From Bacteroidota bacterium (lineage in GTDB: Bacteria; Bacteroidota; Ignavibacteria; UBA10030): a DNA stretch of 64,000 nucleotides. The position numbers and the translations under genes were made by a program. The DNA is taken from contig JBEKAY010000013.1 of the NCBI GenBank assembly GCA_050015675.1, positions 2,734-66,733 on the forward strand, given 5' to 3'. The stretch's first letter is position 1. Every line of letters begins with the position of its first letter. Below the pieces are notes generated by a model that was not told the origin of the DNA, did no database searches, and was given only the letters and a program-made list of their open reading frames with translations. Shown here one piece after another: positions 1 to 64,000 of the stretch.

Positions 1-103
1 ATCGCTGAAGGGAGTTTCAAATTCTGTACTGAGTTCGGATGAGTTCCCCCCCCCCCGCTATCCCGCAAAAAGCGCGGGGCGCATAAAACGCGCGTCTCGA
101 ACT

Positions 104-131
104 CAGTCAACTTAGGACTGAGTTTTTTTAT
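104..131 (+). terminator. Rho-independent terminator-like hairpin (ctcagtc-aacttag-gactgag followed by TTTTTTT)
   Basis: Perfect 7-bp stem with 7-nt loop directly followed by a T7 run on the plus strand; seen directly in sequence. Confidence 0.5.
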
Positions 132-143
132 CAACATGCAAGA

Positions 144-329
144 TCACTCTTCCGCAAACTTTTTGATTGCCTCGTAATATTTCACAATAGCTTTCGCTTT
201 GTTCTTGCCAAATGAGAGCCAGTGCCAGGTGGTTTCGGGATTTGGATTATCGACAGTTGGGATGCGGATAATCGGTTTGCCCTGATATTCGCCGATGGTG
301 GGTTGTGCTTCTTGCTTTGGTTCTTCCAT
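144..329 (-). CDS. hypothetical small protein (61 aa)
   Basis: Intact ORF downstream of hsdR on the same strand; an in-frame stop 9 nt upstream of the ATG prevents extension; no recognisable motif. Confidence 0.35.
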   Translation of the reverse strand: MEEPKQEAQPTIGEYQGKPIIRIPTVDNPNPETTWHWLSFGKNKAKAIVKYYEAIKKFAEE

Positions 330-514
330 ACTGATCCTTTATTTTTTCTGATTTGATACTTCCTCTGCTGCCTTCTTCTTCATATCCGCAAGCTTCTTTT
401 CAAGAGCCGGAGGCCTGAAAATGTCACAGGTAGCGTGCAAATGTTCATCTCGCAAAGCGAGATGACTCTAGCTACGCAGATACCAACCGGAAATAATTTA
501 GCACCACCTGCGTC

Positions 515-889
515 TCATTTTATTTTCACCAAAAGCGTTTTAATATGCTTGGGAAATCGTCCAAGGCCTTGTTCTTTTTTGATAAGCTCGACCATTGATT
601 TGTCTGTACAGGCGAATACGATACTCTCCGGTTTCTCATTGAGCGACATTGCCCAAAAAGCAACCGCGCGGATTTTACCAAGTCCGGCACTCTCGCTCGT
701 TACAACACCTGAACTTGTTGAAATAAAACAGACAATCTTTCCGTCTTCAGAAACGGCGTCGCATTCAAATTCTCCGCCGGACTGTACGCCTAATTTGCGT
801 TTTGCAAAAGCTTGATGATACTTCCTGGAAAGGAATTCGTTCCGTATCCAATTTTCAACATCTTTTGTAGTTGTGGTTGAGTCTGCCAT
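515..889 (-). CDS. hypothetical protein (124 aa), possible PD-(D/E)xK-like small nuclease fold
   Basis: Intact ORF; the segment GEFECDAVSEDGKIVCFIS resembles an E...D...K catalytic core, but this is weak and inferential. Confidence 0.4.
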   Translation of the reverse strand: MADSTTTTKDVENWIRNEFLSRKYHQAFAKRKLGVQSGGEFECDAVSEDGKIVCFISTSSGVVTSESAGLGKIRAVAFWAMSLNEKPESIVFACTDKSMVELIKKEQGLGRFPKHIKTLLVKIK

Positions 890-1040
890 TTTCTAATCGT
901 TCCCCTAAAACACTTCTTCCAATGTTTTCCCTCCACAAATTTTATCTCTTCCTCCGTCTGCAATCACTCGCTTGCATTCCCGCGTATTTTTGTAGCCGAC
1001 GTCGATGACCTCGGATTTCTGCCTTTAGCAATAACTTGCT

Positions 1041-3968
1041 TTAAGAAACAAATCTATACATCGAATGCCGTATAATATTTTGCACCAATAAATCAAATAT
1101 CCCACCGGCTGCTTTATATTGCATCTCCAGAGTTTTTCGTATCAGCCCTTTTTTTCTATAAAGGTCTATGATCTTTTTGCGTAATTGTGGCGCAACCGTT
1201 TGTTTAAGAAAATCTTGGTTTGTAGAATTGGCACCAATGAGATTTTGTAAGTCTTGGTCTTTCATTGTCTCATCATAGACTTGTTTGATAACGACCACAT
1301 CGTTTTCTTCTATTGTAAAGGTCTTCCTTATTGCTTCTAACACATCTTCAATCGTTGCTCGTGGCGGTGGTGCTCCCGTCCCATGTCCTGTACTTTGCGG
1401 TTCACTGACTCTATTCGGATTTTCTTTCTCGCCAATATATTTTATGGCTGCTTTGCTTACAATCACACTCTCAAGCGATTTTTTAAGACTGCTTTCTGAT
1501 CCGATCTTTATTAATTTCCCGTAAATCAGATCGGCAAATATTGCGAATCTGCTTAACGTATCATTGAACTCAACAAATTGGCAATAGAAATTGTATCGGT
1601 GAACATATTTTATCAACAAATTAACGAAAGTTGATCGTTCTTCTTTACCTTGAATAATACTTTCAAAATGCAGCCGATATTGCAAAGCGAGTGTTGCAAA
1701 TGCTGCATCATCACCTTCTTTTGCAGTATTGAGATATTTCTCTATTTGCTCTGTGTTAAATAAATTATATTCCTGTATCTCATCGTAAAGTTTTTGCATT
1801 TCCGATGGATCTGGCTCTGTTTCTCTTATTTTGATACCAGTGCGATATTTATTGAATGCTTTAAATATTTCTTTGCTATTATCTGTAAAATCGATAACGA
1901 CGGTTGCGTTCTTCCCTTCGTAATTTCTATTGAGGCGTGAGATGGTTTGAACTGCATTAACACCTTTTACATACTTATCTAAATACATTGCGCAAAGTAA
2001 TGGTTCATCAAATCCTTGTGTAAATTTATTTGCCACAATAAGTATTCGGTATTCATCTTTTTCGAAGAATGTCTCTATAGGCATCTCTTCCGTTATTTCC
2101 AGATTGTTGACCTTTGCTTCATCCAATGGTTCTTTGCTCACTTTTTCGATGAATGGCGCAAATGCAAAAAGCACTTTATAAGGAAGGTTTTGTTTCTCTA
2201 ATATCAACCTGATCGCCAGATAATAGTTGTATCCAGCCTGCCGGGAGGATGCAACAACCATTGCTTTCGATTTTCCTTCTAACAGCGGGCGTATCTCTTT
2301 CTCAAAATGGTTGGTGATTACCTGAGATTTATAATTGATAACATCGGTATCTTCAAATGCTATATCGCGCAAAAGTTTTTTAATAAGTCCTGCCGGATAC
2401 ATCCGTTCATCCGGTTTGATCCAAGCTTTATCTAAATGGTATAACGTTTTATATGATATAACATTTTCTGCAACATCTAAGATATAGCTCTCTTTAATTG
2501 CTTCGTCTTCAGTATAAACATCGAATGGTTTCCCGAACAACGCAATGGTCTTTTCTATCGGTGTGGCAGTAAAGGCGATATACACCTGACGGCGTATATC
2601 TAATTTCCGAAAAGCCTCTTCAACATCTTCTTCTATCGTTTCTATTTCACTGTTTTCCGTTTCTTCAGCCTGTGTTGCAAATGTTAAGCGTACGTTTTTC
2701 CCCATTTTACCGCTTTGCGAACGGTGCGCCTCATCGATAATAAATGCAACATGCAAATCCTTTAGACTTTCATCTTCGGATATTTGTTTTTGCACATAAT
2801 TGAATTTTTGTATGGTCGTAACAATGATATTAGTGCGTTTATGCAGGTGTTCAGCAACTTCTTCTGCCTTATCGGTATAAATAATCCTTTTCTGTAAATG
2901 AACAAATTTTTCCAAATCATTCTTTACATTTGTATCCAAACTTTTACGATCGGTAAGTATAACGACAACATCCAGAACCTTTTGATTCGTCGTTCCCTTG
3001 TTTAAGCTGTCCAAACGTTCTGCCAACCAGCTTATCGTTAGTGTTTTACCGGAACCAGGTGAGTGATGGACAAGATACTTCTTGCCGAGCATGTCTTCCG
3101 TTTCTGCATACTTCAATAAATCCGCTGTAATATTTCTTGTACTGCGCAATTGATGGAAGCGAGGCAGAATTGTATATGCAGGCCGTTGGCTTTCCATATC
3201 TGCCGGAACATACAGTAAAAAGTATTCGATAAAATCGCTGATGTATTCCGGAGAGAATAATTGTCCGTATAAATGCCAGACAGGATATTCTCCATGTGGT
3301 ATTTCAGGATTCTCTTTATTTGTCAATCCGGTATTCAAAGGATGAAAATACTCCTCATCCGTTGGATTCGTAGCCGCCCAGACCTCATCCGTATCGGCTG
3401 CAAAGTAGGCGAAGGGCAGAGTAAATATTCGTGAGAGTGTATGCCTTCGTTCGAGAAATTGATCGATTGCATCGGCATATGTGCAGGCTTCTCCCGTTGC
3501 TCCGTGATGCTTCAACTCTGCGGCAATTATAGGTAACCCATTAAGGTATAACACAAGGTCAATTGCTTCACTTGTATCCTGTGTAAAATAGAATTCCTTT
3601 TTATACGCAAAGATGTTTGCTTTATAGCTTTTTAATTGTTCCGCACTGTTTTCGTTTCTTGGTTTCGGGGTATAGAGATATATTTTTTCATCTTTGAGAG
3701 CAATGCCGTTGCGGATAACTAGCCATAATGGATATACACGCAGCTCATCTTTTATAGCTTTTACAATCTGCCTCCCCGTATCGCTGCCAAAGTATTCATC
3801 CCGTAATCGGTTCCATGTTTCCTTTTGAGTTGTCTGTATAAACTCGAAGAGATGGGATTCGACAAAGAAGCATTCTGTATCGGTTATCGCCTCTGCTGAT
3901 AAAACCCGATACTTGAAGTGTTCTTGCAGGTATTTGCAAATATGATTATGGAGTTCTTCTTCGTTCAT
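1041..3968 (-). CDS. hsdR: type I restriction enzyme R subunit (HsdR), SF2 helicase/endonuclease
   Basis: 975 aa; Walker A HSPGSGKT; DEAH-type box IIDEAHRSQ; helicase motifs in the C-terminal half; sits in an hsdM-hsdS-hsdR array. Confidence 0.9.
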   Translation of the reverse strand: MNEEELHNHICKYLQEHFKYRVLSAEAITDTECFFVESHLFEFIQTTQKETWNRLRDEYFGSDTGRQIVKAIKDELRVYPLWLVIRNGIALKDEKIYLYTPKPRNENSAEQLKSYKANIFAYKKEFYFTQDTSEAIDLVLYLNGLPIIAAELKHHGATGEACTYADAIDQFLERRHTLSRIFTLPFAYFAADTDEVWAATNPTDEEYFHPLNTGLTNKENPEIPHGEYPVWHLYGQLFSPEYISDFIEYFLLYVPADMESQRPAYTILPRFHQLRSTRNITADLLKYAETEDMLGKKYLVHHSPGSGKTLTISWLAERLDSLNKGTTNQKVLDVVVILTDRKSLDTNVKNDLEKFVHLQKRIIYTDKAEEVAEHLHKRTNIIVTTIQKFNYVQKQISEDESLKDLHVAFIIDEAHRSQSGKMGKNVRLTFATQAEETENSEIETIEEDVEEAFRKLDIRRQVYIAFTATPIEKTIALFGKPFDVYTEDEAIKESYILDVAENVISYKTLYHLDKAWIKPDERMYPAGLIKKLLRDIAFEDTDVINYKSQVITNHFEKEIRPLLEGKSKAMVVASSRQAGYNYYLAIRLILEKQNLPYKVLFAFAPFIEKVSKEPLDEAKVNNLEITEEMPIETFFEKDEYRILIVANKFTQGFDEPLLCAMYLDKYVKGVNAVQTISRLNRNYEGKNATVVIDFTDNSKEIFKAFNKYRTGIKIRETEPDPSEMQKLYDEIQEYNLFNTEQIEKYLNTAKEGDDAAFATLALQYRLHFESIIQGKEERSTFVNLLIKYVHRYNFYCQFVEFNDTLSRFAIFADLIYGKLIKIGSESSLKKSLESVIVSKAAIKYIGEKENPNRVSEPQSTGHGTGAPPPRATIEDVLEAIRKTFTIEENDVVVIKQVYDETMKDQDLQNLIGANSTNQDFLKQTVAPQLRKKIIDLYRKKGLIRKTLEMQYKAAGGIFDLLVQNIIRHSMYRFVS

Positions 3969-3991
3969 ATTTTTCCAGTTTTCAGTTCTTT

Positions 3992-4078
3992 GTCATTGCG
4001 AGTGACTGAAAGGAGCGAAGCAATCTCATCTTTTCCTCTGTGGTCAGATTGCTTCGTCACTGCGTTCCTCGCAATGAC
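3992..4078. repeat. pair of inverted palindromic repeat units (GTCATTGCGAG-N13-CGAAGCAATC and its reverse complement)
   Basis: Unit 3992-4025 and inverted unit 4047-4078; short direct repeat caatctcat at 4021-4029 and 4101-4109; lies between the GIY-YIG gene end and the hsdR start. Confidence 0.7.
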
Positions 4079-4105
4079 TATGAGACCAAGTCAGGAGAAA
4101 CAATC

Positions 4106-4429
4106 TCATTCTTCTTTCCATTCTAGCTGTTGTATCTCTCCATCATTATACAAATCGTTCCACTCTGGATTTACACCATTTACCAAGTCGAGCTTCTTTT
4201 GTCGTGAACCCGCTTTAATTTGTTTCTCGCGCGCAATCGAATCGTACGCAGTTCCAAATATTTCGTAATACACAAGCTTGGTAATATTATACCGCTTTGT
4301 AAATCCTTTCACGCGTTTTTCCTTATGCTCATAGACTCTTCGAATAAGATCGTTTGTCATACCAGTATAAAGAACCGTATTGTTCTTATTAGTCATGATG
4401 TAAACAAAATACTGGCGTTCTTCGTACAT
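4106..4429 (-). CDS. GIY-YIG (URI-domain) small nuclease, COG2827-like
   Basis: 107 aa; YFVYIMTNKNNTVLYTGMTNDLIRRVYEH matches the GIY-x10-YTG...R..EH core of the small GIY-YIG family. Confidence 0.85.
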   Translation of the reverse strand: MYEERQYFVYIMTNKNNTVLYTGMTNDLIRRVYEHKEKRVKGFTKRYNITKLVYYEIFGTAYDSIAREKQIKAGSRQKKLDLVNGVNPEWNDLYNDGEIQQLEWKEE

Positions 4430-4439
4430 AGGTTATAGT

Positions 4440-4570
4440 GTCATTGCAACGAATAAAAGAGCATGTCTATCTTTCTCTTTATCCTTAGTTTTCAGATTGC
4501 TTCGTCGCTGTGCTCCTCGCAATGACTGGAGCTTATCGTCATTGCGAGCGCCGAAGGTGCGTGGCAATCC
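4440..4570. repeat. cluster of the same palindromic repeat family (degenerate half-unit, inverted unit 4495-4526, forward unit 4538-4570)
   Basis: GATTGCTTCG-N11-CTCGCAATGAC followed by GTCATTGCGAG-N15-GCAATCC; between the hsdS stop (4581) and the GIY-YIG start (4429). Confidence 0.65.
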
Positions 4571-4580
4571 TTCCCTTTCG

Positions 4581-5828
4581 TTATTCTATCACTTTTCTTT
4601 TTCCTGTTACACATTCATGGATCAAGCTTTTTCGATATTGCTGCAATTTTTCGATTTGTCTTTCAATTATACTTTTTTCGTTTTGGACATTCGCGCAAAA
4701 TTGCTCTAAGTAGTTGGCGATCTCTTTTTGCTCTCTCTTATCTGGGAAAGCGATATAAAAATATGCTATTTGTCTTGTCCAATCTACACGTGGCATCTTT
4801 GCACCATATGCAACCGCAGTGCATATTTCAATAAATTTGGGTGACCCTATAAAGTATATAAAAAATGTACTCTCAATTTTTTGACAATTAAAGGCTATAA
4901 TTTCTCCAGTGCATTTACCATCTCTATCGGCAAGCCAATATTTTGCAAGATAAGGCCTTAGCTTTCCGAACAACACATCGTTCTTCCTAAAAATTGTCAC
5001 ATCACTTGAAACCTCTAGAGTATCTCTAAAACCTAATATTTTTCCAGTTCCTTGTTCTATGTCTTCAAGTTCTAGATAGTCTTTTTCATCAGATTTGTTT
5101 GTTGTCTTTTCTGTCCTTAGCTCAACAACATCCTTAATTCTCTCAACCTTCCAATGTTCCGGTATTTCTCCTATCCATTCAATTCCGCTCTCTTTGAGCT
5201 TTACATTTTTATCAAGACCTTTTGTTACGACTTTGTGTATTTCTGCCTTTTTGTATTGTTCTAATTTTTCCAACTGATGCTGCTTTACAGCAATAACCTT
5301 ATCAATGTCTTCCGTAGTTTTATCCAAATATTCAGCGATTGCTTTTTGTTCTGTCCTCGTAGGATAAGCAAGCTTTGTATCTTTTATGTCAACAATGTTG
5401 ATAGCAAAAAAAGTTGTACCGGTAGCTATGCTTTTATAATAGTCCTTTAATCCTAACAAACAATAATAGAGGAATTTAATTTCTGACTTTATCGAATGAA
5501 TCGCACACAATCCTCTACCAATAACATAAATTTGATCGGCGAAATTTAATTCGCCAATACTGGCCCTTACAGACAACAATAGATCGTTTGGTTTTGCTTC
5601 CTTTGTAATTTCAATTGTCCAATATTTATTTTCGGGGATAATTGAACCAAATTCTGTGTTTCCTTGAAGAAATGGAATACCTTTTTCTTCTTCAAAGACA
5701 TTATGCCCTGATGGAGATTGTCCCATAACAATTTCATCCATCATTTTAATTCTTTCAACTCGCCACTCAGAGGGAATATTACCAAGCCAATCAATCTGAG
5801 AAGATTTATATGCACTATACCTTTGCAT
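4581..5828 (-). CDS. hsdS: type I restriction-modification specificity subunit (HsdS) with two target-recognition domains
   Basis: 415 aa; internal duplication (WLGNIPSEWRVERIK / WIGEIPEHWKVERIK) marks two TRDs; conserved central and C-terminal coiled regions; overlaps hsdM by 14 nt. Confidence 0.85.
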   Translation of the reverse strand: MQRYSAYKSSQIDWLGNIPSEWRVERIKMMDEIVMGQSPSGHNVFEEEKGIPFLQGNTEFGSIIPENKYWTIEITKEAKPNDLLLSVRASIGELNFADQIYVIGRGLCAIHSIKSEIKFLYYCLLGLKDYYKSIATGTTFFAINIVDIKDTKLAYPTRTEQKAIAEYLDKTTEDIDKVIAVKQHQLEKLEQYKKAEIHKVVTKGLDKNVKLKESGIEWIGEIPEHWKVERIKDVVELRTEKTTNKSDEKDYLELEDIEQGTGKILGFRDTLEVSSDVTIFRKNDVLFGKLRPYLAKYWLADRDGKCTGEIIAFNCQKIESTFFIYFIGSPKFIEICTAVAYGAKMPRVDWTRQIAYFYIAFPDKREQKEIANYLEQFCANVQNEKSIIERQIEKLQQYRKSLIHECVTGKRKVIE

Positions 5829-7896
5829 TATTTTCCTCTAATTGTCTTAGTATTGCTTCTGCTTCTTTTTCTAAATCCCAAAATTCTTTTAGAACATCTT
5901 CTGCCTTGAGTGGTTCTTCATATTGGAAGAAATATTTGTTGGGCAATATTTCATACCCGAGCTGTGGTGTATTGGAAATACTGATAATTGGTTTATCTAT
6001 TTCCCTCTCAACAAACGTTTTAATATCCTCATTGAATGGTATATACTCAAAATCGATAATATACTGCCTATGTGTGAACAGCACCGTTGTTTTCACTTCG
6101 TAAGTGTTTTGCCACCATTTGAAGATTTCGCTTATCTTGAGTTCTTTCGTTTGTTCTGGGAATTTGTTTTTCAATTGTTCTGCAAAGACATCGACAAATT
6201 GTTTTTTCGATGTCAGCGGGAATTCAAATGATATTTCTTTTGCCGTTTCTGTGATAGATGTATTGATGGAAACATGAAAGGTCGCATCGCCGCCGAAAAA
6301 CGCCACCTTTTCATTCACGTTTTTGTTATTTACTTTCGTCGGGAACGGTTCCTTAATCCATGCGGGTGTATCGTTTTCATCGGTTTGCCAGAACACCACT
6401 TCTACCTTATGGAATGCGAAATCATGATAATCGAATATTTTACAGAAATCATTTTCCTGCCATTGATCGTATTGTTCTTCAATCCATTTACGGTGTATTT
6501 TCTCCAAGCGGTGCCGCTTCTGTCCCATGCTTTTCGGTTCATCACTAAACTGCTTACGTGCATTGATTATGAGAACTTTCTGTTTCTTCTTTTCTGGTTT
6601 TGTGTTACTCAGAATCCAGATGTACGTAAAAATGCCCGTATTATAAAACAACTGATCTGGCAACATCACAATACAATCCAGCAAATCATTTTCCAAGATA
6701 TGCCTACGTATTTCGCTTTCCCCGCTTTCTGCATCACCGTTGCTTAACGGAGAACCATTAAAGATGATTGCTATTTTGCTTGCGCCTTCTTTTGGCGTTT
6801 TCATTTTTTGAATCATTGTCATCAAAAAGAGCAAGGCACCATCTTTAATTGTCGGGAAATGTCCTTTGTATCGTGCGTATGAAAGCTTTTTTACTCGTGC
6901 CGCATACTCGCTCCAGTTCACGCCAAACGGCGGGTTACTGAGCATATAATCGAATTTCTTTTTGTCATGGTAATCGCCCCGTTCTTTATATCCTTCTTCA
7001 TCAGGCACTAATGAATTGCCATGCGTAATTCGATTCGCTTCTTCTGCTTTCATCATCATATCTGCTTTACAAATGGCGTAATTCTTGGATTGGCGCTCCT
7101 GTCCGTACAATTCAACAACCGTTTGAATCAGATCCTTTTCTTTATCACTTTTCGCATTCTCCAAAATATGTTCCTTTGCGACGGAAAGCATACCTCCTGT
7201 TCCACAGGCAGGGTCATAAATACTGATAGCTTTGTTTTTGTTCTTCGGGGAAAGTTGAATGTCTAATAATTCTACCATCAACCGTATAACTTCCCGTGGA
7301 GTAAAATGTTCTCCGGCTTCTTCTCCGCTTTGCTCAGAAAACTTCCTCAGGAGTTCTTCATAGACATACCCCATTTCGAGATTGGATAAATCTTTCGGCC
7401 CCAACGGTTCAGTTGAATACTGGCGGAGAATAGATTCAAGAACATCATTTTTCTCCATCGTTTTAATCGTGGAGGTAAATTCAAATTTCTCAAACATCTC
7501 TTCAATATTCGGAGAAAAGCCGTTAATGTAATCACGGAAGTTCTTTTCTATGCGTTTTGCATTGTCATTAACAATCTTCAAAAGTGTCCACTTCGTTTTA
7601 TTCCAAAAAGGAAATTCATCGCATTCGGTTTCCTTGATAAGCTTTTGTAATTCTGCTGTCTTTTTCTTCTTGGTTTTCGGTTTGTCTTTCTCTGTTATCC
7701 GATATTCGGGATACCCTTGTAAAAGTGCCTCTTCTGTCTCTTTGCGTTTATCTTCCAGAACACATTCAATCCGGCGGAGAAGAATAACAGGTAAAATAAC
7801 ATCCTGATATTCGTAAGCCTTAAACTTACCTCTCAGTTTAATGGCCGATTTCCAGATTTCGTCTGCTTTATTGTTTAGTTGTTCATTTGAAATCAT
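5815..7896 (-). CDS. hsdM: type I restriction-modification N6-adenine DNA methyltransferase subunit (HsdM)
   Basis: 693 aa; HsdM N-terminal domain; motif I DPACGTGGML; motif IV LSNPPFG. Confidence 0.9.
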   Translation of the reverse strand: MISNEQLNNKADEIWKSAIKLRGKFKAYEYQDVILPVILLRRIECVLEDKRKETEEALLQGYPEYRITEKDKPKTKKKKTAELQKLIKETECDEFPFWNKTKWTLLKIVNDNAKRIEKNFRDYINGFSPNIEEMFEKFEFTSTIKTMEKNDVLESILRQYSTEPLGPKDLSNLEMGYVYEELLRKFSEQSGEEAGEHFTPREVIRLMVELLDIQLSPKNKNKAISIYDPACGTGGMLSVAKEHILENAKSDKEKDLIQTVVELYGQERQSKNYAICKADMMMKAEEANRITHGNSLVPDEEGYKERGDYHDKKKFDYMLSNPPFGVNWSEYAARVKKLSYARYKGHFPTIKDGALLFLMTMIQKMKTPKEGASKIAIIFNGSPLSNGDAESGESEIRRHILENDLLDCIVMLPDQLFYNTGIFTYIWILSNTKPEKKKQKVLIINARKQFSDEPKSMGQKRHRLEKIHRKWIEEQYDQWQENDFCKIFDYHDFAFHKVEVVFWQTDENDTPAWIKEPFPTKVNNKNVNEKVAFFGGDATFHVSINTSITETAKEISFEFPLTSKKQFVDVFAEQLKNKFPEQTKELKISEIFKWWQNTYEVKTTVLFTHRQYIIDFEYIPFNEDIKTFVEREIDKPIISISNTPQLGYEILPNKYFFQYEEPLKAEDVLKEFWDLEKEAEAILRQLEENNAKV

Positions 7897-8149
7897 AATA
7901 TCTCATCCAGTAACCACCAGCCAGCTTCTTCCTGTAGCTTATTAATATTTAGTCGTGCTTGTTCTTCTTTGTTGCTCACAGTAATAAGAATACTGGACAA
8001 ATTGAGCACATTCAAATTGGTTAAATGCCATCGGCGTTCCATTCAATTCCCCAAGAGCATCTACTAAGAAGTTATGCAAAGCTTCTATCTTGTTCAATCT
8101 TCATTCACTTCATTGTTGGAACAGGTTTATATACTCCGCAAAAACAAAG

Positions 8150-9382
8150 CTACGCCCATAATGCCTGTATCGGAACAGCATAAAGATTCTTCTCAAACGG
8201 AATAACTTCATTTCCATCATACAATACGATGCCGCGCAGAAATTTCTTTTTCATTTCAGCTTCCAGCATCTTCATCGTTTTAAATGATGCTGCATCGACC
8301 CTTTGGCCGCTTTTAACTTCAATACAAACGATACTGCCATCGCGGCGTTCAAGCAGAAAATCAATTTCTTGTCCGGTTTGTGTCCGGAAATGATGTATCT
8401 GCGGCTGTGTCTTGCTCCACGAGATCAGTTTTAACAATTCATTGAGAACAAATGATTCTACAGCTTTTCCCGTAATCTCTCCGTCAGACCGAAGCCGTTG
8501 CTCATCTGCTCCGAGAAGATACAGCATCAATCCGGTATCTGTCAGGTACAACTTCGGTGTCTTAATGAGACGTTTGCTCAGATTTTTAGACCACGGCGTT
8601 ACCAATCGCACAAGGAACGTTGTTTCAAGCAGAGTCATGTATCTTTTTAAGGTCGTCTGTGGAATATTACTGCTATTGGACAACTCGGCGAAATTCAACA
8701 AAGCCCCTGAACGGCTGGCGAGAAGAGCAAGCAGCCGTGGAAGCGCTGTTAATCCTTCGATGTGCATGAGATCTCGGATATCACGCTGCAAGATGGTTGT
8801 TACATACGAACTGAACCAGGAATTCCTGCGAGCCGGATCATCGCGCTGCAATGCTTCAAAATATCCGCCTTTTAACATCCGTTCATTCAATGGATGCCGG
8901 TTGATATTTTTTAAGGAATATTTGGGCATTTTCTCTGCAAAGATATCCTCTGCAAATGATCTCTTTGTTTCTTCGAGTTCACTTTGTGAACATGGGTACA
9001 TGGAAAGTATTTCCATTCGCCCTGCAAGCGATTCAGAAAGCTTCGGAATGAGCAAGACGTTTGCCGAACCCGTTAAAAGAAATTGGCCTGCACTCTTTTT
9101 TTTGTCTATAGAGGTTTTCAATGCAAGAAATATTTCTGGCGCTCGTTGGACTTCATCAATAATGAGCGGCTCTTGATAGCCGGCTAAAAATCCTTCCGGA
9201 TTATTGTGCACGGCGGAGAGAACTACCGCATCGTCCAATGTGACATATCGTGCAGTATGCCCATGCGATGCGAGCCACTCCACCAACGTGCTTTTTCCTA
9301 CCTGCCGGGCTCCATTGAGCAAGACAACAGGGCTATCCTTGAGAGCATCCAGTACTACCGGTGTAATAGATCGCTGTATCAT
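8150..9382 (-). CDS. AAA+ ATPase with DUF4143 C-terminal domain (COG1373 family)
   Basis: Walker A GARQVGKST; Walker B LIIDEVQ; DUF4143-like C-terminal region. The ORF is open to 9466, but the family consensus start matches M at 9382. Confidence 0.7.
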   Translation of the reverse strand: MIQRSITPVVLDALKDSPVVLLNGARQVGKSTLVEWLASHGHTARYVTLDDAVVLSAVHNNPEGFLAGYQEPLIIDEVQRAPEIFLALKTSIDKKKSAGQFLLTGSANVLLIPKLSESLAGRMEILSMYPCSQSELEETKRSFAEDIFAEKMPKYSLKNINRHPLNERMLKGGYFEALQRDDPARRNSWFSSYVTTILQRDIRDLMHIEGLTALPRLLALLASRSGALLNFAELSNSSNIPQTTLKRYMTLLETTFLVRLVTPWSKNLSKRLIKTPKLYLTDTGLMLYLLGADEQRLRSDGEITGKAVESFVLNELLKLISWSKTQPQIHHFRTQTGQEIDFLLERRDGSIVCIEVKSGQRVDAASFKTMKMLEAEMKKKFLRGIVLYDGNEVIPFEKNLYAVPIQALWA

Positions 9383-10182
9383 AAGTGAAACGTAACAATT
9401 TGTATTGAAATAATCAACCAATAAATGGCTGATAATCATCCATACATTGGACGAATGCACATCCACGCCGGTTTCGCCAAATCACGGAAGAACTTAAAAT
9501 AAGGAGAGGCGTTATTTTAACTTGTTCTATGAGCCTAAAATAAGGATTTTAATTAAGTAGCAGGGGAAGAATATTCTCTTTTTTTCATTGGAATTCGCTC
9601 AATGGAGCTTCCACAACTAGGCTAAGTTCGGATGAGCTCCCTTTTATCCCGATGTGCGCTCCTCAGCATCCCGCTCTGTTTGCGGGACTTTTTATCGGGA
9701 CACCCGCTACTCGAGCGGCCGATTCTGAAAAGTTTCGGCATTTTTTTTCGTCACCCCTCAACGAACCCACGATTTTATACTTCCACGAATAATAAATCTT
9801 GGATCCCCCAAATAAAAATCTGATTCTCCGTGATGTTTTTCTCTCAGTAAACAACTGGAAGAACGATGTTTGGTTTTTATCATACAAGTTTAATGCGAGA
9901 CATCTCCTCTGCTATAAAGAATAATCGTCTTCACGTGAGTTTAAGAATCTCATCTATTTTTGAAAAGTTGAACAAAACACTGAGATTATAGTCAAAATTC
10001 AAAGTAATTTTATTTTTCCCCCCTGCTGGGAATAAATTTACACTTTGCTTTGTTATAATACATAATGAAATATTCTCATTTGGAGTTTGAGAATAAGTGC
10101 GACCGTATAGTTCATCATCTGATCAATTTTGATCTATAAGTATTATAACCAGGGGAGTATTACGCGTTACATTCAATGACTT

Positions 10183-11109
10183 ATGGATGACAATCATTCT
10201 ATACTATCTGATGATATCATAAAAACCATCGCTTATTTTAATGTGTTTAGGTATCCGCTCACAGACGAACAGATTTACCGATTCCTCCCGCGGAATTCCG
10301 TTACGAAAGAACAAGTTTCAGATATAGTAAAACGTTTAGTTGGAGACGGCATTCTTGATGAATATAACAATTATTATTTTCTGCGGTCTGAAGACAGGGG
10401 AATCGTCGCACAAAGAAATATTAATGAGAAGCGCGCGCATAAAATGATGAAATATGCGCGGTTTGTTTCCATGTTGTTAAAACAGTTTCCCTTTACTCGG
10501 GCTGTCTTTATCACAGGATCGCTCTCAAAAAATGTTGCCGCTGCAGATAGCGACATCGATTTTATGATCGTTACGGCTGAAGAGCGATTGTGGATCTGCA
10601 AAACATTTTTAACATTTTTCCGAAAAATTTTCCTCTTGGGAAGCCATAAATTTTTTTGTACCAATTTCTACATTTCTGAAAAAGAATATGCTCTCTCAGA
10701 GCGCAACATGTATTCTGCAATCGAATTGCTCACAACCAAAGTCATGTGGAATATTCCATCCTTTTTAGAATTTCAGCGGGCAAATTCATGGACAAAGGAT
10801 TTTCTCCCAAACTGTACGCCCTCTATCGATTCGACCGTTGTGTTGTCGCCGTCGCGTTCATTGTTCCAGCGACTCATTGAAAGGGTCTTGAATCTCTTCC
10901 CGCTGGAAGCAATGAACCAGTTCCTGATGAACCGCTATAGACGCCATTGGAATAAGTTCTATAATGATCTTGCTGAAGAAAAACGAGCGAAATCTTTTCT
11001 CACTTCGCCGAATGTTTCAACCGTATGGAAAATCGACTATCATGGGATTATCATGAATAAATGCAACGACAAACTATCCGAAATCGGATTGAAAGATCTG
11101 TATGATTGA
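10183..11109 (+). CDS. Pol-beta superfamily nucleotidyltransferase domain protein
   Basis: 308 aa; hG[GS]-x10-DhD motif (ITGSLSKNVAAADSDIDFMIV); first gene of a six-gene overlapping cassette. Confidence 0.5.
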   Translation: MDDNHSILSDDIIKTIAYFNVFRYPLTDEQIYRFLPRNSVTKEQVSDIVKRLVGDGILDEYNNYYFLRSEDRGIVAQRNINEKRAHKMMKYARFVSMLLKQFPFTRAVFITGSLSKNVAAADSDIDFMIVTAEERLWICKTFLTFFRKIFLLGSHKFFCTNFYISEKEYALSERNMYSAIELLTTKVMWNIPSFLEFQRANSWTKDFLPNCTPSIDSTVVLSPSRSLFQRLIERVLNLFPLEAMNQFLMNRYRRHWNKFYNDLAEEKRAKSFLTSPNVSTVWKIDYHGIIMNKCNDKLSEIGLKDLYD

Positions 11110-12565
11110 TGTTCTCATGGCCCATTCCTTTTTCATGCATTTCGATCCAAAGCAACTGCGAGCAATGATGCCGTACCCGCCACTGGGAACATTGTACGCC
11201 GCGAGCTTTTTGGAAAAAGACGGAATATCGGTGCGCCTTTTCGATGCCATGCTTGCACGGAGTGAAAACGATATCCGTGCGTCTCTTGAAGAGCATCATC
11301 CCTCGATCGTCGCTTTTTATGACGATGACTTCAACTACCTAAATAAAATGTGCTTAAGCAGAATGCGCGAAGCGACTTTTGCGATGACTGCAATAGCAAA
11401 GGAATATGGAGCATTTGTCATTATTCATAGTTCGGATGCAGCAGACCATGCAAAAGCGTATCTGGACCATAGCGCCAATGTGATTGTCATCGGCGAAGGG
11501 GAACAAACGCTTCGGGAACTGTGTCGAGCAGTTCTTCGGGAACACCGTTTCGATTTCTCTGCCATTGGTGGAGTGGCCTTCAAGAAGAACGGAACGACGA
11601 CTCATTCTCCGCGACGAATCGTGTTAAAGAATCTAGATGATCTGCCGTTTCCTGCATGGCATTTTGTAGATGTTGAAAAGTACAAAGCTTCATGGAAACG
11701 CAAGCATGGATTCTATTCGGTCAACATGGTCACGACTCGCGGATGTCCGTTCCATTGTAACTGGTGCGCAAAACCGATTTATGGCCAGGTCTATAATTCA
11801 CGATCACCGCAGAATGTTGTCGAAGAAATAAAACTCCTCCAACAGACAATCCGACCGGATCATATCTGGTTTGCGGACGATATTTTCGGCTTGAAGCCCG
11901 GATGGATTCAAGCGTTTGCCTCGCTCATCGAAAAAGAGAACATTTCAATTCGGTATAAAATTCAGTCGCGTGTCGACTTGTTGCTGGAACCCGACACCGT
12001 TCGAGCATTGGCGAGATCAGGCTGCAGCGAAGTGTGGGTTGGCGCCGAATCTGGTTCGCAAAAAATATTAGATGCTATGGATAAGGGAACGAAAGTCGCC
12101 CAAATTTATGAAGCGCGCAGATTGTTGCAACAATATGGCATCAAGACTGCCTTCTTTCTGCAATTCGGTTATCTCGGAGAGCAGCAGGAGGACATCAATG
12201 CCACAATTCGTATGGTGAAAGATCTTATGCCCGATGATATCGGCATTTCCGTTTCCTATCCATTGCCGGGCACAAAGTTCTTTGAGAAAGTAAAAATGGA
12301 TATGAAAGAAAAACAAAATTGGATAGACTCCGACGACCTTGCGATGATGTATCGAAGCACTTTTTCTCCGGTGTACTACAAGCAACTGCATCGTTATGTG
12401 CATAAAGTATTCCGCCTACGCAAGGGATTATTGATGTTGTGGCACCTCATCTCCCGCAAAGCAACATTCGGATGGATTGAGATACGTCAAGTGATATTGA
12501 TTTTTTATTATGGACCGGGTAGCATTATTGATCGATGTAAACTACTCTATTACCAAACAGCATGA
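11102..12565 (+). CDS. B12-binding (class B) radical SAM enzyme
   Basis: N-terminal cobalamin-binding-like domain, then CxxxCxxC (GCPFHCNWC) radical SAM core; overlaps the upstream gene by 8 nt. Confidence 0.8.
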   Translation: MIDVLMAHSFFMHFDPKQLRAMMPYPPLGTLYAASFLEKDGISVRLFDAMLARSENDIRASLEEHHPSIVAFYDDDFNYLNKMCLSRMREATFAMTAIAKEYGAFVIIHSSDAADHAKAYLDHSANVIVIGEGEQTLRELCRAVLREHRFDFSAIGGVAFKKNGTTTHSPRRIVLKNLDDLPFPAWHFVDVEKYKASWKRKHGFYSVNMVTTRGCPFHCNWCAKPIYGQVYNSRSPQNVVEEIKLLQQTIRPDHIWFADDIFGLKPGWIQAFASLIEKENISIRYKIQSRVDLLLEPDTVRALARSGCSEVWVGAESGSQKILDAMDKGTKVAQIYEARRLLQQYGIKTAFFLQFGYLGEQQEDINATIRMVKDLMPDDIGISVSYPLPGTKFFEKVKMDMKEKQNWIDSDDLAMMYRSTFSPVYYKQLHRYVHKVFRLRKGLLMLWHLISRKATFGWIEIRQVILIFYYGPGSIIDRCKLLYYQTA

Positions 12566-13386
12566 CGACGGTAGCTACAGAAAGAGAATCTAATATTGAA
12601 CTGACGAGCGCAGCGTTTTCGGCGCAGGCGGCACATTTTGATACTGATGAGGAATCCAATCGCATTTTGAAATGGATGCGGGAACAAGTCTATCGACATG
12701 AAGAAGAATTTCTGCTGCCGCACAGCAATATTTTAGAACTCAACGCAGGAACCGGCATCGACGCTATTCATTTTGCCCGGATGGGACATTCTGTCTTTGC
12801 CATCGATAACGCACCGGGTATGATACATCAATTACAGAATAAAATTTCAACCTATCACTTTGAAGATCGAATTAGATCTGCTCTGTGTTCGTTTACACAA
12901 TTGCAGACATTGCCGGTAGAACAATTCGATCATGTCTTTTCAAATTTCGGCGGTTTGAATTGCATCCCAAATTTACAGGAGGTTATATCTCAGCTTCCCA
13001 GATTATTAAAGCCAGGCGCGACAATCACCTTTGTCATAATGCCGCGGATCTGTCCATGGGAAATAGCGCAAGCCTTCAGGGGGAGAATACGATTAGCGTT
13101 TCGAAGGTTTCCACGAAACGGTACGTCTGCCCACATTGATGGACATAGATTCTTGTCGTACTATTATTCACCCTCACAAGTGATAAAGATGTTCGGCGCC
13201 AGATTTGTTCTTGCTCGGCTTCGTGGATTGGCATCATTTTCACCACCGCCGTATTATGATACTTTTCCTGTGAAACATCCACGTATATACGACTTGCTGA
13301 CCGGATTGGATGAAGGATATTCTACACTTCCGCCTTTAAACAGATGGGCGGATCATTTTATCATAACTATGAAATATCTACCGTGA
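12562..13386 (+). CDS. class I SAM-dependent methyltransferase
   Basis: Motif I LNAGTGIDAIHFARMG; ATGA overlap with the radical SAM gene. Confidence 0.7.
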   Translation: MTTVATERESNIELTSAAFSAQAAHFDTDEESNRILKWMREQVYRHEEEFLLPHSNILELNAGTGIDAIHFARMGHSVFAIDNAPGMIHQLQNKISTYHFEDRIRSALCSFTQLQTLPVEQFDHVFSNFGGLNCIPNLQEVISQLPRLLKPGATITFVIMPRICPWEIAQAFRGRIRLAFRRFPRNGTSAHIDGHRFLSYYYSPSQVIKMFGARFVLARLRGLASFSPPPYYDTFPVKHPRIYDLLTGLDEGYSTLPPLNRWADHFIITMKYLP

Positions 13387-14195
13387 AACAAATTCCTTTC
13401 TCTCAACAGTTTGTTGAATATTTTCGAGAAAAAAGATATATCCATGAAGCTAACCTTTGGTTGGCACAGTCCCCTGAATCGAATTTCTCGATTGAAGACA
13501 AGTATCATACACTTCGGGACAAAGAAGGATGGATATATTCGGATGCAATCGTTGAACAACTGCCCATCATCGCTCAGAGTGATCCCCATTATGCACAATG
13601 GCTTGTTCGAAAAAACTCATTTCATCGTTTCGTGCACTATCTTATCGCTCAACATCCTGGTAGTGCAGTATTAGATGTGGGGTGCGGCAGTGGGTGGATG
13701 GCAAATGGACTTTCAAAAAAGGGTTTTCAAGTATATGCAATCGACCTCAATTATCATGAATTGCAGCAGGCAGCGCGTATCTTTGGTGAGACAACAAATG
13801 TGACCTGGCTCTATGGAGATATATTATCAGATGTTTTACCTCATGACTCAATGGACTATGTTGTCATGGCGAGTTCGCTGCAATACTTTGTCAATATTTC
13901 ACCATTGATGGAATCGTTATTCCGGATACTTCGTGATGCCGGCGAGATTCATATTATCGATACACCGTTTTACTCGGCCAACAAAAAGGACAAGGCCGCT
14001 CAGCGATCAAGAGCGTACTATGCAAGTATCGGGTGTCCCGATTTTGCAAATCATTATTTTTATAGAACCTATGATGAGCTTCGCGACTATTCCTTCCGTG
14101 TGCAGTATCATCCTAAACGAGTGATGAACAAAGTAAGTAATTTTCTCGGGCAGGGAGGATCTCCATTTCCATGGATTATTATTCAAAAGTCGTGA
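13344..14195 (+). CDS. class I SAM-dependent methyltransferase
   Basis: Motif I LDVGCGSGWMANGL; acidic motif II AIDLN. Confidence 0.7.
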   Translation: MGGSFYHNYEISTVKQIPFSQQFVEYFREKRYIHEANLWLAQSPESNFSIEDKYHTLRDKEGWIYSDAIVEQLPIIAQSDPHYAQWLVRKNSFHRFVHYLIAQHPGSAVLDVGCGSGWMANGLSKKGFQVYAIDLNYHELQQAARIFGETTNVTWLYGDILSDVLPHDSMDYVVMASSLQYFVNISPLMESLFRILRDAGEIHIIDTPFYSANKKDKAAQRSRAYYASIGCPDFANHYFYRTYDELRDYSFRVQYHPKRVMNKVSNFLGQGGSPFPWIIIQKS

Positions 14196-15988
14196 CACGC
14201 CAACTTCGGATGCTGAAAGATTCTTTCAAAAAAGTAGCTCACCTTCTAAGCAAAAAACAGAAGAGAACGTATACCATCTCAATAATATTTATGTTTCTCA
14301 GTTCCCTGCTTGAGCTTTTTACTATCGGCCTTCTTGTTCCCTTTCTCGGAATGATTATCTCTCCTGCATCATGGATGCACTACACTTGGATCGCATCGTT
14401 TCTTTCCCCATTTAGATCCTTATCTTTTCCCGATCTCATTCTTATTTTGGGAATAGTTCTATTTTCATTGTTCATCGTCAAGAATGGTATAAGTTATTTT
14501 TTATATTCGTATTACAATCGATTTGTCTATTCATTAGCGACAGAGTTGGCAGAGAATAAATTGCGCCACTATTATTCACTTCCATTTCTCGATTACCAAA
14601 AAAGCAACACAGCGGAAATACTTCGGGAAATCTCTTCCCTTCCGATTGAGTTCGCCCATCATATCATCCTGGGAAGCATGATTATTCTCTCAGAATCGAT
14701 GGTACTGACCTTGTTTGCGGCAGGAATGGTAGTGCTTCAATTCCGAATGTTTTTAATGATGATATCCATACTGCTTCCGTTTGTATTCTTGGCATGGTAT
14801 GCCAGCGGCCGGTTTTTGAGAAAAGCGAAAGAGACTATTCAGCAAAAAAGTCCAGAGAATTTCAGCACCCTTTCTGACGCATTGTTCGTTTTTCAGGAAA
14901 CAAAATTATACAACAAAGAAAAATATTTCTCCGACCGATATGTTATTGGGCAGCGTGATCTCAATCTTCAATTGGGAAAACTTAATGCCGCAAATGCTAT
15001 CCCGAGCAAGTTATCGGAAATATTTGCAATTGCCGGAATTCTGCTCATACTCTTCTTCTATTATTCGTTCGAAGGACAATTAACAATATCCGTCGTGTCC
15101 CTCCTGACAATGTTTGTTGCATTCGCATATCGGGCTATTCCCTCCATTAATAAAATTCTAAATGCGGCGGTACATATGCGCACGTATTCTTTCACGATAG
15201 ACGCCATGCCGACCGCTCAAGGTGCAGATATACAAATATCACAACCAGATGATGGGCTTTATTCTCCACTGCAGTTTATAAAGGCAATTGATTTACGCCA
15301 TATCACATTTTCATATCCACAAAGAAGAAAAGCTGTCCTCGACAACCTTACATTGCATATTGCAAAAGGAGAAATTATCGGACTTGTCGGACACTCAGGA
15401 TCGGGAAAAACCACGTTGATGAGAGTCCTTGTCCAATTGATCAAGCAATATTCGGGCACTTTGATGCTTGACGGCAATGAGCTTCACCCCGCTGACATTC
15501 ATTCTTGGAATCGACTCTTCGCCTACGTGACACAGGACTCTTTTATACTTTCTGATACAGTTGAAGCAAATATTGCATTTGGAATACCGAAATTCTCAAT
15601 CGATACTGAAAGAGTCCATGAAGTGCTGCAAAGAGTTGGACTTGCGGATTTTGTGAGTAAACTTCCCGATGGTATTTATACCCGTGTGGGAGAACATGGA
15701 AAAAATATTTCAGGAGGACAGAAACAACGTTTCATTATTGCGCGTGCATTATATCGTAATGCCGAAATATTCATCTTTGATGAAGCTATGAGTGCGGTGG
15801 ATTCTGTTTCTGTTCAAGAAGTGTTGAGAACACTTTCATCACTTCATCGTGAAGGAAAAACGATCATCATCGTTTCACATCACCAAAATTCGGTGTCACT
15901 GTGTACCAAGATCTATTCGTTAAAACAAGGAAAACTTCAGGTAATCCCACACCCACACACAACAAAAAAACGAGGAATAATGAAATGA
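14171..15988 (+). CDS. ABC transporter, fused permease/ATP-binding exporter (MsbA-like type I exporter)
   Basis: Six predicted N-terminal TM segments; Walker A GHSGSGKTT; signature ISGGQKQR; Walker B IFIFDEAMSAVD. Confidence 0.85.
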   Translation: MDYYSKVVTRQLRMLKDSFKKVAHLLSKKQKRTYTISIIFMFLSSLLELFTIGLLVPFLGMIISPASWMHYTWIASFLSPFRSLSFPDLILILGIVLFSLFIVKNGISYFLYSYYNRFVYSLATELAENKLRHYYSLPFLDYQKSNTAEILREISSLPIEFAHHIILGSMIILSESMVLTLFAAGMVVLQFRMFLMMISILLPFVFLAWYASGRFLRKAKETIQQKSPENFSTLSDALFVFQETKLYNKEKYFSDRYVIGQRDLNLQLGKLNAANAIPSKLSEIFAIAGILLILFFYYSFEGQLTISVVSLLTMFVAFAYRAIPSINKILNAAVHMRTYSFTIDAMPTAQGADIQISQPDDGLYSPLQFIKAIDLRHITFSYPQRRKAVLDNLTLHIAKGEIIGLVGHSGSGKTTLMRVLVQLIKQYSGTLMLDGNELHPADIHSWNRLFAYVTQDSFILSDTVEANIAFGIPKFSIDTERVHEVLQRVGLADFVSKLPDGIYTRVGEHGKNISGGQKQRFIIARALYRNAEIFIFDEAMSAVDSVSVQEVLRTLSSLHREGKTIIIVSHHQNSVSLCTKIYSLKQGKLQVIPHPHTTKKRGIMK

Positions 15989-16557
15989 ATCCGTTATTGC
16001 TTTTGTATTGTCTGGTCGTGACGCTCGTATCTTTGGCCCTCATTCTCGCTTATACGAAGTTTCATCGATTCAAACGAAAGGTTGCTCTGCACGAAGATCA
16101 TTTCTCTCGATTAATTGAAATTGCGAAACAATCACTCAAATCACTCGATGTACCTATTGGCACCATCCTTCTCTACAAAGATAAGATTATCGGAGAAGGA
16201 TACAATACGGTTCTTCGCAATGCAAAAGCAGGTGAACATGCGGAAATAAACGCCATATCTGATGCAATGAGCAAGATGGGAATAGAAACTTTTTTTTCAC
16301 TGGAGAGGGATTCACTAGTGCTGGTTTCGACATTTGAACCGTGCGTGATGTGTGTGGGAGCTTTCATCAATTATAATATTCAACATGTGTACTTTCTCAC
16401 AGAAAAGGAATTTTTATATACCGGAAAAGAACAAGCTCTCTTCCTCCGTTATCTCTTTCGGCGTAAACAAGTTAAACATTGCAATGAACAAGATTCATTG
16501 TTCGAAGAACATCCTGGCTATCCACATAAAATAATTGGAATCCCTATCGAAAGATAA
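15985..16557 (+). CDS. membrane-anchored CDA-fold nucleoside/nucleotide deaminase (TadA/guanine deaminase-like)
   Basis: N-terminal hydrophobic helix (MNPLLLLYCLVVTLVSLALILAY); zinc-binding HAE (HAEINAI) and PCxxC (PCVMCVGA) motifs; ATGA overlap with the ABC gene stop. Confidence 0.7.
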   Translation: MNPLLLLYCLVVTLVSLALILAYTKFHRFKRKVALHEDHFSRLIEIAKQSLKSLDVPIGTILLYKDKIIGEGYNTVLRNAKAGEHAEINAISDAMSKMGIETFFSLERDSLVLVSTFEPCVMCVGAFINYNIQHVYFLTEKEFLYTGKEQALFLRYLFRRKQVKHCNEQDSLFEEHPGYPHKIIGIPIER

Positions 16558-16588
16558 GGGATTGAAAAAAGTATAGCGTTTTGATTAA

Positions 16589-17719
16589 TCATTGGCGCTC
16601 GTTCTGTTCTCTTATTTCGTTATACAATTTTCTATGTTTGAAACAAGTCCACTCACCGTTATGCACTTCTGCAAATGATCTATTTCGTAATCGAATGTCC
16701 GGGAGGTATTCTGGATGCTCGAGCAAGCGTTCAATTTTCTTCACTAATCCTTCTGCGTCTTCCGGCGAAACCATAACGTTTTCGTCGCCGACATCTGCGA
16801 GTAATCCTACTTTTGTTCCGACCACAACGACACCGGACGCAAAAGCCTCCATGACAACGACCGCCTCTCCTTCGTATCGAGACGTCAAGAGAAGAAAATC
16901 TGAGTTATGTAATTCGGCGGGTATTTTTTCGTAAGGTATTTTTCCTTTCCACAGAATTTTATCATCGACTCCAAGATCACGTGCATATTTTAGAACTAAA
17001 CCATTCAGTATGTCTAAGCCGATAATCGTAAGCCTGCAATTGATTATTCGGCTAAGAAGAGAAAATGCTTTCACCAATGTAAATGGATCCTTTACTCTAT
17101 TTATATTACCGATAAAAATGAACTGGAGAGGCTCGACAAGTGCGCGCGGATGATATGTAAAGATTGATGGATCGACTCCAAAAGGAATCACCGACAAATG
17201 TTGAGGCGAAATTCCATGCGCATCCAGCAGGTTTTTTTGATACTGCGTGAGCACGACGACGTGATCGGCGTTTTGGATACACCATCGAACCATCATCTTT
17301 TTAACGGGATGAGACATACTACCATACCGAATCGACGGCAAATACACAATGTCACCTCCCGGCAAGCTGACAATACTAGGAATATGCAATATCTTCCCGG
17401 TTATGACAGCTACGAGCCCTTGATTAAATATCCAGAAACCATGGACAGCACTGAATTTTGCTTCTCTGTTATCTGCTCTTATCCGCCAGAGAAAATATAT
17501 GAATTTAAGAAGTTTATTCTTTTCCAATATCTTTGGCGGAAAAACGAAGGAACACTGACGCGACAATAATATTGGATGCGGAGTGTGTTGCGAAAAGGAG
17601 TAAATGCGAAGATGATAAAATTCACTTAAACGATACAGCAAATCAATGAGTGATGGAATATTATCGTTAATCTCAATACCACCAGGCACCACTATTACTA
17701 GATTCGATTTATTGTCCAT
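16589..17719 (-). CDS. glycosyltransferase family 4 (GT-B)
   Basis: C-terminal E-x7-E motif (EGEAVVVMEAFASG). Confidence 0.8.
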   Translation of the reverse strand: MDNKSNLVIVVPGGIEINDNIPSLIDLLYRLSEFYHLRIYSFSQHTPHPILLSRQCSFVFPPKILEKNKLLKFIYFLWRIRADNREAKFSAVHGFWIFNQGLVAVITGKILHIPSIVSLPGGDIVYLPSIRYGSMSHPVKKMMVRWCIQNADHVVVLTQYQKNLLDAHGISPQHLSVIPFGVDPSIFTYHPRALVEPLQFIFIGNINRVKDPFTLVKAFSLLSRIINCRLTIIGLDILNGLVLKYARDLGVDDKILWKGKIPYEKIPAELHNSDFLLLTSRYEGEAVVVMEAFASGVVVVGTKVGLLADVGDENVMVSPEDAEGLVKKIERLLEHPEYLPDIRLRNRSFAEVHNGEWTCFKHRKLYNEIREQNERQ

Positions 17720-17725
17720 GGAGAG

Positions 17726-18781
17726 CTATTCACTCTGACATTTTTTTTGCAATAACTCTCTTGCAATCTTGATGACGAAATCCGGTGTGTGACGTGTTAA
17801 GCAATGAACATCGCCAAAACGGCACAATGGCTGGGCGCATTCTCCGCAATCGAGATCAGACGAATCGAGACACACAGAAAACCCGCCTATCGGCTTCGAC
17901 CATATACTCTTCGTCGATCCGAACAGCGCAATGACAGGAATCTGAGATATCCATGCCATATGCATTAATCCGGAATCTTCTGTAAGAACCAAGTCTGCTT
18001 TTTGCAGAATATTAAATGCTTCCGCCTGTGTTGTCATGCCGACAAGCGAAATAAGGTTGTCGCCCAATCGGTTCTTCAGAAATTCTGCTTTTGCAAGAAT
18101 CGCATCTACACCGATCACAGCGAATTGAACATTGGTCTCAATAGTCTCCAGCCAGGTTCGAACAAACTGAATGTAATATTCCAGTGGCCAATTCTTTGTT
18201 ACGAAATTCCCCGCGGGATTTAAAACGAACAGTTTCTTTGCAGGATTGAAATTGGATGAGAATAGCTTGTTAAGTCCTATTTCGTTATCGCGAAGTTCAA
18301 GCTTGGGCAACGCATTCGGTAACGGTGCAAAACCGAGTTTATCGATTGTGATTTTTATCCGTTCACCAGCGGTATGCAAAGAGAACCGATCGTATTCACA
18401 AAAACTTCTTGGATGTAGCACCCTTCGAATCATCCGACTCAAAGGATTTCGCTGCAGGTCGAGCACTATATCATATCGCTCTCGCATCAATGATGGCAGA
18501 CTTCCGAAAGCATAGAACCATTGTTGTTTCGAATTTCTTCCGCCGCCAATCGTATATACTCGATCGAACAACTTCATATTGCACGGAAGTGGAGAAAACT
18601 CTCCCCGCGTTAAAAAATGAAATTGTGTCGATGGCAATATCGCTTGCAGTGCCTGCATATACGGTAAAGTGATAACCACATCACCGAAAGAGTGAAAGCG
18701 CATCACTAGAACCTTCTTCGGCGGCTTTGATAATATCCACGAACGATGCTCGAATGATTCGATGGTTGGAGGTGTTTTCAT
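17726..18781 (-). CDS. glycosyltransferase family 9 (heptosyltransferase-like)
   Basis: GT9 hallmark DSGLMHMAWISQIPVIALFG near the C-terminus. Confidence 0.8.
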   Translation of the reverse strand: MKTPPTIESFEHRSWILSKPPKKVLVMRFHSFGDVVITLPYMQALQAILPSTQFHFLTRGEFSPLPCNMKLFDRVYTIGGGRNSKQQWFYAFGSLPSLMRERYDIVLDLQRNPLSRMIRRVLHPRSFCEYDRFSLHTAGERIKITIDKLGFAPLPNALPKLELRDNEIGLNKLFSSNFNPAKKLFVLNPAGNFVTKNWPLEYYIQFVRTWLETIETNVQFAVIGVDAILAKAEFLKNRLGDNLISLVGMTTQAEAFNILQKADLVLTEDSGLMHMAWISQIPVIALFGSTKSIWSKPIGGFSVCLDSSDLDCGECAQPLCRFGDVHCLTRHTPDFVIKIARELLQKKCQSE

Positions 18782-18975
18782 GGGTTTTTTAAATTGATAT
18801 GAACAAAGAACATGTTTTCTTCCTTAAATAACGTTCCAGTCCATAGCACCTTATTCATTCAATTGCGTCACCCCTTTCAAAAACGATCCAGTACTATAGT
18901 AGGGAAAAATATAATTTGGATCAAAGGAGATAACTAATTGCCGGAAAAGATATAAAGCAGATGAAAAATTTCGTT

Positions 18976-20160
18976 TTACCCACGCGTAAATTCAATCGTA
19001 CGTGAAAGAAGAGAAGGAAATCCCGCAAGCGCCAATCCGCTTACCTTCTTCCCCAGCCGTGAAAGAAGTACTTGTTGAATTTCTTTTGCAATCCGAAGCC
19101 GTCGCTGAAAACTTGATCTCCATCGCTTGGTATACAGGCTCGATAAGGCATCGCAGTTCAACGCCTTTCTTCTCCCTTCATCCAGAACAGAAGCGATAAT
19201 TTTTGCACTTTCCATGGCCATACCGATCCCATCACCGGCAAGCGGTGCAATAACCTGGGCTGCATCGCCAATCATGAATATTCCATCTTCGACAAGATTT
19301 TTCTTTCCGAAATAAATATCGCCCGAGCCATAGATCGGAAATGAAGAAAGCATGTTTTCAAAATCTCCGGATATCGCTTGAGCAAAATATTGGTTCGCCT
19401 TCAGCAGCTCGGTGATCTTTGCTCGCGGTTGAATGTCATTGGGAGAACGCTCTTCAAGAAAACAGAGAGTCACGGTGTCGTCATTTACGACATTCACTCC
19501 GCAATACATGTTGCGTCCGGTATAAATTTGAATTTCATGTTGCGGAACATTTGGCAGATATTTTTTGTGGACATGGAATTTAATGCCATTTAATCGAGAC
19601 CGGCTTTTCCTGTACGTTCTATGTAGTGTCTTGTCCAACGAGAGAGATTTTCCATGCGCAACAATCACATGCCGTGCAGTGATATTTTCCGTTCCTCCTG
19701 GTACCGCAAGAGCGACATTGTACGCTCCTTCGGTATGGTGAATGGCTTCGACCGTCTTCGGTTGATAGATCAACGCACCAGCCTTGCGTGCATTGTCGAG
19801 CAAAAACGAGTCAAACACCCCGCGTTTCAATCCATATGCAGTAAATGGAAGTTCAGTGGTGTACGATTGTGAATATTCCGTACAAAACCGGAACGAGGTC
19901 AACGGATTTGGATGAAGCAAATGAAAGCCCTCGCTGAGATGCAGTTCTCCAAGGATCTGTGAGACTTCTCTTGAGAGAAATTCTCCGCATAATGTCTCTC
20001 GTGGAAAATCTTTTTTTTCGATAACACACACCCGAAAGTTCATCTGGGCAAGGTACAACGCTACAGTGGAGCCAGCCGGTCCGCCACCCACGATAGCAAT
20101 ATCAATTTGTGGATCCGTCAAGTGAGTTTCACAATACACACAAGCCAACGGAACGCCCAT
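18976..20160 (-). CDS. FAD-dependent oxidoreductase (geranylgeranyl-reductase / flavin hydroxylase family), SrsC-like position
   Basis: FAD-binding GxGxxG (IAIVGGGPAGS); GDAA-type motif MIGDAAQV; ORF open to 20202, start chosen at MGVPL. Confidence 0.7.
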   Translation of the reverse strand: MGVPLACVYCETHLTDPQIDIAIVGGGPAGSTVALYLAQMNFRVCVIEKKDFPRETLCGEFLSREVSQILGELHLSEGFHLLHPNPLTSFRFCTEYSQSYTTELPFTAYGLKRGVFDSFLLDNARKAGALIYQPKTVEAIHHTEGAYNVALAVPGGTENITARHVIVAHGKSLSLDKTLHRTYRKSRSRLNGIKFHVHKKYLPNVPQHEIQIYTGRNMYCGVNVVNDDTVTLCFLEERSPNDIQPRAKITELLKANQYFAQAISGDFENMLSSFPIYGSGDIYFGKKNLVEDGIFMIGDAAQVIAPLAGDGIGMAMESAKIIASVLDEGRRKALNCDALSSLYTKRWRSSFQRRLRIAKEIQQVLLSRLGKKVSGLALAGFPSLLSRTIEFTRG

Positions 20161-20810
20161 GTCCGTTGAACAGTATATGATGCCGATGGAAGCGAAGCGC
20201 ATAGACGCAAGAGTTCACTTCGCGTAAAGCCTCGCCGTACGGAAAGCGGCCCATCGTTTTTCACCATGACACTGCGGGAGAATAGTCGTGTAAGGAGGTA
20301 AATGCCGAGGTAAGCGAATAACGAGCGACGCAGATCATTGATAACAATGCCGAATCGAGCTGTTGAATACAAAGATGGAAGAATGTGATGTAATTCCTGT
20401 TCTGTAAAATGATGAAGAAACAGCGAGGCATGAATGATATCGAATGTCTGTTTATGAAAAGGAAGATCAAGAACAGATCCGTGAACCACTGTAAGAGACG
20501 GGTTCGCCTGCGCGGCATATGCGCATGCCCGCTTATTGAGATCAAGAGAGGTAATTTTTATATCAGAATGCACAGACGAAATAGCTTGCGCAATATCAGA
20601 GCCTCCTGCCCCTACATCAAGAATCGAAAGCGTGTTTGCGGGAGGTTTCTGTTTCAACAAAGTTTTGACCCCCTTGCGTGATGTAGTGTTCCCGCCCAGC
20701 CAAGTATTGATGACACTCAGTTCTCGAAATGCCTCATCAAGACGTCCATCCTGGATCGTCACATCATCCATAATTTCTTTTTGTGCGCTTCGCGGAAGTA
20801 CTCCCATCAT
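20118..20810 (-). CDS. SAM-dependent methyltransferase, SrsB-like position
   Basis: Motif I ILDVGAGGSDIA; its ATG forms an ATGA overlap with the PKS stop at 20807-20810. Confidence 0.7.
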   Translation of the reverse strand: MMGVLPRSAQKEIMDDVTIQDGRLDEAFRELSVINTWLGGNTTSRKGVKTLLKQKPPANTLSILDVGAGGSDIAQAISSVHSDIKITSLDLNKRACAYAAQANPSLTVVHGSVLDLPFHKQTFDIIHASLFLHHFTEQELHHILPSLYSTARFGIVINDLRRSLFAYLGIYLLTRLFSRSVMVKNDGPLSVRRGFTRSELLRLCASLPSASYTVQRTWAFRWLVCIVKLT

Positions 20811-21895
20811 ACACCTTTCAAGAATGCGACTTCCATCGTTAATCCCGGCCCAAAAGCGATCGCGCATACATCTTCCCCCTTACGAATCGTTCGTGTGGCA
20901 AGAAGTTCTTTCATCACGAATAGAATGGATGCCGACGACATATTCCCATAATTTTTGAGAACTGTCCGTGAGGGTTCCATCTCTTTATCGCTCACATTCA
21001 ATCCCACTTGTAAGGCATCGAGGATCACTCTACCGCCGGGATGTAATACCCAGTGATGAATATTCTCAGAATCCAATCCGTTCAGTGTGAATAATCTGCG
21101 TAGTACCGGGATCGCCTCTTCGGAAATAATTCGTGGCAGTTCGGAGGAGAGCATCATTTCAAAACCGAAATTACCAATCTTCCATCCCATGTATTCCGAT
21201 GAATTTGGAAAGAGATAAGAATGCGTGCGCATCAATTGCAAGCGTGGTGAATACACCGAAGCATTCGAGAACAACGCGACAGCACATCCATCTGCAAAGA
21301 TCATATTTGCCAAAATGTTATCGCGGGTCGGTTCCGTCTGCAAATGGAGACTGCATAATTCTACGGCAATAAGGAGCGTAGTGCTCTTTTCACTCTCGGC
21401 GGTCCGAAGCGCTTCAAGCACCGACGTGAAACCGACAAGTGCCGCGGCGCATCCCATAAACCCGATATGTGTTCTTTGTACGGATGCAGGGAGATGAAAT
21501 TCATTCATTAAATAATAATCGATTCCGGGTGCATAAAAACCCGTGCACGATACGGTGATAAGCCGAACGACGGAAGAAGGATCGCAATGAGTCTCCTCAA
21601 GCAAACGTCCGACTGCATCTTTTGTCAGTGTCTTTGTCCATCGCTCATATTCAATCATTCGCGATTTTGTGTCGGGCGTTTTGGCGCCTGCATCCGTGGA
21701 ATAAAATCGCCGCGGAGATGAAGGATCTCCGTCAGGAACAACCACATAACGTGTATCAATACCGGAATGCTGGGACGCGGCATCGATCAGACGTGCAATC
21801 GCAGGACGAACTGCCATGCGGACTTTGAGTTCTTCTGCAGCCCTGGCTTGACTTACTTTATATGGCGGCGATGCCGTTGATATATGAATAAGCAT
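20807..21895 (-). CDS. type III polyketide synthase (chalcone/stilbene synthase family)
   Basis: 362 aa; active-site Cys context (VSCTGFYAPG); CHS-family C-terminal signature HWVLHPGGRVILD...YGNMSSASILFV...FGPGLTMEV. Confidence 0.8.
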   Translation of the reverse strand: MLIHISTASPPYKVSQARAAEELKVRMAVRPAIARLIDAASQHSGIDTRYVVVPDGDPSSPRRFYSTDAGAKTPDTKSRMIEYERWTKTLTKDAVGRLLEETHCDPSSVVRLITVSCTGFYAPGIDYYLMNEFHLPASVQRTHIGFMGCAAALVGFTSVLEALRTAESEKSTTLLIAVELCSLHLQTEPTRDNILANMIFADGCAVALFSNASVYSPRLQLMRTHSYLFPNSSEYMGWKIGNFGFEMMLSSELPRIISEEAIPVLRRLFTLNGLDSENIHHWVLHPGGRVILDALQVGLNVSDKEMEPSRTVLKNYGNMSSASILFVMKELLATRTIRKGEDVCAIAFGPGLTMEVAFLKGV

Positions 21896-22410
21896 TCGTA
21901 TCTCTTCTCCCCCATTGCTGGAATAAAACTGCCTCCCGGAAACCTATGATATGCTTAAACAACTTATACCATCTACTTCGTTCCACGGTAATCCGTTCCT
22001 TCTCTTTTTTGACTTACCTATCTCATGTTACGCATAGAGTGGATTTTTGACCGCGCAACCGTTGCTATGATCATAATACCAGCAGGCAATATCGTTCTGT
22101 CATCCGTGTAGAGTTTTTCTTCGATGCTATCGCCAATAATGAGAACACCATCGGCAGATTCGACTGCTCGAACGTGAGGCTTGACGATGTGCCCTAAATC
22201 TTTGGACTTCGAAATATCTTCTGCCAAGAATCGAGTGATTTTATCATGGCTGATATCACCCAGTAAAAGGGCGAATAATCGTCTCAGTGGTGTTGTGACA
22301 TACGCACTGAGTAAGTAATCGCTCTACAAGTCCAAATGAGTTTTGTCCATTGAAACTCTCCCCTCTGTCCTTTTTCATTAGACAACTCATCGAAGATTAA
22401 ACATATTCGC

Positions 22411-22719
22411 CTATTTTATATCTTTCTGTGCTGCTTTGTACTGATGCAATGCGGCATAAGCTTTTGCTCTGTCAACATAAGCAGGACTATAGAAAGGATT
22501 GAGTTTTAACGCGTGACTGAAATCTGAAATCGCTTTCTCATACTCTTGCTTTTGATGGAAAATGACTCCCCTATTATAGTACCCTTCGAGATTTTTCGGT
22601 TTCAGTCTAATAAACGATGAAAAATCTTCGACAGCTTGATCAAGTTTTCCAATCTGGCTAAGAACCAATCCACAATTATAATATGCATCTGGAAAATCTC
22701 TTCGCCTGTAAAGCCCCAT
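22411..22719 (-). CDS. TPR-repeat protein fragment
   Basis: Three TPR-like repeats (AYYNCGLV.., GYYNRGVIF.., AYVDRAKAY..); overlaps the next ORF by 118 nt in a different frame. Confidence 0.45.
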   Translation of the reverse strand: MGLYRRRDFPDAYYNCGLVLSQIGKLDQAVEDFSSFIRLKPKNLEGYYNRGVIFHQKQEYEKAISDFSHALKLNPFYSPAYVDRAKAYAALHQYKAAQKDIK

Positions 22720-23354
22720 GCCTCCGTTATGTTCTCAAACATTCCATCTCCCTTATTACGCAATACCATGTCGGGCGATTCTTCATATCCACAAATATAA
22801 ATATCGATCAAGCCATCGGCGTCGCCATCAAATAAACCAATCCCTCTGTGACTCTTCACGGTAGCATCCGAAGCGTTAGTGATAGTGCGAAAAGTATGAT
22901 CTTTATTCTGCAACGACACTTCAAACTTCCCGGACCCAACAATAATGATGTCCACGAGACCATCGTTATTGACATCAGCAAATACACTTGAGGTACCGTC
23001 AATATCTATATGAAGTTCTTTGTCAACGCGTTTGAACTTCCCGCTTCCCCCATCGTTGTGCCAAAGTCCTTGACCTGGAATAAGTACATCAACAAACGTG
23101 TCATTATCATAGTCACCAAGAGCTATGACGTTGTCCAATCTTATTCTTTGGGCATGGTCTTCGAAGCCAGTATTTTTAACAAGCTGAAAACGAATGTTCG
23201 TTTGAGGCTGGTCTTTGAAAAACGGATTTGCACTCGAATCATTTGCTTTACCAGATCCAATGATACAATAATCGAGTAACGAACGGGAATTATCGGACAT
23301 TATTCTCATCAATTGCCGCTGAATTGCAGGATGATTCGATTGGATATTCTTCAC
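22602..23354 (-). CDS. FG-GAP/VCBS-repeat protein (CRTAC1/ASPIC-like) fragment
   Basis: Repeated D-x-N/D-x-DG-x-D calcium-binding loops (DYDNDTFVDVLI, DVNNDGLVDIII, DGDADGLIDIYI); no signal peptide; probably truncated. Confidence 0.5.
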   Translation of the reverse strand: MKNIQSNHPAIQRQLMRIMSDNSRSLLDYCIIGSGKANDSSANPFFKDQPQTNIRFQLVKNTGFEDHAQRIRLDNVIALGDYDNDTFVDVLIPGQGLWHNDGGSGKFKRVDKELHIDIDGTSSVFADVNNDGLVDIIIVGSGKFEVSLQNKDHTFRTITNASDATVKSHRGIGLFDGDADGLIDIYICGYEESPDMVLRNKGDGMFENITEAWGFTGEEIFQMHIIIVDWFLARLENLIKLSKIFHRLLD

Positions 23355-23575
23355 TTCCTTTCACAGAGAGGGAAGGACCCGTTCATAGTTTTGTTTTGCC
23401 AATTCAAAGCCTTGTTCTTGTCAATCTGATTACTTGAAGAGACGAATCCAACGATGTAGAACTGAAGGCCCCATTCTAGACATTGCAGGTTTGCCAGCAC
23501 TTCCCTAAAAAGATTTGATCGCTCAAACAAATATGGTTTTTCAAATAATCCGGAAATTTGCTTTTCAAATTTTTT

Positions 23576-24028
23576 TCAGAGCTCAAGTGCTTTCTCTCTT
23601 TCACCATTATACATTAAACCCCAGAAGTAGCTGGCGCGAACGAGATGCACTCTTGAGGTATCATTGTTATAAAGACCTTCGAGTGGTTCAAATAGCCGGA
23701 CTAATTCCTCTCCCGTTATCGGTTCCGAATTGTATGCAGAAAAACTTTTATTGATTATAAGGTCGCCGACTTGTCCGATAGGGAGAGTCTTAGGATCATC
23801 TCTCTCCTTTATCAATTTGTTTATTAAGTCGACTGATGCAAATTGATCGGAATCCTTTATAGCTTTCTGCAGTTTGATTCGTAACTGTTCAACATCTTCC
23901 TTCTGATTGAATGAGAGGAAAGATACTACTGCAATAAATAAGATAGCGACAATCAAAATAAAATATTTCTTCAGCTGCATACTACGCCGTCTTTGTGACA
24001 ATTGTGCATTGTCTATGTTATCAGTCAT
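23576..24028 (-). CDS. hypothetical membrane-anchored protein
   Basis: One N-terminal TM helix (ILIVAILFIAVVSFLSF); no recognisable domain. Confidence 0.35.
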   Translation of the reverse strand: MTDNIDNAQLSQRRRSMQLKKYFILIVAILFIAVVSFLSFNQKEDVEQLRIKLQKAIKDSDQFASVDLINKLIKERDDPKTLPIGQVGDLIINKSFSAYNSEPITGEELVRLFEPLEGLYNNDTSRVHLVRASYFWGLMYNGEREKALEL

Positions 24029-24147
24029 CTGAAGAAAATAGTTAGAATTATCTCTTCTGGATTCCCATTTGATCTCTTTTTAACCACCTCGTCCACCACC
24101 ATGTGAACACCGAGAGAAGAGCAATCATAGTGAGCCCCTCGAACGGA

Positions 24148-24852
24148 TTAAATGAATGAAAGCTTTCCATTTATTACTGACAGAACGTTTCGAGGTTCCA
24201 CCTGGTCTGCGATGAGCACAAATCTATCCAATGCGAGAACCATTGTTGCAATGCCATCAAATGCTAAAAGGATTGTAACAAGCACGATCCTAAATAGCTT
24301 CTCGTACTTTGGAACTTCTTCTGACATTGGTTTTCTTATTCCAATGAGGAGTGCAATGCCGATGCCCGCTCCCAGCATATTAAATACGATATCATTGAAA
24401 TCAATGTAATTGGTGTGACTCGGTTTCATTATATATTGAAGAAACTCATCTATAAAACATGCAAACGACGATGTGAAGAAAATGAGCATTTCGTTTCTGA
24501 GAGACAATCCGAGAAGTAATGAAAGAACTGCATACTGGGGGAAATGGATGCGTTCGATGTTATTCACGATCAATAACCGGTCAGCAACATACATGAGGAT
24601 CATAAAAAGAAACCAGATACCAAAATGCTCGGCCGCTTGCACCCGATGAATGCGAACGACTTTCACGCCTACCGCAAAGATTACCAACAACATAATGACA
24701 GAAAGGATGTCTGCCCATCGTTGAATGGCATCATGACCAAACGGAAACAGGATGGTTTTATCGAACCAATCCGAAAATGGATGATGAGGAAGTGAGACAG
24801 CAAGGAAATACAATAAAGGAAGGATACGCTTTGCTAAGAGCTTGAAGTTCAT
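24148..24852 (-). CDS. VanZ-like family membrane protein
   Basis: Multiple TM segments and VanZ-type motif FIDEFLQ...DFNDIVFNMLGAGIG. Confidence 0.6.
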   Translation of the reverse strand: MNFKLLAKRILPLLYFLAVSLPHHPFSDWFDKTILFPFGHDAIQRWADILSVIMLLVIFAVGVKVVRIHRVQAAEHFGIWFLFMILMYVADRLLIVNNIERIHFPQYAVLSLLLGLSLRNEMLIFFTSSFACFIDEFLQYIMKPSHTNYIDFNDIVFNMLGAGIGIALLIGIRKPMSEEVPKYEKLFRIVLVTILLAFDGIATMVLALDRFVLIADQVEPRNVLSVINGKLSFI

Positions 24853-25052
24853 TGTAACTCAATCTCTCAATTCCGCTTCTGATACGTTGGTTCTTCGGGT
24901 TGCCAATATGCTTGATAAATATATCTCAATCCTGTCATTTTAAGTGTACGTGCGATAAGATTTTTCAAGATCGCGAGTAGATGATAGTAAGCAACATTAT
25001 AATGCGGAAAGTACTTCGTTCTCGCATTTCTTACTTCCTTCAACGCTTCATA

Positions 25053-25682
25053 TCAGTTGCGATATGAGATGCCGTCGAGACTCATATTCGCTAATGTCTT
25101 TTCAAGCGTTAAAAATTTCGCTCCCTGTCTTTTGAACCTGAGCAGCAACTAGTAGTCCATCGCATAGTGATACCCTTCGTCAAAAACTCCGTATTTCACG
25201 TACGAGGACTTCCTTATAAAAACTGTGGGATGATAGACAGAGGTCTCTTTGTCTAGAGCTTCGGGATTAGAGTTACAGTGAAACCGAGCCGCTCCTTCCT
25301 CCCAGAATTCAACCGCTCCGCAAACTACATCTACATCCGGATGAGAGCTGAAAGCGCCGACAACATTCTTCAATGTATCCGCCTCATACCAGTCTCCCAC
25401 ATTGACAATCGCGATCATGTCACCATTCGCCAACTTTATTCCTTTGTTGAAAGCATAGCTAATACTCCGATCAGGCTCGCTGATCTAATAATCGATTTTT
25501 CCCTCATTCGCCCGAATGACATCGAGAGTTCCGTCTGTCGACCCACCGTCGATGACCACATACTGAATGCCATGAAAGTCATTCTGCAAGACACTATTGA
25601 GAGTCTTTTGGAATCCATGCTTCGCATTCAAGACGATGGTAGCTACGCTAACTATTAGCATTTCGGAAATTGGGGCAGACAT
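25053..25682 (-). pseudogene. glycosyltransferase family 2, disrupted (frameshift near 25434-25490 and in-frame TAG at 25149-25151)
   Basis: GT2 N-terminus (VSVATIVLNAKHG...VVIDGGSTDGT) in ORF 25485-25682, middle in ORF 25149-25433, and a GT2-like C-terminal tail (AMDY*LLLRFKRQGAKFLTLEKT...) that continues in frame past a TAG. Confidence 0.6.
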
Positions 25683-25791
25683 AGCTATCGTTTCTATTTA
25701 GCTAAAATGATTGGTCTCTCTTTTTTCAACGAATTGAGAACACTCGTGGATACTGATTCACTCTGCATTGACATAAACAACCTGCAGAAAA

Positions 25792-26967
25792 TTACACTGC
25801 ATGGTTCTTGATAAAATCTGTAATCGTCGCAACAACATATACAAATTGTTCTCTTGTTAATTCAGGATAAATGGGAACAGCTAGTGAATCGCTCGCTGCA
25901 CTATTTGCCACCGGATATTCTTGGTCTTTTAGATTTAAATAGCTGAAACATTCCTGGCGATGGAATGGAACAGGATAATACACTTCGTTACCGATTCCTT
26001 TTTGGGTTAAAAATTCACGTACTGCATTTCTTCTTTCAACACGAATAACATATTGATTATATATGTGATAATTTTTATGCCCGGATTCCTGATACACTGC
26101 TTTCGGCAAGAGAACGGAATTCTTTTGATCGAATTTTGTAATTCCTTCTTTCTCTGCGAGACCTGCTTCCATAAACAATTTTGTATATGCGGCAGCGTTT
26201 TCTCTACGCTTTGCAGACCATCCATCAAGATACGGCAGCTTCACATTTAACACTGCGGCTTGTATAGCATCTAATCGGAAATTACCGCCAATGACTTTAT
26301 GATGATATTTCGGTTTTCCACCATGAACACGCATTATTTTCAGGCGTTCTGCAAGTTCATCATTATTCGTTGTTACAAGGCCTCCATCTCCGAAACATCC
26401 AAGATTTTTACTGGGGAAAAAGGAAAAACAACCTATATCGCCTATTGTTCCTACCTGGCGTCCATCTTTATAATGAACTCCTATAGCTTGTGCTCCATCT
26501 TCAATTACTTTTATATTATGCATTTTGGCAAGCTCCATAATTGTATCCATTTCAGCACTTTGTCCAAACAAATGAACTGGAATAATTGCTTTAGTTTTCG
26601 ATGTAATCTTTTTTTCAATTTGATTAACACCAATATTAAAAGTCAAATTATCCGAATCGACAAAGACGGGAACGGCATTCATTCGTGCGACAACACCGGC
26701 AGTAGCAAAGAAGGAAAACGTTGGCACAATGACTTCATCTCCCGGCTTGATTCCAATCGCCATCAGTGCAAGCAATAATGCATCGGTTCCAGAAGAAACA
26801 CCATACGAGTACTTGCAGCCGATGTAGGCAGACATTGCCTTTTCCATTTTTTCCACTTCTGCGCCAAGGATAAAATATTGGGATTCGGCAACCCGCAGGA
26901 GGGCAGCATCTATTTCAGTTTTAATAGTTTTATACTGTGCTTTGAGGTCTAAGAGAGGTACGTTCAT
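25792..26967 (-). CDS. DegT/DnrJ/EryC1-family PLP-dependent sugar aminotransferase (WbpE/WlbC-like)
   Basis: 391 aa; typical fold-type I sugar aminotransferase sequence; position in a WbpA-B-D-E-like gene order. Confidence 0.9.
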   Translation of the reverse strand: MNVPLLDLKAQYKTIKTEIDAALLRVAESQYFILGAEVEKMEKAMSAYIGCKYSYGVSSGTDALLLALMAIGIKPGDEVIVPTFSFFATAGVVARMNAVPVFVDSDNLTFNIGVNQIEKKITSKTKAIIPVHLFGQSAEMDTIMELAKMHNIKVIEDGAQAIGVHYKDGRQVGTIGDIGCFSFFPSKNLGCFGDGGLVTTNNDELAERLKIMRVHGGKPKYHHKVIGGNFRLDAIQAAVLNVKLPYLDGWSAKRRENAAAYTKLFMEAGLAEKEGITKFDQKNSVLLPKAVYQESGHKNYHIYNQYVIRVERRNAVREFLTQKGIGNEVYYPVPFHRQECFSYLNLKDQEYPVANSAASDSLAVPIYPELTREQFVYVVATITDFIKNHAV

Positions 26968-27563
26968 TATGCAACTTCCTTTACAATGTTATTTTCTAGT
27001 TTATATTTTTTATTGGATCGCGCACAGGCGGCAAAACCGTTCTTATCAAATTCCAATTTTTTCCCTGCTTCGCTCCACCACCCCTTGATGCGGGCAGGAT
27101 TGCCCATCACCAATGCAAAATCAGGAACATCTTTTGTCACAACAGATCCAGCCGCAATCATGGCGAACCTCCCGATGGTCACGCCGCATACAATAGTAGA
27201 GTTGGCACCCAAAGAAGCACCCTCTTTTACTAATGTATTAATATAGAACTGCGCCCCTACTTGCGGATATTTTGAACGCGGATTTAAGATGTTGGTAAAA
27301 ACCATGGATGGTCCGCAAAAGACGTAATCTTCCAGTGTCACACCTTCATACACAGAAACGTTATTTTGTATCTTAACGAAATTTCCAATGGTGACGTTAT
27401 TGCCGATATTCACATTCTGTCCAAGGATGCATTTTTTCCCGATCTTAGCCCCTGATTGAACATGGGAAAAATGCCATATCTTAGACCCTTCTCCAATTTC
27501 GACATTATCATCAACAACAGCATGTTTATCGATATAATAATTTTTTTCTTTTTGATCAGGCAT
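26967..27563 (-). CDS. left-handed beta-helix (hexapeptide) N-acetyltransferase (WbpD/WlbB-like)
   Basis: Hexapeptide repeats (IGKKCILGQNVNIGNNVTIGNFVKIQNNVSV). Confidence 0.85.
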   Translation of the reverse strand: MPDQKEKNYYIDKHAVVDDNVEIGEGSKIWHFSHVQSGAKIGKKCILGQNVNIGNNVTIGNFVKIQNNVSVYEGVTLEDYVFCGPSMVFTNILNPRSKYPQVGAQFYINTLVKEGASLGANSTIVCGVTIGRFAMIAAGSVVTKDVPDFALVMGNPARIKGWWSEAGKKLEFDKNGFAACARSNKKYKLENNIVKEVA

Positions 27564-28536
27564 GATGTAACCTCATTGTTGCTTGTTCTAAAATATGCAA
27601 AACTTCAAGTGCGTGTGTACCATCCGTCAATGGAGTCTTGTTGTGAATTATGCATTCATAAAAATGCTTATGTTCCTCTGTCAGCGGCTGAAGGTTTTCA
27701 AAGGATACTGATACATACTCTCCTTCAAATTTCTCAAAACCATTTTCTGTCTTTGCAAAACCTTTCGGATAGTATTTTAATTTATCTTTTGGAAGGCTGT
27801 CTTCAAATACGAGCATTCCTTTATCTCCGATAACGACAAGCCGATGCTCTTTGAAAGGATGAAGCCAGCTTACGAAAATATGAGCATGAACATTACTCGG
27901 GTATTCAAGAATCGTCATTGTTGTATCTTCAATATTCTTTTGAAGGAACCGGGCGCCATGTGCCTCAATTTTTATCGGATTAGTTTCCGTAAAATACTGT
28001 ATGACCGAAATATCGTGCGGTGCAAAGCTCCATAAGACGTTCTCTTCGCTGCGTAATGCACCCAGGTTTAAACGATTACTATAGATATATTGCAAATTAC
28101 CTATTCTTTTTTCGGAAATATATTTTTTCACCATGAGTATCGCGGGGTGAAACAACAGAACATGCCCAACCATCATTTGAAGGTTTTTTCTTTTTGCCAG
28201 ATCGATCAAAGCTTTTGCATCTTCACTCTTCAATGTAATTGGCTTTTCAACTAAAACATGCTTCCCATTTTCCAGGCATTCTTTAGCAAGTGCAAAATGG
28301 GTCTCAGCAGGTGTAGCAATAATAATACCTTTGATAGAAGTATTTTTTATTACATCATCTTTATTCGTTGTGAATCTAATTGATGGGGAGACCTCTGCAA
28401 CTTTCTCAGCAGCTAACGGATTTGCATCAAAAACAGATATAGGTTTATCGCCAAGCAGTTTATATGCGGTCTTAACATGATTGATTCCCCAACGCCCGCA
28501 TCCAATAATACCAATTTCTGTGTCATATTGAGTCAT
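27556..28536 (-). CDS. Gfo/Idh/MocA-family NAD-dependent oxidoreductase (WbpB/WlbA-like)
   Basis: N-terminal Rossmann IGIIGCGRWG, EKP motif (VLVEKP). Confidence 0.85.
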   Translation of the reverse strand: MTQYDTEIGIIGCGRWGINHVKTAYKLLGDKPISVFDANPLAAEKVAEVSPSIRFTTNKDDVIKNTSIKGIIIATPAETHFALAKECLENGKHVLVEKPITLKSEDAKALIDLAKRKNLQMMVGHVLLFHPAILMVKKYISEKRIGNLQYIYSNRLNLGALRSEENVLWSFAPHDISVIQYFTETNPIKIEAHGARFLQKNIEDTTMTILEYPSNVHAHIFVSWLHPFKEHRLVVIGDKGMLVFEDSLPKDKLKYYPKGFAKTENGFEKFEGEYVSVSFENLQPLTEEHKHFYECIIHNKTPLTDGTHALEVLHILEQATMRLHHA

Positions 28537-28545
28537 TGGTTCACC

Positions 28546-29853
28546 TTATGCTTTATGAAAAAAAGGAGAATCCCCGACTACAATATTACGGGTATCGACA
28601 ATTGGAATATTAAATTTGGCAAAATCAATCGATGTGTAATCACTGTGTGCAGTTGAAATGAGAATCAAATCGTAGTTGCCGGAAATAGGAACTGATTTCT
28701 TTCCCGTATAATTTGCATGTTCTCTTGTCGGAGTAACAACAGGGATATAAGGATCGTTATAGTCGAAGAGCGCTCCTCGTTCTCCGAGCTTGTCAAAGAG
28801 ATGGAATGTAGGCGATTCACGCATATCATCTACGTTTGATTTATAGGCAAGGCCAAGGACTAAAATTCTCGATCCTTTCAATGCTTTTCCCTGTTCGTTG
28901 AGAACCTCCATCACCCGATGAACGACAAAATCCGGCATTGCAGTGTTTATCTCTCCAGCCAGTTCAATAAATTTTGGAGTGATACCGAATTCGCGCGCTT
29001 TCCATGTTAAATAAAATGGATCGATTGGAATACAATGTCCACCAAGGCCTGGGCCGGGATAGAATGGCATAAAGCCGAAAGGTTTTGTCTTTGCCGCATT
29101 GATAACCTCCCAAACATCGATCCCCATTTTCATAAATGTAATTTTTAATTCGTTCACGAGAGCAATATTCACCGACCGAAATATATTTTCCATCAGCTTT
29201 GTCGCTTCTGCGACTTGCGTGGAAGAAACCGGCACTGTACGGACAACTATCTGCGAGTAGACTGCATTCGCAACTTCCAGACCATCTTTAGACGTGGCAC
29301 CAACAACCTTGGGAATTGTTTCCGTGGAGTATTCAGGATTATTTGGATCTTCACGCTCGGGAGAAAACGCGGCGTAAAAATCTTTATCAACTTTCAGCCC
29401 GCTTTTTTCAAGGATAGGAACGACCACTTCTACTGTGGTGCCGGGATACGTCGTGGATTCAAGCACAATAAGTTGTCCTTTTTTCAAGTAAGGATAAATC
29501 GCCTCACAAGTACTCACGATGTATTCCATCTCCGGTTCGCGGTTTTTGTTGAGCGGCGTTGGTACCGCGATAAGAATTGCATCGCATTCTTTCAGTCTTG
29601 AAAAATTCGAGGTGACAGAAAACAATTTTGATTTTGCTGCACGAGAGATTCGCTCGGAGGAAATATGTTTGATGTACGATTTGCCCTGGTTCAAGAATTC
29701 AATTTTACTTTTGTCTATATCAAATCCTATGGATCTGAATCCTTTTTCAACAAAACAAAGATTGAGAGGCAAGCCAACATATCCGAGGCCAATAACACCA
29801 ATAATTAATTCTTTTTTATCGATTTTCTGGATAAGAGAGTCTTTCATGTGCAT
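28546..29853 (-). CDS. nucleotide-sugar dehydrogenase (UDP-N-acetyl-D-glucosamine/mannosamine 6-dehydrogenase, WbpA-like)
   Basis: 435 aa; N-terminal GxGxxG (IGVIGLGYVGLP); UDP-glucose/GDP-mannose dehydrogenase family architecture. Confidence 0.9.
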   Translation of the reverse strand: MHMKDSLIQKIDKKELIIGVIGLGYVGLPLNLCFVEKGFRSIGFDIDKSKIEFLNQGKSYIKHISSERISRAAKSKLFSVTSNFSRLKECDAILIAVPTPLNKNREPEMEYIVSTCEAIYPYLKKGQLIVLESTTYPGTTVEVVVPILEKSGLKVDKDFYAAFSPEREDPNNPEYSTETIPKVVGATSKDGLEVANAVYSQIVVRTVPVSSTQVAEATKLMENIFRSVNIALVNELKITFMKMGIDVWEVINAAKTKPFGFMPFYPGPGLGGHCIPIDPFYLTWKAREFGITPKFIELAGEINTAMPDFVVHRVMEVLNEQGKALKGSRILVLGLAYKSNVDDMRESPTFHLFDKLGERGALFDYNDPYIPVVTPTREHANYTGKKSVPISGNYDLILISTAHSDYTSIDFAKFNIPIVDTRNIVVGDSPFFHKA

Positions 29854-29868
29854 TCCTTAATAATATGT

Positions 29869-30651
29869 TATAAAACTAATGACAAAAATCTACCAGTACG
29901 CGGAGATGCGCTTGAGCTGCATTTCCATCGCCGAAAAGCGTCGCATCCCAGGGAGGATGAGTATCAATTGCAGATACAGATGGGCTTGTTGAATTCATAA
30001 GTTGGTCCCATCCACTCTCGACAGTCTCCGACCATTCAGTTCCATTACGTAAAGTAATACATGGAACTTTGAAAAGATAGGCTTCCTTCTGAATACCGCC
30101 GGAGCCTGTATAAATCCGCGTTGCGTTTTTTCTAGCATCATCATATCAAAATATCGCGCCGGTGGAATCATCCGAATATTCTTTGGAATGGAAATATGAT
30201 TCTTTTCAATAAAATGTTCTGTTCTCGGATGAGCCGGAAATATAAGCGGTAGGCTATCTTCATTCTTTTCAATGAATTCGCATAAACGCTGGAAAGACGA
30301 AACACTATTTGTGTTTTTAGCCCGGTGAATCGTCAGTAATCCATACTTCCACATTGGCCCCGTGTTCACCAAGTTGATCAGCAATGGATTGTTCTTGCGA
30401 TGAAGAAATAGAGGTAATTCGATCTGTTCCCAAAGATGCCCTGTTAATATTCCAAAACATTCGACACATAATTCTTCTGCAATAGATTGGTGTATAATTC
30501 CTTTTGGCGCAACAAAGGTTAACGATGGCCGAATCTTTTTCAACTGCCGCGAGATCTCTATCGCATACCGTTCGAGTCCTGTGATGCGACGAGTGAGGAA
30601 ACGTACATTAACGACTATTTGTTCATGTTGTTTTTGAACGATTTCGTTCAT
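29869..30651 (-). pseudogene. GT-B fold ORF, GT4-like N-terminus and UDP-GlcNAc 2-epimerase-like C-terminus, frameshifted near 29995
   Basis: N-terminal VNVRFLTRRITGLERY...GHLWEQIELP is GT4-like; PLIFPAHPRT...[18 protein letters not shown] resembles the epimerase family; a downstream frame continues ...[16 protein letters not shown] (epimerase C-terminus-like) after the stop. Confidence 0.4.
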
Positions 30652-31769
30652 GACACGAGAATCTCTTCATAGAGTTCAAGGTATAACTGCACAGCCTTTT
30701 CCCATCTGAACATCTTTAATGGTGAATGCATCACTTCTCCTATGTACGCTTTTACGCATCCCTCAACAAGAGCATGAGCCAATCCTGCATCTACAAAGAC
30801 ATGCTCGCCTGAAATCACTTCTGGCAACGATCCCGCATTTGTTGTAACCACAATCTTGTTTGCATTGCATGCTTCCCGCACACAGAAACCGAATCCTTCA
30901 GAAAGCGACGGAATGACAACACAATCTGCTGCGGACACATAGGCTGCGAGCATCTCACGTGAGAGAGGTGGAATGAGTTTGCACACATTTTTGGGGAATG
31001 AGGAGACACACTTCTGCACGCGAGTCCAGATTCGATTGTAATAACTAGAAAAGATAAGGACAAACCGTGCTTTTGGTATTTGTCTTAAAATTTCCGGGAT
31101 TACCTCAGTAAAATATTCAAAACCTTTGGTGACTCCTGCGCGGCCAAATGAGAGGAAGACGAAATCTTCTTTATCGAAACATAATTGTTGCCGGACTTCT
31201 TCAATTGATAGAGCTAGATTCTCAAGTTTCGAATCACCGTGATAAATAACTCGGATTTTTTTTTCAGATACACCTATGGACTGCAGCAACTTCTTCGTGT
31301 ATTCAGAAACTGCTATAAACTGATCAAAAGGAAGACCAACGATTATTCGCTCAGTCAAATAATAGAACAACGAGCGAATCAGATTCGGCTCAAACAGAAA
31401 CCAGCAGCGACCAAGGATTTCGTGAACGATCAATGCTTTCTTCTTGCCCATAAGAAACGCTCCGATAATTGCCGGTGGACCGCCTGCAAATGTGCTGCCC
31501 TGAACGACATCAGCCCATTGGGCGGCTCGGATGACACTGGGAAGAGAGAAAAGCATGAACCAGAATCTTTTGAAGACGGGAAGATTGTAGACTCGAATGA
31601 CCGTTAACGTACCGCGTTTTTCAACGCTGGGAGCATGCCTCTGCCAGCTGGACGAGATAACCTGCACCTTATGAGCATTCGCGATGAATCCCTCTACAAG
31701 GTTCTGAAGTGCAAATTCAACGCCGCCAAGTGCCGGTGGATAGGATTCCGCTACAAGGCAGATACGCAT
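30648..31769 (-). CDS. glycosyltransferase family 4
   Basis: 373 aa; E-x7-E motif (EGFGFCVREACNANK); ATGA-type overlap with the downstream ORF. Confidence 0.85.
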   Translation of the reverse strand: MRICLVAESYPPALGGVEFALQNLVEGFIANAHKVQVISSSWQRHAPSVEKRGTLTVIRVYNLPVFKRFWFMLFSLPSVIRAAQWADVVQGSTFAGGPPAIIGAFLMGKKKALIVHEILGRCWFLFEPNLIRSLFYYLTERIIVGLPFDQFIAVSEYTKKLLQSIGVSEKKIRVIYHGDSKLENLALSIEEVRQQLCFDKEDFVFLSFGRAGVTKGFEYFTEVIPEILRQIPKARFVLIFSSYYNRIWTRVQKCVSSFPKNVCKLIPPLSREMLAAYVSAADCVVIPSLSEGFGFCVREACNANKIVVTTNAGSLPEVISGEHVFVDAGLAHALVEGCVKAYIGEVMHSPLKMFRWEKAVQLYLELYEEILVS

Positions 31770-32111
31770 TGGATCTCGAAGAGAATGACGAGAAGGTTTA
31801 TCATAAATGTGTGATGACTTTAAGTAATGAGCACTGAAAGACTCATGATTGAACAGAAATCTGAGCTAACCCAAACAGATTTGAAAAGATGTAGGAACTG
31901 ATTGGATTACATTGTAGAGTCACTTATTAGTTTTTACTAACTCTTTACATCAAAATCAAGTTATCGATGTATCCGAAAATAGCCCACTACCCAAAGGAAA
32001 GAACAGTTGAACCTCTAAATAATAATATCTACATTTAACATCAATGTTCTGATTTTCGTTTTTGACGAGCTAGTGTAGAAGAAAAAATGTAGATTTTGAT
32101 TTAGATTCCAT

Positions 32112-32195
32112 GCCCGGATGGCGAAATTGGCAGACGCGCTAGCTTCAGGAGCTAGTGATCGCAAGGTCATGGGGGTTCAAGTCCCCCTTCGGGCA
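32112..32195 (+). tRNA. tRNA-Leu (anticodon CAG)
   Basis: Cloverleaf readable by eye: acceptor GCCCGGA/TTCGGGC, long variable arm, T-arm GGGGG-TTCAAGT-CCCCC, anticodon loop TTCAGGA; no encoded CCA. Confidence 0.85.
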
Positions 32196-32232
32196 CACAA
32201 AGACTCGTATTGCGAGGTTTTTCTTTTCATCC
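32196..32232. repeat. 37-bp element abutting the tRNA-Leu 3' end; direct-repeat partner at 39913-39949
   Basis: cacaaagactcgtattgcgaggtttttcttttcatcc versus cacaaaagactcgctttgcgatgtctttctttttatc (about 31/37 identical); each is a short hairpin plus T-rich tail. Confidence 0.5.
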
Positions 32233-32330
32233 TATAATTTTGTCCCTTTCGATACACTTATCATAAAATTTTTTGGAAACCCGATTGAACATTCAGTTGG
32301 GCTTTTGCTCTTTTCTTCCTATCATTCATC

Positions 32331-33035
32331 GTGAAGAGTCAAATGACGATAAAACAAAACGAAGAATCACACGAACAATTCCGCGATCTTTCTGCCTATC
32401 TTCAATCCGCGCGTGAAGAAGAACGGAAAAGCATTGCTCGTGAGATCCATGATGAACTGGGTCAAGCGCTGACAACCATAAAACTTGAGTTGTCACTTTT
32501 GCAAGAAGAAGTTCTGCACGATGCATCAGCAGCTACTGACCGTATTCATTCTATGAAAGAACGGGTCGATGAGACTATTCATACAGTGAAAGGCATTATC
32601 ACAAAACTACGCCCTGGGTTATTAGACGACCTCGGCCTCACCGCCGCCATCGAATGGCAGGCAAACGATTTTCAGCGACATACAGGAATTGTTTGTGAAA
32701 TATCGATGGAACCAGAAGAGATGAATATCAATCAGGAAATTTCTACAGCTATGTTCCGTATTTTTCAAGAAACATTAACGAACATTACGCGCCACTCCGG
32801 TGCTACACGTGTTATAGTTCATCTTTACCAGAAAGACAATGCGCTCGAATTGCAGGTTCACGACAATGGACGCGGGATCACATCCCAAGAAATCAACGAC
32901 CCAAAGTCATTCGGTTTGATCGGCATTCGCGAACGTGCTCAGTACTGGCACGGCATTGTGAATATCGAAGGTAAGGCAGGGCTAGGAACTATCGTCACTG
33001 TTCGATTCCCGCGAACGTCGGAGAAGCAGAAGTGA
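32331..33035 (+). CDS. sensor histidine kinase, cytoplasmic (HisKA_3 + HATPase_c; NarX/DesK type)
   Basis: H-box EERKSIAREIHDELGQ; ATPase N-box and G-boxes (HDNGRGI, GLIGIRER); no TM or sensor domain. Confidence 0.85.
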   Translation: MKSQMTIKQNEESHEQFRDLSAYLQSAREEERKSIAREIHDELGQALTTIKLELSLLQEEVLHDASAATDRIHSMKERVDETIHTVKGIITKLRPGLLDDLGLTAAIEWQANDFQRHTGIVCEISMEPEEMNINQEISTAMFRIFQETLTNITRHSGATRVIVHLYQKDNALELQVHDNGRGITSQEINDPKSFGLIGIRERAQYWHGIVNIEGKAGLGTIVTVRFPRTSEKQK

Positions 33036-33706
33036 TCCGCATCCTGATTGTTGACGATCATGCGATGTTTCGCGAAGGATTGAAACAAATTCTTGCAAAA
33101 CATTCCGATATATGTGTTGTGGACGAAGCCGGTAGTGGCCAAGAGGTGATAGCAAAAGTTCTCCAGCATAAGCTTGATGTAGTTCTCCTCGATATTTCGC
33201 TTCCGGGGAGAAGCGGCCCCGAACTACTCGGTGAAATTAAAAAATTGAAACCGGAACTTGCTGTATTAGTTTTAAGCATGCATCCAGAAGATCAGTATGC
33301 CGTGCGTATGATGAAGGCAGGTGCACTGGGATATATGACAAAAGAAAGCGCTCCTGAAGAATTAATTTCAGCCATCCGCAAAGTCTCTAAGGGAAGGCAT
33401 TATATAAGTTCAAAATTAGCAGAGGAAATGGCGGTTGCACTCGAAACGAACACACCGAAACTCCCTCATTCAACACTTTCCAATCGCGAGTTTCATGTCA
33501 TGCGAATGCTCGCCTCAGGCAAATCGCTCAAAGATATTGCTAGCGAATTATTGATCAGCGAAAAGACAGTTACAACGTATCGAGCTCGTATTCTTGAAAA
33601 AATGAGATTACACAATAACGTCGAACTGACGCTGTACGCCATAGAGAATAAATTGCTGCCCTGGTACTTTTCTTTGCGAGATGAGGACCATTCTACCCGG
33701 GAATAG
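33032..33706 (+). CDS. NarL/FixJ-family response regulator (REC + LuxR-type HTH)
   Basis: REC with DD...D...K pattern (ILIVDDH, LLDISLPG); LuxR HTH LSNREFHVMRMLASGKSLKDIASELLISEKTVTTYR; GTGA overlap with the kinase. Confidence 0.9.
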   Translation: MIRILIVDDHAMFREGLKQILAKHSDICVVDEAGSGQEVIAKVLQHKLDVVLLDISLPGRSGPELLGEIKKLKPELAVLVLSMHPEDQYAVRMMKAGALGYMTKESAPEELISAIRKVSKGRHYISSKLAEEMAVALETNTPKLPHSTLSNREFHVMRMLASGKSLKDIASELLISEKTVTTYRARILEKMRLHNNVELTLYAIENKLLPWYFSLRDEDHSTRE

Positions 33707-33799
33707 TTTTTTCTAAAATCGGTATTTGGCACGTTTTTATCAGATGACATTATCATCAAAACAAGATTGACATACAAATGCCATCTTGTTATGAACGTT

Positions 33800-35047
33800 T
33801 TATACCCAACCGCGCAATTTACAAGCTTCCGCAACACGCGCTACGCCGACAACCATAGCCGCTAATCTTGGATGGACTTTCTTCTCTCGAATAGCTTCCT
33901 GAACTGTGTGATACGCTTTTCGCATCTTCTCGTCAAGCCGTTCATGTACAGTTGTTTCATCCCAGAAGAAAGAACTTTTATCTTGCACCATTTCAAAGTA
34001 GGATACGGTTACGCCGCCTGCACTGGCAAGAATATCAGGAATGACGTGAATGCCGCGTTTATGGAGAAAAAGATCAGCTTCTGGAGTCGTGGGACCGTTT
34101 GCAAGCTCGCACACAATCTTCGCTTTAACACGTTCCATATTGTCTTCATTGATGGAATTTTCAAGCGCCGCCGGATAGAGAATATCCACTTCGAGTTCGA
34201 GAACTAAATCCCGTGGAATGCTTCGAGTCCCTGGAAATCCGACAACAGATCCTGTTTTAAGTTTGTGTGTAACAAGTTCTTTCGGATTCATTCCATCCGG
34301 ATTCAAGATGCCGCCGCGTGAATCACAAACAGCAATCAATTTTCCCCCGCCCAAAAGTTCAGGATGCAGCAATGCTGTTCGTTGACCGGCATTTCCAAAA
34401 CCTTGAATCGCAAACGTCCCGGTCGCATCAACACCAAGAACCTTACAAGCTTCACGGACAGCAATAACACCTCCACGGGCGGTCGCATCACGACGGCCTT
34501 CTGTACCACCGATCTGTTGCGGCTTGTCTGTAAAAACACCGGGGTGATGAAATTGCATAAGAGTCTCATACTCATCCATCATCCAAGCCATTGTTTGCGG
34601 ATTTGTATAGACATCAGGAGCAGGTACGTCTTTATCTATACCAATGTATTGAACAACAGCACGAACGTATGCGCGAGATAAATTCTCTAACTCTCGCTCA
34701 GACATTTTACGCGGATTGCAGACCACTCCGCCTTTTGCACCACCGAGCGGGAGATCCAACACTGATGTTTTCCATGTCATCCATCCTGAAAGTGCCCGAA
34801 TCGAATCGCCTGTTTCATCCGGATGGAAACGGATACCGCCTTTCGCAGGCCCACGTGCAGAATTATATTGGATTCGATACCCATGGAATATATTGACTTC
34901 TCCATTATCCATACGGACCGGTATGGTAAATTTATATTCCCGCTGAGGCCACATAAGCAATTCAGTGGTCGCATGATCCAGATTGAGGATTTTAGCGGCT
35001 TCTGCCACCTGCTGTTGAAGTACATCGAATGAATTATACGAACCCAT
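33800..35047 (-). CDS. gdh: glutamate dehydrogenase (Glu/Leu/Phe/Val dehydrogenase family, about 415-aa type)
   Basis: Catalytic lysine region GPAKGGIRFHP and LPLGGAKGGV; Rossmann GFGNAG. Confidence 0.9.
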   Translation of the reverse strand: MGSYNSFDVLQQQVAEAAKILNLDHATTELLMWPQREYKFTIPVRMDNGEVNIFHGYRIQYNSARGPAKGGIRFHPDETGDSIRALSGWMTWKTSVLDLPLGGAKGGVVCNPRKMSERELENLSRAYVRAVVQYIGIDKDVPAPDVYTNPQTMAWMMDEYETLMQFHHPGVFTDKPQQIGGTEGRRDATARGGVIAVREACKVLGVDATGTFAIQGFGNAGQRTALLHPELLGGGKLIAVCDSRGGILNPDGMNPKELVTHKLKTGSVVGFPGTRSIPRDLVLELEVDILYPAALENSINEDNMERVKAKIVCELANGPTTPEADLFLHKRGIHVIPDILASAGGVTVSYFEMVQDKSSFFWDETTVHERLDEKMRKAYHTVQEAIREKKVHPRLAAMVVGVARVAEACKLRGWV

Positions 35048-35050
35048 TGT

Positions 35051-35242
35051 CTACTCCTTCTCTCGCTCTAAAGAATGATCGTCCATTTTATCCAACCCAT
35101 CCCGTCGATCCAGAATAATTCTGTACCAGCAGTTCTTACACATCAACGAGCGATCTACGCTCAACAGCACTTGCTGCCATGGACTTAGTTTTTCTCCGCA
35201 GTGAGGACATGCGTCATAAATTTTTATGCCAGCATTTTCCAC
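35051..35242 (-). CDS. zinc-ribbon small protein (63 aa)
   Basis: CPHC...CKNC four-cysteine pattern; wedged between the REC-PPDK_N gene and gdh with 1-3 nt spacing. Confidence 0.45.
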   Translation of the reverse strand: MENAGIKIYDACPHCGEKLSPWQQVLLSVDRSLMCKNCWYRIILDRRDGLDKMDDHSLEREKE

Positions 35243-35243
35243 G

Positions 35244-38200
35244 TCATCCCTCCGGCTTCAGGATCACCCCTTTGTTTTGGTGTCCGTTGATTTTAACGAT
35301 AAGGCATTTATCAAATCTAAATAACTTTGTATATCGTTTTTTCTCTAATGGCGGTTGGCTCAGCAGCCATCCCCAGTCTAAGAATCCTTGCTTCTGAAAT
35401 TCGCTGACAGTAAAATAACCGATCATAAACGAAGTAATGTTTTGGAAAAAATGAGAGCCCTGTGATGGCGTTACCGACATATCCTTAAAACCGGTTTCTA
35501 TAATCGCCCTTGCACCCGAAATTTGTTCCCACGTTACAGGAATGCCCAGCCATGGATCAAGTGAACCCCAGCGGCCAATACCGATTAAAAGATACGGCTT
35601 ATTCTCTCGTAAAAGCTGCGCATTGAACGAAGCAATTTCTGCTGCGACTTGCTGGCTTGCAGCCCGATCAAACAATTGGTAATCGACAGCGACAATATCA
35701 AAAATGCCATCAATCAATCCGTGCCCAAGCACTTGATTACTCTGGCACAGGATCTTTGAGTGATCAATTTCTTCAACCACTAATTCTTCTGACTCGCGGT
35801 TCACCACTAATGGACGCATTTGCAATAGAGCAAATTCCGTCCCCGACGGGTACGGCACATCAAAATTGACTGCAAATTCCATTTCAACCGGCGTTCCCAT
35901 TCCCCAAACGCCCATATCAAGCAGGAGCTCTATGATCTCCGCTATCGGTACAAATTTATTGTGGAGAATTGGTGCAAACGTTACAACGCGTGTACCTTTT
36001 CGTCCTAAACCGTTAGAGATCGCATCATTTTCCGGGAGATATGTGGAGCCAACATATTTAAGCACGTCATCGCGCTCTGCGACTTCCAACCCTTGCTGTT
36101 GAACCAGTACGTCATACGTTTCCTCACCGAAATCCGGATCGGCATCGAGAGTTAAGGAAAAAAATGACCATTGAGAACTATTGAGCGTTTCCTTTACAGA
36201 ATAAAATTGTACGATGTCGTTTGGATATTTTGGACAGAACCGAACGGTATTGCCACCATCCACAACCCATTTGCCCAATCCCAATGCAACTGCCGCTGTC
36301 CCATCGGATGATTTTTGCGGCTTCAATGGATAAAAATTATATGATTTGGCAACACCGGAAATGTCGGGGTAATATCTATTCTCATGCACTTTGCCAACGA
36401 GGTTCTGAACAATGACCGCCATTTTTTCTTCTTCATAGCGGTAGGAAGTTATGCGGATATAATCCTTTGCGCTTTGATAGAATGTGGAAGCATAGACGCG
36501 TTTGATGCTCTTCAAGAGATCATTCAATCGAACGTGGATGTCCGCATGCGCATTGGGGATCATGTAGGTTTCGTACACGCCTGCAAAAGGATGATACTGG
36601 GAATCCTCTAACATACTGGATGAACGAACCGCCAACGGCGTACGCGCCAATTCAAGGAATGATAAGAGATCTGCAATGACTTCCGACGGAAATTTATCTG
36701 CAAGAAGAAACCGCTTTGTAATTTCCCTATCATCCTTGCATTCCATTGCGAATTTCAGCAGATCATTCTCTTTCAGAAATTGGTCGAAGACATCCGTACC
36801 AAGAACAACTGCCGAAGGAACATAAATTTTCACATGCTCGAACCGGGTCCGAACATTATAATCATTAAGAAGCATGTCAACAAAACCGAGTCCGCGGGCT
36901 TTGCCGCCCAGCGAGCCGCCGCCAATACGCGCAAAAGTTGTTTCCGAGCCAAATGTATCTTTTGAAAAGTTCGCGACAATACCGCGCTGACATAAATTGC
37001 GATAATGGTGGAGAGAGATGATTAAATCTTTTCGTAATGCTTCTACGTTCGGAAAATCGGAGACCTTTCGTGGAAGAAGTTTGCCGGCTAACCAAAATTC
37101 TGTCCGTGCCCTCAGCCAACTGGAAAAGTGATTGCGATCTGCGTGGTAACGGATGCTCTCCCCCGGAACAACCCGGAGCATGTCTTCCAGACTTTTCATA
37201 TCGTTTGCACGGCCGACTTCTGTTCCATCCGGCAAACGGAAAACGAAATCACCGAAACTGAAGTTGTAAATCATAAACTGCTGGAGATCATGCATCAGCG
37301 AGGGTGAATCCTTCAACGTGAAAGAAGCGCCCATATTTTCTGCTGACACTTTATTCTCTCGAACGTTTGAAAAAAGAAGAATAGGCACATCTGGTTTTTC
37401 ACTTCGCACTGCCTGCACAAAATCAATTCCTGCATGCGGGTCTTGTTTCCCGTTGCGCGGAAAATCAATATCCGAAATAATTCCAAGAAGAAATCTTTTA
37501 TACCGAGTGTAATATGTCCACGCTTCTTCATACGTACTGCATAAAAGAATTTTCGGACTCGCGCGCATGCGCAGGAATTTGTGGCCAAGGTCTATTCCTT
37601 CGGAAATCAACCGCTGGGATTGCTTGAGGATTTCAGTGTAAATGATTGGAAGAAACGAAGAATAGTAATTGACGTTGTCTTCGATAACAATAATCGATTG
37701 CACGCCGACCGCCTGTGTATCATGCTCAACATTGAGGCGGTCTTCCAGAAACTTGATAATCGCGATGATGATACGAAAATCGCCCTGCCAAATAAATATT
37801 TTGTCGAACACTGACGTATCGTGCGTAAGCAAAAAATGTTTTAGCTCACGCGTATCATGCATAAGCAAAACGACAGGGATGTTAAGGTCGGATTGTTTTA
37901 CTAATCGCGCGAAATCGATTGCTTGCATATCATCGATGTGCAATGTGGTAATGATAAGATCGAAGTGGCGTTCTTCTTTTGCAAGCACCATCGCTTCTTT
38001 GCCGCTTGAAACACACGTAAGCTCAGGCGATTGGCTGAGATTGAGTCCTTCGTATTCGCCACGGCTTAATTCGTACAGCCGGCCATCTTCTTCGAAAAGA
38101 TACAGATCATAGAGACTGGAAACAAGCAGGACATTGCTTATGCGAATGCGCATTGGGTTCTGGACGCCGTAAAAAAGATTTCCAAACCCATGCTCAACCG

Positions 38201-38246
38201 AATTAGAATCTAACGGACTAACGGCTTGATCAACTTTTTCTTCCAT
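35244..38246 (-). CDS. multidomain protein: receiver-like domains fused to a PEP/pyruvate-binding (PPDK_N, ATP-grasp) domain
   Basis: 1000 aa; N-terminal CheY-like segments; central/C-terminal PPDK_N-type signature IGGGSLGGKARGLGF and ...LLQMRPL...; no phospho-His swivel or TIM-barrel PEP-utilizer domain is evident. Confidence 0.6.
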   Translation of the reverse strand: MEEKVDQAVSPLDSNSVEHGFGNLFYGVQNPMRIRISNVLLVSSLYDLYLFEEDGRLYELSRGEYEGLNLSQSPELTCVSSGKEAMVLAKEERHFDLIITTLHIDDMQAIDFARLVKQSDLNIPVVLLMHDTRELKHFLLTHDTSVFDKIFIWQGDFRIIIAIIKFLEDRLNVEHDTQAVGVQSIIVIEDNVNYYSSFLPIIYTEILKQSQRLISEGIDLGHKFLRMRASPKILLCSTYEEAWTYYTRYKRFLLGIISDIDFPRNGKQDPHAGIDFVQAVRSEKPDVPILLFSNVRENKVSAENMGASFTLKDSPSLMHDLQQFMIYNFSFGDFVFRLPDGTEVGRANDMKSLEDMLRVVPGESIRYHADRNHFSSWLRARTEFWLAGKLLPRKVSDFPNVEALRKDLIISLHHYRNLCQRGIVANFSKDTFGSETTFARIGGGSLGGKARGLGFVDMLLNDYNVRTRFEHVKIYVPSAVVLGTDVFDQFLKENDLLKFAMECKDDREITKRFLLADKFPSEVIADLLSFLELARTPLAVRSSSMLEDSQYHPFAGVYETYMIPNAHADIHVRLNDLLKSIKRVYASTFYQSAKDYIRITSYRYEEEKMAVIVQNLVGKVHENRYYPDISGVAKSYNFYPLKPQKSSDGTAAVALGLGKWVVDGGNTVRFCPKYPNDIVQFYSVKETLNSSQWSFFSLTLDADPDFGEETYDVLVQQQGLEVAERDDVLKYVGSTYLPENDAISNGLGRKGTRVVTFAPILHNKFVPIAEIIELLLDMGVWGMGTPVEMEFAVNFDVPYPSGTEFALLQMRPLVVNRESEELVVEEIDHSKILCQSNQVLGHGLIDGIFDIVAVDYQLFDRAASQQVAAEIASFNAQLLRENKPYLLIGIGRWGSLDPWLGIPVTWEQISGARAIIETGFKDMSVTPSQGSHFFQNITSFMIGYFTVSEFQKQGFLDWGWLLSQPPLEKKRYTKLFRFDKCLIVKINGHQNKGVILKPEG

Positions 38247-38355
38247 AAGTCCATACCAGCTTCAATAAATGGCCGCCGCCTTCCGATCAAAACCCTGACA
38301 AGGTTCAGAATCTGGCGGCAGTCATTGTAATTTTAGTACAGATCAGTCCAGCGGG

Positions 38356-39753
<1,398 letters not shown>

Positions 39754-39912
39754 TTAGTGAATGATGCAAAATGATTATTGCCATCTTAAGATGAATTGGG
39801 AGAAAAATGTAGTGGGGAAACACTGAAATCGTTGTAGGGAATACCCTACAACACTATGCCATCAGTTTATAGCTGAGTATAATCAAAAAATGACTTGTCT
39901 AGTTTCCTGCGC

Positions 39913-39949
39913 ACAAAAGACTCGCTTTGCGATGTCTTTCTTTTTATCT
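39913..39949. repeat. second copy of the 37-bp tRNA-flank element
   Basis: See 32196-32232; located 19 nt upstream of the 2-hydroxyacid dehydrogenase gene. Confidence 0.5.
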
Positions 39950-39967
39950 TAATCCCAATCGAAAACT

Positions 39968-40975
39968 GTGAATAGCATTATCCATCAACAATCACAACTC
40001 ATCGCACAGAACATGGACGTTTATTTTTACGAAGCGTTTGAAGAAGAAACCGATGCGCTCAAATCTCTTCTTGGTAATCAATTATCCTATGACTTAACGG
40101 ATAAAACGATTCAGGAAGCCGGGCATCTCAATCCACCAGCACGTCTGATTAGTATCCGCACACAATCTATCGTTCCGCCAGGGTGGGCAAGCAAACTTGA
40201 TGGTATTTTGAGCCGAAGCACCGGTTACGATCATCTAAAAAGATATTTAGAGGGAATTCACATACAACTTCCATGCGGCTATCTGGAAGAATACGCTACA
40301 CGCGCTGTTGCCGAACATGCCATTCTGCTGATGATGGCTTTAATGCGGCGACTGCCGCAACAGATGACGCAGTTTCAACACTTCGATCGTGATGGCTTAA
40401 CAGGCGGAGAATGCTCAGATAAGAATCTTCTCGTAGTTGGCGTGGGACGAATCGGGAGTGAAATTGTTAAAATCGGTACTGCGCTTGGAATGAATGTCCG
40501 CGGTGTGGATATCGTTCATCATAATAATGAAGTGCATTATAACGGAAAAGAGGAAGGCATCGCTTGGGCAGACGTCATTATCTGCGCGATGAATTTGACA
40601 AACGAAAATCGCGGTTACTTTTCTTACAACCTTTTAAAGCAAGCAAAGCAGGGTATTCTCTTCATCAATGTTGCACGAGGGGAACATGCTCCGCTTTCCG
40701 ATTTGCTGAAGTTAGTGCAGGAACACCATCTCTGTGGACTTGGGCTTGATGTCTTTGAAGATGAACCGAATGTTGCCGTCGCTTTGCGGAGCGGACACAT
40801 GAAAACTTCTTCCGAAGCTCAAATAGTAACGGCATTACTTCAGCATCCAAATATTCTTTTCACACCGCACAATGCATTTAACACAATCGAAGCAGTACAA
40901 CGAAAATCTCAGTTTACTGTTGATGAGGTTTTGTACTTTCTGAAGAATAAGAATTTTCGGTGTGCTGTACGGTAA
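39968..40975 (+). CDS. D-isomer-specific 2-hydroxyacid dehydrogenase family NAD(P)-dependent oxidoreductase
   Basis: NAD-binding VGVGRIGSEIVK; catalytic R/E/H region typical of the family (FTPHNAF). Confidence 0.8.
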   Translation: MNSIIHQQSQLIAQNMDVYFYEAFEEETDALKSLLGNQLSYDLTDKTIQEAGHLNPPARLISIRTQSIVPPGWASKLDGILSRSTGYDHLKRYLEGIHIQLPCGYLEEYATRAVAEHAILLMMALMRRLPQQMTQFQHFDRDGLTGGECSDKNLLVVGVGRIGSEIVKIGTALGMNVRGVDIVHHNNEVHYNGKEEGIAWADVIICAMNLTNENRGYFSYNLLKQAKQGILFINVARGEHAPLSDLLKLVQEHHLCGLGLDVFEDEPNVAVALRSGHMKTSSEAQIVTALLQHPNILFTPHNAFNTIEAVQRKSQFTVDEVLYFLKNKNFRCAVR

Positions 40976-40999
40976 AATCAGTCCGAGCACCTTGACTCG

Positions 41000-43051
41000 C
41001 TATATCAATGTTTCTTCTAGCATGATTGGTTGCAGAATAACTTCAAGAAGCGATTGTATCGATGCAGGTTGTTCTAACACGGCATGTGGCTTCGGTGCTT
41101 TGCTTGCCTTCATCTCATCCATTTGAGTTTTTGTTGCCATCACGACTAATTTAGCCTGAGGTTCAAACTTTAAAACATCTTTCATCAAAGCAGGAGTCTC
41201 GTCAAGTGAGAACCCATCAAATAAAGCAATCTGAGCTTTGCCGGGGTTTTGAATAAGTGTTTCCCGAACCTGCGTTTTCCCAACAGCAAAAAGCGGTTCA
41301 TATCCGTTGTCTTCTAAGTCATTAAAAAGCTTGTGATTGTATTCATTCTCGGAACAGGCGATAAACAGTATCGGCTGATCTATGTCCGGTTGAAATTCCA
41401 CTTCCTGTGAACTCGCTTTTATCGTAGATACGACAGGCAGGAATATATTAAAGGTTGAACCTTTACCTTTTACACTTTCGACAGTTATAAATCCATTGTG
41501 TCCTTTAACTATACCGATGCTAATGGAAAGGCCCAGACCTGTGCCTTTCCCAAGTTCTTTTGTGGTGTAGAACGGTTCGAAAATTTTATGCACTTCGGAT
41601 TCCGGTATTCCAGCACCGGTATCGCTGATACTGAAGACGACATATTCTCCTTCAGCCGCATTAGAATATTCTTCCGCCATTTCTTTACTCACAGAAGTAT
41701 TCTCTGCCGTAATAGTGAGCTCGCCGCCCTTCGGCATAGCATCACGCGCATTGGTGCATAGATTGATGAGGAGTTGATGAAGTTGTGTTGAGTCTCCCAT
41801 AATAGATGAAATATTTTCAGCTATACGAATATGCACATGAACGCTATCCGGAATAATTTGTTCTAATTGTCTGGATACATCTTTTATAATCTTCTGCGGA
41901 TTGAGTTTTGCGTGCACTCCCTGTGCCCCTTTCACAAAGGATAATACCTGATGCGACATTTCAGAACCATACTTAGCGCTTGATTCAATGTTACTTAATA
42001 GCCGCCGGCTTCGTTGGTCGTGCAGCTTTCGTTTCAATACTTGCACACCGATCAGCATCGGTGAAAATACATTGTTCAAATCATGCACTATACCGCTTGC
42101 AAATATACCGATGCTTTCCACTCGCTGTGCACGGAGGAAACGCGATTCCAATCTTTTGCGTTCCGTAACATCTGTACATACTTGAAGAATACCTGTTGGT
42201 TCACCTTGTGCATTGCGAACAAGTGTCCAGCGGCAATCTGAGATGATGACGGTTCCGTCTTGTTTTATTTGATGAAGTTCGCCCGACCATTCTGCATTTT
42301 TCAGTGTACGCTCATACGCCTGCTGAAAATCTTTAGCGCCGCTTTCATCATAAATAAATCCCATCACATTTCTTCCAACCACCTCCATCGATGGATATCC
42401 ATATATACGTTCTGCACTTTTATTCCAATAGCGTATGTGATTCTCAAGATCGAGTACTAGAATGGCGTCTTGTGCTTGATCCAGCAGCTTTGCTTGTTCG
42501 CGTATTGTTTCTTCTGCTTTTCTTCGTGAGGTAATGTCAATAAAGACTGCTTCTGTATGATTTTCAAGGGACGATAACGAAGCAGAAAAGGATACCCATA
42601 AATCCGATCCATCGTGACGATGCAGAAGTGTCTCATGGTCTTCCACAGTCCCTTTTGCCAACAACTGTGCATCAAGTCGTTTCCGCTCCATGGGAGACAT
42701 TGTATATATTATTTCTTTCACTTCATCAAAGGTACTAACTCGGAACATGCGGAGGAGTGCTTGATTGGCATCAACCACATTCCAGTGAGATGTTGTAATG
42801 CGAAGCATTCCGGCAGGCGAGTGCTCGAAGAGGTTTCTGAACTTACGTTCGCTCTCGGCAAGTTCTTCAAATTGACGCTTCTTAGTGACGAGTTCTTTTT
42901 GCTTGCTTGCGGCAACTGTAAAAACAAACCCTATTGCAATTGCTAGCATGGCAATAGTGCCAAGCGCTACAGCCCACCATATATCAAATGTCACCTCTTG
43001 CACAGAAAGCCCCGCGCATAGAGTAGATTTGATATTATTGAGAGAATCCAA
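41000..43051 (-). CDS. PAS-domain hybrid sensor histidine kinase (HisKA + HATPase_c, C-terminal degenerate receiver)
   Basis: TM helix near the N-terminus; at least two PAS modules; H-box HDLNNVFSPM; G-boxes DTGAGI and GKGTGLGL. Confidence 0.8.
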   Translation of the reverse strand: MDSLNNIKSTLCAGLSVQEVTFDIWWAVALGTIAMLAIAIGFVFTVAASKQKELVTKKRQFEELAESERKFRNLFEHSPAGMLRITTSHWNVVDANQALLRMFRVSTFDEVKEIIYTMSPMERKRLDAQLLAKGTVEDHETLLHRHDGSDLWVSFSASLSSLENHTEAVFIDITSRRKAEETIREQAKLLDQAQDAILVLDLENHIRYWNKSAERIYGYPSMEVVGRNVMGFIYDESGAKDFQQAYERTLKNAEWSGELHQIKQDGTVIISDCRWTLVRNAQGEPTGILQVCTDVTERKRLESRFLRAQRVESIGIFASGIVHDLNNVFSPMLIGVQVLKRKLHDQRSRRLLSNIESSAKYGSEMSHQVLSFVKGAQGVHAKLNPQKIIKDVSRQLEQIIPDSVHVHIRIAENISSIMGDSTQLHQLLINLCTNARDAMPKGGELTITAENTSVSKEMAEEYSNAAEGEYVVFSISDTGAGIPESEVHKIFEPFYTTKELGKGTGLGLSISIGIVKGHNGFITVESVKGKGSTFNIFLPVVSTIKASSQEVEFQPDIDQPILFIACSENEYNHKLFNDLEDNGYEPLFAVGKTQVRETLIQNPGKAQIALFDGFSLDETPALMKDVLKFEPQAKLVVMATKTQMDEMKASKAPKPHAVLEQPASIQSLLEVILQPIMLEETLI

Positions 43052-43620
43052 TTCAAATAAAACACCTGCTTTAAACGTTCTGGTGAAATCTGTAACATTT
43101 TATTAAAGAACGCGAACCAAAAAAGACTCCCTGCTGAATAGATGATTATACCTGTAGCTATCCAGAAGCGCGGATCATCTGTCCAGATAATATCACTTTC
43201 TTTGACAACATCTACCAAGAGCAAAGTCGAAAATATTATTTGAAGAATCATGGAGATCGTGGATGTCCATCCATCAAGCAGCGAAAGAGGTTCGAAGGTG
43301 AACTTGCTTATAATCCAAAGTACAACAAATGCAGAAAGACAAAATAAGAGCATCAAACGACTTTGACGCTGTTTGATCCACAATGAACACATGAAAAACA
43401 CAAATACAATCTCGATCAATGTAATAAAATGCATTGTCCAAGCATTATGAATTTTAAAATAGGCAAGTGTCACCTGCACTATCACTTCAAAAATACTGAC
43501 AATAATCAGCCACTCAAGAATTCTTAAAGGGCGCGGGAGGTTTCTATAACGGAAACCTCCCACAAGCGCAGTACAAATTTCGATGAACAGAAAAATATAG
43601 AATAAAACTGGAATCTTCAT
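42991..43620 (-). CDS. polytopic membrane protein (about 6 TM), possible detached sensor module
   Basis: Hydrophobic throughout; overlaps the kinase ORF start by 61 nt in another frame. Confidence 0.4.
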   Translation of the reverse strand: MKIPVLFYIFLFIEICTALVGGFRYRNLPRPLRILEWLIIVSIFEVIVQVTLAYFKIHNAWTMHFITLIEIVFVFFMCSLWIKQRQSRLMLLFCLSAFVVLWIISKFTFEPLSLLDGWTSTISMILQIIFSTLLLVDVVKESDIIWTDDPRFWIATGIIIYSAGSLFWFAFFNKMLQISPERLKQVFYLNWILSIISNLLYARGFLCKR

Positions 43621-43645
43621 CTAAGAACTACCGGACTAAGTCGCT

Positions 43646-44092
43646 TCAATCGCCACAATAAGGAGGACATAAGAACGCCCCCTCCAGAGCCATTGCAGTC
43701 ATAGTCTTTCCTTGGCCATTCACTGCGACGAGGACTATCGTTGGTGTACCATCAGTATTCTGTGCAAAATAATATTTTAAACCAATAACTCCTGGCTGGT
43801 TAATAAGTGTTTGAATAGCACTGACAGCAAAAGTACCACCCGAAGTTCCTTTTGTAACTCTGGCGGCAGCGTTAGCGGTGAGATTAGTTTTGAGATTACC
43901 TTTTTGATTCGCAATTAAAAAGGTTGCCGTCCCCCAATCAATTTGATGGTTGGCAGTGCTTAAAGCATTAACCAAAGCCTGTCCTTGATCCTGTGGTTCA
44001 GGAGCATTTTTTCCCGGACCATTGTACGCCCAAAGCAATCCAAAACAGAGTACGACAAGAATGCTGAGGACGAGTATACCTTTGATTTTCAT
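43646..44092 (-). CDS. secreted hypothetical protein
   Basis: Signal-peptide-like N-terminus (MKIKGILVLSILVVLCFGLLWA); no known domain recognised. Confidence 0.4.
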   Translation of the reverse strand: MKIKGILVLSILVVLCFGLLWAYNGPGKNAPEPQDQGQALVNALSTANHQIDWGTATFLIANQKGNLKTNLTANAAARVTKGTSGGTFAVSAIQTLINQPGVIGLKYYFAQNTDGTPTIVLVAVNGQGKTMTAMALEGAFLCPPYCGD

Positions 44093-44715
44093 AACTACCT
44101 CCTGTTAATTGTAAGAAGCGTTTGAAAAATTACTCCCGCCTATTGGTGTTTCCAAGAACGCGAGAAGGAACTATGTTTGAATAGAATTACACCTTATAAA
44201 TAGAAGATACTGTATTTCATGAATAAAGCAAAGAGTTCATATATGATACGCGCAACTATTAATTTGGTTTCCAGCTCAAACACTTTTTAACTATATTGGT
44301 ATGCAGTGTTATAGTCAAATTTAATTTTTTTACTCTTCAAACCATTCACTGTCTCTCTTATTAAAGTACTAAAGTTATATTTTGTTGTTGTAAAAGATAT
44401 CAGTAAAGGAACGATTTATTAATAGGAAATTTCCTATACTCATCCTGTGCGCTGGATTGTTTTATTGATAAACCGATATACTTTACACTGGATAGCTTCT
44501 GTGCTTAGTGATTTTTCAAGGAATGCAAGCGGTCCCAGCTCCAATACATAGTGGCATCTGAAAAATTCAATGTTAATATCATTTTGAGACACGGCAAAGA
44601 ATCTATTGCTTTAGCCTAAAAACAAAGTATAGATTTTTTGCTATGCTCAGAATTACAATAGACGAACAGATTTTCGGATATCTTCATTATATGGCATACC
44701 GCACACGAAATCGTT

Positions 44716-46659
44716 ATGTTATCACTTGAACATATTACTATTCAATTTGGCGAACGCTCGCTGTTTCAGGATGTTACAACGACTGTTGGTCCACGAGACC
44801 GTATCGGGCTGGTTGGCTCAAATGGCAGCGGCAAATCTACACTTCTGAAAGTTATCGTTGGTCTTCAGCAAACCGATGTTGGAACTATCAATAAAGCGCA
44901 ATATGTAACCGTTGGGTACCTGCCGCAAGATGGGGTCAGTGCCTACGGCCGCACATTATACCAGGAATCAGAAACTGCTTTCGAGGACGTGCTCCAAGTT
45001 CAACGTGAACTGGATGACGCACACCAACAACTCACGACACTCGATCCTTCCTGCGACGACTTTGCAGACACGCTCGAAGTTTTGGGTGAACTCCAGCATA
45101 AATTAGAAGATCTCGATGCCTATCGGATGAAATCCAAGATCGAACGAATTCTTATGGGACTCGGATTTTCCATACAGGATTTCGAGCGCATGACGGATGA
45201 GTTCAGCGGCGGCTGGCAAATGCGCATCGCCCTTGCGAAATTACTTTTAAAGGAACCCAATGTCCTCCTCCTTGATGAACCGACAAATCATCTCGATATT
45301 GAGACGCTTCAATGGCTGGAAGAATATCTCCGCCAATACAACGGCGCCATTATTCTTGTCTCGCATGATCGTACATTGCTTGACAATCTGACAACGAAAA
45401 CATTTGCGCTCAGCCGCGGCAAATTTGAAAGTTATGCCGGTAATTATTCTTTCTATGAAACAGAGCGCGAAGTACGCAAAGAACTCCTGTTAAGCCAACT
45501 CAAGAATCAACAGCAGCATATTAAACAAACGCAGGAATTTATAGAGCGATTCCGGTACAAGGCGACCAAAGCCCGCCAAGTACAAAGCAGGATTAAACAG
45601 TTGGAAAAAATTGAAGTAGTAGAAGTAGAAAGCGAAGAAGAGGAAATTCATTTTCATTTTCCACCACCGCAGCAAAGCGGCCGTGTTGTAATAGAACTAA
45701 ACAACCTCGGCAAACACTACGGTGCCTTAGAGGTTTTCAATAATCTTGATTACAAGGTTGAACGCGGCGATCGTATCGCAATTGTTGGCGTCAACGGTGC
45801 AGGTAAATCGACATTATCCAGAATTCTTGCCGGAGTGGAATCCTTCGACACAGGCGAGCGCATCATGGGCTACAATGTCGTGCCATCTTACTTCGCACAG
45901 GATCAAGCGGATGAACTCGACCTCACAAAGGATGTGCTGCAAACAGTTGAAGAATCTGCAGGAACAGAAACTCGCACACAGCTTCGCACACTCCTTGGTT
46001 CTTTTCTTTTTCATGGCGATGATGTTTTTAAGAGCGTATCAGTTCTCTCTGGCGGTGAGAAAAGCCGGCTTGCGTTGGCAAAAATGTTGCTCCAGCCGTC
46101 AAACTTTTTAATAATGGATGAACCGACGAATCATCTTGACATGAAATCAAAACGTGTGCTGCAGGAAGCGCTTTCAAAGTATGAAGGCACTTTCGCCATT
46201 GTCTCGCACGACCGCGCTTTTCTCGATCCCATCGTCAACAAGGTGTTAGAAGTGAAACCCGGTTCGCTCCGAACGTTCCTCGGTAATCTCTCCGATTATA
46301 TCATAAAGAAAAAAGAGGAACGCGAACAGACAGCACAGAATACTGAAAAGTCGGATGCGCGTCTCTCAGACGAGACACAAGCGACATGGCAAGAACAACA
46401 AAAGCTCCGCAAGAGCCTTGCACGCGAGGTCCGGGCTGCGAAGAAGAAGGTGGAAGAAGCCGAGACTAAAATTCATCGGTTGGAAACACGAAAAAAAGAA
46501 ATCGAGGCAATGCTTGCAAATCCCGACTTCTATAAAAACGGCGAAGAGGCGAAATTAATTTCAATAGAATATAAGGACGTGCAGATTCAGATCGAACAAG
46601 CATATACAAACTGGTCAAATATGACTCGTCAACTGGAGCAAATTGAGAAAAACGTATAG
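44716..46659 (+). CDS. ABC-F family ATPase (EttA/Uup-like, two NBDs, no TMD)
   Basis: Two Walker A sites (GSNGSGKST, GVNGAGKST); two signatures (FSGGWQMR, LSGGEKSR); C-terminal coiled-coil. Confidence 0.9.
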   Translation: MLSLEHITIQFGERSLFQDVTTTVGPRDRIGLVGSNGSGKSTLLKVIVGLQQTDVGTINKAQYVTVGYLPQDGVSAYGRTLYQESETAFEDVLQVQRELDDAHQQLTTLDPSCDDFADTLEVLGELQHKLEDLDAYRMKSKIERILMGLGFSIQDFERMTDEFSGGWQMRIALAKLLLKEPNVLLLDEPTNHLDIETLQWLEEYLRQYNGAIILVSHDRTLLDNLTTKTFALSRGKFESYAGNYSFYETEREVRKELLLSQLKNQQQHIKQTQEFIERFRYKATKARQVQSRIKQLEKIEVVEVESEEEEIHFHFPPPQQSGRVVIELNNLGKHYGALEVFNNLDYKVERGDRIAIVGVNGAGKSTLSRILAGVESFDTGERIMGYNVVPSYFAQDQADELDLTKDVLQTVEESAGTETRTQLRTLLGSFLFHGDDVFKSVSVLSGGEKSRLALAKMLLQPSNFLIMDEPTNHLDMKSKRVLQEALSKYEGTFAIVSHDRAFLDPIVNKVLEVKPGSLRTFLGNLSDYIIKKKEEREQTAQNTEKSDARLSDETQATWQEQQKLRKSLAREVRAAKKKVEEAETKIHRLETRKKEIEAMLANPDFYKNGEEAKLISIEYKDVQIQIEQAYTNWSNMTRQLEQIEKNV

Positions 46660-46732
46660 CACTTATCCTGCGAATGGACTAAAAGAAGCATCAAACACCA
46701 TCATACATTCAAGTTGAAACGTAACAAGGGAA

Positions 46733-47198
46733 TTGCTAAGAGGATCAAAATTTGATGTTATAGTTATAGATGACCGCGAACAGTACGCTAATTCCACTCG
46801 TTTCCCAACGGCAGCGCAGACATTGGCAATTGATTTTCAAAGTGCATTTGATCACATATCCATAAAATCTTCTTCGTACATTGTCATCACGACTCGAGGG
46901 CATCGGTACGATGAAGAAATATTAGAACGTGCGCTTCAGACTTCGGCAGGCTACATCGGAATGATTGGAAGTCGGCGAAAAAGAAGCGATTTATGAACGA
47001 TTACTTAACCACAGCATTCCTATCGAACAACTGATACGCGTGTATGCACCGATTGGAATTGGCGCTGTGACATCGGAAGAAATTTCAATCAGTAGTGTGG
47101 CGCAGCTTATCCGAATACGACGCGGGGTGAACGATCCATCGAGAGATAAATCGGAATCGATGTATTCCTTTTTTCATAAAAACGACGTACCATCTTAA
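46733..47198 (+). pseudogene. XdhC/CoxI-family Rossmann-domain remnant (N-terminally truncated, frameshifted)
   Basis: ORFs 46733-46996 and 46965-47198 together read ...YIGMIGSRRKRSDL / ...YAPIGIGAVTSEEISISSVAQLI, matching the XdhC C-terminal half in two frames. Confidence 0.5.
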
Positions 47199-47244
47199 GA
47201 GCATATAAGAAGATTCAAATCAAATGAGAATAGAAAAATAATTC

Positions 47245-47640
47245 ATGGATGCGACTGCACCAAAACCAAAAGTACTCATTATTGATGACAGTCCTACAAT
47301 TCGACGTATTGTACAAGATGTTTTCGAGCGTGAGGGGTTTGATGTATCCTTTGCCAGCGAAGGCAGTGAAGGAGTCCACGCAGCGTTGATGAATCCTCCT
47401 CATATCATCATTCTCGATATTGTGATGGAAGGACTTCACGGATTTGAAGTTTGCAAGATGCTTCGCGCTAATTCAAGTATGCGTCGTACTGCCATTATTA
47501 TCATATCGGGAAAATCGTACAAACCAGACATAGATAAGGCGATGGAACTCGGTGCCGATTTATATATTGTAAAACCTTTTTCACCTAAAGAACTTCTTAA
47601 AATAGCCATCCAACATATGAATAAACGAGCGAACCAATAA
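47245..47640 (+). CDS. single-domain response regulator (CheY-like receiver)
   Basis: KVLIIDDSPTIRR...IILDIVMEGLHGFE...IIIISGK pattern. Confidence 0.85.
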   Translation: MDATAPKPKVLIIDDSPTIRRIVQDVFEREGFDVSFASEGSEGVHAALMNPPHIIILDIVMEGLHGFEVCKMLRANSSMRRTAIIIISGKSYKPDIDKAMELGADLYIVKPFSPKELLKIAIQHMNKRANQ

Positions 47641-48524
47641 TGATGACCATCCGATTTTGGGGAACACGGGGTTCCATTGCGTCACCGGGGAAATCGACGG
47701 TCAAGTACGGCGGCAACACATCCTGCGTGGAGGTGCGCGCCCGAAAACAAATATTTATTTTTGACGCTGGCACTGGCATCCGTGATCTTGGTAATCAGCT
47801 TCTCAAAGAATTTAAATCGCAGCCGGTCACACTGCATCTCTTCATTAGCCATACGCATTGGGATCACATACAAGGATTTCCTTTTTTCATGCCGGCATAT
47901 AATAAAAACTTTCAGATCGTCGTGTACGGCCCGCCGGCACGCGATAAAAGTCTCAAAGATTTGTTTAAATTTCAGATGGACTCAGAATATTTTCCGGTAC
48001 CGTTAGGCGGTTTGAATGCACAAATCGTCATGCAGGAAGTCCGTGAGCCAGTCCGTATTGACGATTTGTTGATAACTTCGTTCTATATGAACCATCCCGC
48101 GATGACGCTCGCTTATAAAATTTTCGATGGGGAAAAAACATTTATCTACGCTACGGATAACGAACCATATCGGTACACGCTTCATGCCGCTCGAAAGGAT
48201 CAGCTTGCTTCACAGTACGGCGCAGAATTGGATCAGAAGTTCATCGAGTTTATCAGTGGAGCAGACCTCGTTGTGAGCGACGCGCAGTACACCCTGGAAG
48301 AATATCGCTCAAAGGTCGGTTGGGGACACTCCCCCATAGAATCAGTTGTGGAGTTTGCGATTAAAGCAAATGTGAAACAGTTAGCATTGTACCACCATGA
48401 CCCATCGCACGACGATGCCACAATCGACGCAATAGTGAAGCACGCGCAGAAATTACTTTCAACACAAAAATCTTCTGTGCAATGTATCGGTGCTGCTGAC
48501 GGAATGGAAATAATACTGGTGTAA
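47640..48524 (+). CDS. MBL-fold metallo-hydrolase
   Basis: HxHxDH motif (HTHWDH) and downstream His/Asp ligands; start overlaps the regulator stop. Confidence 0.8.
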   Translation: MMTIRFWGTRGSIASPGKSTVKYGGNTSCVEVRARKQIFIFDAGTGIRDLGNQLLKEFKSQPVTLHLFISHTHWDHIQGFPFFMPAYNKNFQIVVYGPPARDKSLKDLFKFQMDSEYFPVPLGGLNAQIVMQEVREPVRIDDLLITSFYMNHPAMTLAYKIFDGEKTFIYATDNEPYRYTLHAARKDQLASQYGAELDQKFIEFISGADLVVSDAQYTLEEYRSKVGWGHSPIESVVEFAIKANVKQLALYHHDPSHDDATIDAIVKHAQKLLSTQKSSVQCIGAADGMEIILV

Positions 48525-48533
48525 TACCTGTAG

Positions 48534-49640
48534 TCACTTCATCGATTCTTTGCATCGTCGTTCGATGTACTCAATCATTTGTTTTTTGAAGATTTTCCGA
48601 TCAAACTTTTCTGCATGAACTCGGATTGCATACGGATCGAGCTTTAATTTTGAAAGTGATTTAATAGCTGTATTGAGTGCTTCAACTGTTGATTCGTAGA
48701 AAAAAATACCAGTTGGCGAAACACCATCTGCAACAACCGTTTCCAAAGCGCCTCCTTCTCCAAATGCTACAACAGGCTTGCCGCTTGCCATCGCTTCAAG
48801 CGGAACGATGCCAAAATCTTCAACTCCCGGGAAGATTAATGCGCGGCATCCTGCATAAAGCTTCGCAAGACTCTCGCCACTCTGCCATCCTAGAAATTCG
48901 ATGTTCTTGTTTGCTATCTTCTCTAATTTTTCTCGCTCAGGACCAGAACCGACAACGAAAAGTTTCTCACCATATTTGTTGAATGCCTCGATTGCAAGAT
49001 CAACCCGTTTATACGGAACTAATGCACTGACAATTATATAATAGCCGTCATCTTTTTCAGAGACTGTGAACTGATGAGTGGAGACAGGTGGATAGATAAC
49101 ATCAGAGGTACGATGATAAATACGCGAGATACGCTCGGCAACATTATGAGAATTAGCAATGAAGTAATGAACGCGGTTACAGGTTCGAACATCCCATCGT
49201 CGAAGATATGGCGCCACCAGAGCCATTGCCGATCTCGTTACAAATCCGGCGCGTCCTTTTCCAAAATACTCCTCGTACTGATCCCAAATATATCGCATGG
49301 GGGAATGACAATAGCAGATATGTTTTGCACCCTCCTTCGGAATTGCTCCCTTTGCCACAGCGGCGCTTGTTGAGATGATGAGATCATATCCAGAGAAATC
49401 CAGCGAATCGATTGCGAGCGGCATCAGCGGTAAATAATTACGATACTTTGCCGCCTTCATCGGCAGGTGCTGGATGAAAGATGTTTTTATTTTCATCCGC
49501 TCGATAGTTGGCGACATCGCTCCTTCATTATGAAGCAATGTAAAAACTGTTGCATCAGGGAATAATTCACACAAGACTTCAAGAACCTTTTCGCCACCTC
49601 GCATGCCAGTGAGCCAATCATGAACAAGGGCGACTTTCAT
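48534..49640 (-). CDS. glycosyltransferase family 4
   Basis: E-x7-E (EDFGIVPLEAMASGKP); ORF open to 49751 but the family-typical start is MKVALVHDW. Confidence 0.8.
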   Translation of the reverse strand: MKVALVHDWLTGMRGGEKVLEVLCELFPDATVFTLLHNEGAMSPTIERMKIKTSFIQHLPMKAAKYRNYLPLMPLAIDSLDFSGYDLIISTSAAVAKGAIPKEGAKHICYCHSPMRYIWDQYEEYFGKGRAGFVTRSAMALVAPYLRRWDVRTCNRVHYFIANSHNVAERISRIYHRTSDVIYPPVSTHQFTVSEKDDGYYIIVSALVPYKRVDLAIEAFNKYGEKLFVVGSGPEREKLEKIANKNIEFLGWQSGESLAKLYAGCRALIFPGVEDFGIVPLEAMASGKPVVAFGEGGALETVVADGVSPTGIFFYESTVEALNTAIKSLSKLKLDPYAIRVHAEKFDRKIFKKQMIEYIERRCKESMK

Positions 49641-49759
49641 CCTTCTATTTTCTCCACAGAGTATTTCAATCTCATAGTGAAAGAAAATAGCAAAAAAAAA
49701 ACCGCCATCAAAGATGATGGCTAGTATAATCATACCGTTGGTAAATGGCATGTATTAGT

Positions 49760-51298
49760 CTATATGAACTCCCTAAAACGCGGCCACATTTCTTTCAGTG
49801 AAGATTTCGGTTTCTTACACAAGTATATTGCCTCATCATAAGCATATTGGCTTTTATAGTACGCTACTTCTTCAACGCTATTGAAAAACTTACCCCAATG
49901 ACGTGCATTGAAGCCAATAGCAAGAACCTCTTCCCCGGAATAATTGTGTGTTCCCCACATCCAGTAGCTGTTCCTTCCACAAATTGCTTTCGGTAAATTA
50001 TGCTTTGGACCGAAATGATCTACGGCACCCGCTATTCCGTACCAAGGAGCAAAGATCGCGCATTTCTCTTTTTCTCCTTGCGGTAATGCGTTATACACCC
50101 TTCCTATCGAATCCACTAATTCCTCCCAGCCAAACCGATGCACAAAATGGAGCGGCAGAGTATCACCTTCTCCTTTTTCCATTCTAATTAAATTCCAAAG
50201 ACCGAGTGTCTTTGAATACCGAACAAACTGTTCAACTGGTAAAAGCGGTGTCGCAAGAGGCATAAGCAACGCACCGGTAATAATCATTGGCGACACTACA
50301 GCCCACTTGGGCCAACGTATCAAGTGCTTCTCTGAAAACTTTTCAATCACAACTGCACCGGAACTGAGCAAGAGTGGAAAAATTGGCACGATATAGTAGA
50401 CCTTGGAGTTCTGGGCAAAATAGACAACAAAAAACACGACCGCTGTCCAGCCGAGGAATCTATACTTCTTCATTTCCTTGCTGAAAATTAAGTACAAAAC
50501 GCCGGAAAGCCATAGCGGCAGAGTGAAAGGATTCAAGCCAATAATTAGCTGCGAGAAAAATGCAATGGGGGACAAATGGAGATTCTTAAGCTCCATTGCG
50601 TTGCGCATAAATTCAAGCGTTGGCCAATCATAACGTATTTGCCAGAGAATATGAGGTAGGAACATCAAGAGACCTATGATGCCGCTGATATATATCCAGG
50701 GCGATTTCAACAGGCTTCTTTGCTTTGTTACAAGGAGAGAAACTAACAATGAAAATCCCAACACGAGAAATGTATACTTATTCAAGAGTCCAATCCCGAG
50801 GAGAATACCCAGGACAATCCATTTTATGGGAGAGGGAGCTTCTATAACCTTTAGGAACAAGATAATAAAGAGAGTGCACAGCATAATGTCGATAGGATTC
50901 ATCGAGAAGAAACTGCTGAGAGCGGGAAATGCGGGTGCAAAGCATATTGATAATGCCGCAAGAGCTTGCGAGAATTTGCCACCTCCAAGCAGTCTGGCAA
51001 TTTGTGCTGAAAGGAGAACCGTGATGGCGCCTGCAAGTCCAGACAGAAATCGGAGACCTGCCATTGTTTCACCAAACATCCATGTACTGACGAGTGTCAA
51101 TAAAGCGACCATCGGAGGATGATCTACATATCCAAAATCTAGATGTTTGCTGCAGGCGAAATAATAAAGCTCATCGCCGTAGAATCCATATCGTCTTGAA
51201 CCTATAAAAATCAAAAGGAAAAAAAAGAGCGACACAGCGTTTGGAACTGTGATTAGTTTTCGGAGAGACTCCTGCAATTTGTTGAGATTGATATTCAT
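49760..51298 (-). CDS. glycosyltransferase family 39/83-like (ArnT/PMT-type polyprenyl-phosphate-sugar transferase)
   Basis: 512 aa; about 11 TM helices; N-terminal loop with DE-type motif (YGDELYYF..DHPP) typical of GT-C ArnT/PMT enzymes. Confidence 0.7.
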   Translation of the reverse strand: MNINLNKLQESLRKLITVPNAVSLFFFLLIFIGSRRYGFYGDELYYFACSKHLDFGYVDHPPMVALLTLVSTWMFGETMAGLRFLSGLAGAITVLLSAQIARLLGGGKFSQALAALSICFAPAFPALSSFFSMNPIDIMLCTLFIILFLKVIEAPSPIKWIVLGILLGIGLLNKYTFLVLGFSLLVSLLVTKQRSLLKSPWIYISGIIGLLMFLPHILWQIRYDWPTLEFMRNAMELKNLHLSPIAFFSQLIIGLNPFTLPLWLSGVLYLIFSKEMKKYRFLGWTAVVFFVVYFAQNSKVYYIVPIFPLLLSSGAVVIEKFSEKHLIRWPKWAVVSPMIITGALLMPLATPLLPVEQFVRYSKTLGLWNLIRMEKGEGDTLPLHFVHRFGWEELVDSIGRVYNALPQGEKEKCAIFAPWYGIAGAVDHFGPKHNLPKAICGRNSYWMWGTHNYSGEEVLAIGFNARHWGKFFNSVEEVAYYKSQYAYDEAIYLCKKPKSSLKEMWPRFREFI

Positions 51299-51327
51299 GC
51301 TGAATGTCTGCTCGTTCCGCCCCTTGC

Positions 51328-52153
51328 CTATATTCCTTTTAATTTACCTAATATTTTATCCATGCCGCTTGATGGTCTGGGTGCATATCCTGATAATATT
51401 TTTTGCTCTTTATCAATCAAAATATACCTGGGTGATCCATGGTTAAAATATTTTTTTGAAATATCTGTTTTGTATCCTTGGTTTAAAAGTTGAATCCCAG
51501 TTAATCGCTTTTTCTCAATCGTCTTCAACCATCTATCTTTGTCGTCATCTCCTGAAATGGAAATAAAAACAATATTTTTATCTTTGAAATCTTCTTTAAG
51601 TTTTTCGTAATAAGGAATTTCCTTCATGCACCCCCCCGCAATATGATGACCAAACATCGATGTAAACGTACTTGCCCTTGAAATTGCTCAATGAAACACT
51701 TTGACCATTCATATCACTTAATGTAAAATCAGGTGCAGGTTTCCCTTTTGAGATACTATACAATGGTTTAGTATATTCCAATTTTTTACCAATATATTCA
51801 ATAGACGAATTGATATCCTTGTAATCGAAATTCATAATCAACGTATCGTTAGGAAATAAATATGTTGTAATCAATATGTCTCTGTAGTTGAAATTATAAA
51901 ATTCTTCTGATTCAGCGTTGAAAACAAAAAAGAAATTTCCTTTTGGATCGACTGTAGTTTTATATATTCCACCCCAATTATCATTTAAAGTAATGGTATC
52001 TGCTATAGAATTCTTAATCTGTCCAAGGAAAACTATTTTATCTTTTGAAAATACCGTTTGAACAAAAAACCAAAATACAATCGAAAAACCAACTAGTACC
52101 TTTTTCATATTGTTTTCCTTATTTAGTAAAAAAACGCAATCGATAGAGAGCAA
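51328..52153 (-). pseudogene. TlpA-like thiol:disulfide oxidoreductase (thioredoxin fold), +1 frameshift in a G7/C7 homopolymer
   Basis: ORF 51596-52153 ends ...YVYIDVWSSYCGGVHEG; ORF 51328-51657 begins ...GGCMKEIPYYEKL. Removing one C from C7 at 51631-51637 restores WSSYCGGCMKE (CxxC). Confidence 0.65.
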
Positions 52154-52265
52154 CTATTTTGATGACATCTTGCTGATTTCTATATTACTATTCGAAGTTT
52201 CAAGCGTAATCTTTTATCCACCTCCATTTAAAGCATATACAGCATGAATCTCGTCGTGCATGTCG

Positions 52266-53531
52266 CTACCCTTCTATCGCCTCCATAATTCTAGGATTTG
52301 TCGGCTTTCCGCTCCCATCGATATCAAACATCAGTTCTAAATTTATGTCTTCAATGAAAAATCTATTTTTCCCGATCGGCAGCAGACTGAATTTGTAAAA
52401 GTAATGGGGTCCTTCCACGATGAGTCCGTCTGCTGTTTGTGAAATGGTCAGCACTTTATCTCCGACACTATATCGTCCCACATAGCGATGCTGCTCTTCT
52501 CGGCTCAATTTAATTGTACGTACTGCTGCAGATTCTTCAAGTGGAACAAATTTAGGATTCGAGATCGCATTTGCCGTTCGTGATGCAACAACCAGGCAAG
52601 CAATAAGAGAATCCACGTCACGTAGATACCTGCCGCGATACGTATCGACGTTGGCAACGACAACTATTTCGCTGGCAGGAATTACACAGATTCGCTGTCC
52701 ATTGGTCCCCGAAGCATAATACATTTTGGTTCCCTTGAAGTCCTCTGCGATCCACCAAAGATACCCGTAGGATATACCAAGTGTAGTAGTTGCGCAATGC
52801 GATGCGGTTGAAAGTTCAAGCCATTTTTGCGGAACAATTTGTTCTCCATTCCATCTCCCGTTTTGCAGGAAGAGTTCTCCAAACCTCGCTGCATCCCGTG
52901 CCGACATTTTAAATACATAGGCGGGATGCGAAGCATACAGGGTGTCAAAATCATACACGCCATCCATGAGTCGGAAGTCTTCCATATGCAACGGATCTGC
53001 AATATTTTCTTTGAACGCTTCGAAGATATCCTTGCTCGTTTTCTTCCGGAAGACTGTTCCAAGGACGTTGAAATCCCAGTTATTATAGTACCAGAATGTT
53101 CCGTGCGGGTGGCTATTACGCAGCGGGCGTGACTTCTTCATGTCAACAGTCTCTTGTCCCGAAGGCAAATAAATTCCCGAGCGAGCCGTCAGAAGATCTA
53201 TTACCCGAGCCTCCTTTTCGCTTGAAGTGAGCGGGGTTATATCTGTAATGTCCAAACTGCCGATTGTCGCCGCTGTATCGATCATTCCCCTGTCAATATA
53301 GATGTCGTACAATGCACTGAGAAAACTCTTTCTCATCGAATGACATTTGATGCGTCTGCAATAGTCACCATAGGTGTACACTATCTTTCCTTTATGGAGA
53401 AGCACAATAGAATTTGCATTCGAGTTCCTACAAACTTTATCCAGTTGCTCTGATGACCAACCCGCTTGTTCCGGAGTTTTAAATCTCATCCAGTGCTCGC
53501 CTGGATTCTGGGCGAAAGCGATAGCCTCCAA
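52266..53531 (-). CDS. serine hydrolase, beta-lactamase/PBP4*-like family
   Basis: 421 aa; SxxK (SMRK) near the N-terminal third; family-like overall architecture. Confidence 0.7.
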   Translation of the reverse strand: MEAIAFAQNPGEHWMRFKTPEQAGWSSEQLDKVCRNSNANSIVLLHKGKIVYTYGDYCRRIKCHSMRKSFLSALYDIYIDRGMIDTAATIGSLDITDITPLTSSEKEARVIDLLTARSGIYLPSGQETVDMKKSRPLRNSHPHGTFWYYNNWDFNVLGTVFRKKTSKDIFEAFKENIADPLHMEDFRLMDGVYDFDTLYASHPAYVFKMSARDAARFGELFLQNGRWNGEQIVPQKWLELSTASHCATTTLGISYGYLWWIAEDFKGTKMYYASGTNGQRICVIPASEIVVVANVDTYRGRYLRDVDSLIACLVVASRTANAISNPKFVPLEESAAVRTIKLSREEQHRYVGRYSVGDKVLTISQTADGLIVEGPHYFYKFSLLPIGKNRFFIEDINLELMFDIDGSGKPTNPRIMEAIEG

Positions 53532-53608
53532 GAAGAAGACAAGAGAGAAAGAAATATTTCTTTTTATCGCAATATTTACGAAAGATAAATGTTTAATAAA
53601 TACTTTTA

Positions 53609-54709
53609 TTATTTAGCAGACATCTTACTGATCTCAATGTCGCTGTCCGAAGTTTCTAGTGTAATAGTCGGACCACCGCCATTCAATGTATAGACTGCAT
53701 AAATATGGTCATCATCTTCTTTGTTCTCGTACGTATCAGCTTTGAAATCGGAACGGATGGTACATTTCTTGTGATGCCGTCCCCATCCATGATTCAGATT
53801 GATAGTAGCATCGACAATAGCCTTTGCATTTTCAGGTAAGGTAAGTTCAATTTCTCCTCCACCGGTTCTCATCGTACTATTTCCCGTGCTGCCCGGAGTC
53901 AATTCACATTTAATACTTCCTCCTCCTGTCGAGATGTCGACCATACCTGTTATGTCTTCCATCTCCACACTGCCTCCTCCGGTTTTTGCTTTCACTCCAT
54001 ACTTCGCTCCACTCACGCGTACACTACCGCCGCCGGTTGAAAGGTCAATCCAGGCACTTGCATTTTCAGCCTTGATGCTTCCACCGCCAGTTGATGCATT
54101 TACTTTCCCGCCAGTTTCTCGTAATGAAATACTGCCGCCTCCAGTTCTTGCACTCAATGTCCCGGTGATAGTTCTGGTCTCAATGCTCCCTCCGCCGGTC
54201 TGCATCGTGGCGTCACCTTCGACTTTCTCCACTTTAATACTGCCGCCACCTGTCTCAACATCAACCTTGCCGATAATGTGCTCAATCTTAATACTGCCGC
54301 CTTTGGTCTCCGCTGTGAAGGTGCCAGTAAGAACATCATTTTGTTTTACGCTTCCGCCTGACGTCTGAATATTCACGTTATACGTTGATGGGACATGGAT
54401 GATGAATTCCAAATGATCAACGTTGTGGTGTGAATCTCTGTACTTCACCGAAACATTGTTTCCAGATTGACCAATTACCAAACGATCAGGATGCCGTTCA
54501 TCGATTCCCTCCGCTTCAACAAAGACTTCGTCTTTCGACCAAGGTTCGATGCGAACTGCGCCCGGTTCAACATCGACTTCAAGCAATCCGCCTTTTTGGA
54601 CTGTAAAAGATTTCGATTGAAAATCAGATGCTTCGTCTGATTGCTTCTGAGCGATCGAGAGAGATGGCATCACTAAGCTCATCAAAAAGAACACAAATAT
54701 CTTTTTCAT
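53609..54709 (-). CDS. DUF4097-type putative adhesin/beta-helix repeat protein
   Basis: Signal peptide; about ten 19-aa repeats of TGGGSIK-x-E-x3-G-x-V type. Confidence 0.7.
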   Translation of the reverse strand: MKKIFVFFLMSLVMPSLSIAQKQSDEASDFQSKSFTVQKGGLLEVDVEPGAVRIEPWSKDEVFVEAEGIDERHPDRLVIGQSGNNVSVKYRDSHHNVDHLEFIIHVPSTYNVNIQTSGGSVKQNDVLTGTFTAETKGGSIKIEHIIGKVDVETGGGSIKVEKVEGDATMQTGGGSIETRTITGTLSARTGGGSISLRETGGKVNASTGGGSIKAENASAWIDLSTGGGSVRVSGAKYGVKAKTGGGSVEMEDITGMVDISTGGGSIKCELTPGSTGNSTMRTGGGEIELTLPENAKAIVDATINLNHGWGRHHKKCTIRSDFKADTYENKEDDDHIYAVYTLNGGGPTITLETSDSDIEISKMSAK

Positions 54710-54767
54710 TTTATCCTCCGTAAATAAATTATTGGTGCATATCTATTTTTCATCATTTGTTTGCATG

Positions 54768-55916
54768 TTAATGACGCAGCTTATGTATTTCAATATTCGA
54801 ATTCGAGGTACTCAGTTCTATCAATTCACCACCGCCATTCAGTTTGTACACCGCCCTGATCTCACCGGCTTCTTCATCAGTCTCGTACGATTCTTTGGGA
54901 AATTCTGATTTCACAACATAGTGGCTTTTTTTCCAACTCCATCCATCGAGACGGATGGTCGCTTCAATCGTTGCCTTAGAATTTTCATCGATATAAAGCC
55001 GTACATCTCCACCTGAAGATGAAAGTTTGCTGCCACCTTTCCCGCTCGGGATCAATTCTGCTTCAACCTCACCGCCTGCTGTCTTTGCATCAATTGAACC
55101 GGTGATGTTTTGCAATTTCACATCGCCGCCGGATGTTCTCGCGCTCACTTTACCACTGGCGCCCTTTAGTTCGATATCGCCGCCCGCCGTGCTGAGTGTT
55201 GCTCTGCCTGAAACTTTACCAACATTGACATCGCCGCCAGAAGTTGAAACACGCGCTTCACCGCCAACATCACCAATCACAATGTTGCCGCCGGCTGTTT
55301 TTGCATCAAGAGTTTTTGATACTGTCTCTACTCGAATATTGCCACCTGATGTATTGACATAAAGTGAACCATTGACGCTCCCAACATGAATATCACCGCC
55401 CGAGGTTTTGAGATGCCCTTCTCCTTCAAGCTTACCGGTAGTAATGTTCCCCCCAGAGGTTGATACATCAACAGGTCCGTTAAACACGTTGTCCAGTTTG
55501 ATATCGCCACCCGAGGTCGATCCATCTATCTTTCCAGTAAGTCCGCCCTTTACTTCTAAATCTCCTCCCGATGTATTAAGATCAAGATTGAATTGCGATG
55601 GTACATTCACATTAAAGCGCGCATGCCTGGATCCATCGCCCCATCGTGTTCGATACGACACACGCACAACATTTCCGTTTTGCGACATCTTCACCTGACT
55701 AATGTCTTCATCATCAAGACCTTCTATATTCACGTACACTTCATTCTTTTCCCATGGAGAAATCCGAATATCTCCGACGCTCGTAGAAACTTCGACTGTG
55801 CCTCCCTTACTCACGTTAAATGATTTCGATCTTGTGCCTTCTTCGCTTGCCAAGGCGAGTGATATTGCAAACAATACTATGATGGCGACAATGAATATTC
55901 GAGTAAGAGTTTTCAT
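54768..55916 (-). CDS. DUF4097-type putative adhesin/beta-helix repeat protein (paralog)
   Basis: Signal peptide; repeats of TSGGDI/TAGGNI type; same architecture as 53609-54709. Confidence 0.7.
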   Translation of the reverse strand: MKTLTRIFIVAIIVLFAISLALASEEGTRSKSFNVSKGGTVEVSTSVGDIRISPWEKNEVYVNIEGLDDEDISQVKMSQNGNVVRVSYRTRWGDGSRHARFNVNVPSQFNLDLNTSGGDLEVKGGLTGKIDGSTSGGDIKLDNVFNGPVDVSTSGGNITTGKLEGEGHLKTSGGDIHVGSVNGSLYVNTSGGNIRVETVSKTLDAKTAGGNIVIGDVGGEARVSTSGGDVNVGKVSGRATLSTAGGDIELKGASGKVSARTSGGDVKLQNITGSIDAKTAGGEVEAELIPSGKGGSKLSSSGGDVRLYIDENSKATIEATIRLDGWSWKKSHYVVKSEFPKESYETDEEAGEIRAVYKLNGGGELIELSTSNSNIEIHKLRH

Positions 55917-56923
55917 TGTTGTACCTCCTGCAAAGCTAACTTTGCTCTGATTCTGATATAATTGTTGTCGTCCGATTGAGCCTTGTTCTTGAACATATCA
56001 AGAATCTCACGGTTCACCGGCTGGTTTTCATATTTCGACAAGTCTAACGAATTAATTGCTGTAATTTTCAAACCTGTATTTGTTTCATTCGCTAAAACAT
56101 TAAGGAACGCTCGTACGATGACAGGATCCGGCAAATAATTTTTAAGCACATTGATTGCTTCCTTTCGTACACCAAGATTTCGATCATGCATCAGTGCGGT
56201 AATAAGAGCGGTTTTCACTTCGGTATCAAGTGCCGGGGCGCCGGTTTGTTTTTGTTCAGTTTGCGTACCGATCATGTTCACAGCGCGAAGTCGGATGCCC
56301 GCATTCCGATCGCTGACGAGTGCCCGTGCCAGTACTTTCTGCACATTCTCATCATTGACGTTGCCGCGAATATGCACCGGCGTGATCGTTTCAAATGTGA
56401 ATTCCACGTCTCCATTCTGCGCGTTACGATCGAGAAAGCGGATATTCGTTATCTGAGATTCTCCCGCCTCCATCGCCGACGATGCAAATGCCGCCTGTCG
56501 CAGTGTTAAGTTTTTTTCAGATGGCGATTTGAAAACGAAATAACCGACAAGGATTCCGATTGCGAGTGCCGCAACTCCACCCAATGCAACTTGAAGCGGT
56601 GGAGCAAGAATTCCATCGAGAGCGGCTTGCACTTTCATCCACAAAGATTTTTGTTCAGAATCGGCTTGGATTCGTAAACGCAGGTTTCTTCGAGCATCCT
56701 GCAATAACGGCTCTTGTATTGCCATCGGCTGATAATGTGCCAGCGTCGCATGGATTTTTTTCAGTTCATTTAATTCATCCCGACAGCGTTCACATTTTGT
56801 AAGATGATTATCAAGAACTGTTTGTTCTTGTTCACTCAACTCATGATACAAGGAAAGCTGGAGCCATTCCTCAAACTGTTTGTGTTTCATATACCGTTTC
56901 TCGCTTTCTGTTTCAATCCGCAA
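55913..56923 (-). CDS. anti-sigma factor (zf-HC2 zinc finger, single TM, C-terminal HEAT-like repeats)
   Basis: H-x3-C-x2-C (HLTKCERCRDE); TM VALGGVAALAIGILVGYFVF; repeated DRNxGxRxxA motifs. Confidence 0.65.
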   Translation of the reverse strand: MRIETESEKRYMKHKQFEEWLQLSLYHELSEQEQTVLDNHLTKCERCRDELNELKKIHATLAHYQPMAIQEPLLQDARRNLRLRIQADSEQKSLWMKVQAALDGILAPPLQVALGGVAALAIGILVGYFVFKSPSEKNLTLRQAAFASSAMEAGESQITNIRFLDRNAQNGDVEFTFETITPVHIRGNVNDENVQKVLARALVSDRNAGIRLRAVNMIGTQTEQKQTGAPALDTEVKTALITALMHDRNLGVRKEAINVLKNYLPDPVIVRAFLNVLANETNTGLKITAINSLDLSKYENQPVNREILDMFKNKAQSDDNNYIRIRAKLALQEVQQ

Positions 56924-57521
56924 TATCTTTTAATTGCTTTCTTAAACGTGCCGTCGCTTCAAACAAATACTTTTTTACAGTTCCTTCGCTGCATTTCAGC
57001 ATTCCGGCAATCTCTTTCAATTTATAACCATCATAGTGCTTGAGTGAAAAGACCATTCTCTGGCGTGGCGAGAGATTCTTCAATGCCTGTTCCACTCTCA
57101 TCGAAATCTCTGCATCGTGCGTTTGCTGATCGGTCGTTGTATGATCGGACAGTGTATCTTTCAACGCATGCGGCTTGCCATCATCATCGTTCACGTTCTG
57201 ATCAAGTGATGTATGTGAATGTCTTCGCCCGCGCATCCGATGACTTAAGCACACATTCGTTGTAATCCGAAAAAGCCAGGTTGAGAACTCACTCTTATAC
57301 TGGAATTTTGGCAGCCCTTTATACACCCGGAGGAATACCTCTTGATAAATGTCTTTTGCATCGTCGGAGCAGCTTACGTAACCTGCCGCGATGGTTAGAA
57401 CCCGCTTATCGTACCGTTGAACCAGCTGTTCAAATGCGTCCATATTTCCTCGCTGGGTTTGCATGATCAGTTCAGTGTCATTAGCTGCCATACGTTCGGA
57501 ATTCCTTTGTTCGTCAGACAT
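56913..57521 (-). CDS. ECF-family RNA polymerase sigma-70 factor
   Basis: Region 2 (FSTWLFRITTN) and region 4 HTH (LKEIAGMLKCSEGTVKKYL). Confidence 0.85.
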   Translation of the reverse strand: MSDEQRNSERMAANDTELIMQTQRGNMDAFEQLVQRYDKRVLTIAAGYVSCSDDAKDIYQEVFLRVYKGLPKFQYKSEFSTWLFRITTNVCLSHRMRGRRHSHTSLDQNVNDDDGKPHALKDTLSDHTTTDQQTHDAEISMRVEQALKNLSPRQRMVFSLKHYDGYKLKEIAGMLKCSEGTVKKYLFEATARLRKQLKDIAD

Positions 57522-57795
57522 AGAATTAGACCTTTGAACAGTGATAAAGTTGGGGGCTGAGCATCAATTTGAAGAATATTTTCCTGATGCGAAATTATCT
57601 TTATTATAAGGACGGAAAAATTATTGAAAAAGATACAAAAAATGATTGTAGTCTGACGGAACATTAAAAACAGCTGTTTTGATGGATTATTCTGTAAAAT
57701 TAAGCAATAGAATAAAATATTCATTTTATTTCATATGAAATTTCAGTTATTACAGTATCGATCATTTTATCTGTCTTTGGAAAAGGAATGAGGGT

Positions 57796-58821
57796 ATGAA
57801 CAACACGAATCATCACATCATTAAACTCCAGTCCGTTCTTATAGTGGTTTTCATGATCTTCATTGTGCCGATATCTTTTCAAGCTCTTCTTCATGCTCAA
57901 TCCACGGCGGGAAAAAGCCACCAGCTCGTCGAAACCTTTTCGATTGTTGGACGCGATTCTGTAACAAGTGAGCTCGGTGTCGCAGTCGCCTCGCGTTTCT
58001 TTGCGGTTGGGAGCGTTGTTCCATGGGCAAAAGCAGAGGTAGGCGCGGTTGCCACACAATCTTTCGTGAATACATCATTTGGATGGCGGGGATTGGATTT
58101 GCTTGAACAAGGGGCGACAGCTCAACAAGCGATGGATATTCTCTTGAAATCAGATCCAGAAAGTCAGAAGCGTCAATGCGGGATAGTTTCAGCGAATGGA
58201 ACATCAGCCACACACACTGGCTCTGAATGTTTACAGTGGGCTGGCGGCCGCAGCGGAAGCAATTATGCCATTCAGGGAAATATTCTTGCGGGGGAGGCGG
58301 TTGTCATCGCAATGGAATCAGCATTCCTGAATACGAGAGGGACTCTTGCGGAGAGACTTTATGCGGCACTTGTTGCTGGAGATTCTAAAGGTGGAGATTC
58401 GAGAGGAAAACAATCTGCCGCATTACTCATCGTGAAGAAGAACGCAGGATATGGCGGTTATACGGACCGTGCGATCGATATCCGCGTCGATGATAATACT
58501 GAGCCGTTCAAGGAACTCGGCAGACTGTTGAACTATGCTCAGATGAATTATTCGTGGAATGAAGCCTGGACACTTTTCATGCAAAAAGAATTCGCTAAAT
58601 CACTTTCGCTCATAGAGCGTACCGCTCTTCTCGTACCCGAGAATGCTGAAGTGCTCTATGATCTTGCAGTGATCAGACTTACTGCCGGAAAGAAAGAAGC
58701 TTCCTTACAGGCAGTAGAAAAATCACTCCGTCTTAATCCGAAACTGAAACAGCAAGCCTCGAAGGACCCCGACCTCAAGTCGCTCCAGAGTGATCCGACA
58801 TTCCAAACAATGGTCAAGTGA
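57796..58821 (+). CDS. secreted DUF1028-family (Ntn-hydrolase-like) protein with C-terminal TPR repeats
   Basis: Signal peptide; FSIVGRDSVTSELGVAVASRFFAVGSVVPWAKAEVGAVATQSF is DUF1028-like; TPR-like C-terminus. Confidence 0.55.
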   Translation: MNNTNHHIIKLQSVLIVVFMIFIVPISFQALLHAQSTAGKSHQLVETFSIVGRDSVTSELGVAVASRFFAVGSVVPWAKAEVGAVATQSFVNTSFGWRGLDLLEQGATAQQAMDILLKSDPESQKRQCGIVSANGTSATHTGSECLQWAGGRSGSNYAIQGNILAGEAVVIAMESAFLNTRGTLAERLYAALVAGDSKGGDSRGKQSAALLIVKKNAGYGGYTDRAIDIRVDDNTEPFKELGRLLNYAQMNYSWNEAWTLFMQKEFAKSLSLIERTALLVPENAEVLYDLAVIRLTAGKKEASLQAVEKSLRLNPKLKQQASKDPDLKSLQSDPTFQTMVK

Positions 58822-59014
58822 AATATATAGACACTAACAATCACACAACACCATCAATTGCGGAGGATGTCAGAGAAGTAAAAGATCATTCATCAATGTT
58901 GGACGCTGCTATCATATGCATCAGATCAACTTGCATCCTTTGATATGCCTTGATATATTCTAAGAGAGATATTCTTTAAGTCTGACATCAAAGCCATATC
59001 ATTGCAGAACCTCA

Positions 59015-59923
59015 ATGGAAATCATCTATAACTTGATCATTCTGTCTATTCTCTTCCTTATTCAGGCGACATTTGTACTTCTCGTTGCCGGTCCGCTCAT
59101 TCTCTTAAAACCCATTCGGCGGAAGAAGGATTGGTATGCGCGCTTCACGAATCTGTTAGAACCCAAAGATGCCGGACTTCCTCAAGAGAACTTGATTGTA
59201 GAGACGTTTGATGAATTTACATTACACTGCTGGCTTGTGCGGCAGAAAAAGAAAGCACGCGGAACGATTATTTACCTTCATGGTGTCGGTGATTGTAAAA
59301 CCGCAGGCGTAGCGTTTGCGCAATCTCTCTATAATAGAGGATTCAATATATTTCTCTATGATTCACGTGCGCATGGTGAAAGCGAAGGATATTATTGCAC
59401 GTACGGCTTTTATGAAAAGCACGATGTCTCGGCAGTGATTTCATACTTACAGTCAAGAAAAGATATGAAGGTCGGCAAGATTGGAATCTATGGAACATCG
59501 ATGGGTGGTGCAGTGGCAATTCAAGCCGCCGCTATTGATCCCCGGATTGCTTGCCTTGTTTCGGAAGGTAGCTATACTGCATTGCGGGTTGTGTTTGTGG
59601 ATTACCAGAAACGGATTATCAAACTGCCTTGGCATTTCCTACGGAACATTGCACTGGTGCAATCACAAAGATTGGCAAACTTCAAAGCACGGCTCGTTGC
59701 ACCAGTTGAAGACATTAAGCGTGTTCACGTACCGGTCCTCATCGTTCATGGAAAAAAAGATTCGTTCATTAAAGCTGATTACTCCAAGTTGCTGTATGAA
59801 GCCGCCAACAAACCAAAGCAGCTTCTCCTCATCGACAGCGCTGACCATAACGATGTGTGGGAAGTTGGCGGTAAGATGTACGAAAATTCGATCGCCTCTT
59901 TTTTTGAAGAACATCTTACTTAA
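59015..59923 (+). CDS. alpha/beta hydrolase (S9/BAAT-like)
   Basis: Nucleophile elbow GTSMGG; downstream acid and His (DSADHND). Confidence 0.8.
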   Translation: MEIIYNLIILSILFLIQATFVLLVAGPLILLKPIRRKKDWYARFTNLLEPKDAGLPQENLIVETFDEFTLHCWLVRQKKKARGTIIYLHGVGDCKTAGVAFAQSLYNRGFNIFLYDSRAHGESEGYYCTYGFYEKHDVSAVISYLQSRKDMKVGKIGIYGTSMGGAVAIQAAAIDPRIACLVSEGSYTALRVVFVDYQKRIIKLPWHFLRNIALVQSQRLANFKARLVAPVEDIKRVHVPVLIVHGKKDSFIKADYSKLLYEAANKPKQLLLIDSADHNDVWEVGGKMYENSIASFFEEHLT

Positions 59924-59934
59924 GGCGAGAATCT

Positions 59935-60525
59935 ATGCAATACAAAAAAGTGCGCTCAATAAAAAGTAAAACCATTATACCAATCAACTTAATTGAACAA
60001 CGCATTTTCATCATACGCGGAGTAAAGGTAATGATTGACAGAGACATTGCCGAACTCTATGGAGCAGAAACAAAATATCTCAATCGTCAAGTGAGGCGAA
60101 ACCGCGACCGTTTTCCTAATGAGTTCGTGTTTAGATTAACGAGAAAAGAAAAAGAAGAACTGGTGACAAATTGGCACCGGTTCGAATTGCTAAAACATTC
60201 TACCGCATTGCCATATGCTTTTACAGAACATGGTGTTGCAATGTTGGCTACTGTGCTAAAAAGTCAACAAGCAGTGCAAATGAGTATTCTCATCGTTAAG
60301 ACTTTCGTTCGCCTGCGTGAAATTCTAACCAGTCATCGCGAATTGGCAGAAAAACTTCAACTACTCGAAACAAGGATTGATACACACGATCAGAAAATAA
60401 AATCAATTATAGATACAATTCACCAGCTGCTTCTTCCAAACGAGAAACCAAAACGCCAAATTGGATTCAGAGTTGCTGAGACTAACGCCGAATACAAACC
60501 AAGGAAAAGACGCGTCCGCTCATAA
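59935..60525 (+). CDS. ORF6N-domain protein (KilA-N/antirepressor-related)
   Basis: N-terminal ...IRGVKVMIDRDIAELYGAETKYLNRQVRRNRDRFPNEFVFRLT is ORF6N-like; coiled-coil C-terminus. Confidence 0.6.
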   Translation: MQYKKVRSIKSKTIIPINLIEQRIFIIRGVKVMIDRDIAELYGAETKYLNRQVRRNRDRFPNEFVFRLTRKEKEELVTNWHRFELLKHSTALPYAFTEHGVAMLATVLKSQQAVQMSILIVKTFVRLREILTSHRELAEKLQLLETRIDTHDQKIKSIIDTIHQLLLPNEKPKRQIGFRVAETNAEYKPRKRRVRS

Positions 60526-60602
60526 CAATATATAGGAAATTGGCAGCAGAACGTACGAATATCCCATCGGAAAATTTCTCAGATTCTATTAGAAAAATCA
60601 TG

Positions 60603-60623
60603 CCCTCTCCTCGCAGGAGAGGG
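60603..60623 (+). other. GC-rich perfect stem-loop (ccctctcc-tcgca-ggagaggg) followed by gagggt tandem
   Basis: 8-bp perfect stem, no U-tract; between ORF6N and M28 genes. Confidence 0.3.
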
Positions 60624-60641
60624 TGAGGGTGAGGTCAATGA

Positions 60642-62963
60642 ATGGCACTATCGAAAAACATATTGTGTAGTTACAAGAATGGAGCTTTTATGAAATTTTT
60701 CCTCACCCTTCTTTTTATCATTCCATCTCTCTATTCACAGACACAATTTTCATCGGATAGCGCACTCTCCTATCTTAAAACTATTTCTGTTACAATTGGT
60801 GCGCGGCCAATGGGCTCGCCGAATGAACGACGGGCGATGATGTTTGCACTCGGCAAATTTCGCGAGTTCGGATTGAACGAAACGTCTTTAATGGAAATAC
60901 CTACCGCTGAAAACGATATGACACGTTCAGTAGTCAACACAAAGAGCGGTGTCGCAATCGGCGTGCTGCGTGGAAAAACAAGTCGCATCATTGTTATCGG
61001 CGGGCATATCGATTCCGCAGGGCCAAACATCCCCGGTGCAAATGATGACGGATCAGGTGCTGCATCTGTTATAGAGCTTGCCCGCGTTCTATCAAAAGAT
61101 CAACATCAATCCACAATTATTTTCTGCCTCTTCGGCGGCGAAGAAGCAGGACTTGTTGGCTCAAAATATTTTGTTCAACATTTTCCACATCTCGATAGCA
61201 CCGCGCTCATGCTGCAATTAGATATGGCAAACGGCACCTGTTGGTTAATTCCTACGATAGAGAGCAAAAAAGGGAATACTCCGGTTTGGCTTGTGCAGGC
61301 AGCGTACGAAGAATTTAACAAACTCGGCTACTCAAGCTTATCATATCCCACACATTTTTTTACGTCGATGAGTTCTTTACCGGGCGGAGGTGTTGGTTCT
61401 GATCACGAGCCTTTTTTAGAAAAGAATATTCCTGCCATCGACTTCACCTCTAATTTAAACGACCCGATCCACACACCGCAGGACGACTTCGAGCATTTTA
61501 AACCCAACGGTTTAAAACAAAGCGGCGATCTTGTGAATGCACTCGTTCACCGGTTTGATAATGGTGTGCCGGCAGAAAAAATCGGCAGTTATTATCTTCT
61601 GCAAATTGGGAACCATCTGCTCTTTCTTCCCATCTGGCTATTGTCTGCCTTTATTGCTCTTTCAATCATCATGGCACTCGGTGTTCTCCTCGTTGTTCGA
61701 AAGCGACGAACTGAAACGGAAAGAAGCCAGCGGCCTAAAGTTCCGGCGCTCAAACTTTTTCTATTCGCGTTCATTATTCAGTCCTTTGTATGGCTTTCGG
61801 AAAATGTTGTCGGGCTTCTCAAGGGCGTGCGCTATCCCTGGATTGCGCAACCGGAAGGATATTTCGTACTTGGATTTTTTGCCGCCCTCTTGGGAATTGC
61901 TCTCTCGCTCAAACTCACCCCGCGAATTCGACTGAGTCACGACCCGTACCGATGGTTTCTCCGTATTGTTGTCTTCCTCTTCATATTTATATTTCTTTTT
62001 TCATTAATCGATACAAAGGTGGCATTGTATCCGACAATTGCGCTTTTCTTCCTTGCACTCGCAATGATTGTTCGTCAACCATGGCTGAAGCTTCTCTTCT
62101 GGTTTATCTCGCCGCATTTTATGTTCCGATTAATGTTTTCAGAAGGATTCGTTTTTCTTGGACGAACTATGGCGTTGCATGCCACTCAATTGACTTGGAT
62201 GTACGTTGCTTTGAACATTTTCTATATTTTGTTCTTTGCGCTTTGGTCGTTTCCGTTTTTGCTTGGTTTTGCTGCAATCTATTACGACTGCGGCATCAAT
62301 CTATTATGGCTGAAACAATGGCGATCGCGAAGCGGGCTTATTGCTTTCTGTGCATTGTTTCTGCTCTGTGGAATAACTCTTCTGTTCATTCCATCTTATT
62401 CCGATGAATGGCGGCAAAGTATCGCAATCAATCAGACATTGGATTTGAACACTGGAAAAGGAAAGGTGCTGCTGAAAAGCAGCGAGTATCTCAAAAACCT
62501 CTGTGTGCATCTTGCCGATAAAGACACAAACATTTCATCGTGGGATCGAGAACTTCTTCTCAAGGAATTTACATTTGATCGAATACCTTGGATTCATATT
62601 GAGCATACTAACATTATTTCTTCAGACTCAAATACGACATTTGATATATTGGCGAAAGTTCACTTCAAATATCGTCCGATTAATTTCACCCTCACATACA
62701 GCGCTGGGAAGAACAAAATTGATAATGTTTCCTCAACGGACGTTGCAAATATAACAGATCATGCTGTATCCTTGCGCTGGCAATCTCTTCCGGATACAGT
62801 AATGATGATACCGATTCATTTTAGTGTGGCAAAGGCAGACAGCGTTACAGAGACGATCGAGGCAAAGTTTACGGAGATGATAGAGCCCGTACGCATTGAG
62901 AAAGAGCTTACCAATATCATACCTCAAACAACATTGCAGCGGACAGAAGTCATTAAACGATAA
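60642..62963 (+). CDS. M28-family metallopeptidase fused to a polytopic membrane domain
   Basis: M28 zinc-ligand region GGHIDSAGPNIPGANDDGSGAASVIELAR...GGEEAGLVGS; more than 9 TM helices in the C-terminal half. Confidence 0.8.
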   Translation: MALSKNILCSYKNGAFMKFFLTLLFIIPSLYSQTQFSSDSALSYLKTISVTIGARPMGSPNERRAMMFALGKFREFGLNETSLMEIPTAENDMTRSVVNTKSGVAIGVLRGKTSRIIVIGGHIDSAGPNIPGANDDGSGAASVIELARVLSKDQHQSTIIFCLFGGEEAGLVGSKYFVQHFPHLDSTALMLQLDMANGTCWLIPTIESKKGNTPVWLVQAAYEEFNKLGYSSLSYPTHFFTSMSSLPGGGVGSDHEPFLEKNIPAIDFTSNLNDPIHTPQDDFEHFKPNGLKQSGDLVNALVHRFDNGVPAEKIGSYYLLQIGNHLLFLPIWLLSAFIALSIIMALGVLLVVRKRRTETERSQRPKVPALKLFLFAFIIQSFVWLSENVVGLLKGVRYPWIAQPEGYFVLGFFAALLGIALSLKLTPRIRLSHDPYRWFLRIVVFLFIFIFLFSLIDTKVALYPTIALFFLALAMIVRQPWLKLLFWFISPHFMFRLMFSEGFVFLGRTMALHATQLTWMYVALNIFYILFFALWSFPFLLGFAAIYYDCGINLLWLKQWRSRSGLIAFCALFLLCGITLLFIPSYSDEWRQSIAINQTLDLNTGKGKVLLKSSEYLKNLCVHLADKDTNISSWDRELLLKEFTFDRIPWIHIEHTNIISSDSNTTFDILAKVHFKYRPINFTLTYSAGKNKIDNVSSTDVANITDHAVSLRWQSLPDTVMMIPIHFSVAKADSVTETIEAKFTEMIEPVRIEKELTNIIPQTTLQRTEVIKR

Positions 62964-63050
62964 TGGCGTAAATCGTTTTTATTTCAGTGGAAGGCGATAC
63001 CTCTCCGACCGCTTTTAGCGATCGGAGAGGTAATAGAAAGATCATCTAAG

Positions 63051-64000
63051 TTACCTTCTGTGTAAAAGCGCTACGTTCTCAATGTGGAACGTATGCGGAA
63101 ACATATCTACCGGTTGAAGTTTGATCAACTGATATTTTTCAGTACAAAGTAATTTCACATCGCGCGCCTGCGTTGCAGGATTACAGCTCACATACACGAT
63201 GCGCTCCGGTGCCAGTCCAAGAATTTCCTCTACAACTTTAGGATGCATACCGTTACGGGGTGGATCGATGACAAGAACATCCGGTTTCCGGTGAGACGAC
63301 ATCCACGATGTATCTTTGGTCAGCCGATCTTTTAAATCTCCAAGCAAGAAATGGCAATTCGTAATACCATTTGATTGCGCATTTTTTTCAGCATCACGAA
63401 TCGCACTCTCAACAGACTCAATACCAACAACTTCCTTCACTGAATCCGAAATGAAAATAGCAATAGAACCTGTGCCAGAATAAAGATCGAACACAACATC
63501 CGTCGATTTGAGTTCACCAAATTCTTTTACCACACCATAGAGTTTCTCTGCCTGTGCTACGTTTGTCTGAAAGAATGAACTTGCTGAGATAGAGAAATTA
63601 TGATTGCCCAACCGTTCATGAATCCATCCATTGCCGAGATAGATATTTTCTGTTTCCCCAAATGCAATTTGTGCTTTCTTGCTGTTAATTGTGTTCACTA
63701 CAGTAGTCACTTGCTCAACATTCGCCTTCAATTCTGCCGCATATTGTTTCATCACATCCGAACGATTTTCGAATGTCACGAGATTTGCCATCACTTCTTT
63801 TGTCTTCTTGTCCCGTTGTACGGGATTCCGTACAGCGGAACTTTCGCGAATAACAAGGAAGCGGAGATAACCGCTGTTGCGATCCGAATCATATACGTTA
63901 AGATGATTCCGCCGGGCAAAGTCGCGAGTGAAATTTAAAATATGATTGGAAACAATAGACTGCAAATGACATTCATCAATATCCAGAACTTTATCGTAGC
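63051..64000 (-). CDS. 23S rRNA (uracil-5)-methyltransferase RlmD/RumA family (partial; N-terminus beyond window end)
   Basis: SAM motif DLYSGTGSIA; C-terminal DVLVIDPPRNG...YVSCNP; the frame stays open to the window edge. Confidence 0.8.
   Translation of the reverse strand, partial: YDKVLDIDECHLQSIVSNHILNFTRDFARRNHLNVYDSDRNSGYLRFLVIRESSAVRNPVQRDKKTKEVMANLVTFENRSDVMKQYAAELKANVEQVTTVVNTINSKKAQIAFGETENIYLGNGWIHERLGNHNFSISASSFFQTNVAQAEKLYGVVKEFGELKSTDVVFDLYSGTGSIAIFISDSVKEVVGIESVESAIRDAEKNAQSNGITNCHFLLGDLKDRLTKDTSWMSSHRKPDVLVIDPPRNGMHPKVVEEILGLAPERIVYVSCNPATQARDVKLLCTEKYQLIKLQPVDMFPHTFHIENVALLHRR

Follow-up and report, generated by a model that had tools for sequence, protein, structure and literature searches.

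The window, the whole stretch of 64,000 nucleotides that was analysed, encodes a type I restriction-modification (R-M) operon on its minus strand, in the order hsdM, hsdS, a 107-aa GIY-YIG gene and hsdR. The methyltransferase subunit HsdM (5815..7896, 693 aa) carries an N6_Mtase domain (Pfam, E 1e-61) together with HsdM_N, and the specificity subunit HsdS (4581..5828, 415 aa) carries Methylase_S. The restriction subunit HsdR (1041..3968, 975 aa), with HSDR_N, ResIII and SWI2_SNF2 domains, is full length; its homologues span 967-981 aa. The open reading frames of this layout, including a 14-nt overlap of hsdM and hsdS, lie where an earlier note on this DNA had placed them, and Pfam confirms each gene.

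The GIY-YIG gene (ssn, 4106..4429, minus strand) encodes a nuclease whose sole Pfam domain is GIY-YIG (residues 6-79, E 2e-15). The protein aligns over 91 aa with the Neisseria gonorrhoeae SsnA orthologue (45% identity, E 4e-30), which has 94 aa, is the only homologue found in an N. gonorrhoeae chromosome and is surrounded by canonical NTS repeats. An alignment that includes the gonococcal protein has 20 invariant columns, and the window protein keeps the residues that are invariant among its homologues. Judging from its sequence, the gene product is a member of the Ssn/SRM system and a relative of Neisseria SsnA. In this system, single-domain GIY-YIG nucleases cut single-stranded DNA (ssDNA) beside GTC-tagged hairpin repeats, copies of which flank the gene; the NTS-ssnA-NTS architecture and the biochemistry of four Ssn enzymes have been published (Chenal et al. 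2025, Nat Commun 16:2388, PMC11893778). The window protein is likewise a single-domain GIY-YIG protein of ~100 aa, but it differs from the published ones by a C-terminal extension of 10-13 aa (DGEIxxLEW) that is common to its closest relatives. The 45% identity to SsnA is the basis from which its ssDNA specificity is extrapolated. The AF2 model (pLDDT 89.5) has a GIY-YIG fold, and its best structural matches are UPF0213/YhbQ (PDB 1zg2) and the nuclease domain of Slx1. However, these share only 16-31% identity with it, Slx1 depends on Slx4 and on a RING domain, and neither is described as repeat-associated. The earlier note did not recognise that the gene belongs to the Ssn/SRM family.

Repeats of the form GTCATTGCGAG-N11-13-CGAAGCAATC bracket ssn: four copies are intact, one is truncated and a further one survives as a 9-nt remnant. 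Between ssn and hsdR, unit U1 (GTCATTGCGAGTGACTGAAAGGAGCGAAGCAATC, 3992-4025, plus strand), a 21-nt loop (4026-4046) and U2 (GTCATTGCGAGGAACGCAGTGACGAAGCAATC, 4047-4078, minus strand) form a tail-to-tail doublet of 87 nt, with a long hairpin as its predicted fold (DNA dG -22 kcal/mol, z -5.5 to -6.5). On the hsdS side, U3 (GTCATTGCGAGGAGCACAGCGACGAAGCAATC, 4495-4526, minus strand) reads forward on the coding strand and forms a head-to-head pair with the CGTC-tagged U4 (GTCATTGCGAGCGCCGAAGGTGCGTGGCAATC, 4538-4569, plus strand), whose predicted fold is a basal stem ATTGC/GCAAT with an apical hairpin. The truncated U5 (GTCATTGCAACGAA, 4440-4453, plus strand) is a decayed partner of U3. Cassette homology to the Ignavibacteriota locus L003 starts at U3. 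Directly 3' of the ssn stop codon lies a decayed half-unit GATTGTTTC (4097..4105, minus strand), at a position where homologous loci carry an intact GATTGCTTC...CTCGCAATGAC. The inverted palindromic repeats that the earlier note had reported around the gene are therefore present, with units at 3992-4078 and 4440-4569. So is its short direct repeat 'caatctcat' (4017-4029 versus 4097-4109, 12/13 nt). A reading of this direct repeat as a target duplication was rejected, as its sequence is that of the conserved 3' repeat box, with the half-unit as one arm.

Within the window the repeat is confined to this locus. All four exact matches to GTCATTGCGAG fall inside 3992-4548, and seven matches with at most one mismatch compare with 1.2 expected (0/100 shuffles reach seven). 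Neither a repeat unit beyond the ssn locus nor a second copy of the ssn gene was found in the 64 kb. Across 80 loci with ssn homologues, GTC-tagged hairpins occur within 300 nt of the gene in 72, from many phyla, and on both sides in 47. Their density is 4.3 per kb within this distance versus 0.18 per kb farther away, a ~25-fold difference, and the repeats are thus not generic intergenic elements. The hairpins could still be pictured as ordinary host REP-like regulators (mRNA stabilisers or terminators) that lie by chance beside an unrelated YhbQ/UPF0213 housekeeping repair nuclease. The stable doublet hairpin just upstream of hsdR would suit such a role, and the window protein has a distant similarity to UPF0213 BH0048 (1zg2, E 2e-4), but SsnA is far closer, no intrinsic terminator is predicted and the stem type of the repeats goes with the protein subfamily. 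Chance adjacency is refuted by the absence of the repeat elsewhere in the window (63 kb) and by its linkage to the gene in 72/80 loci, and we give it next to no credence.

The repeat variant in the window has four parts. Its YGTC tag is unpaired, and its basal stem, ATTGC/GCAAT, has 5 bp; the other two parts are a conserved tandem G·A / A·G motif with one bulged A, and an apical helix that is free in sequence and length. Among 77 distinct units, apical-helix positions covary: pairing in the correct register is 76-87%, with 4-6 pair types, versus 24-47% in shifted registers. Position -1 of the tag is T or C in 91/103 units. The ATTGC-type unit flanks homologues of ~57% identity and above and occurs in Ignavibacteriota, Cyanobacteria, Chloroflexota, Planctomycetota, Bacteroidota, Thermodesulfobacteriota and Gemmatimonadales. 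More distant homologues have the compensated basal stems ATTCT/AGAAT, ATCCT/AGGAT, ATTCC/GGAAT and ATGCT/AGCAT, and locus L038 has a near-Neisseria GTCATTCCCGCGAACGCGGGAAGC. The flanking GTCATTGCGAG...CGAAGCAATC units are very likely the cognate Ssn-related motifs (SRM) of the window Ssn, in a GTC-tagged hairpin variant.

As in the published system, GTC-tagged hairpins stand on both sides of the gene, the repeat type co-varies with the subfamily and the phyletic spread is wide (PMC11893778). In contrast to the continuous 8-9 bp stem of NTS, the window repeat combines a short basal stem, the tandem G·A and a variable helix; it is also unamplified, with all its copies in the 64 kb located at the gene. 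The published degenerate SRM search string has no match in the window, so this repeat lies outside the formally analysed SRM set. CGTC-tagged REPs, including Neisseria dRS3 and Rickettsia RPE-4/6, are described with stems of 8-9 bp, loops of 4-5 nt and a high copy number; they are reported also from Bacteroidetes and Chlorobi, and no dedicated enzyme was found for them (Di Nocera, De Gregorio, Rocco 2013, PMC3733652). They share with the window units the unpaired C/T-GTC tag, the AT start of the stem, a short 3' tail and head-to-head or tail-to-tail dimers. The window type differs in its helix, which is interrupted and varies in length (centre of 3-59 nt), its low copy number and its position beside a GIY-YIG gene.

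Gene and repeats make up a segment of ~0.62 kb (3969..4586, minus strand) that is missing from the closest hsd operons. The comparison set comprised the nearest HsdR relatives (L087-L091, 64-68% identity), none of which contains an ssn homologue or the window repeat. In L087 and L091, hsdS and hsdR overlap by 4 nt (ATGA) at a junction without the cassette, and the same junction holds RhuM in L088 and GmrSD in L089 and L090. The segment therefore appears to have been inserted precisely at the junction, with both genes intact. HsdS ends in ...ECVTGKRKVIE*, matching ...ECVTGKRKVI* of L087, HsdR begins with MNEEELHNHIC, matching MNEEAFHNHIC of L091, and the last codon and stop codon of hsdS come from the inserted segment. 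The earlier note had proposed that a cassette landed in a defence operon, and had named two observations that would speak against it: a GIY-YIG gene that is a stable operon member in related genomes, and repeats that are common intergenic elements unrelated to such genes. Both were looked for and neither was found, so the proposed arrival of a foreign cassette between hsdS and hsdR is well supported. L002 is the same filled locus. The nearest empty operons reach only 64-68% HsdR identity, so the insertion is probably old or was acquired along with a transferred operon; this comparison showed no recent presence/absence polymorphism. The cassette position is kept within Mucilaginibacter (L043/L047) and between two Planctomycetota (L013/L015), which argues for long residence over frequent jumping.

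A precise insertion between intact genes would also be expected of a free-standing GIY-YIG homing endonuclease aimed at the junction sequence. The window protein has the classic fold of these enzymes, the cassette resembles I-TevI, I-BmoI and T4 Seg in being a small, selfish-looking gene between intact host genes, and the starts of ssn and hsdR are alike in 12/13 nt. However, each of these start sequences is native to its own family, and the protein is a ~100-aa catalytic domain alone, without a linker or DNA-binding domain. It scores 19 bits against the group I intron endonuclease model TIGR01453 (cutoff 56), and no intron or other Rfam family was found at the locus. The cassette has no intron or phage context, and there is no common target site; the homologues occupy >100 unrelated sites. 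This explanation is largely refuted and we consider it highly improbable.

We think it likely that the gene of an Ssn nuclease and its cognate SRM doublets form a single, horizontally acquired cassette between hsdS and hsdR. If it acts like its homologues, the four enzymes assayed by Chenal et al. 2025, Ssn would bind each SRM only as ssDNA, restrict this binding to the strand reading GTCAT... and nick a few nucleotides 5' of the tag. The anatomy of the locus suggests that ssn and the doublets arrived jointly by horizontal transfer. The identity ranking of Ssn homologues is out of step with taxonomy, the neighbours of the 80 homologues represent >100 different Pfam families, and gene-less copies of the 87-nt doublet are present in other genomes. 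Expression of ssn may occur by read-through from hsdMS, since the genes are co-oriented and no terminator is predicted. The earlier note had also suggested that hsdR is decoupled from hsdMS; its premise is supported, because an ancestral ATGA overlap has given way to a spacer of 612 nt that contains strong hairpins. This spacer would take the place of hsdS-hsdR translational coupling while the three hsd genes stay intact, and the cassette may have an effect on hsdR expression. The locus is a new case of a known type, and chiefly adds evidence that such cassettes enter new places.

The SRM-ssn-SRM unit could instead be an autonomous mobile element, in which a transposase-like Ssn nicks ssDNA hairpin ends like IS200/IS605 TnpA, or RAYT on REPs, inserted itself at the hsd junction and also moves gene-less 87-nt doublets. 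Such doublets match the whole 87 nt in other genomes (L005 6945-7031, 84%; L003 2657-2743, 77%), and doublets also form tandem arrays beside the gene in L032 and L080. The inverted-repeat layout (GTCATTGCGAG..AATC, gene, GATT..CTCGCAATGAC; 36 nt and perfect in L024), the precise insertion between intact neighbours and the >100 genomic contexts are consistent with mobility. Cleavage 5' of the tag on the GTCAT strand would place nicks just outside both canonical unit ends, and the IS analogy was raised by the authors of PMC11893778. Yet strand-transfer activity is not known for a bare GIY-YIG nuclease, the cassette is nearly absent from phages and viral contigs, and no multi-copy identical elements were seen. 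No target-site duplication surrounds the SRM clusters in 44 loci; IS200/IS605 elements also make none, and their subterminal hairpins are likewise recognised as ssDNA, but they have a Y1 transposase, which the cassette lacks. The two cassette ends carry the same hairpin in inverted orientation, which would put the nicks on opposite strands, unlike those of IS200/IS605. REPIN-RAYT/REPtrons share the outline of one small nuclease gene with inverted hairpin repeats and dispersed gene-less doublets, and their gene is also mostly single-copy and syntenic within genera. They differ in having an HUH/Y1 transposase, a GTAG tag and lineage-specific REPs, whereas the Ssn repeat is conserved across phyla and mobilisation by Ssn is putative. 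With usually one gene copy per locus and synteny within genera, ssn is closer to single-copy, vertically inherited RAYTs than to an active IS. Autonomous mobility of the cassette is conceivable but doubtful.

Type I R-M operons hold ssn cassettes in at least 5 of ~75 independent contexts (window, L003/L006, L058, L048/L065, L068; binomial p ~1e-3 versus a generous assumed base rate of 1%). This recurrence would fit a recruited accessory defence gene whose ssDNA 'restriction' complements the dsDNA-targeting type I enzyme, with the junction insertion being functional cargo. PrrC is such a cargo gene between hsdS and hsdR in EcoprrI, and the junction of this hsd lineage itself holds RhuM and GmrSD. 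The cassette shares their slot and orientation and leaves the hsd genes intact; in L089/L090 the cargo gene overlaps its hsd neighbours without flanking repeats, whereas the ssn cassette adds ~290 nt of non-coding hairpin DNA. SsnA of N. meningitidis reduces transformation by DNA that carries NTS, which is described as an ssDNA restriction mechanism (PMC11893778). Nevertheless, known Ssn targets are the cell's own repeats and not foreign DNA, PADLOC defence models gave no match, and most homologues lie between housekeeping genes (purA, polA, rnhB, leuS, lpxK, trpA). The R-M enrichment is equally expected if defence islands tolerate and accumulate insertions, and we regard a defence role as unlikely.

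The type I R-M context is unmentioned in PMC11893778. Beyond Chenal et al. 2025 are the repeat variant missed by the search motif, the helix covariation above the tandem G·A and the recurrence of ssn cassettes in type I R-M operons. The plus-strand ORFs at 4497-4709 and 4510-4713, which the earlier note had traced to the repeats, are indeed translated repeats in their N-terminal parts (LLRRCAPRND...).

The type I restriction-modification (R-M) operon lies on the minus strand and encodes HsdM (5815-7896; Pfam N6_Mtase/HsdM_N), HsdS (4581-5828; Methylase_S) and HsdR (1041-3968; HSDR_N/ResIII/SWI2_SNF2), all present, co-oriented and full length. The hsdM and hsdS ORFs were recovered with the 14-nt overlap reported in the earlier note. 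The hsdS stop and the hsdR start are 612 nt apart, and there is therefore room for one small gene plus ~290 nt of non-coding DNA. The gene, here named ssn (4106-4429, minus strand), encodes 107 amino acids with a GIY-YIG domain as its sole Pfam domain (E = 2e-15). The non-coding DNA is made up of copies of a single unit, GTCATTGCGAG-N11-13-CGAAGCAATC, a GTC-tagged hairpin repeat. The hsd genes (1041-7896) have 34-38% G+C versus 42% for the window, and the whole operon may have been acquired horizontally.

On the coding (minus) strand, the hsdS stop codon is followed by reverse unit U4 (4569-4538), 11 nt, forward unit U3 (4526-4495), 41 nt, the truncated reverse unit U5 (4453-4440), 10 nt and ssn. 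A decayed half-unit, GATTGTTTC (4105-4097), directly follows the ssn stop codon, and then come forward unit U2 (4078-4047), a 21-nt loop, reverse unit U1 (4025-3992), 23 nt and the hsdR ATG. Flanking ssn are thus two intact, oriented GTC-tagged units and a truncated one upstream, and two intact units and a 9-nt remnant downstream. The intact units carry the tags TGTC, AGTC, AGTC and CGTC. U3 and the spacer beside it form a direct copy (84%) of U2 and the loop beside it, so ssn is bracketed by two paralogous doublets. Folded as DNA, the U2-loop-U1 doublet gives a long hairpin (dG about -22 kcal/mol, z -5.5 to -6.5). Across the 64-kb window, GTCATTGCGAG has four exact matches, all inside the cassette stretch, and seven matches at ≤1 mismatch versus 1.2 expected, a number reached in no shuffle. 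Neither a repeat copy outside the cassette nor a second ssn was found in the 64 kb.

The direct repeat caatctcat, pointed out in the earlier note, is real and corresponds to the conserved 3' box of the unit; an intact reverse unit immediately follows the stop codon in many homologous loci. Since the direct repeat belongs to the repeat family, it is ruled out as a target-site duplication. The plus-strand ORFs that the same note regarded as spurious (4497-4709 and 4510-4713) indeed start as translations of the repeat (LLRRCAPRND...). ORFs of this kind occur at 4433-4567 (-), 4497-4709 (+) and 3918-4268 (+), with peptides such as SLRGAQRRSNL, LLRRCAPRND and FLAMT. The repeats thereby account for common spurious LRRxAPRND / SLRGAQRRSNL ORFs, and they are a likely source of spurious "hypothetical proteins" wherever the repeat family occurs. 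Rfam searches of the whole window (gathering thresholds) and of 3800-4800 (E ≤ 10) returned only a tRNA and noise; no family matched the repeat unit, and no intron was found. The sole match at the gathering threshold was a tRNA gene (32112-32195, +).

The gene and its repeats belong to a kind already described. Single-domain GIY-YIG proteins (CDD cd10448), with the 94-aa SsnA of N. meningitidis among them, were grouped in 2025 as the Ssn family on the basis of Neisseria and a few other Proteobacteria (Chenal et al. 2025, PMC11893778). The Ssn enzymes, of which four homologues were assayed (three from Neisseria, one from Wolbachia), bind to a hairpin repeat and cleave on its 5' side, acting on one strand of single-stranded DNA only and not on double-stranded DNA or RNA. 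The Neisseria repeat is called NTS (CGTCATTCCCGCGMAVGCGGGAATCYRG) and its general form the Ssn-related motif (SRM). An SRM lies near 71% of homologue genes and on both sides of 42%, and the arrangement NTS-ssnA-NTS was said to resemble an insertion sequence and likened, as a hypothesis, to REP/RAYT (PMC11893778).

The window gene shares with this family its size (~90-110 aa class), its lone GIY-YIG domain, homology to SsnA and the flanking GTC-tagged hairpins. The Pfam domain spans residues 6-79, and no further domain was detected. Two N. gonorrhoeae chromosomes were present among the plasmid records, and the one examined, H4, contains a single match to the window protein (BLASTP, 45% identity over 91 aa, E = 4e-30), a 94-aa protein embedded in canonical CGTCATTCCC..GGGAATC NTS repeats. 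Across 35 aligned sequences, the Neisseria protein included, 20 columns are invariant, among them G23, T25, R31, H35, Y47, N48, E56, R67, E68 and N87, and Y21 is conserved in >90%. The AlphaFold (AF2) model is a single compact GIY-YIG domain (pLDDT 89.5) to which UPF0213 BH0048 and the nuclease domain of Slx1 are closest among solved structures. A PDB sequence search found no solved Ssn structure and only UPF0213 1zg2, and the only NCBIfam match, TIGR01453, is sub-threshold. A GIY-YIG homing endonuclease was rejected, as there is no additional DNA-binding domain, no Rfam intron and no match in phage records. We conclude that the locus belongs to the Ssn/SRM kind and that its repeat variant falls outside the published search motif; since that kind is already published, the locus adds a member to it. 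The additions beyond PMC11893778 are an empty-site comparison, the widespread SRM variant, its structural model and a recurrent R-M context.

The published SRM string, HGTCWYN(0-2)YYVSBRHN(0-5)WNVSBRGN(0-2)RNCYNB, has no match on either strand of the window. It misses these repeats because the variant has a GAG/CGAA interruption and a longer helix. The window unit and NTS nevertheless have a GTCAT...AATC frame in common, and we treat the string as a search heuristic rather than a definition. It was replaced by a generic detector, which requires GTC, a 5-nt stem that begins with AT, the complement of that stem and C in succession. A literal search of papers for CATTGCGAG returned primers only.

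We collected 120 units with the ATTGC-type stem, 91 of them distinct. Their centres measure 3-59 nt and are usually themselves hairpins of differing sequence, for example GCC-TTAA-GGC, GGCAC-AAA-GTGCC and TCCGCC-TGA-GGCGGA. Folding of the 77 distinct units of ≤60 nt gave a mean z of -1.9 relative to units with shuffled centres, and counting pairs from the outside in gave a single consistent register. Past the 5-bp ATTGC/GCAAT stem, a single A of the 3' side is skipped, followed by G·A in 57 of the 77 units, A·G in 75 and G-C in 74. Helix positions 5-8 are 76-87% paired, with 4-6 pair types, versus only 24-47% in shifted registers. Among 103 units the flanking sequence shows (T/C)GTC as the tag and TC as the tail, with T (62 units) or C (29) at position -1, T (81) at +1 and C (80) at +2. 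The tandem G·A pairs lie in the context C-GA-G / C-GA-A on the two strands, a context in which DNA preferentially forms tandem G·A pairs of the sheared type. Folded as a single strand, the unit has four parts: the tag, which is unpaired, a short basal stem, the conserved tandem G·A motif and an apical helix whose sequence and length are free. This description could be used in designing substrates toward new cleavage specificity.

A catalogue of "CGTC-tagged REPs" includes repeats from Bacteroidetes and Chlorobi, for which no dedicated enzyme was found (Di Nocera et al. 2013, PMC3733652). The ATTGC-type unit has in common with them the unpaired (C/T)GTC tag, the AT-initial stem and the short 3' tail. 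Those repeats have a continuous 8-9 bp stem and a 4-5 nt loop, whereas the ATTGC-type unit has a 5-bp stem, tandem G·A with a bulged A and a variable apex. They are also dispersed at moderate to high copy number; within the 64 kb covered here, the window units occur only at the cassette. Isolated GTCAT-initiated hairpins with 6-7 bp stems lie at 446-466 (-), 11305-11329 (-) and 43698-43739 (+); their sequences bear no relation to the cassette repeats, and by a rough estimate their number is about that expected by chance. The latter two are among the few additional hits of the generic detector in the window.

Relatives of the window Ssn number in the thousands. A scan with one genome per species yielded 80 homologue loci. 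Identity to the window protein is 84% in Ignavibacteriota, 76% in Thermodesulfobacteriota, 74% in both a cyanobacterium and a Cyclobacteriaceae genome, 72% in Chloroflexota and 67-68% in Planctomycetota, and only 55-62% in several other Bacteroidota, a ranking out of step with taxonomy. Most loci above ~60% identity have an ATTGC-type unit within ~150 nt of ssn. The simplest layout, with one forward unit before ssn and one reverse unit after it, is found in L024, L025 (Hymenobacter gummosus), L017 and L030, with perfect 36-nt inverted repeats around ssn in L024. Gene-less doublets or tandem arrays are added in L032, L080, L046 and L018. The arrays directly downstream of ssn in Chloroflexus islandicus (L032, 5292-6410) and a Chloroflexia MAG (L080, 5310-5844) repeat SRM doublets with a period of ~139 nt. 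In most of the more distant homologues the basal stem is altered on both sides, giving the compensated variants GTCATTCTGAG..GAAGAATC, GTCATCCTGAG..GAAGGATC, GTCATTCCGAG..GAGGAATC and GTCATGCTGAG..GAAGCATC; the L038 repeat is GTCATTCCCGCGAACGCGGGAAGC.

The generic detector found a unit ≤300 nt from ssn in 72/80 loci and on both sides in 47/80. Unit density is 4.3 per kb near ssn versus 0.18 per kb beyond 600 nt, and the type of stem tracks protein similarity. Proximity, local density and stem type together therefore indicate that the repeats are specifically linked to the ssn family. The earlier note had listed as a refutation that they might be ubiquitous intergenic elements unrelated to GIY-YIG genes; these figures show that they are not elements of that generic sort. 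As the published motif misses this widespread variant, present SRM censuses probably undercount SRMs in Bacteroidota, Ignavibacteriota, Chloroflexota and Cyanobacteria. One Ignavibacteriota locus (L003) carries two tandem ssn genes (4262-4573 and 5001-5315) with SRM units between them and, ~2 kb downstream (7029-7760), a separate protein with RAMA and GIY-YIG domains.

Filled and empty versions of the hsdS/hsdR junction were compared by an HsdR protein search with genomic-context look-ups. The closest HsdR relatives (loci L087-L091) have 62-68% identity; a metagenome scan with the HsdR N-terminus retrieved 29%-identity relatives only, of no use as empty sites. In L087 and L091 the order is hsdM-hsdS-hsdR with a 4-nt hsdS/hsdR overlap (ATGA), and these empty loci contain neither an ssn homologue nor an ATTGC-type unit. 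Their junctions read ...aaaagttatATGAcagaagaa (L087) and ...aaaatagcATGAacgaagaa (L091). The window reads ...aaaagtgata, a break, gaaTAA...(cassette)...aaaaat, a second break and ATGaacgaagaa. HsdS ends in ...ECVTGKRKVIE before the stop in the window and in ...ECVTGKRKVI in L087, and HsdR begins with MNEEELHNHIC in the window and MNEEAFHNHIC in L091. Hence ~0.62 kb (3969-4586) occupies the precise site where stop and start formerly overlapped, with both genes left intact. The locus thus offers a clean comparison of filled and empty sites, with the cassette placed at a 4-nt gene overlap and both genes kept. The proposal in the earlier note of a small foreign cassette landed in a defence operon stands as regards the insertion, given the empty sites and the intact hsdS and hsdR ends; self-mobility and an effect on expression are its more conjectural parts.

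The exact window Ssn protein is recorded on the JGI metagenome contig Ga0427935_0000503 and on one 1.2-kb ENA contig, the latter being the same filled locus. Other genes occupy the junction elsewhere, namely a RhuM gene in L088 and a GmrSD gene in L089 and L090. The junction (about position 5001 in L087-L091) is evidently a cargo-accepting slot in this hsd lineage. The starts of hsdR (3957-3969) and ssn (4418-4430) have TATG-N-ACGAAGAA in common (12/13 nt, p about 0.007), which is either coincidence or microhomology. Because each N-terminus is native to its own family, a recombination joint was set aside.

Since the cassette runs in the same direction as the operon and no intrinsic terminator is predicted, hsdR could still be co-transcribed. 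A scan for terminators and sigma-70 promoters, a model that excludes Bacteroidota-type promoters, gave nothing above shuffle expectation. Translational coupling of hsdS and hsdR, which the ancestral ATGA overlap implies, would have been lost with the insertion, and a strong hairpin now lies 23 nt upstream of the hsdR start. With three full-length hsd genes, the R-M system is probably still functional.

Could such cassettes be mobile elements in their own right? SRM-ssn-SRM units and the gene-less 87-nt doublets might form a distinct class run by a minimal GIY-YIG single-strand nuclease, spread across phyla and lodging preferentially in type I R-M operons and similar defence loci, with the window as one integration at an ATGA overlap and matching empty sites. 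We hold this reading tentatively and consider it rather unlikely as a whole. Like an insertion sequence, the cassette has terminal inverted repeats, as forward unit, gene and reverse unit in the four simplest loci and as doublets on each side of ssn in the window. The window doublet matches gene-less doublets, loop included, in two Ignavibacteriota MAGs (84% and 77%), and homology between the cassette and L003 begins exactly at the U3 GTC tag and continues through ssn. Unlike an insertion sequence or transposon, it comes without a target-site duplication or multiple near-identical copies. No significant duplication was found around the SRM clusters of 44 loci, where p-values are roughly uniform (window p 0.375), and no second near-identical element occurs in the 64 kb. 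The top flank-repeat match (L005) was discarded, being a further repeat unit. L007 is the sole locus seen with a long flank duplication, an imperfect ~35-nt direct repeat (~4915-4953 and ~5472-5509; encoding ...RGIESLKVMKV) on either side of an ssn-plus-doublet cassette.

The position of ssn is conserved within Mucilaginibacter and between two Planctomycetota. The window Ssn has no match in GenBank phages and three weak ones in IMG/VR, two of them at contig ends; phage records and viral contigs almost entirely lack the cassette. The missing target duplication, second copy and phage links, together with the conserved positions, speak against mobility that is recent or autonomous. Overall, the cassettes recall the single-copy, long-resident REPIN-RAYT systems, but with stronger signs of horizontal transfer. 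There the gene is an IS200-like HUH/Y1 transposase and the tag GTAG, whereas the window has a GIY-YIG gene and a GTC tag.

More than 100 Pfam families, mostly housekeeping, are represented among the genes next to the 80 homologues, which speaks for mobility. Upstream of ssn, the adjacent gene is co-oriented in 69/78 loci (p = 4e-4 against an assumed 72% baseline), which fits expression of ssn by read-through; for the downstream neighbour the count, 50/75, is ordinary. At least five independent contexts out of ~75 place ssn inside a type I R-M operon (p about 1e-3 for five against an assumed 1% base rate): M-S-ssn-R in the window, R-x-ORF6N-ssn-M in L003/L006, R-ssn-M...S in L058, M-HepT/MNT-ssn-x-S in L048/L065 and M-DUF2281-ssn...OLD nuclease in L068. 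R-M systems go unmentioned in PMC11893778, and PADLOC has no model for the window Ssn and gave no link to a defence system. The recurrence could reflect insertion tolerance of defence loci or a functional link, and makes the association a candidate landing-site preference or functional partnership. Other defence-type neighbours of ssn are HepT/MNT, an OLD-family nuclease, BrxL, an AbiEii-like AAA_21 protein and ORF6N.

Follow-up and report, generated by a model that had tools for sequence, protein, structure and literature searches.

A recurrent nucleotidyltransferase-radical SAM gene pair in Ignavibacteria and its possible role in envelope-glycoconjugate tailoring

In fosfomycin biosynthesis, a radical SAM enzyme works on a nucleotide-tagged substrate: Fom1 is a cytidylyltransferase, Fom3 a class B radical SAM C-methyltransferase and FomD a CMP hydrolase. 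Class B enzymes are not all methylases, as illustrated by BchE and HpnJ, whose substrates are a tetrapyrrole and a hopanoid. Among exporters of glycans and glycolipids, PglK acts in Campylobacter N-glycosylation, MsbA in LPS and HepA in the export of heterocyst glycolipids. ABC-dependent O-antigen synthesis can include terminal methylation of the WbdD type. To our knowledge, no characterized class B radical SAM enzyme belongs to envelope-glycan synthesis or is paired with a Pol-beta-type nucleotidyltransferase, and we know of no Pol-beta-type nucleotidyltransferase in glycan biosynthesis.

Here, we analyzed a locus that combines these enzyme types in a 64,000-nucleotide stretch of DNA (the window) from a member of the Ignavibacteria. 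With moderate confidence, we read it as the local form of a variable cluster for envelope-glycoconjugate tailoring and export that occurs in Ignavibacteria, Kryptonia and related Bacteroidota, its product being an LPS-core-, O-antigen-, EPS- or glycolipid-like polymer. The features discussed below are as follows.

9467-10182, no strand: non-coding spacer of 716 bp between the operon and a divergent gene for a PDC-S01-type ATPase, presumed promoter region
10183-11109, plus strand: nucleotidyltransferase (NT), ORF of 308 aa
11102-12565, plus strand: radical SAM enzyme (rSAM), ORF of 487 aa
12562-13386, plus strand: methyltransferase MT1, ORF of 274 aa
13344-14195, plus strand: methyltransferase MT2, ORF of 283 aa
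14171-15988, plus strand: ABC exporter (ABC), ORF of 605 aa
15985-16557, plus strand: deaminase, ORF of 190 aa counted from ATG (the longest ORF begins at a GTG at 15901)
16589-17719, minus strand: GT4 glycosyltransferase (Glycos_transf_1, 88.8 bits), convergent with the operon, with 31 nt between the stop codons
17726-18781, minus strand: GT9 (heptosyltransferase-family) glycosyltransferase (Glyco_transf_9 PF01075, 70.5 bits)

The first-pass annotation had described the six plus-strand genes as one co-directional operon of overlapping genes, and this description is supported: all six ORFs, their coordinates and their overlaps were reproduced from the sequence, and the proposed domain content held in profile searches. 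Successive genes overlap by 8 nt (NT/rSAM), 4 nt (rSAM/MT1, ATGA), 43 nt (MT1/MT2), 25 nt (MT2/ABC) and 4 nt (ABC/deaminase, ATGA). The 43- and 25-nt overlaps are less certain than the others because the MT2 and ABC starts are those of the longest ORFs and homologue lengths differ (255-283 aa for MT2, 585-617 aa for ABC). A short NT/rSAM overlap of 8, 4 or 1 nt is seen again in the gene calls of relatives.

The gene arrangement recurs far beyond chance, as an NT-rSAM core found in the loci of many species-level genomes. An NT relative is encoded in 339 of the species genomes scanned, and the rSAM gene comes directly after NT in about 59 of the 67 loci that extend 2 kb or more downstream, at 47-81% identity. 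Of 76 loci, 47 contain MT1, 17 the deaminase, 10 ABC and 7 MT2. The conserved core is thus NT-rSAM(-MT1), to which MT2, ABC and the deaminase are accessories, and the idea of a fixed six-gene cassette does not stand. Even the closest relative (L089; NT 82.5% and rSAM 87.6% identical) has no deaminase. The annotation had taken a complete lack of co-occurrence elsewhere as grounds for refutation; among the fetched loci all six genes are together only in L027, which is close to that outcome if read literally, but the core co-occurs very widely. In many Ignavibacteria, the NT-rSAM pair lies apart from the MT1/glycosyltransferase block.

NT consists of a winged-helix domain, a Pol-beta-type nucleotidyltransferase domain and a helical C-terminal domain. 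Its match to the Pol-beta family PF01909 is weak (22.5 bits, cut-off 21). It nevertheless carries the hG[GS]x9-13Dh[DE]h motif and the alpha-beta core fold of the MNT/KNTase type, and the residues G112-S113...D124-x-D126 are invariant in an alignment of 17 sequences, so NT is predicted to be a KNTase/MNT-like enzyme with an intact active site. We found no match to the LicD family profile, which speaks against a LicD/fukutin-type phosphotransferase, no sequence-level match among PDB chains and no Foldseek hit at E<=1e-3, the best matches being MNT antitoxins. Known sugar-activating nucleotidyltransferases have a different fold. The NT family includes fusions with GT4, with Bac_transf (an initiating sugar-phosphate transferase), with an NAD-epimerase/dehydratase (an NDP-sugar epimerase) and with a methyltransferase (GT4+NT, Bac_transf+NT, NT+NAD-epimerase/dehydratase, MT+NT). 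The Bac_transf::NT gene of locus L090 sits within a classical GT4-GT4-Wzy_C-...-epimerase cluster, and in three loci (L009, L010 and L016) an NDP-sugar-type epimerase gene follows NT in place of rSAM.

The rSAM protein has the Radical_SAM domain (68 bits) with its CX3CX2C motif, CPFHCNWC, preceded by an N-terminal B12-binding Rossmann domain, as expected of class B enzymes; the B12-binding match is 24.5 bits, under the cut-off of 32.1, and PF02310 is recorded for most homologues. Its best NCBIfam models are BchE (138 bits), HpnJ (129), a ladderane-lipid rSAM (113), the P-methylases (103-111) and MgmA (101), all far under the equivalog cut-offs. Among solved structures, the closest is that of the MgmA glutamine C-methyltransferase (9ccb; E 3e-21), so that structure points to a methylase and the top profiles to BchE and HpnJ, all of these profiles being under cut-off.

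MT1 (Methyltransf_25/11) and MT2 (Methyltransf_25/11/23) are class I SAM methyltransferases with just 25% identity to each other; the former is semi-core and the latter accessory. In close relatives, in-frame rSAM::MT1 fusions of 757-779 aa occur in eight listed proteins (P0283, P0285, P0291, P0295, P0302, P0303, P0308 and P0314) and in L088. ABC is a full-length exporter or flippase of the MsbA/PglK/HepA type (ABC_tran, 110 bits). It scores 257.7 bits on MsbA (cut-off 602), 257.5 on PglK (1000) and 246.7 on HepA (725), which suggests the same architecture and superfamily at a level short of equivalog membership. In nine other loci, a Wzx-like flippase stands in for it. As every NCBIfam equivalog score in the operon is far under its cut-off and we found no description in the literature, the earlier remark that no nameable pathway fits remains valid.

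The surroundings of the core are those of genes that build and translocate lipid-linked glycans. In the window, these are GT9, GT4 and the MsbA/PglK-like ABC flippase; in other lineages, a Wzx-like flippase goes with a GT-C transferase of the GT87 or PMT_2 type and with Wzy_C, which adjoins the cluster in L086 and L088. By gene content, the locus thus qualifies as an envelope polysaccharide or glycoconjugate cluster, for which we asked for glycosyltransferases located together with a flippase or exporter, whether or not a polymerase/ligase and sugar-modifying enzymes are also present. Pfam searches identified the recurring partner families as GT87, Polysacc_synt, PMT_2 and a YaeI/LpxG-like metallophosphoesterase, and epimerase genes also occur among the relatives. 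Of the 48 loci with 8 kb or more of sequence downstream of NT, 31 have at least one of GT9, GT4, GT87, ABC and Wzx on that side, compared with 1 of 45 on the upstream side; the count is based on ad-hoc ORF families with the upstream flank as sole control. About a third of the complete loci have no recognized glycan gene within 10 kb. Further along the window (25792-31769) are genes for a DegT aminotransferase, an acetyltransferase, a GFO/IDH/MocA oxidoreductase, a UDP-sugar dehydrogenase, an epimerase fragment and another GT4.

The convergent GT4/GT9 pair, which the first-pass annotation left out, is a better-conserved partner of the core than three of the six operon genes. GT9 is present in 30 loci and GT4 in 19, mostly as a minus-strand GT4-GT9 pair straight after the plus-strand block. 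The best NCBIfam models for GT4 are EPS/LPS GT4 enzymes, all under their cut-offs. GT9 belongs to its family, and assignment to WaaC/WaaF/WaaQ was rejected on the equivalog cut-offs (heptosyltransferase II, 79.5 against 134.6 bits; heptosyltransferase I, 73 against 185.3; third model, 45.6 against 170.2). Given that the core recurs beside sugar-transferring and lipid-flipping genes, its most likely function is to modify a sugar polymer of the cell surface.

A lipid could take the place of the glycan as substrate. Under such a scheme, rSAM would act by methylation or rearrangement on the alkyl, isoprenoid or hopanoid-like chain of a membrane or phenolic lipid, GT9 and GT4 would attach sugars to this lipid, and the HepA/MsbA-like ABC would export the glycolipid. 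HpnJ, the ladderane-lipid enzyme and HpnR are among the best rSAM models, ABC scores about equally on HepA, MsbA and PglK, and GT9-GT4 is immediately preceded on its own strand by an operon (18976-21895) for a type III PKS, a methyltransferase and an FAD-oxidoreductase. However, a check of 92 other loci turned up none of these last three genes, no SHC, acyltransferase, prenyltransferase or other lipid-synthesis gene recurs in the clusters, and the fusion partners of NT include sugar enzymes and no lipid enzymes. We therefore regard lipid tailoring as unlikely; with a glycolipid as product, it would also coincide in part with the envelope-glycoconjugate reading.

A diffusible natural product, whether nucleoside-like, aminoglycoside-like or a RiPP, would assign tailoring to NT, rSAM, the methyltransferases and the deaminase, and export to ABC. 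Aminoglycoside and nucleoside antibiotic clusters indeed contain class B rSAMs, ANT-like enzymes, CDA-fold deaminases and ABC exporters; rSAM weakly matches two models for C-methyltransferases of RiPPs, rSAM_ocin_1 (80 bits) and ApyD (84 bits); and some relatives carry an additional SPASM rSAM and more methyltransferases. Yet the lack of an obvious precursor peptide, already remarked upon, was borne out by comparison of 86 loci including the window: no small ORF is conserved in or beside the cluster, none of 20-130 aa being common to the window and any other locus or recurring beside NT. The PglK model covers ABC residues 19-587, which leaves no room for an N-terminal peptidase domain. Without a conserved precursor gene or a peptidase-containing exporter, classification as a RiPP cluster was rejected. 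Scaffold-forming enzymes (NRPS, PKS, cyclitol synthase or nucleoside core enzyme) do not recur, whereas the recurring partners (GT-C, Wzx, Wzy_C and GT9) are envelope-assembly proteins. Moreover, the cluster sits in conserved housekeeping synteny across hundreds of species, unlike sporadic biosynthetic gene clusters, and we consider a diffusible product distinctly improbable.

The same stable synteny, which differs from that of variable islands, bears on a conflict, defense or RNA-modification module in which NT and the TadA-like deaminase would act on nucleic acids. In the window, the upstream neighbors are a type I restriction-modification system and an AAA_14/DUF4143 ATPase, with a match to PDC-S01 at E 1.6e-158. 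The adjacency across the 716-bp spacer was correctly noted; it is specific to the window and is seen in no relative, where the genes upstream are instead those for Tricorn protease, Wzy_C, Crp, Rpe or UvrC. The spacer is itself not conserved in relatives, holds no ORF shared with any related locus and gave no Rfam hit at E<=1, including no riboswitch; one sigma-70-like match (10037-10066) and a terminator-like hairpin (9669-9687) are present, with site counts not above shuffled expectation. MNT-type nucleotidyltransferases and deaminases do occur in toxin-antitoxin and defense systems, MNT antitoxins are the best Foldseek matches of NT, and two marginal PADLOC matches link NT to the candidate defense family PDC-M05A (E 1.7e-4 and 8.5e-4, about 27 residues at the nucleotidyltransferase motif). 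The remaining PADLOC matches are generic (mad2 for a methyltransferase, mad3/mad8 for the ABC ATPase), with no specific match for rSAM or the deaminase, and membership in a known or candidate anti-phage system was rejected. The deaminase is also missing from most clusters and lacks a tRNA-binding segment, as described below. A defense role is therefore highly improbable, and the conflict-system interpretation entertained earlier is not supported.

The deaminase has a CDA fold (dCMP_cyt_deam_1, 62 bits) with an HAE...PCxxC zinc site. An N-terminal membrane anchor had been proposed, and in the AF2 model residues 3-29 form a transmembrane helix. A K/R-rich stretch comes after this helix, so that by the positive-inside rule the catalytic domain should face the cytoplasm. 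Foldseek ranks B. subtilis guanine deaminase GuaD first (E 8e-10), followed by ADAT2, TadA and yCD, and NCBI names the relatives "nucleoside deaminase". For assignment to TadA, the tRNA adenosine-34 deaminase, we required the equivalog cut-off, the tRNA-contacting GAxDxKTGAxGS segment after PCxxC and the C-terminal helix. The score is 57.3 bits (cut-off 150), the alignment with E. coli TadA ends at TadA residue 104 in all family members (identity is 30-39% over TadA residues 2-113), and the TadA GARDAKTGAAGS segment is missing through a 7-residue deletion; TadA identity was rejected. The label "TadA-like" thus suits the catalytic core and not the tRNA-binding part, and the protein is probably a membrane-anchored nucleobase or nucleoside deaminase with a TadA/GuaD-like core and a C-terminal motif of its own.

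This deaminase is the least certain member of the cluster, to which it is linked by co-location. The six genes may not form one unit, and it is quite possible, if somewhat short of an even chance, that the deaminase is a lineage-wide housekeeping nucleobase or nucleoside enzyme that came to lie at the operon end in one clade. Its patchy presence fits, including its absence in the nearest relatives L089 and L029, as do members 40-47% identical, TM-anchored and with the same C-terminal motif, that lie elsewhere: some follow a bat/moxR operon beside plsY (L087, P0233), another adjoins ornithine decarboxylase (P0220), and distant family members have unrelated gene contexts. Against it, the deaminase stays the last plus-strand gene despite the insertion of MT2 and ABC, and in the window it overlaps ABC by ATGA. 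By hand comparison, at least 24 of 47 deaminase-family matches on contigs of 8 kb or more lie on a contig of the same length as one with an NT or rSAM match, and a distant Bacteroidales MAG again has an NT-rSAM-MT-rSAM-MT-Wzy_C cluster with the deaminase about 0.5 kb away from its end and differently oriented. TM-bearing deaminases go with GT4/GT9 and TM-less ones with clusters that lack GT4/GT9, and two deaminase-free clusters have a deaminase-branch amidohydrolase in its place. A hitch-hiking deaminase is compatible with envelope-glycoconjugate tailoring by the remaining genes.

For envelope-glycoconjugate tailoring, we infer every chemical step. NT would transfer a nucleotide to a sugar-type intermediate, at a hydroxyl or a phosphate; the intermediate may be soluble or polyprenyl-linked on the cytoplasmic membrane face. 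On this nucleotide-tagged substrate, rSAM would carry out a radical reaction at an unactivated carbon, the likeliest chemistry being cobalamin-mediated C-methylation. MT1, and in the window also MT2, would add O- or N-methyl groups, GT9 and GT4 would build or extend the acceptor, and ABC would flip or export the lipid-linked product. One task of the deaminase may be to dispose of 5'-deoxyadenosine and SAH, adenine-nucleoside by-products of the enzymes that consume SAM; another may be to edit the base in the nucleotide handle. Its gene may also simply be co-transcribed.

NT, rSAM, the deaminase and ABC each differ from their closest known counterparts. Compared with kanamycin ANT(4') and MNT/MntA, NT has at its N-terminus an additional winged-helix domain, in which the motif YF..F.YPL is invariant, and a biosynthetic genomic role rather than one in resistance or toxin-antitoxin systems, and it has no HEPN partner. 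The rSAM shares the B12-binding Rossmann domain and CX3CX2C core of MgmA (9ccb), GenK, TokK and CysS, but it lies under every curated subfamily cut-off and its best models are non-methylating members. Unlike TadA and GuaD, the deaminase carries an N-terminal TM anchor and the invariant C-terminal motif K141...Q169..L172-F173..H176-P177. The similarity of ABC to the PglK and MsbA models extends from end to end, and the locus, like ABC-flippase glycan pathways and WbdD-type methylation, combines a half-transporter-type exporter with glycosyltransferases and methyltransferases; in the NT family, however, the exporter is dispensable and elsewhere swapped for Wzx-like flippases, and the cluster has no kinase domain comparable to that of WbdD.

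The fosfomycin system offers a parallel in logic. The transferase domain of Fom1 differs in fold from the Pol-beta/MNT-type NT, rSAM reaches only 103-111 bits on the P-methylase models (cut-offs 575-600), and the context is one of glycan assembly rather than an antibiotic cluster, with no phosphonate genes. What the two have in common is the genetic coupling of a nucleotidyltransferase with a radical SAM enzyme of the cobalamin type, and the YaeI/LpxG-like phosphodiesterase of some related clusters could remove the nucleotide tag.

Our best-supported interpretation, which we hold with moderate confidence, is that the cassette tailors and exports an envelope glycoconjugate and that its core is NT-rSAM(-MT1). 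Its six genes are listed below.

Genes of the cassette (window coordinates)
10183-11109, + strand: NT, winged-helix nucleotidyltransferase (ORF listing; weak Pol-beta NTase match in Pfam/NCBIfam)
11102-12565, + strand: rSAM, class B radical SAM enzyme (Radical_SAM domain with a B12-binding domain)
12562-13386, + strand: MT1, class I methyltransferase
13344-14195, + strand: MT2, class I methyltransferase
14171-15988, + strand: ABC, MsbA/PglK/HepA-like full-length exporter without a peptidase domain
15985-16557, + strand: deaminase, CDA-fold protein with an N-terminal transmembrane (TM) helix

The ORF listing confirmed the six co-directional ORFs and the overlaps between them (8, 4, 43, 25 and 4 nt, in order) described in the first-pass annotation, and Pfam and NCBIfam scans confirmed its domain calls. 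With six co-directional, overlapping ORFs, the single operon that it proposed is borne out. The longest form of the deaminase ORF begins with a GTG at 15901; the first Met of its homologues lies directly before the TM helix, an argument for the ATG start at 15985 and for the ATGA overlap. MT1 and MT2 are 25% identical, and GC content is not unusual. None of the six proteins reached a curated NCBIfam equivalog cut-off, and no published description of the cassette was found in the literature searched; the earlier view that it matches no named pathway therefore stands.

Relatives of NT were identified in 339 species genomes by a pattern scan derived from the NT alignment, with one genome per species; named homologues come from MAGs of Bacteroidota and Ignavibacteriales, one protein of a "Bacteroidota bacterium" MAG being 100% identical to NT. 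An exact look-up of the rSAM protein gave no record. We fetched 80 loci, mostly labelled Ignavibacteria, Ignavibacteriota, Kryptoniota or "Bacteroidota bacterium", and compared their gene content by local tblastn and ORF clustering. In about 59 of 67 loci whose downstream flank reaches at least 2 kb, the rSAM gene comes after NT. Two loci (L009, L010) carry an NAD-epimerase/dehydratase in its place, and the others without this arrangement are of Kryptonia type (L064, L071, L084) or have a truncated NT (L048), an IS200-type insertion (L074) or a frameshift (L036). Sequence conservation across relatives is much higher for rSAM (47-81% identity) than for NT (32-50%). Family counts over 76 loci were 47 for MT1, 30 for the glycosyltransferase GT9, 19 for the glycosyltransferase GT4, 17 for the deaminase, 10 for ABC and 7 for MT2. 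Among the compared loci the complete set occurs only in L027, so the fixed six-gene unit envisaged in the first-pass annotation did not hold; the cluster is a mosaic. The original observation was sound and its interpretation partly so (one operon, no named pathway), while the GT4/GT9 partners had been overlooked. In L029, rSAM, MT1, MT2 and ABC are 68-79% identical to those of the window, and NT only 43.5%. The nearest relative, L089 (82.5% identity for NT, 87.6% for rSAM), has the order NT-rSAM-MT1-MT2-ABC without the deaminase, and its convergent arm encodes a methyltransferase, a SPASM rSAM, an MTS-type methyltransferase, a second B12 rSAM and a GT4.

Mobile and toxin genes were also seen within these regions. 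An IS200-like Y1 transposase gene (~154 aa, PF01797) lies between NT and rSAM in five Ignavibacteria loci of different species (L035, L038, L043, L054, L081), at the same position each time; the coupling is interrupted there and both genes are retained. L074 also carries an IS200-like transposase gene, there at a site further downstream from NT. A MazF/PemK-type toxin gene is found inside the cluster region of L043 (12967-13332) and of L076, both from Ignavibacteria.

The NT family, and with it the cassette, is placed in glycan biosynthesis chiefly on account of gene fusions and of the partners of the core. By profile search, 1.84 billion representatives yielded 5901 NT-family clusters (50% identity) at E<=1e-3, and the best 150 of these include four fusions: GT4+NT, Bac_transf+NT, NT+NAD-epimerase/dehydratase and methyltransferase+NT. 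Bac_transf is the initiating polyprenyl-phosphate sugar-phosphate transferase; in L090, Bac_transf::NT sits inside a classical GT4-GT4-Wzy_C-[Bac_transf::NT]-epimerase cluster. Within the core, in-frame rSAM::MT1 fusions of 757-779 aa were present in eight of the matches listed (P0283, P0285, P0291, P0295, P0302, P0303, P0308, P0314) and in L088 at 10920-13193. The lineage with these fusions is the one that has the NT closest to that of the window; in the window, the sole difference from a fusion is the ATGA stop/start overlap. Within 10 kb of NT on its downstream side, 31 of 48 loci encode at least one glycan-assembly family, as against 1 of 45 on the upstream side, where lineage-specific housekeeping synteny prevails (Crp, ScdA, Rpe, a PASTA-domain protein, UvrC, Tricorn protease). 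The recurrent layout in Ignavibacteria comprises NT, rSAM, MT1, a GT87-type GT-C, GT9, a Wzx-like flippase, a second B12 rSAM and a methyltransferase; some loci add a YaeI/LpxG-like membrane metallophosphoesterase, a PMT_2-type GT-C, a SPASM rSAM or a deaminase-branch amidohydrolase, and in L086 and L088 the cluster has Wzy_C genes (O-antigen ligase/polymerase-like) at its flank. An ORF family of 155-160 aa, f7, with a signal-peptide-like N-terminus and no Pfam match, was seen in 14 loci (for example L035 18572-19048, L040, L059 and L065) and not in the window; in several Ignavibacteria it stands immediately upstream of the second rSAM/MT1/GT block. Roles for its product as an acceptor protein or as a periplasmic component are conceivable.

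The surroundings of the cassette in the window include further glycan genes, a defence island and a polyketide synthase (PKS) operon.

Neighbouring features (window coordinates)
1041-3968, - strand: type I R-M hsdR, in the defence island upstream of the cassette
4581-5828, - strand: type I R-M hsdS, in the same island
5815-7896, - strand: type I R-M hsdM, in the same island
8150-9466, - strand: AAA_14/DUF4143 ATPase (PADLOC candidate family PDC-S01, E 1.6e-158)
16589-17719, - strand: GT4, convergent with the cassette, 31 nt from the deaminase stop codon
17726-18781, - strand: GT9, downstream of the cassette and convergent
18976-21895, - strand: three-gene set of type III PKS, methyltransferase and FAD oxidoreductase
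25792-31769, - strand: nucleotide-sugar operon (DegT aminotransferase, hexapeptide acetyltransferase, GFO/IDH/MocA oxidoreductase, UDP-sugar 6-dehydrogenase, 218-aa ORF, GT4)

The convergent GT4 and GT9 point to a surface-glycan function for the cassette. The gene set at 25792-31769, typical of diacetamido-uronic-acid sugar synthesis, looks like a WbpA/B/D/E/I-type route; its 218-aa ORF (29995-30651) matches only positions 181-259 of the 347-position UDP-GlcNAc 2-epimerase model and, judged from this match, is possibly a truncated epimerase gene. Together, GT4/GT9 and the nucleotide-sugar set place the cassette on the margin of a ~20-kb surface-glycan region, which extends to the vicinity of a tRNA-Leu. 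Directly upstream of GT9-GT4, on the same strand and across a 194-bp gap, lie a DpgA-like type III PKS gene (154 bits, below cut-off), a class I PRK06202-like methyltransferase gene and a geranylgeranyl-reductase-family FAD oxidoreductase gene, a set that resembles the srsABC/ars-type operons for alkylresorcinols (phenolic lipids). These three genes were found in none of the other loci compared; their adjacency to GT9-GT4 is therefore specific to the window, and we rejected a link between the cassette and this operon. That the cassette itself tailors a lipid or glycolipid is an alternative we consider unlikely.

Type I R-M genes and the AAA_14/DUF4143 ATPase gene make up the defence island at 1041-9466 on the minus strand. 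The first-pass annotation had raised a conflict system; membership in a defence or RNA-modification module is highly improbable, and we rejected the defence reading on the basis of the PADLOC scan and of relatives in which no R-M genes adjoin the cluster. Between the island and NT, the 716-bp spacer (9467-10182) gave no Rfam match at E<=1, contained no conserved ORF, and had promoter- and terminator-like sites at no more than shuffled background; a riboswitch or leader there was accordingly rejected. One GC-rich hairpin followed by a T-run (9669-9687, + strand) is terminator-like, with no plus-strand gene upstream of it; it may be a leftover element or mark where an unannotated small transcript stops. 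Synthesis of a diffusible natural product, or of a RiPP, is a reading we regard as quite improbable. Conserved ORFs of 20-130 aa were sought in 86 loci including the window and only shadow ORFs or unrelated synteny genes emerged, none involving the window; the ABC exporter, moreover, has no peptidase domain. As the first-pass annotation had supposed, no conserved small ORF was found, the spacer included, and the RiPP reading was rejected for want of a precursor candidate.

The proteins of the core stand apart from curated families. In the AF2 model of NT (pLDDT 89), residues 1-70 form an N-terminal winged helix bearing an invariant YF..F.YPL motif; the other parts are a long helix, a minimal NTase core in which the GS...DxD motif is invariant, and a helical C-terminal domain. 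A LicD-like phosphotransferase identity for NT was rejected because profile support was absent. The closest solved structure to rSAM is 9ccb (E 3e-21), which is MgmA, an MCR glutamine C-methyltransferase, according to the paper on that structure. The top HMM matches of rSAM were BchE, HpnJ, the ladderane rSAM, P-methylases and MgmA, each scoring far short of its cut-off, and in the NCBIfam scan no curated family covered either NT or this subfamily of rSAM. As a group, the class B radical SAM enzymes rank among the least assigned.

The deaminase is a variable member of the cluster with a family identity of its own. HAE and PCxxC motifs are conserved, and the AF2 model (pLDDT 89) best matches B. 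subtilis guanine deaminase, followed by ADAT2, TadA and yeast cytosine deaminase. Relatives are labelled "nucleoside deaminase" by NCBI but TadA by the JGI automatic annotation. All family members align to E. coli TadA only as far as TadA residue 104; E. coli TadA has a tRNA-binding segment, GARDAKTGAAGS, whereas the family lacks it and has an invariant C-terminal motif of its own. On these sequence grounds, the protein is probably not a housekeeping TadA, a candidate that we rejected. The TM-anchored TadA/GuaD-like family (~181-183 aa; the same C-terminal K...Q..LF..HP motif) is widespread in other Bacteroidota (L087 10001-10546, P0233, P0220, P0217). By hand comparison, at least 24 of 47 deaminase matches on contigs of at least 8 kb lie on a contig equal in length to that of an NT or rSAM match. 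TM-bearing forms are found where clusters include GT4/GT9, and TM-less forms where they do not. In a distant Bacteroidales MAG, ~0.5 kb separates the gene from the end of an NT-rSAM-MT-rSAM-MT-Wzy_C cluster, and the gene's orientation differs. Unlinked members (40-47% identity) adjoin an ornithine decarboxylase gene or, in other Bacteroidota, follow the bat/moxR aerotolerance operon beside plsY, so the family is not obligately tied to NT-rSAM. Two clusters without the deaminase carry a non-homologous deaminase-type amidohydrolase, which prompted the idea that the deaminase may clear 5'-deoxyadenosine and SAH from the SAM-hungry enzymes of the cassette; it may instead edit the base of a nucleotide handle, or may be a hitch-hiking housekeeping gene.

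For the glycoconjugate reading, we tentatively propose a step-wise mechanism by analogy with KNTase chemistry on sugar hydroxyls and Fom1/Fom3/FomD logic. NT would add a nucleotide handle, rSAM would modify an unactivated carbon, probably by methylation, MT1 and MT2 would methylate further, GT9 and GT4 would assemble the glycan, and ABC would flip or export the product. A more specific version, in which a KNTase-like handle on a possibly polyprenyl-linked sugar, a B12 rSAM and a membrane-tethered servicing deaminase would yield a C-branched or radically modified surface-glycan sugar, is speculative and rather unlikely.

Our study links an rSAM subfamily to a fixed genetic partner, an uncharacterized winged-helix NTase family of ~5,900 clusters at 50% identity, and to an envelope-glycan setting that is consistent across a lineage with few cultivated members (Ignavibacteria, Kryptonia and relatives). 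NT-rSAM offers a defined pair for enzymological reconstitution and a testable substrate class, and the TM-anchored TadA/GuaD-like deaminase is defined as a separate family, widespread in Bacteroidota, that automated pipelines label TadA. Should the glycan reading be wrong, the core would still be a widely conserved operon rather than a curiosity of the window; should it be true, radical cobalamin-dependent chemistry would join the bacterial surface-glycan toolbox and unusual methylated or branched sugars would be explained. No description was found, in the literature searched, of glycan clusters in which a winged-helix Pol-beta NTase is the fixed partner of a class B rSAM. Glycan clusters with tailoring enzymes are already known; to our knowledge, neither a class B radical SAM enzyme nor a Pol-beta-type NTase has previously been assigned to envelope-glycan biosynthesis, and both would be firsts.
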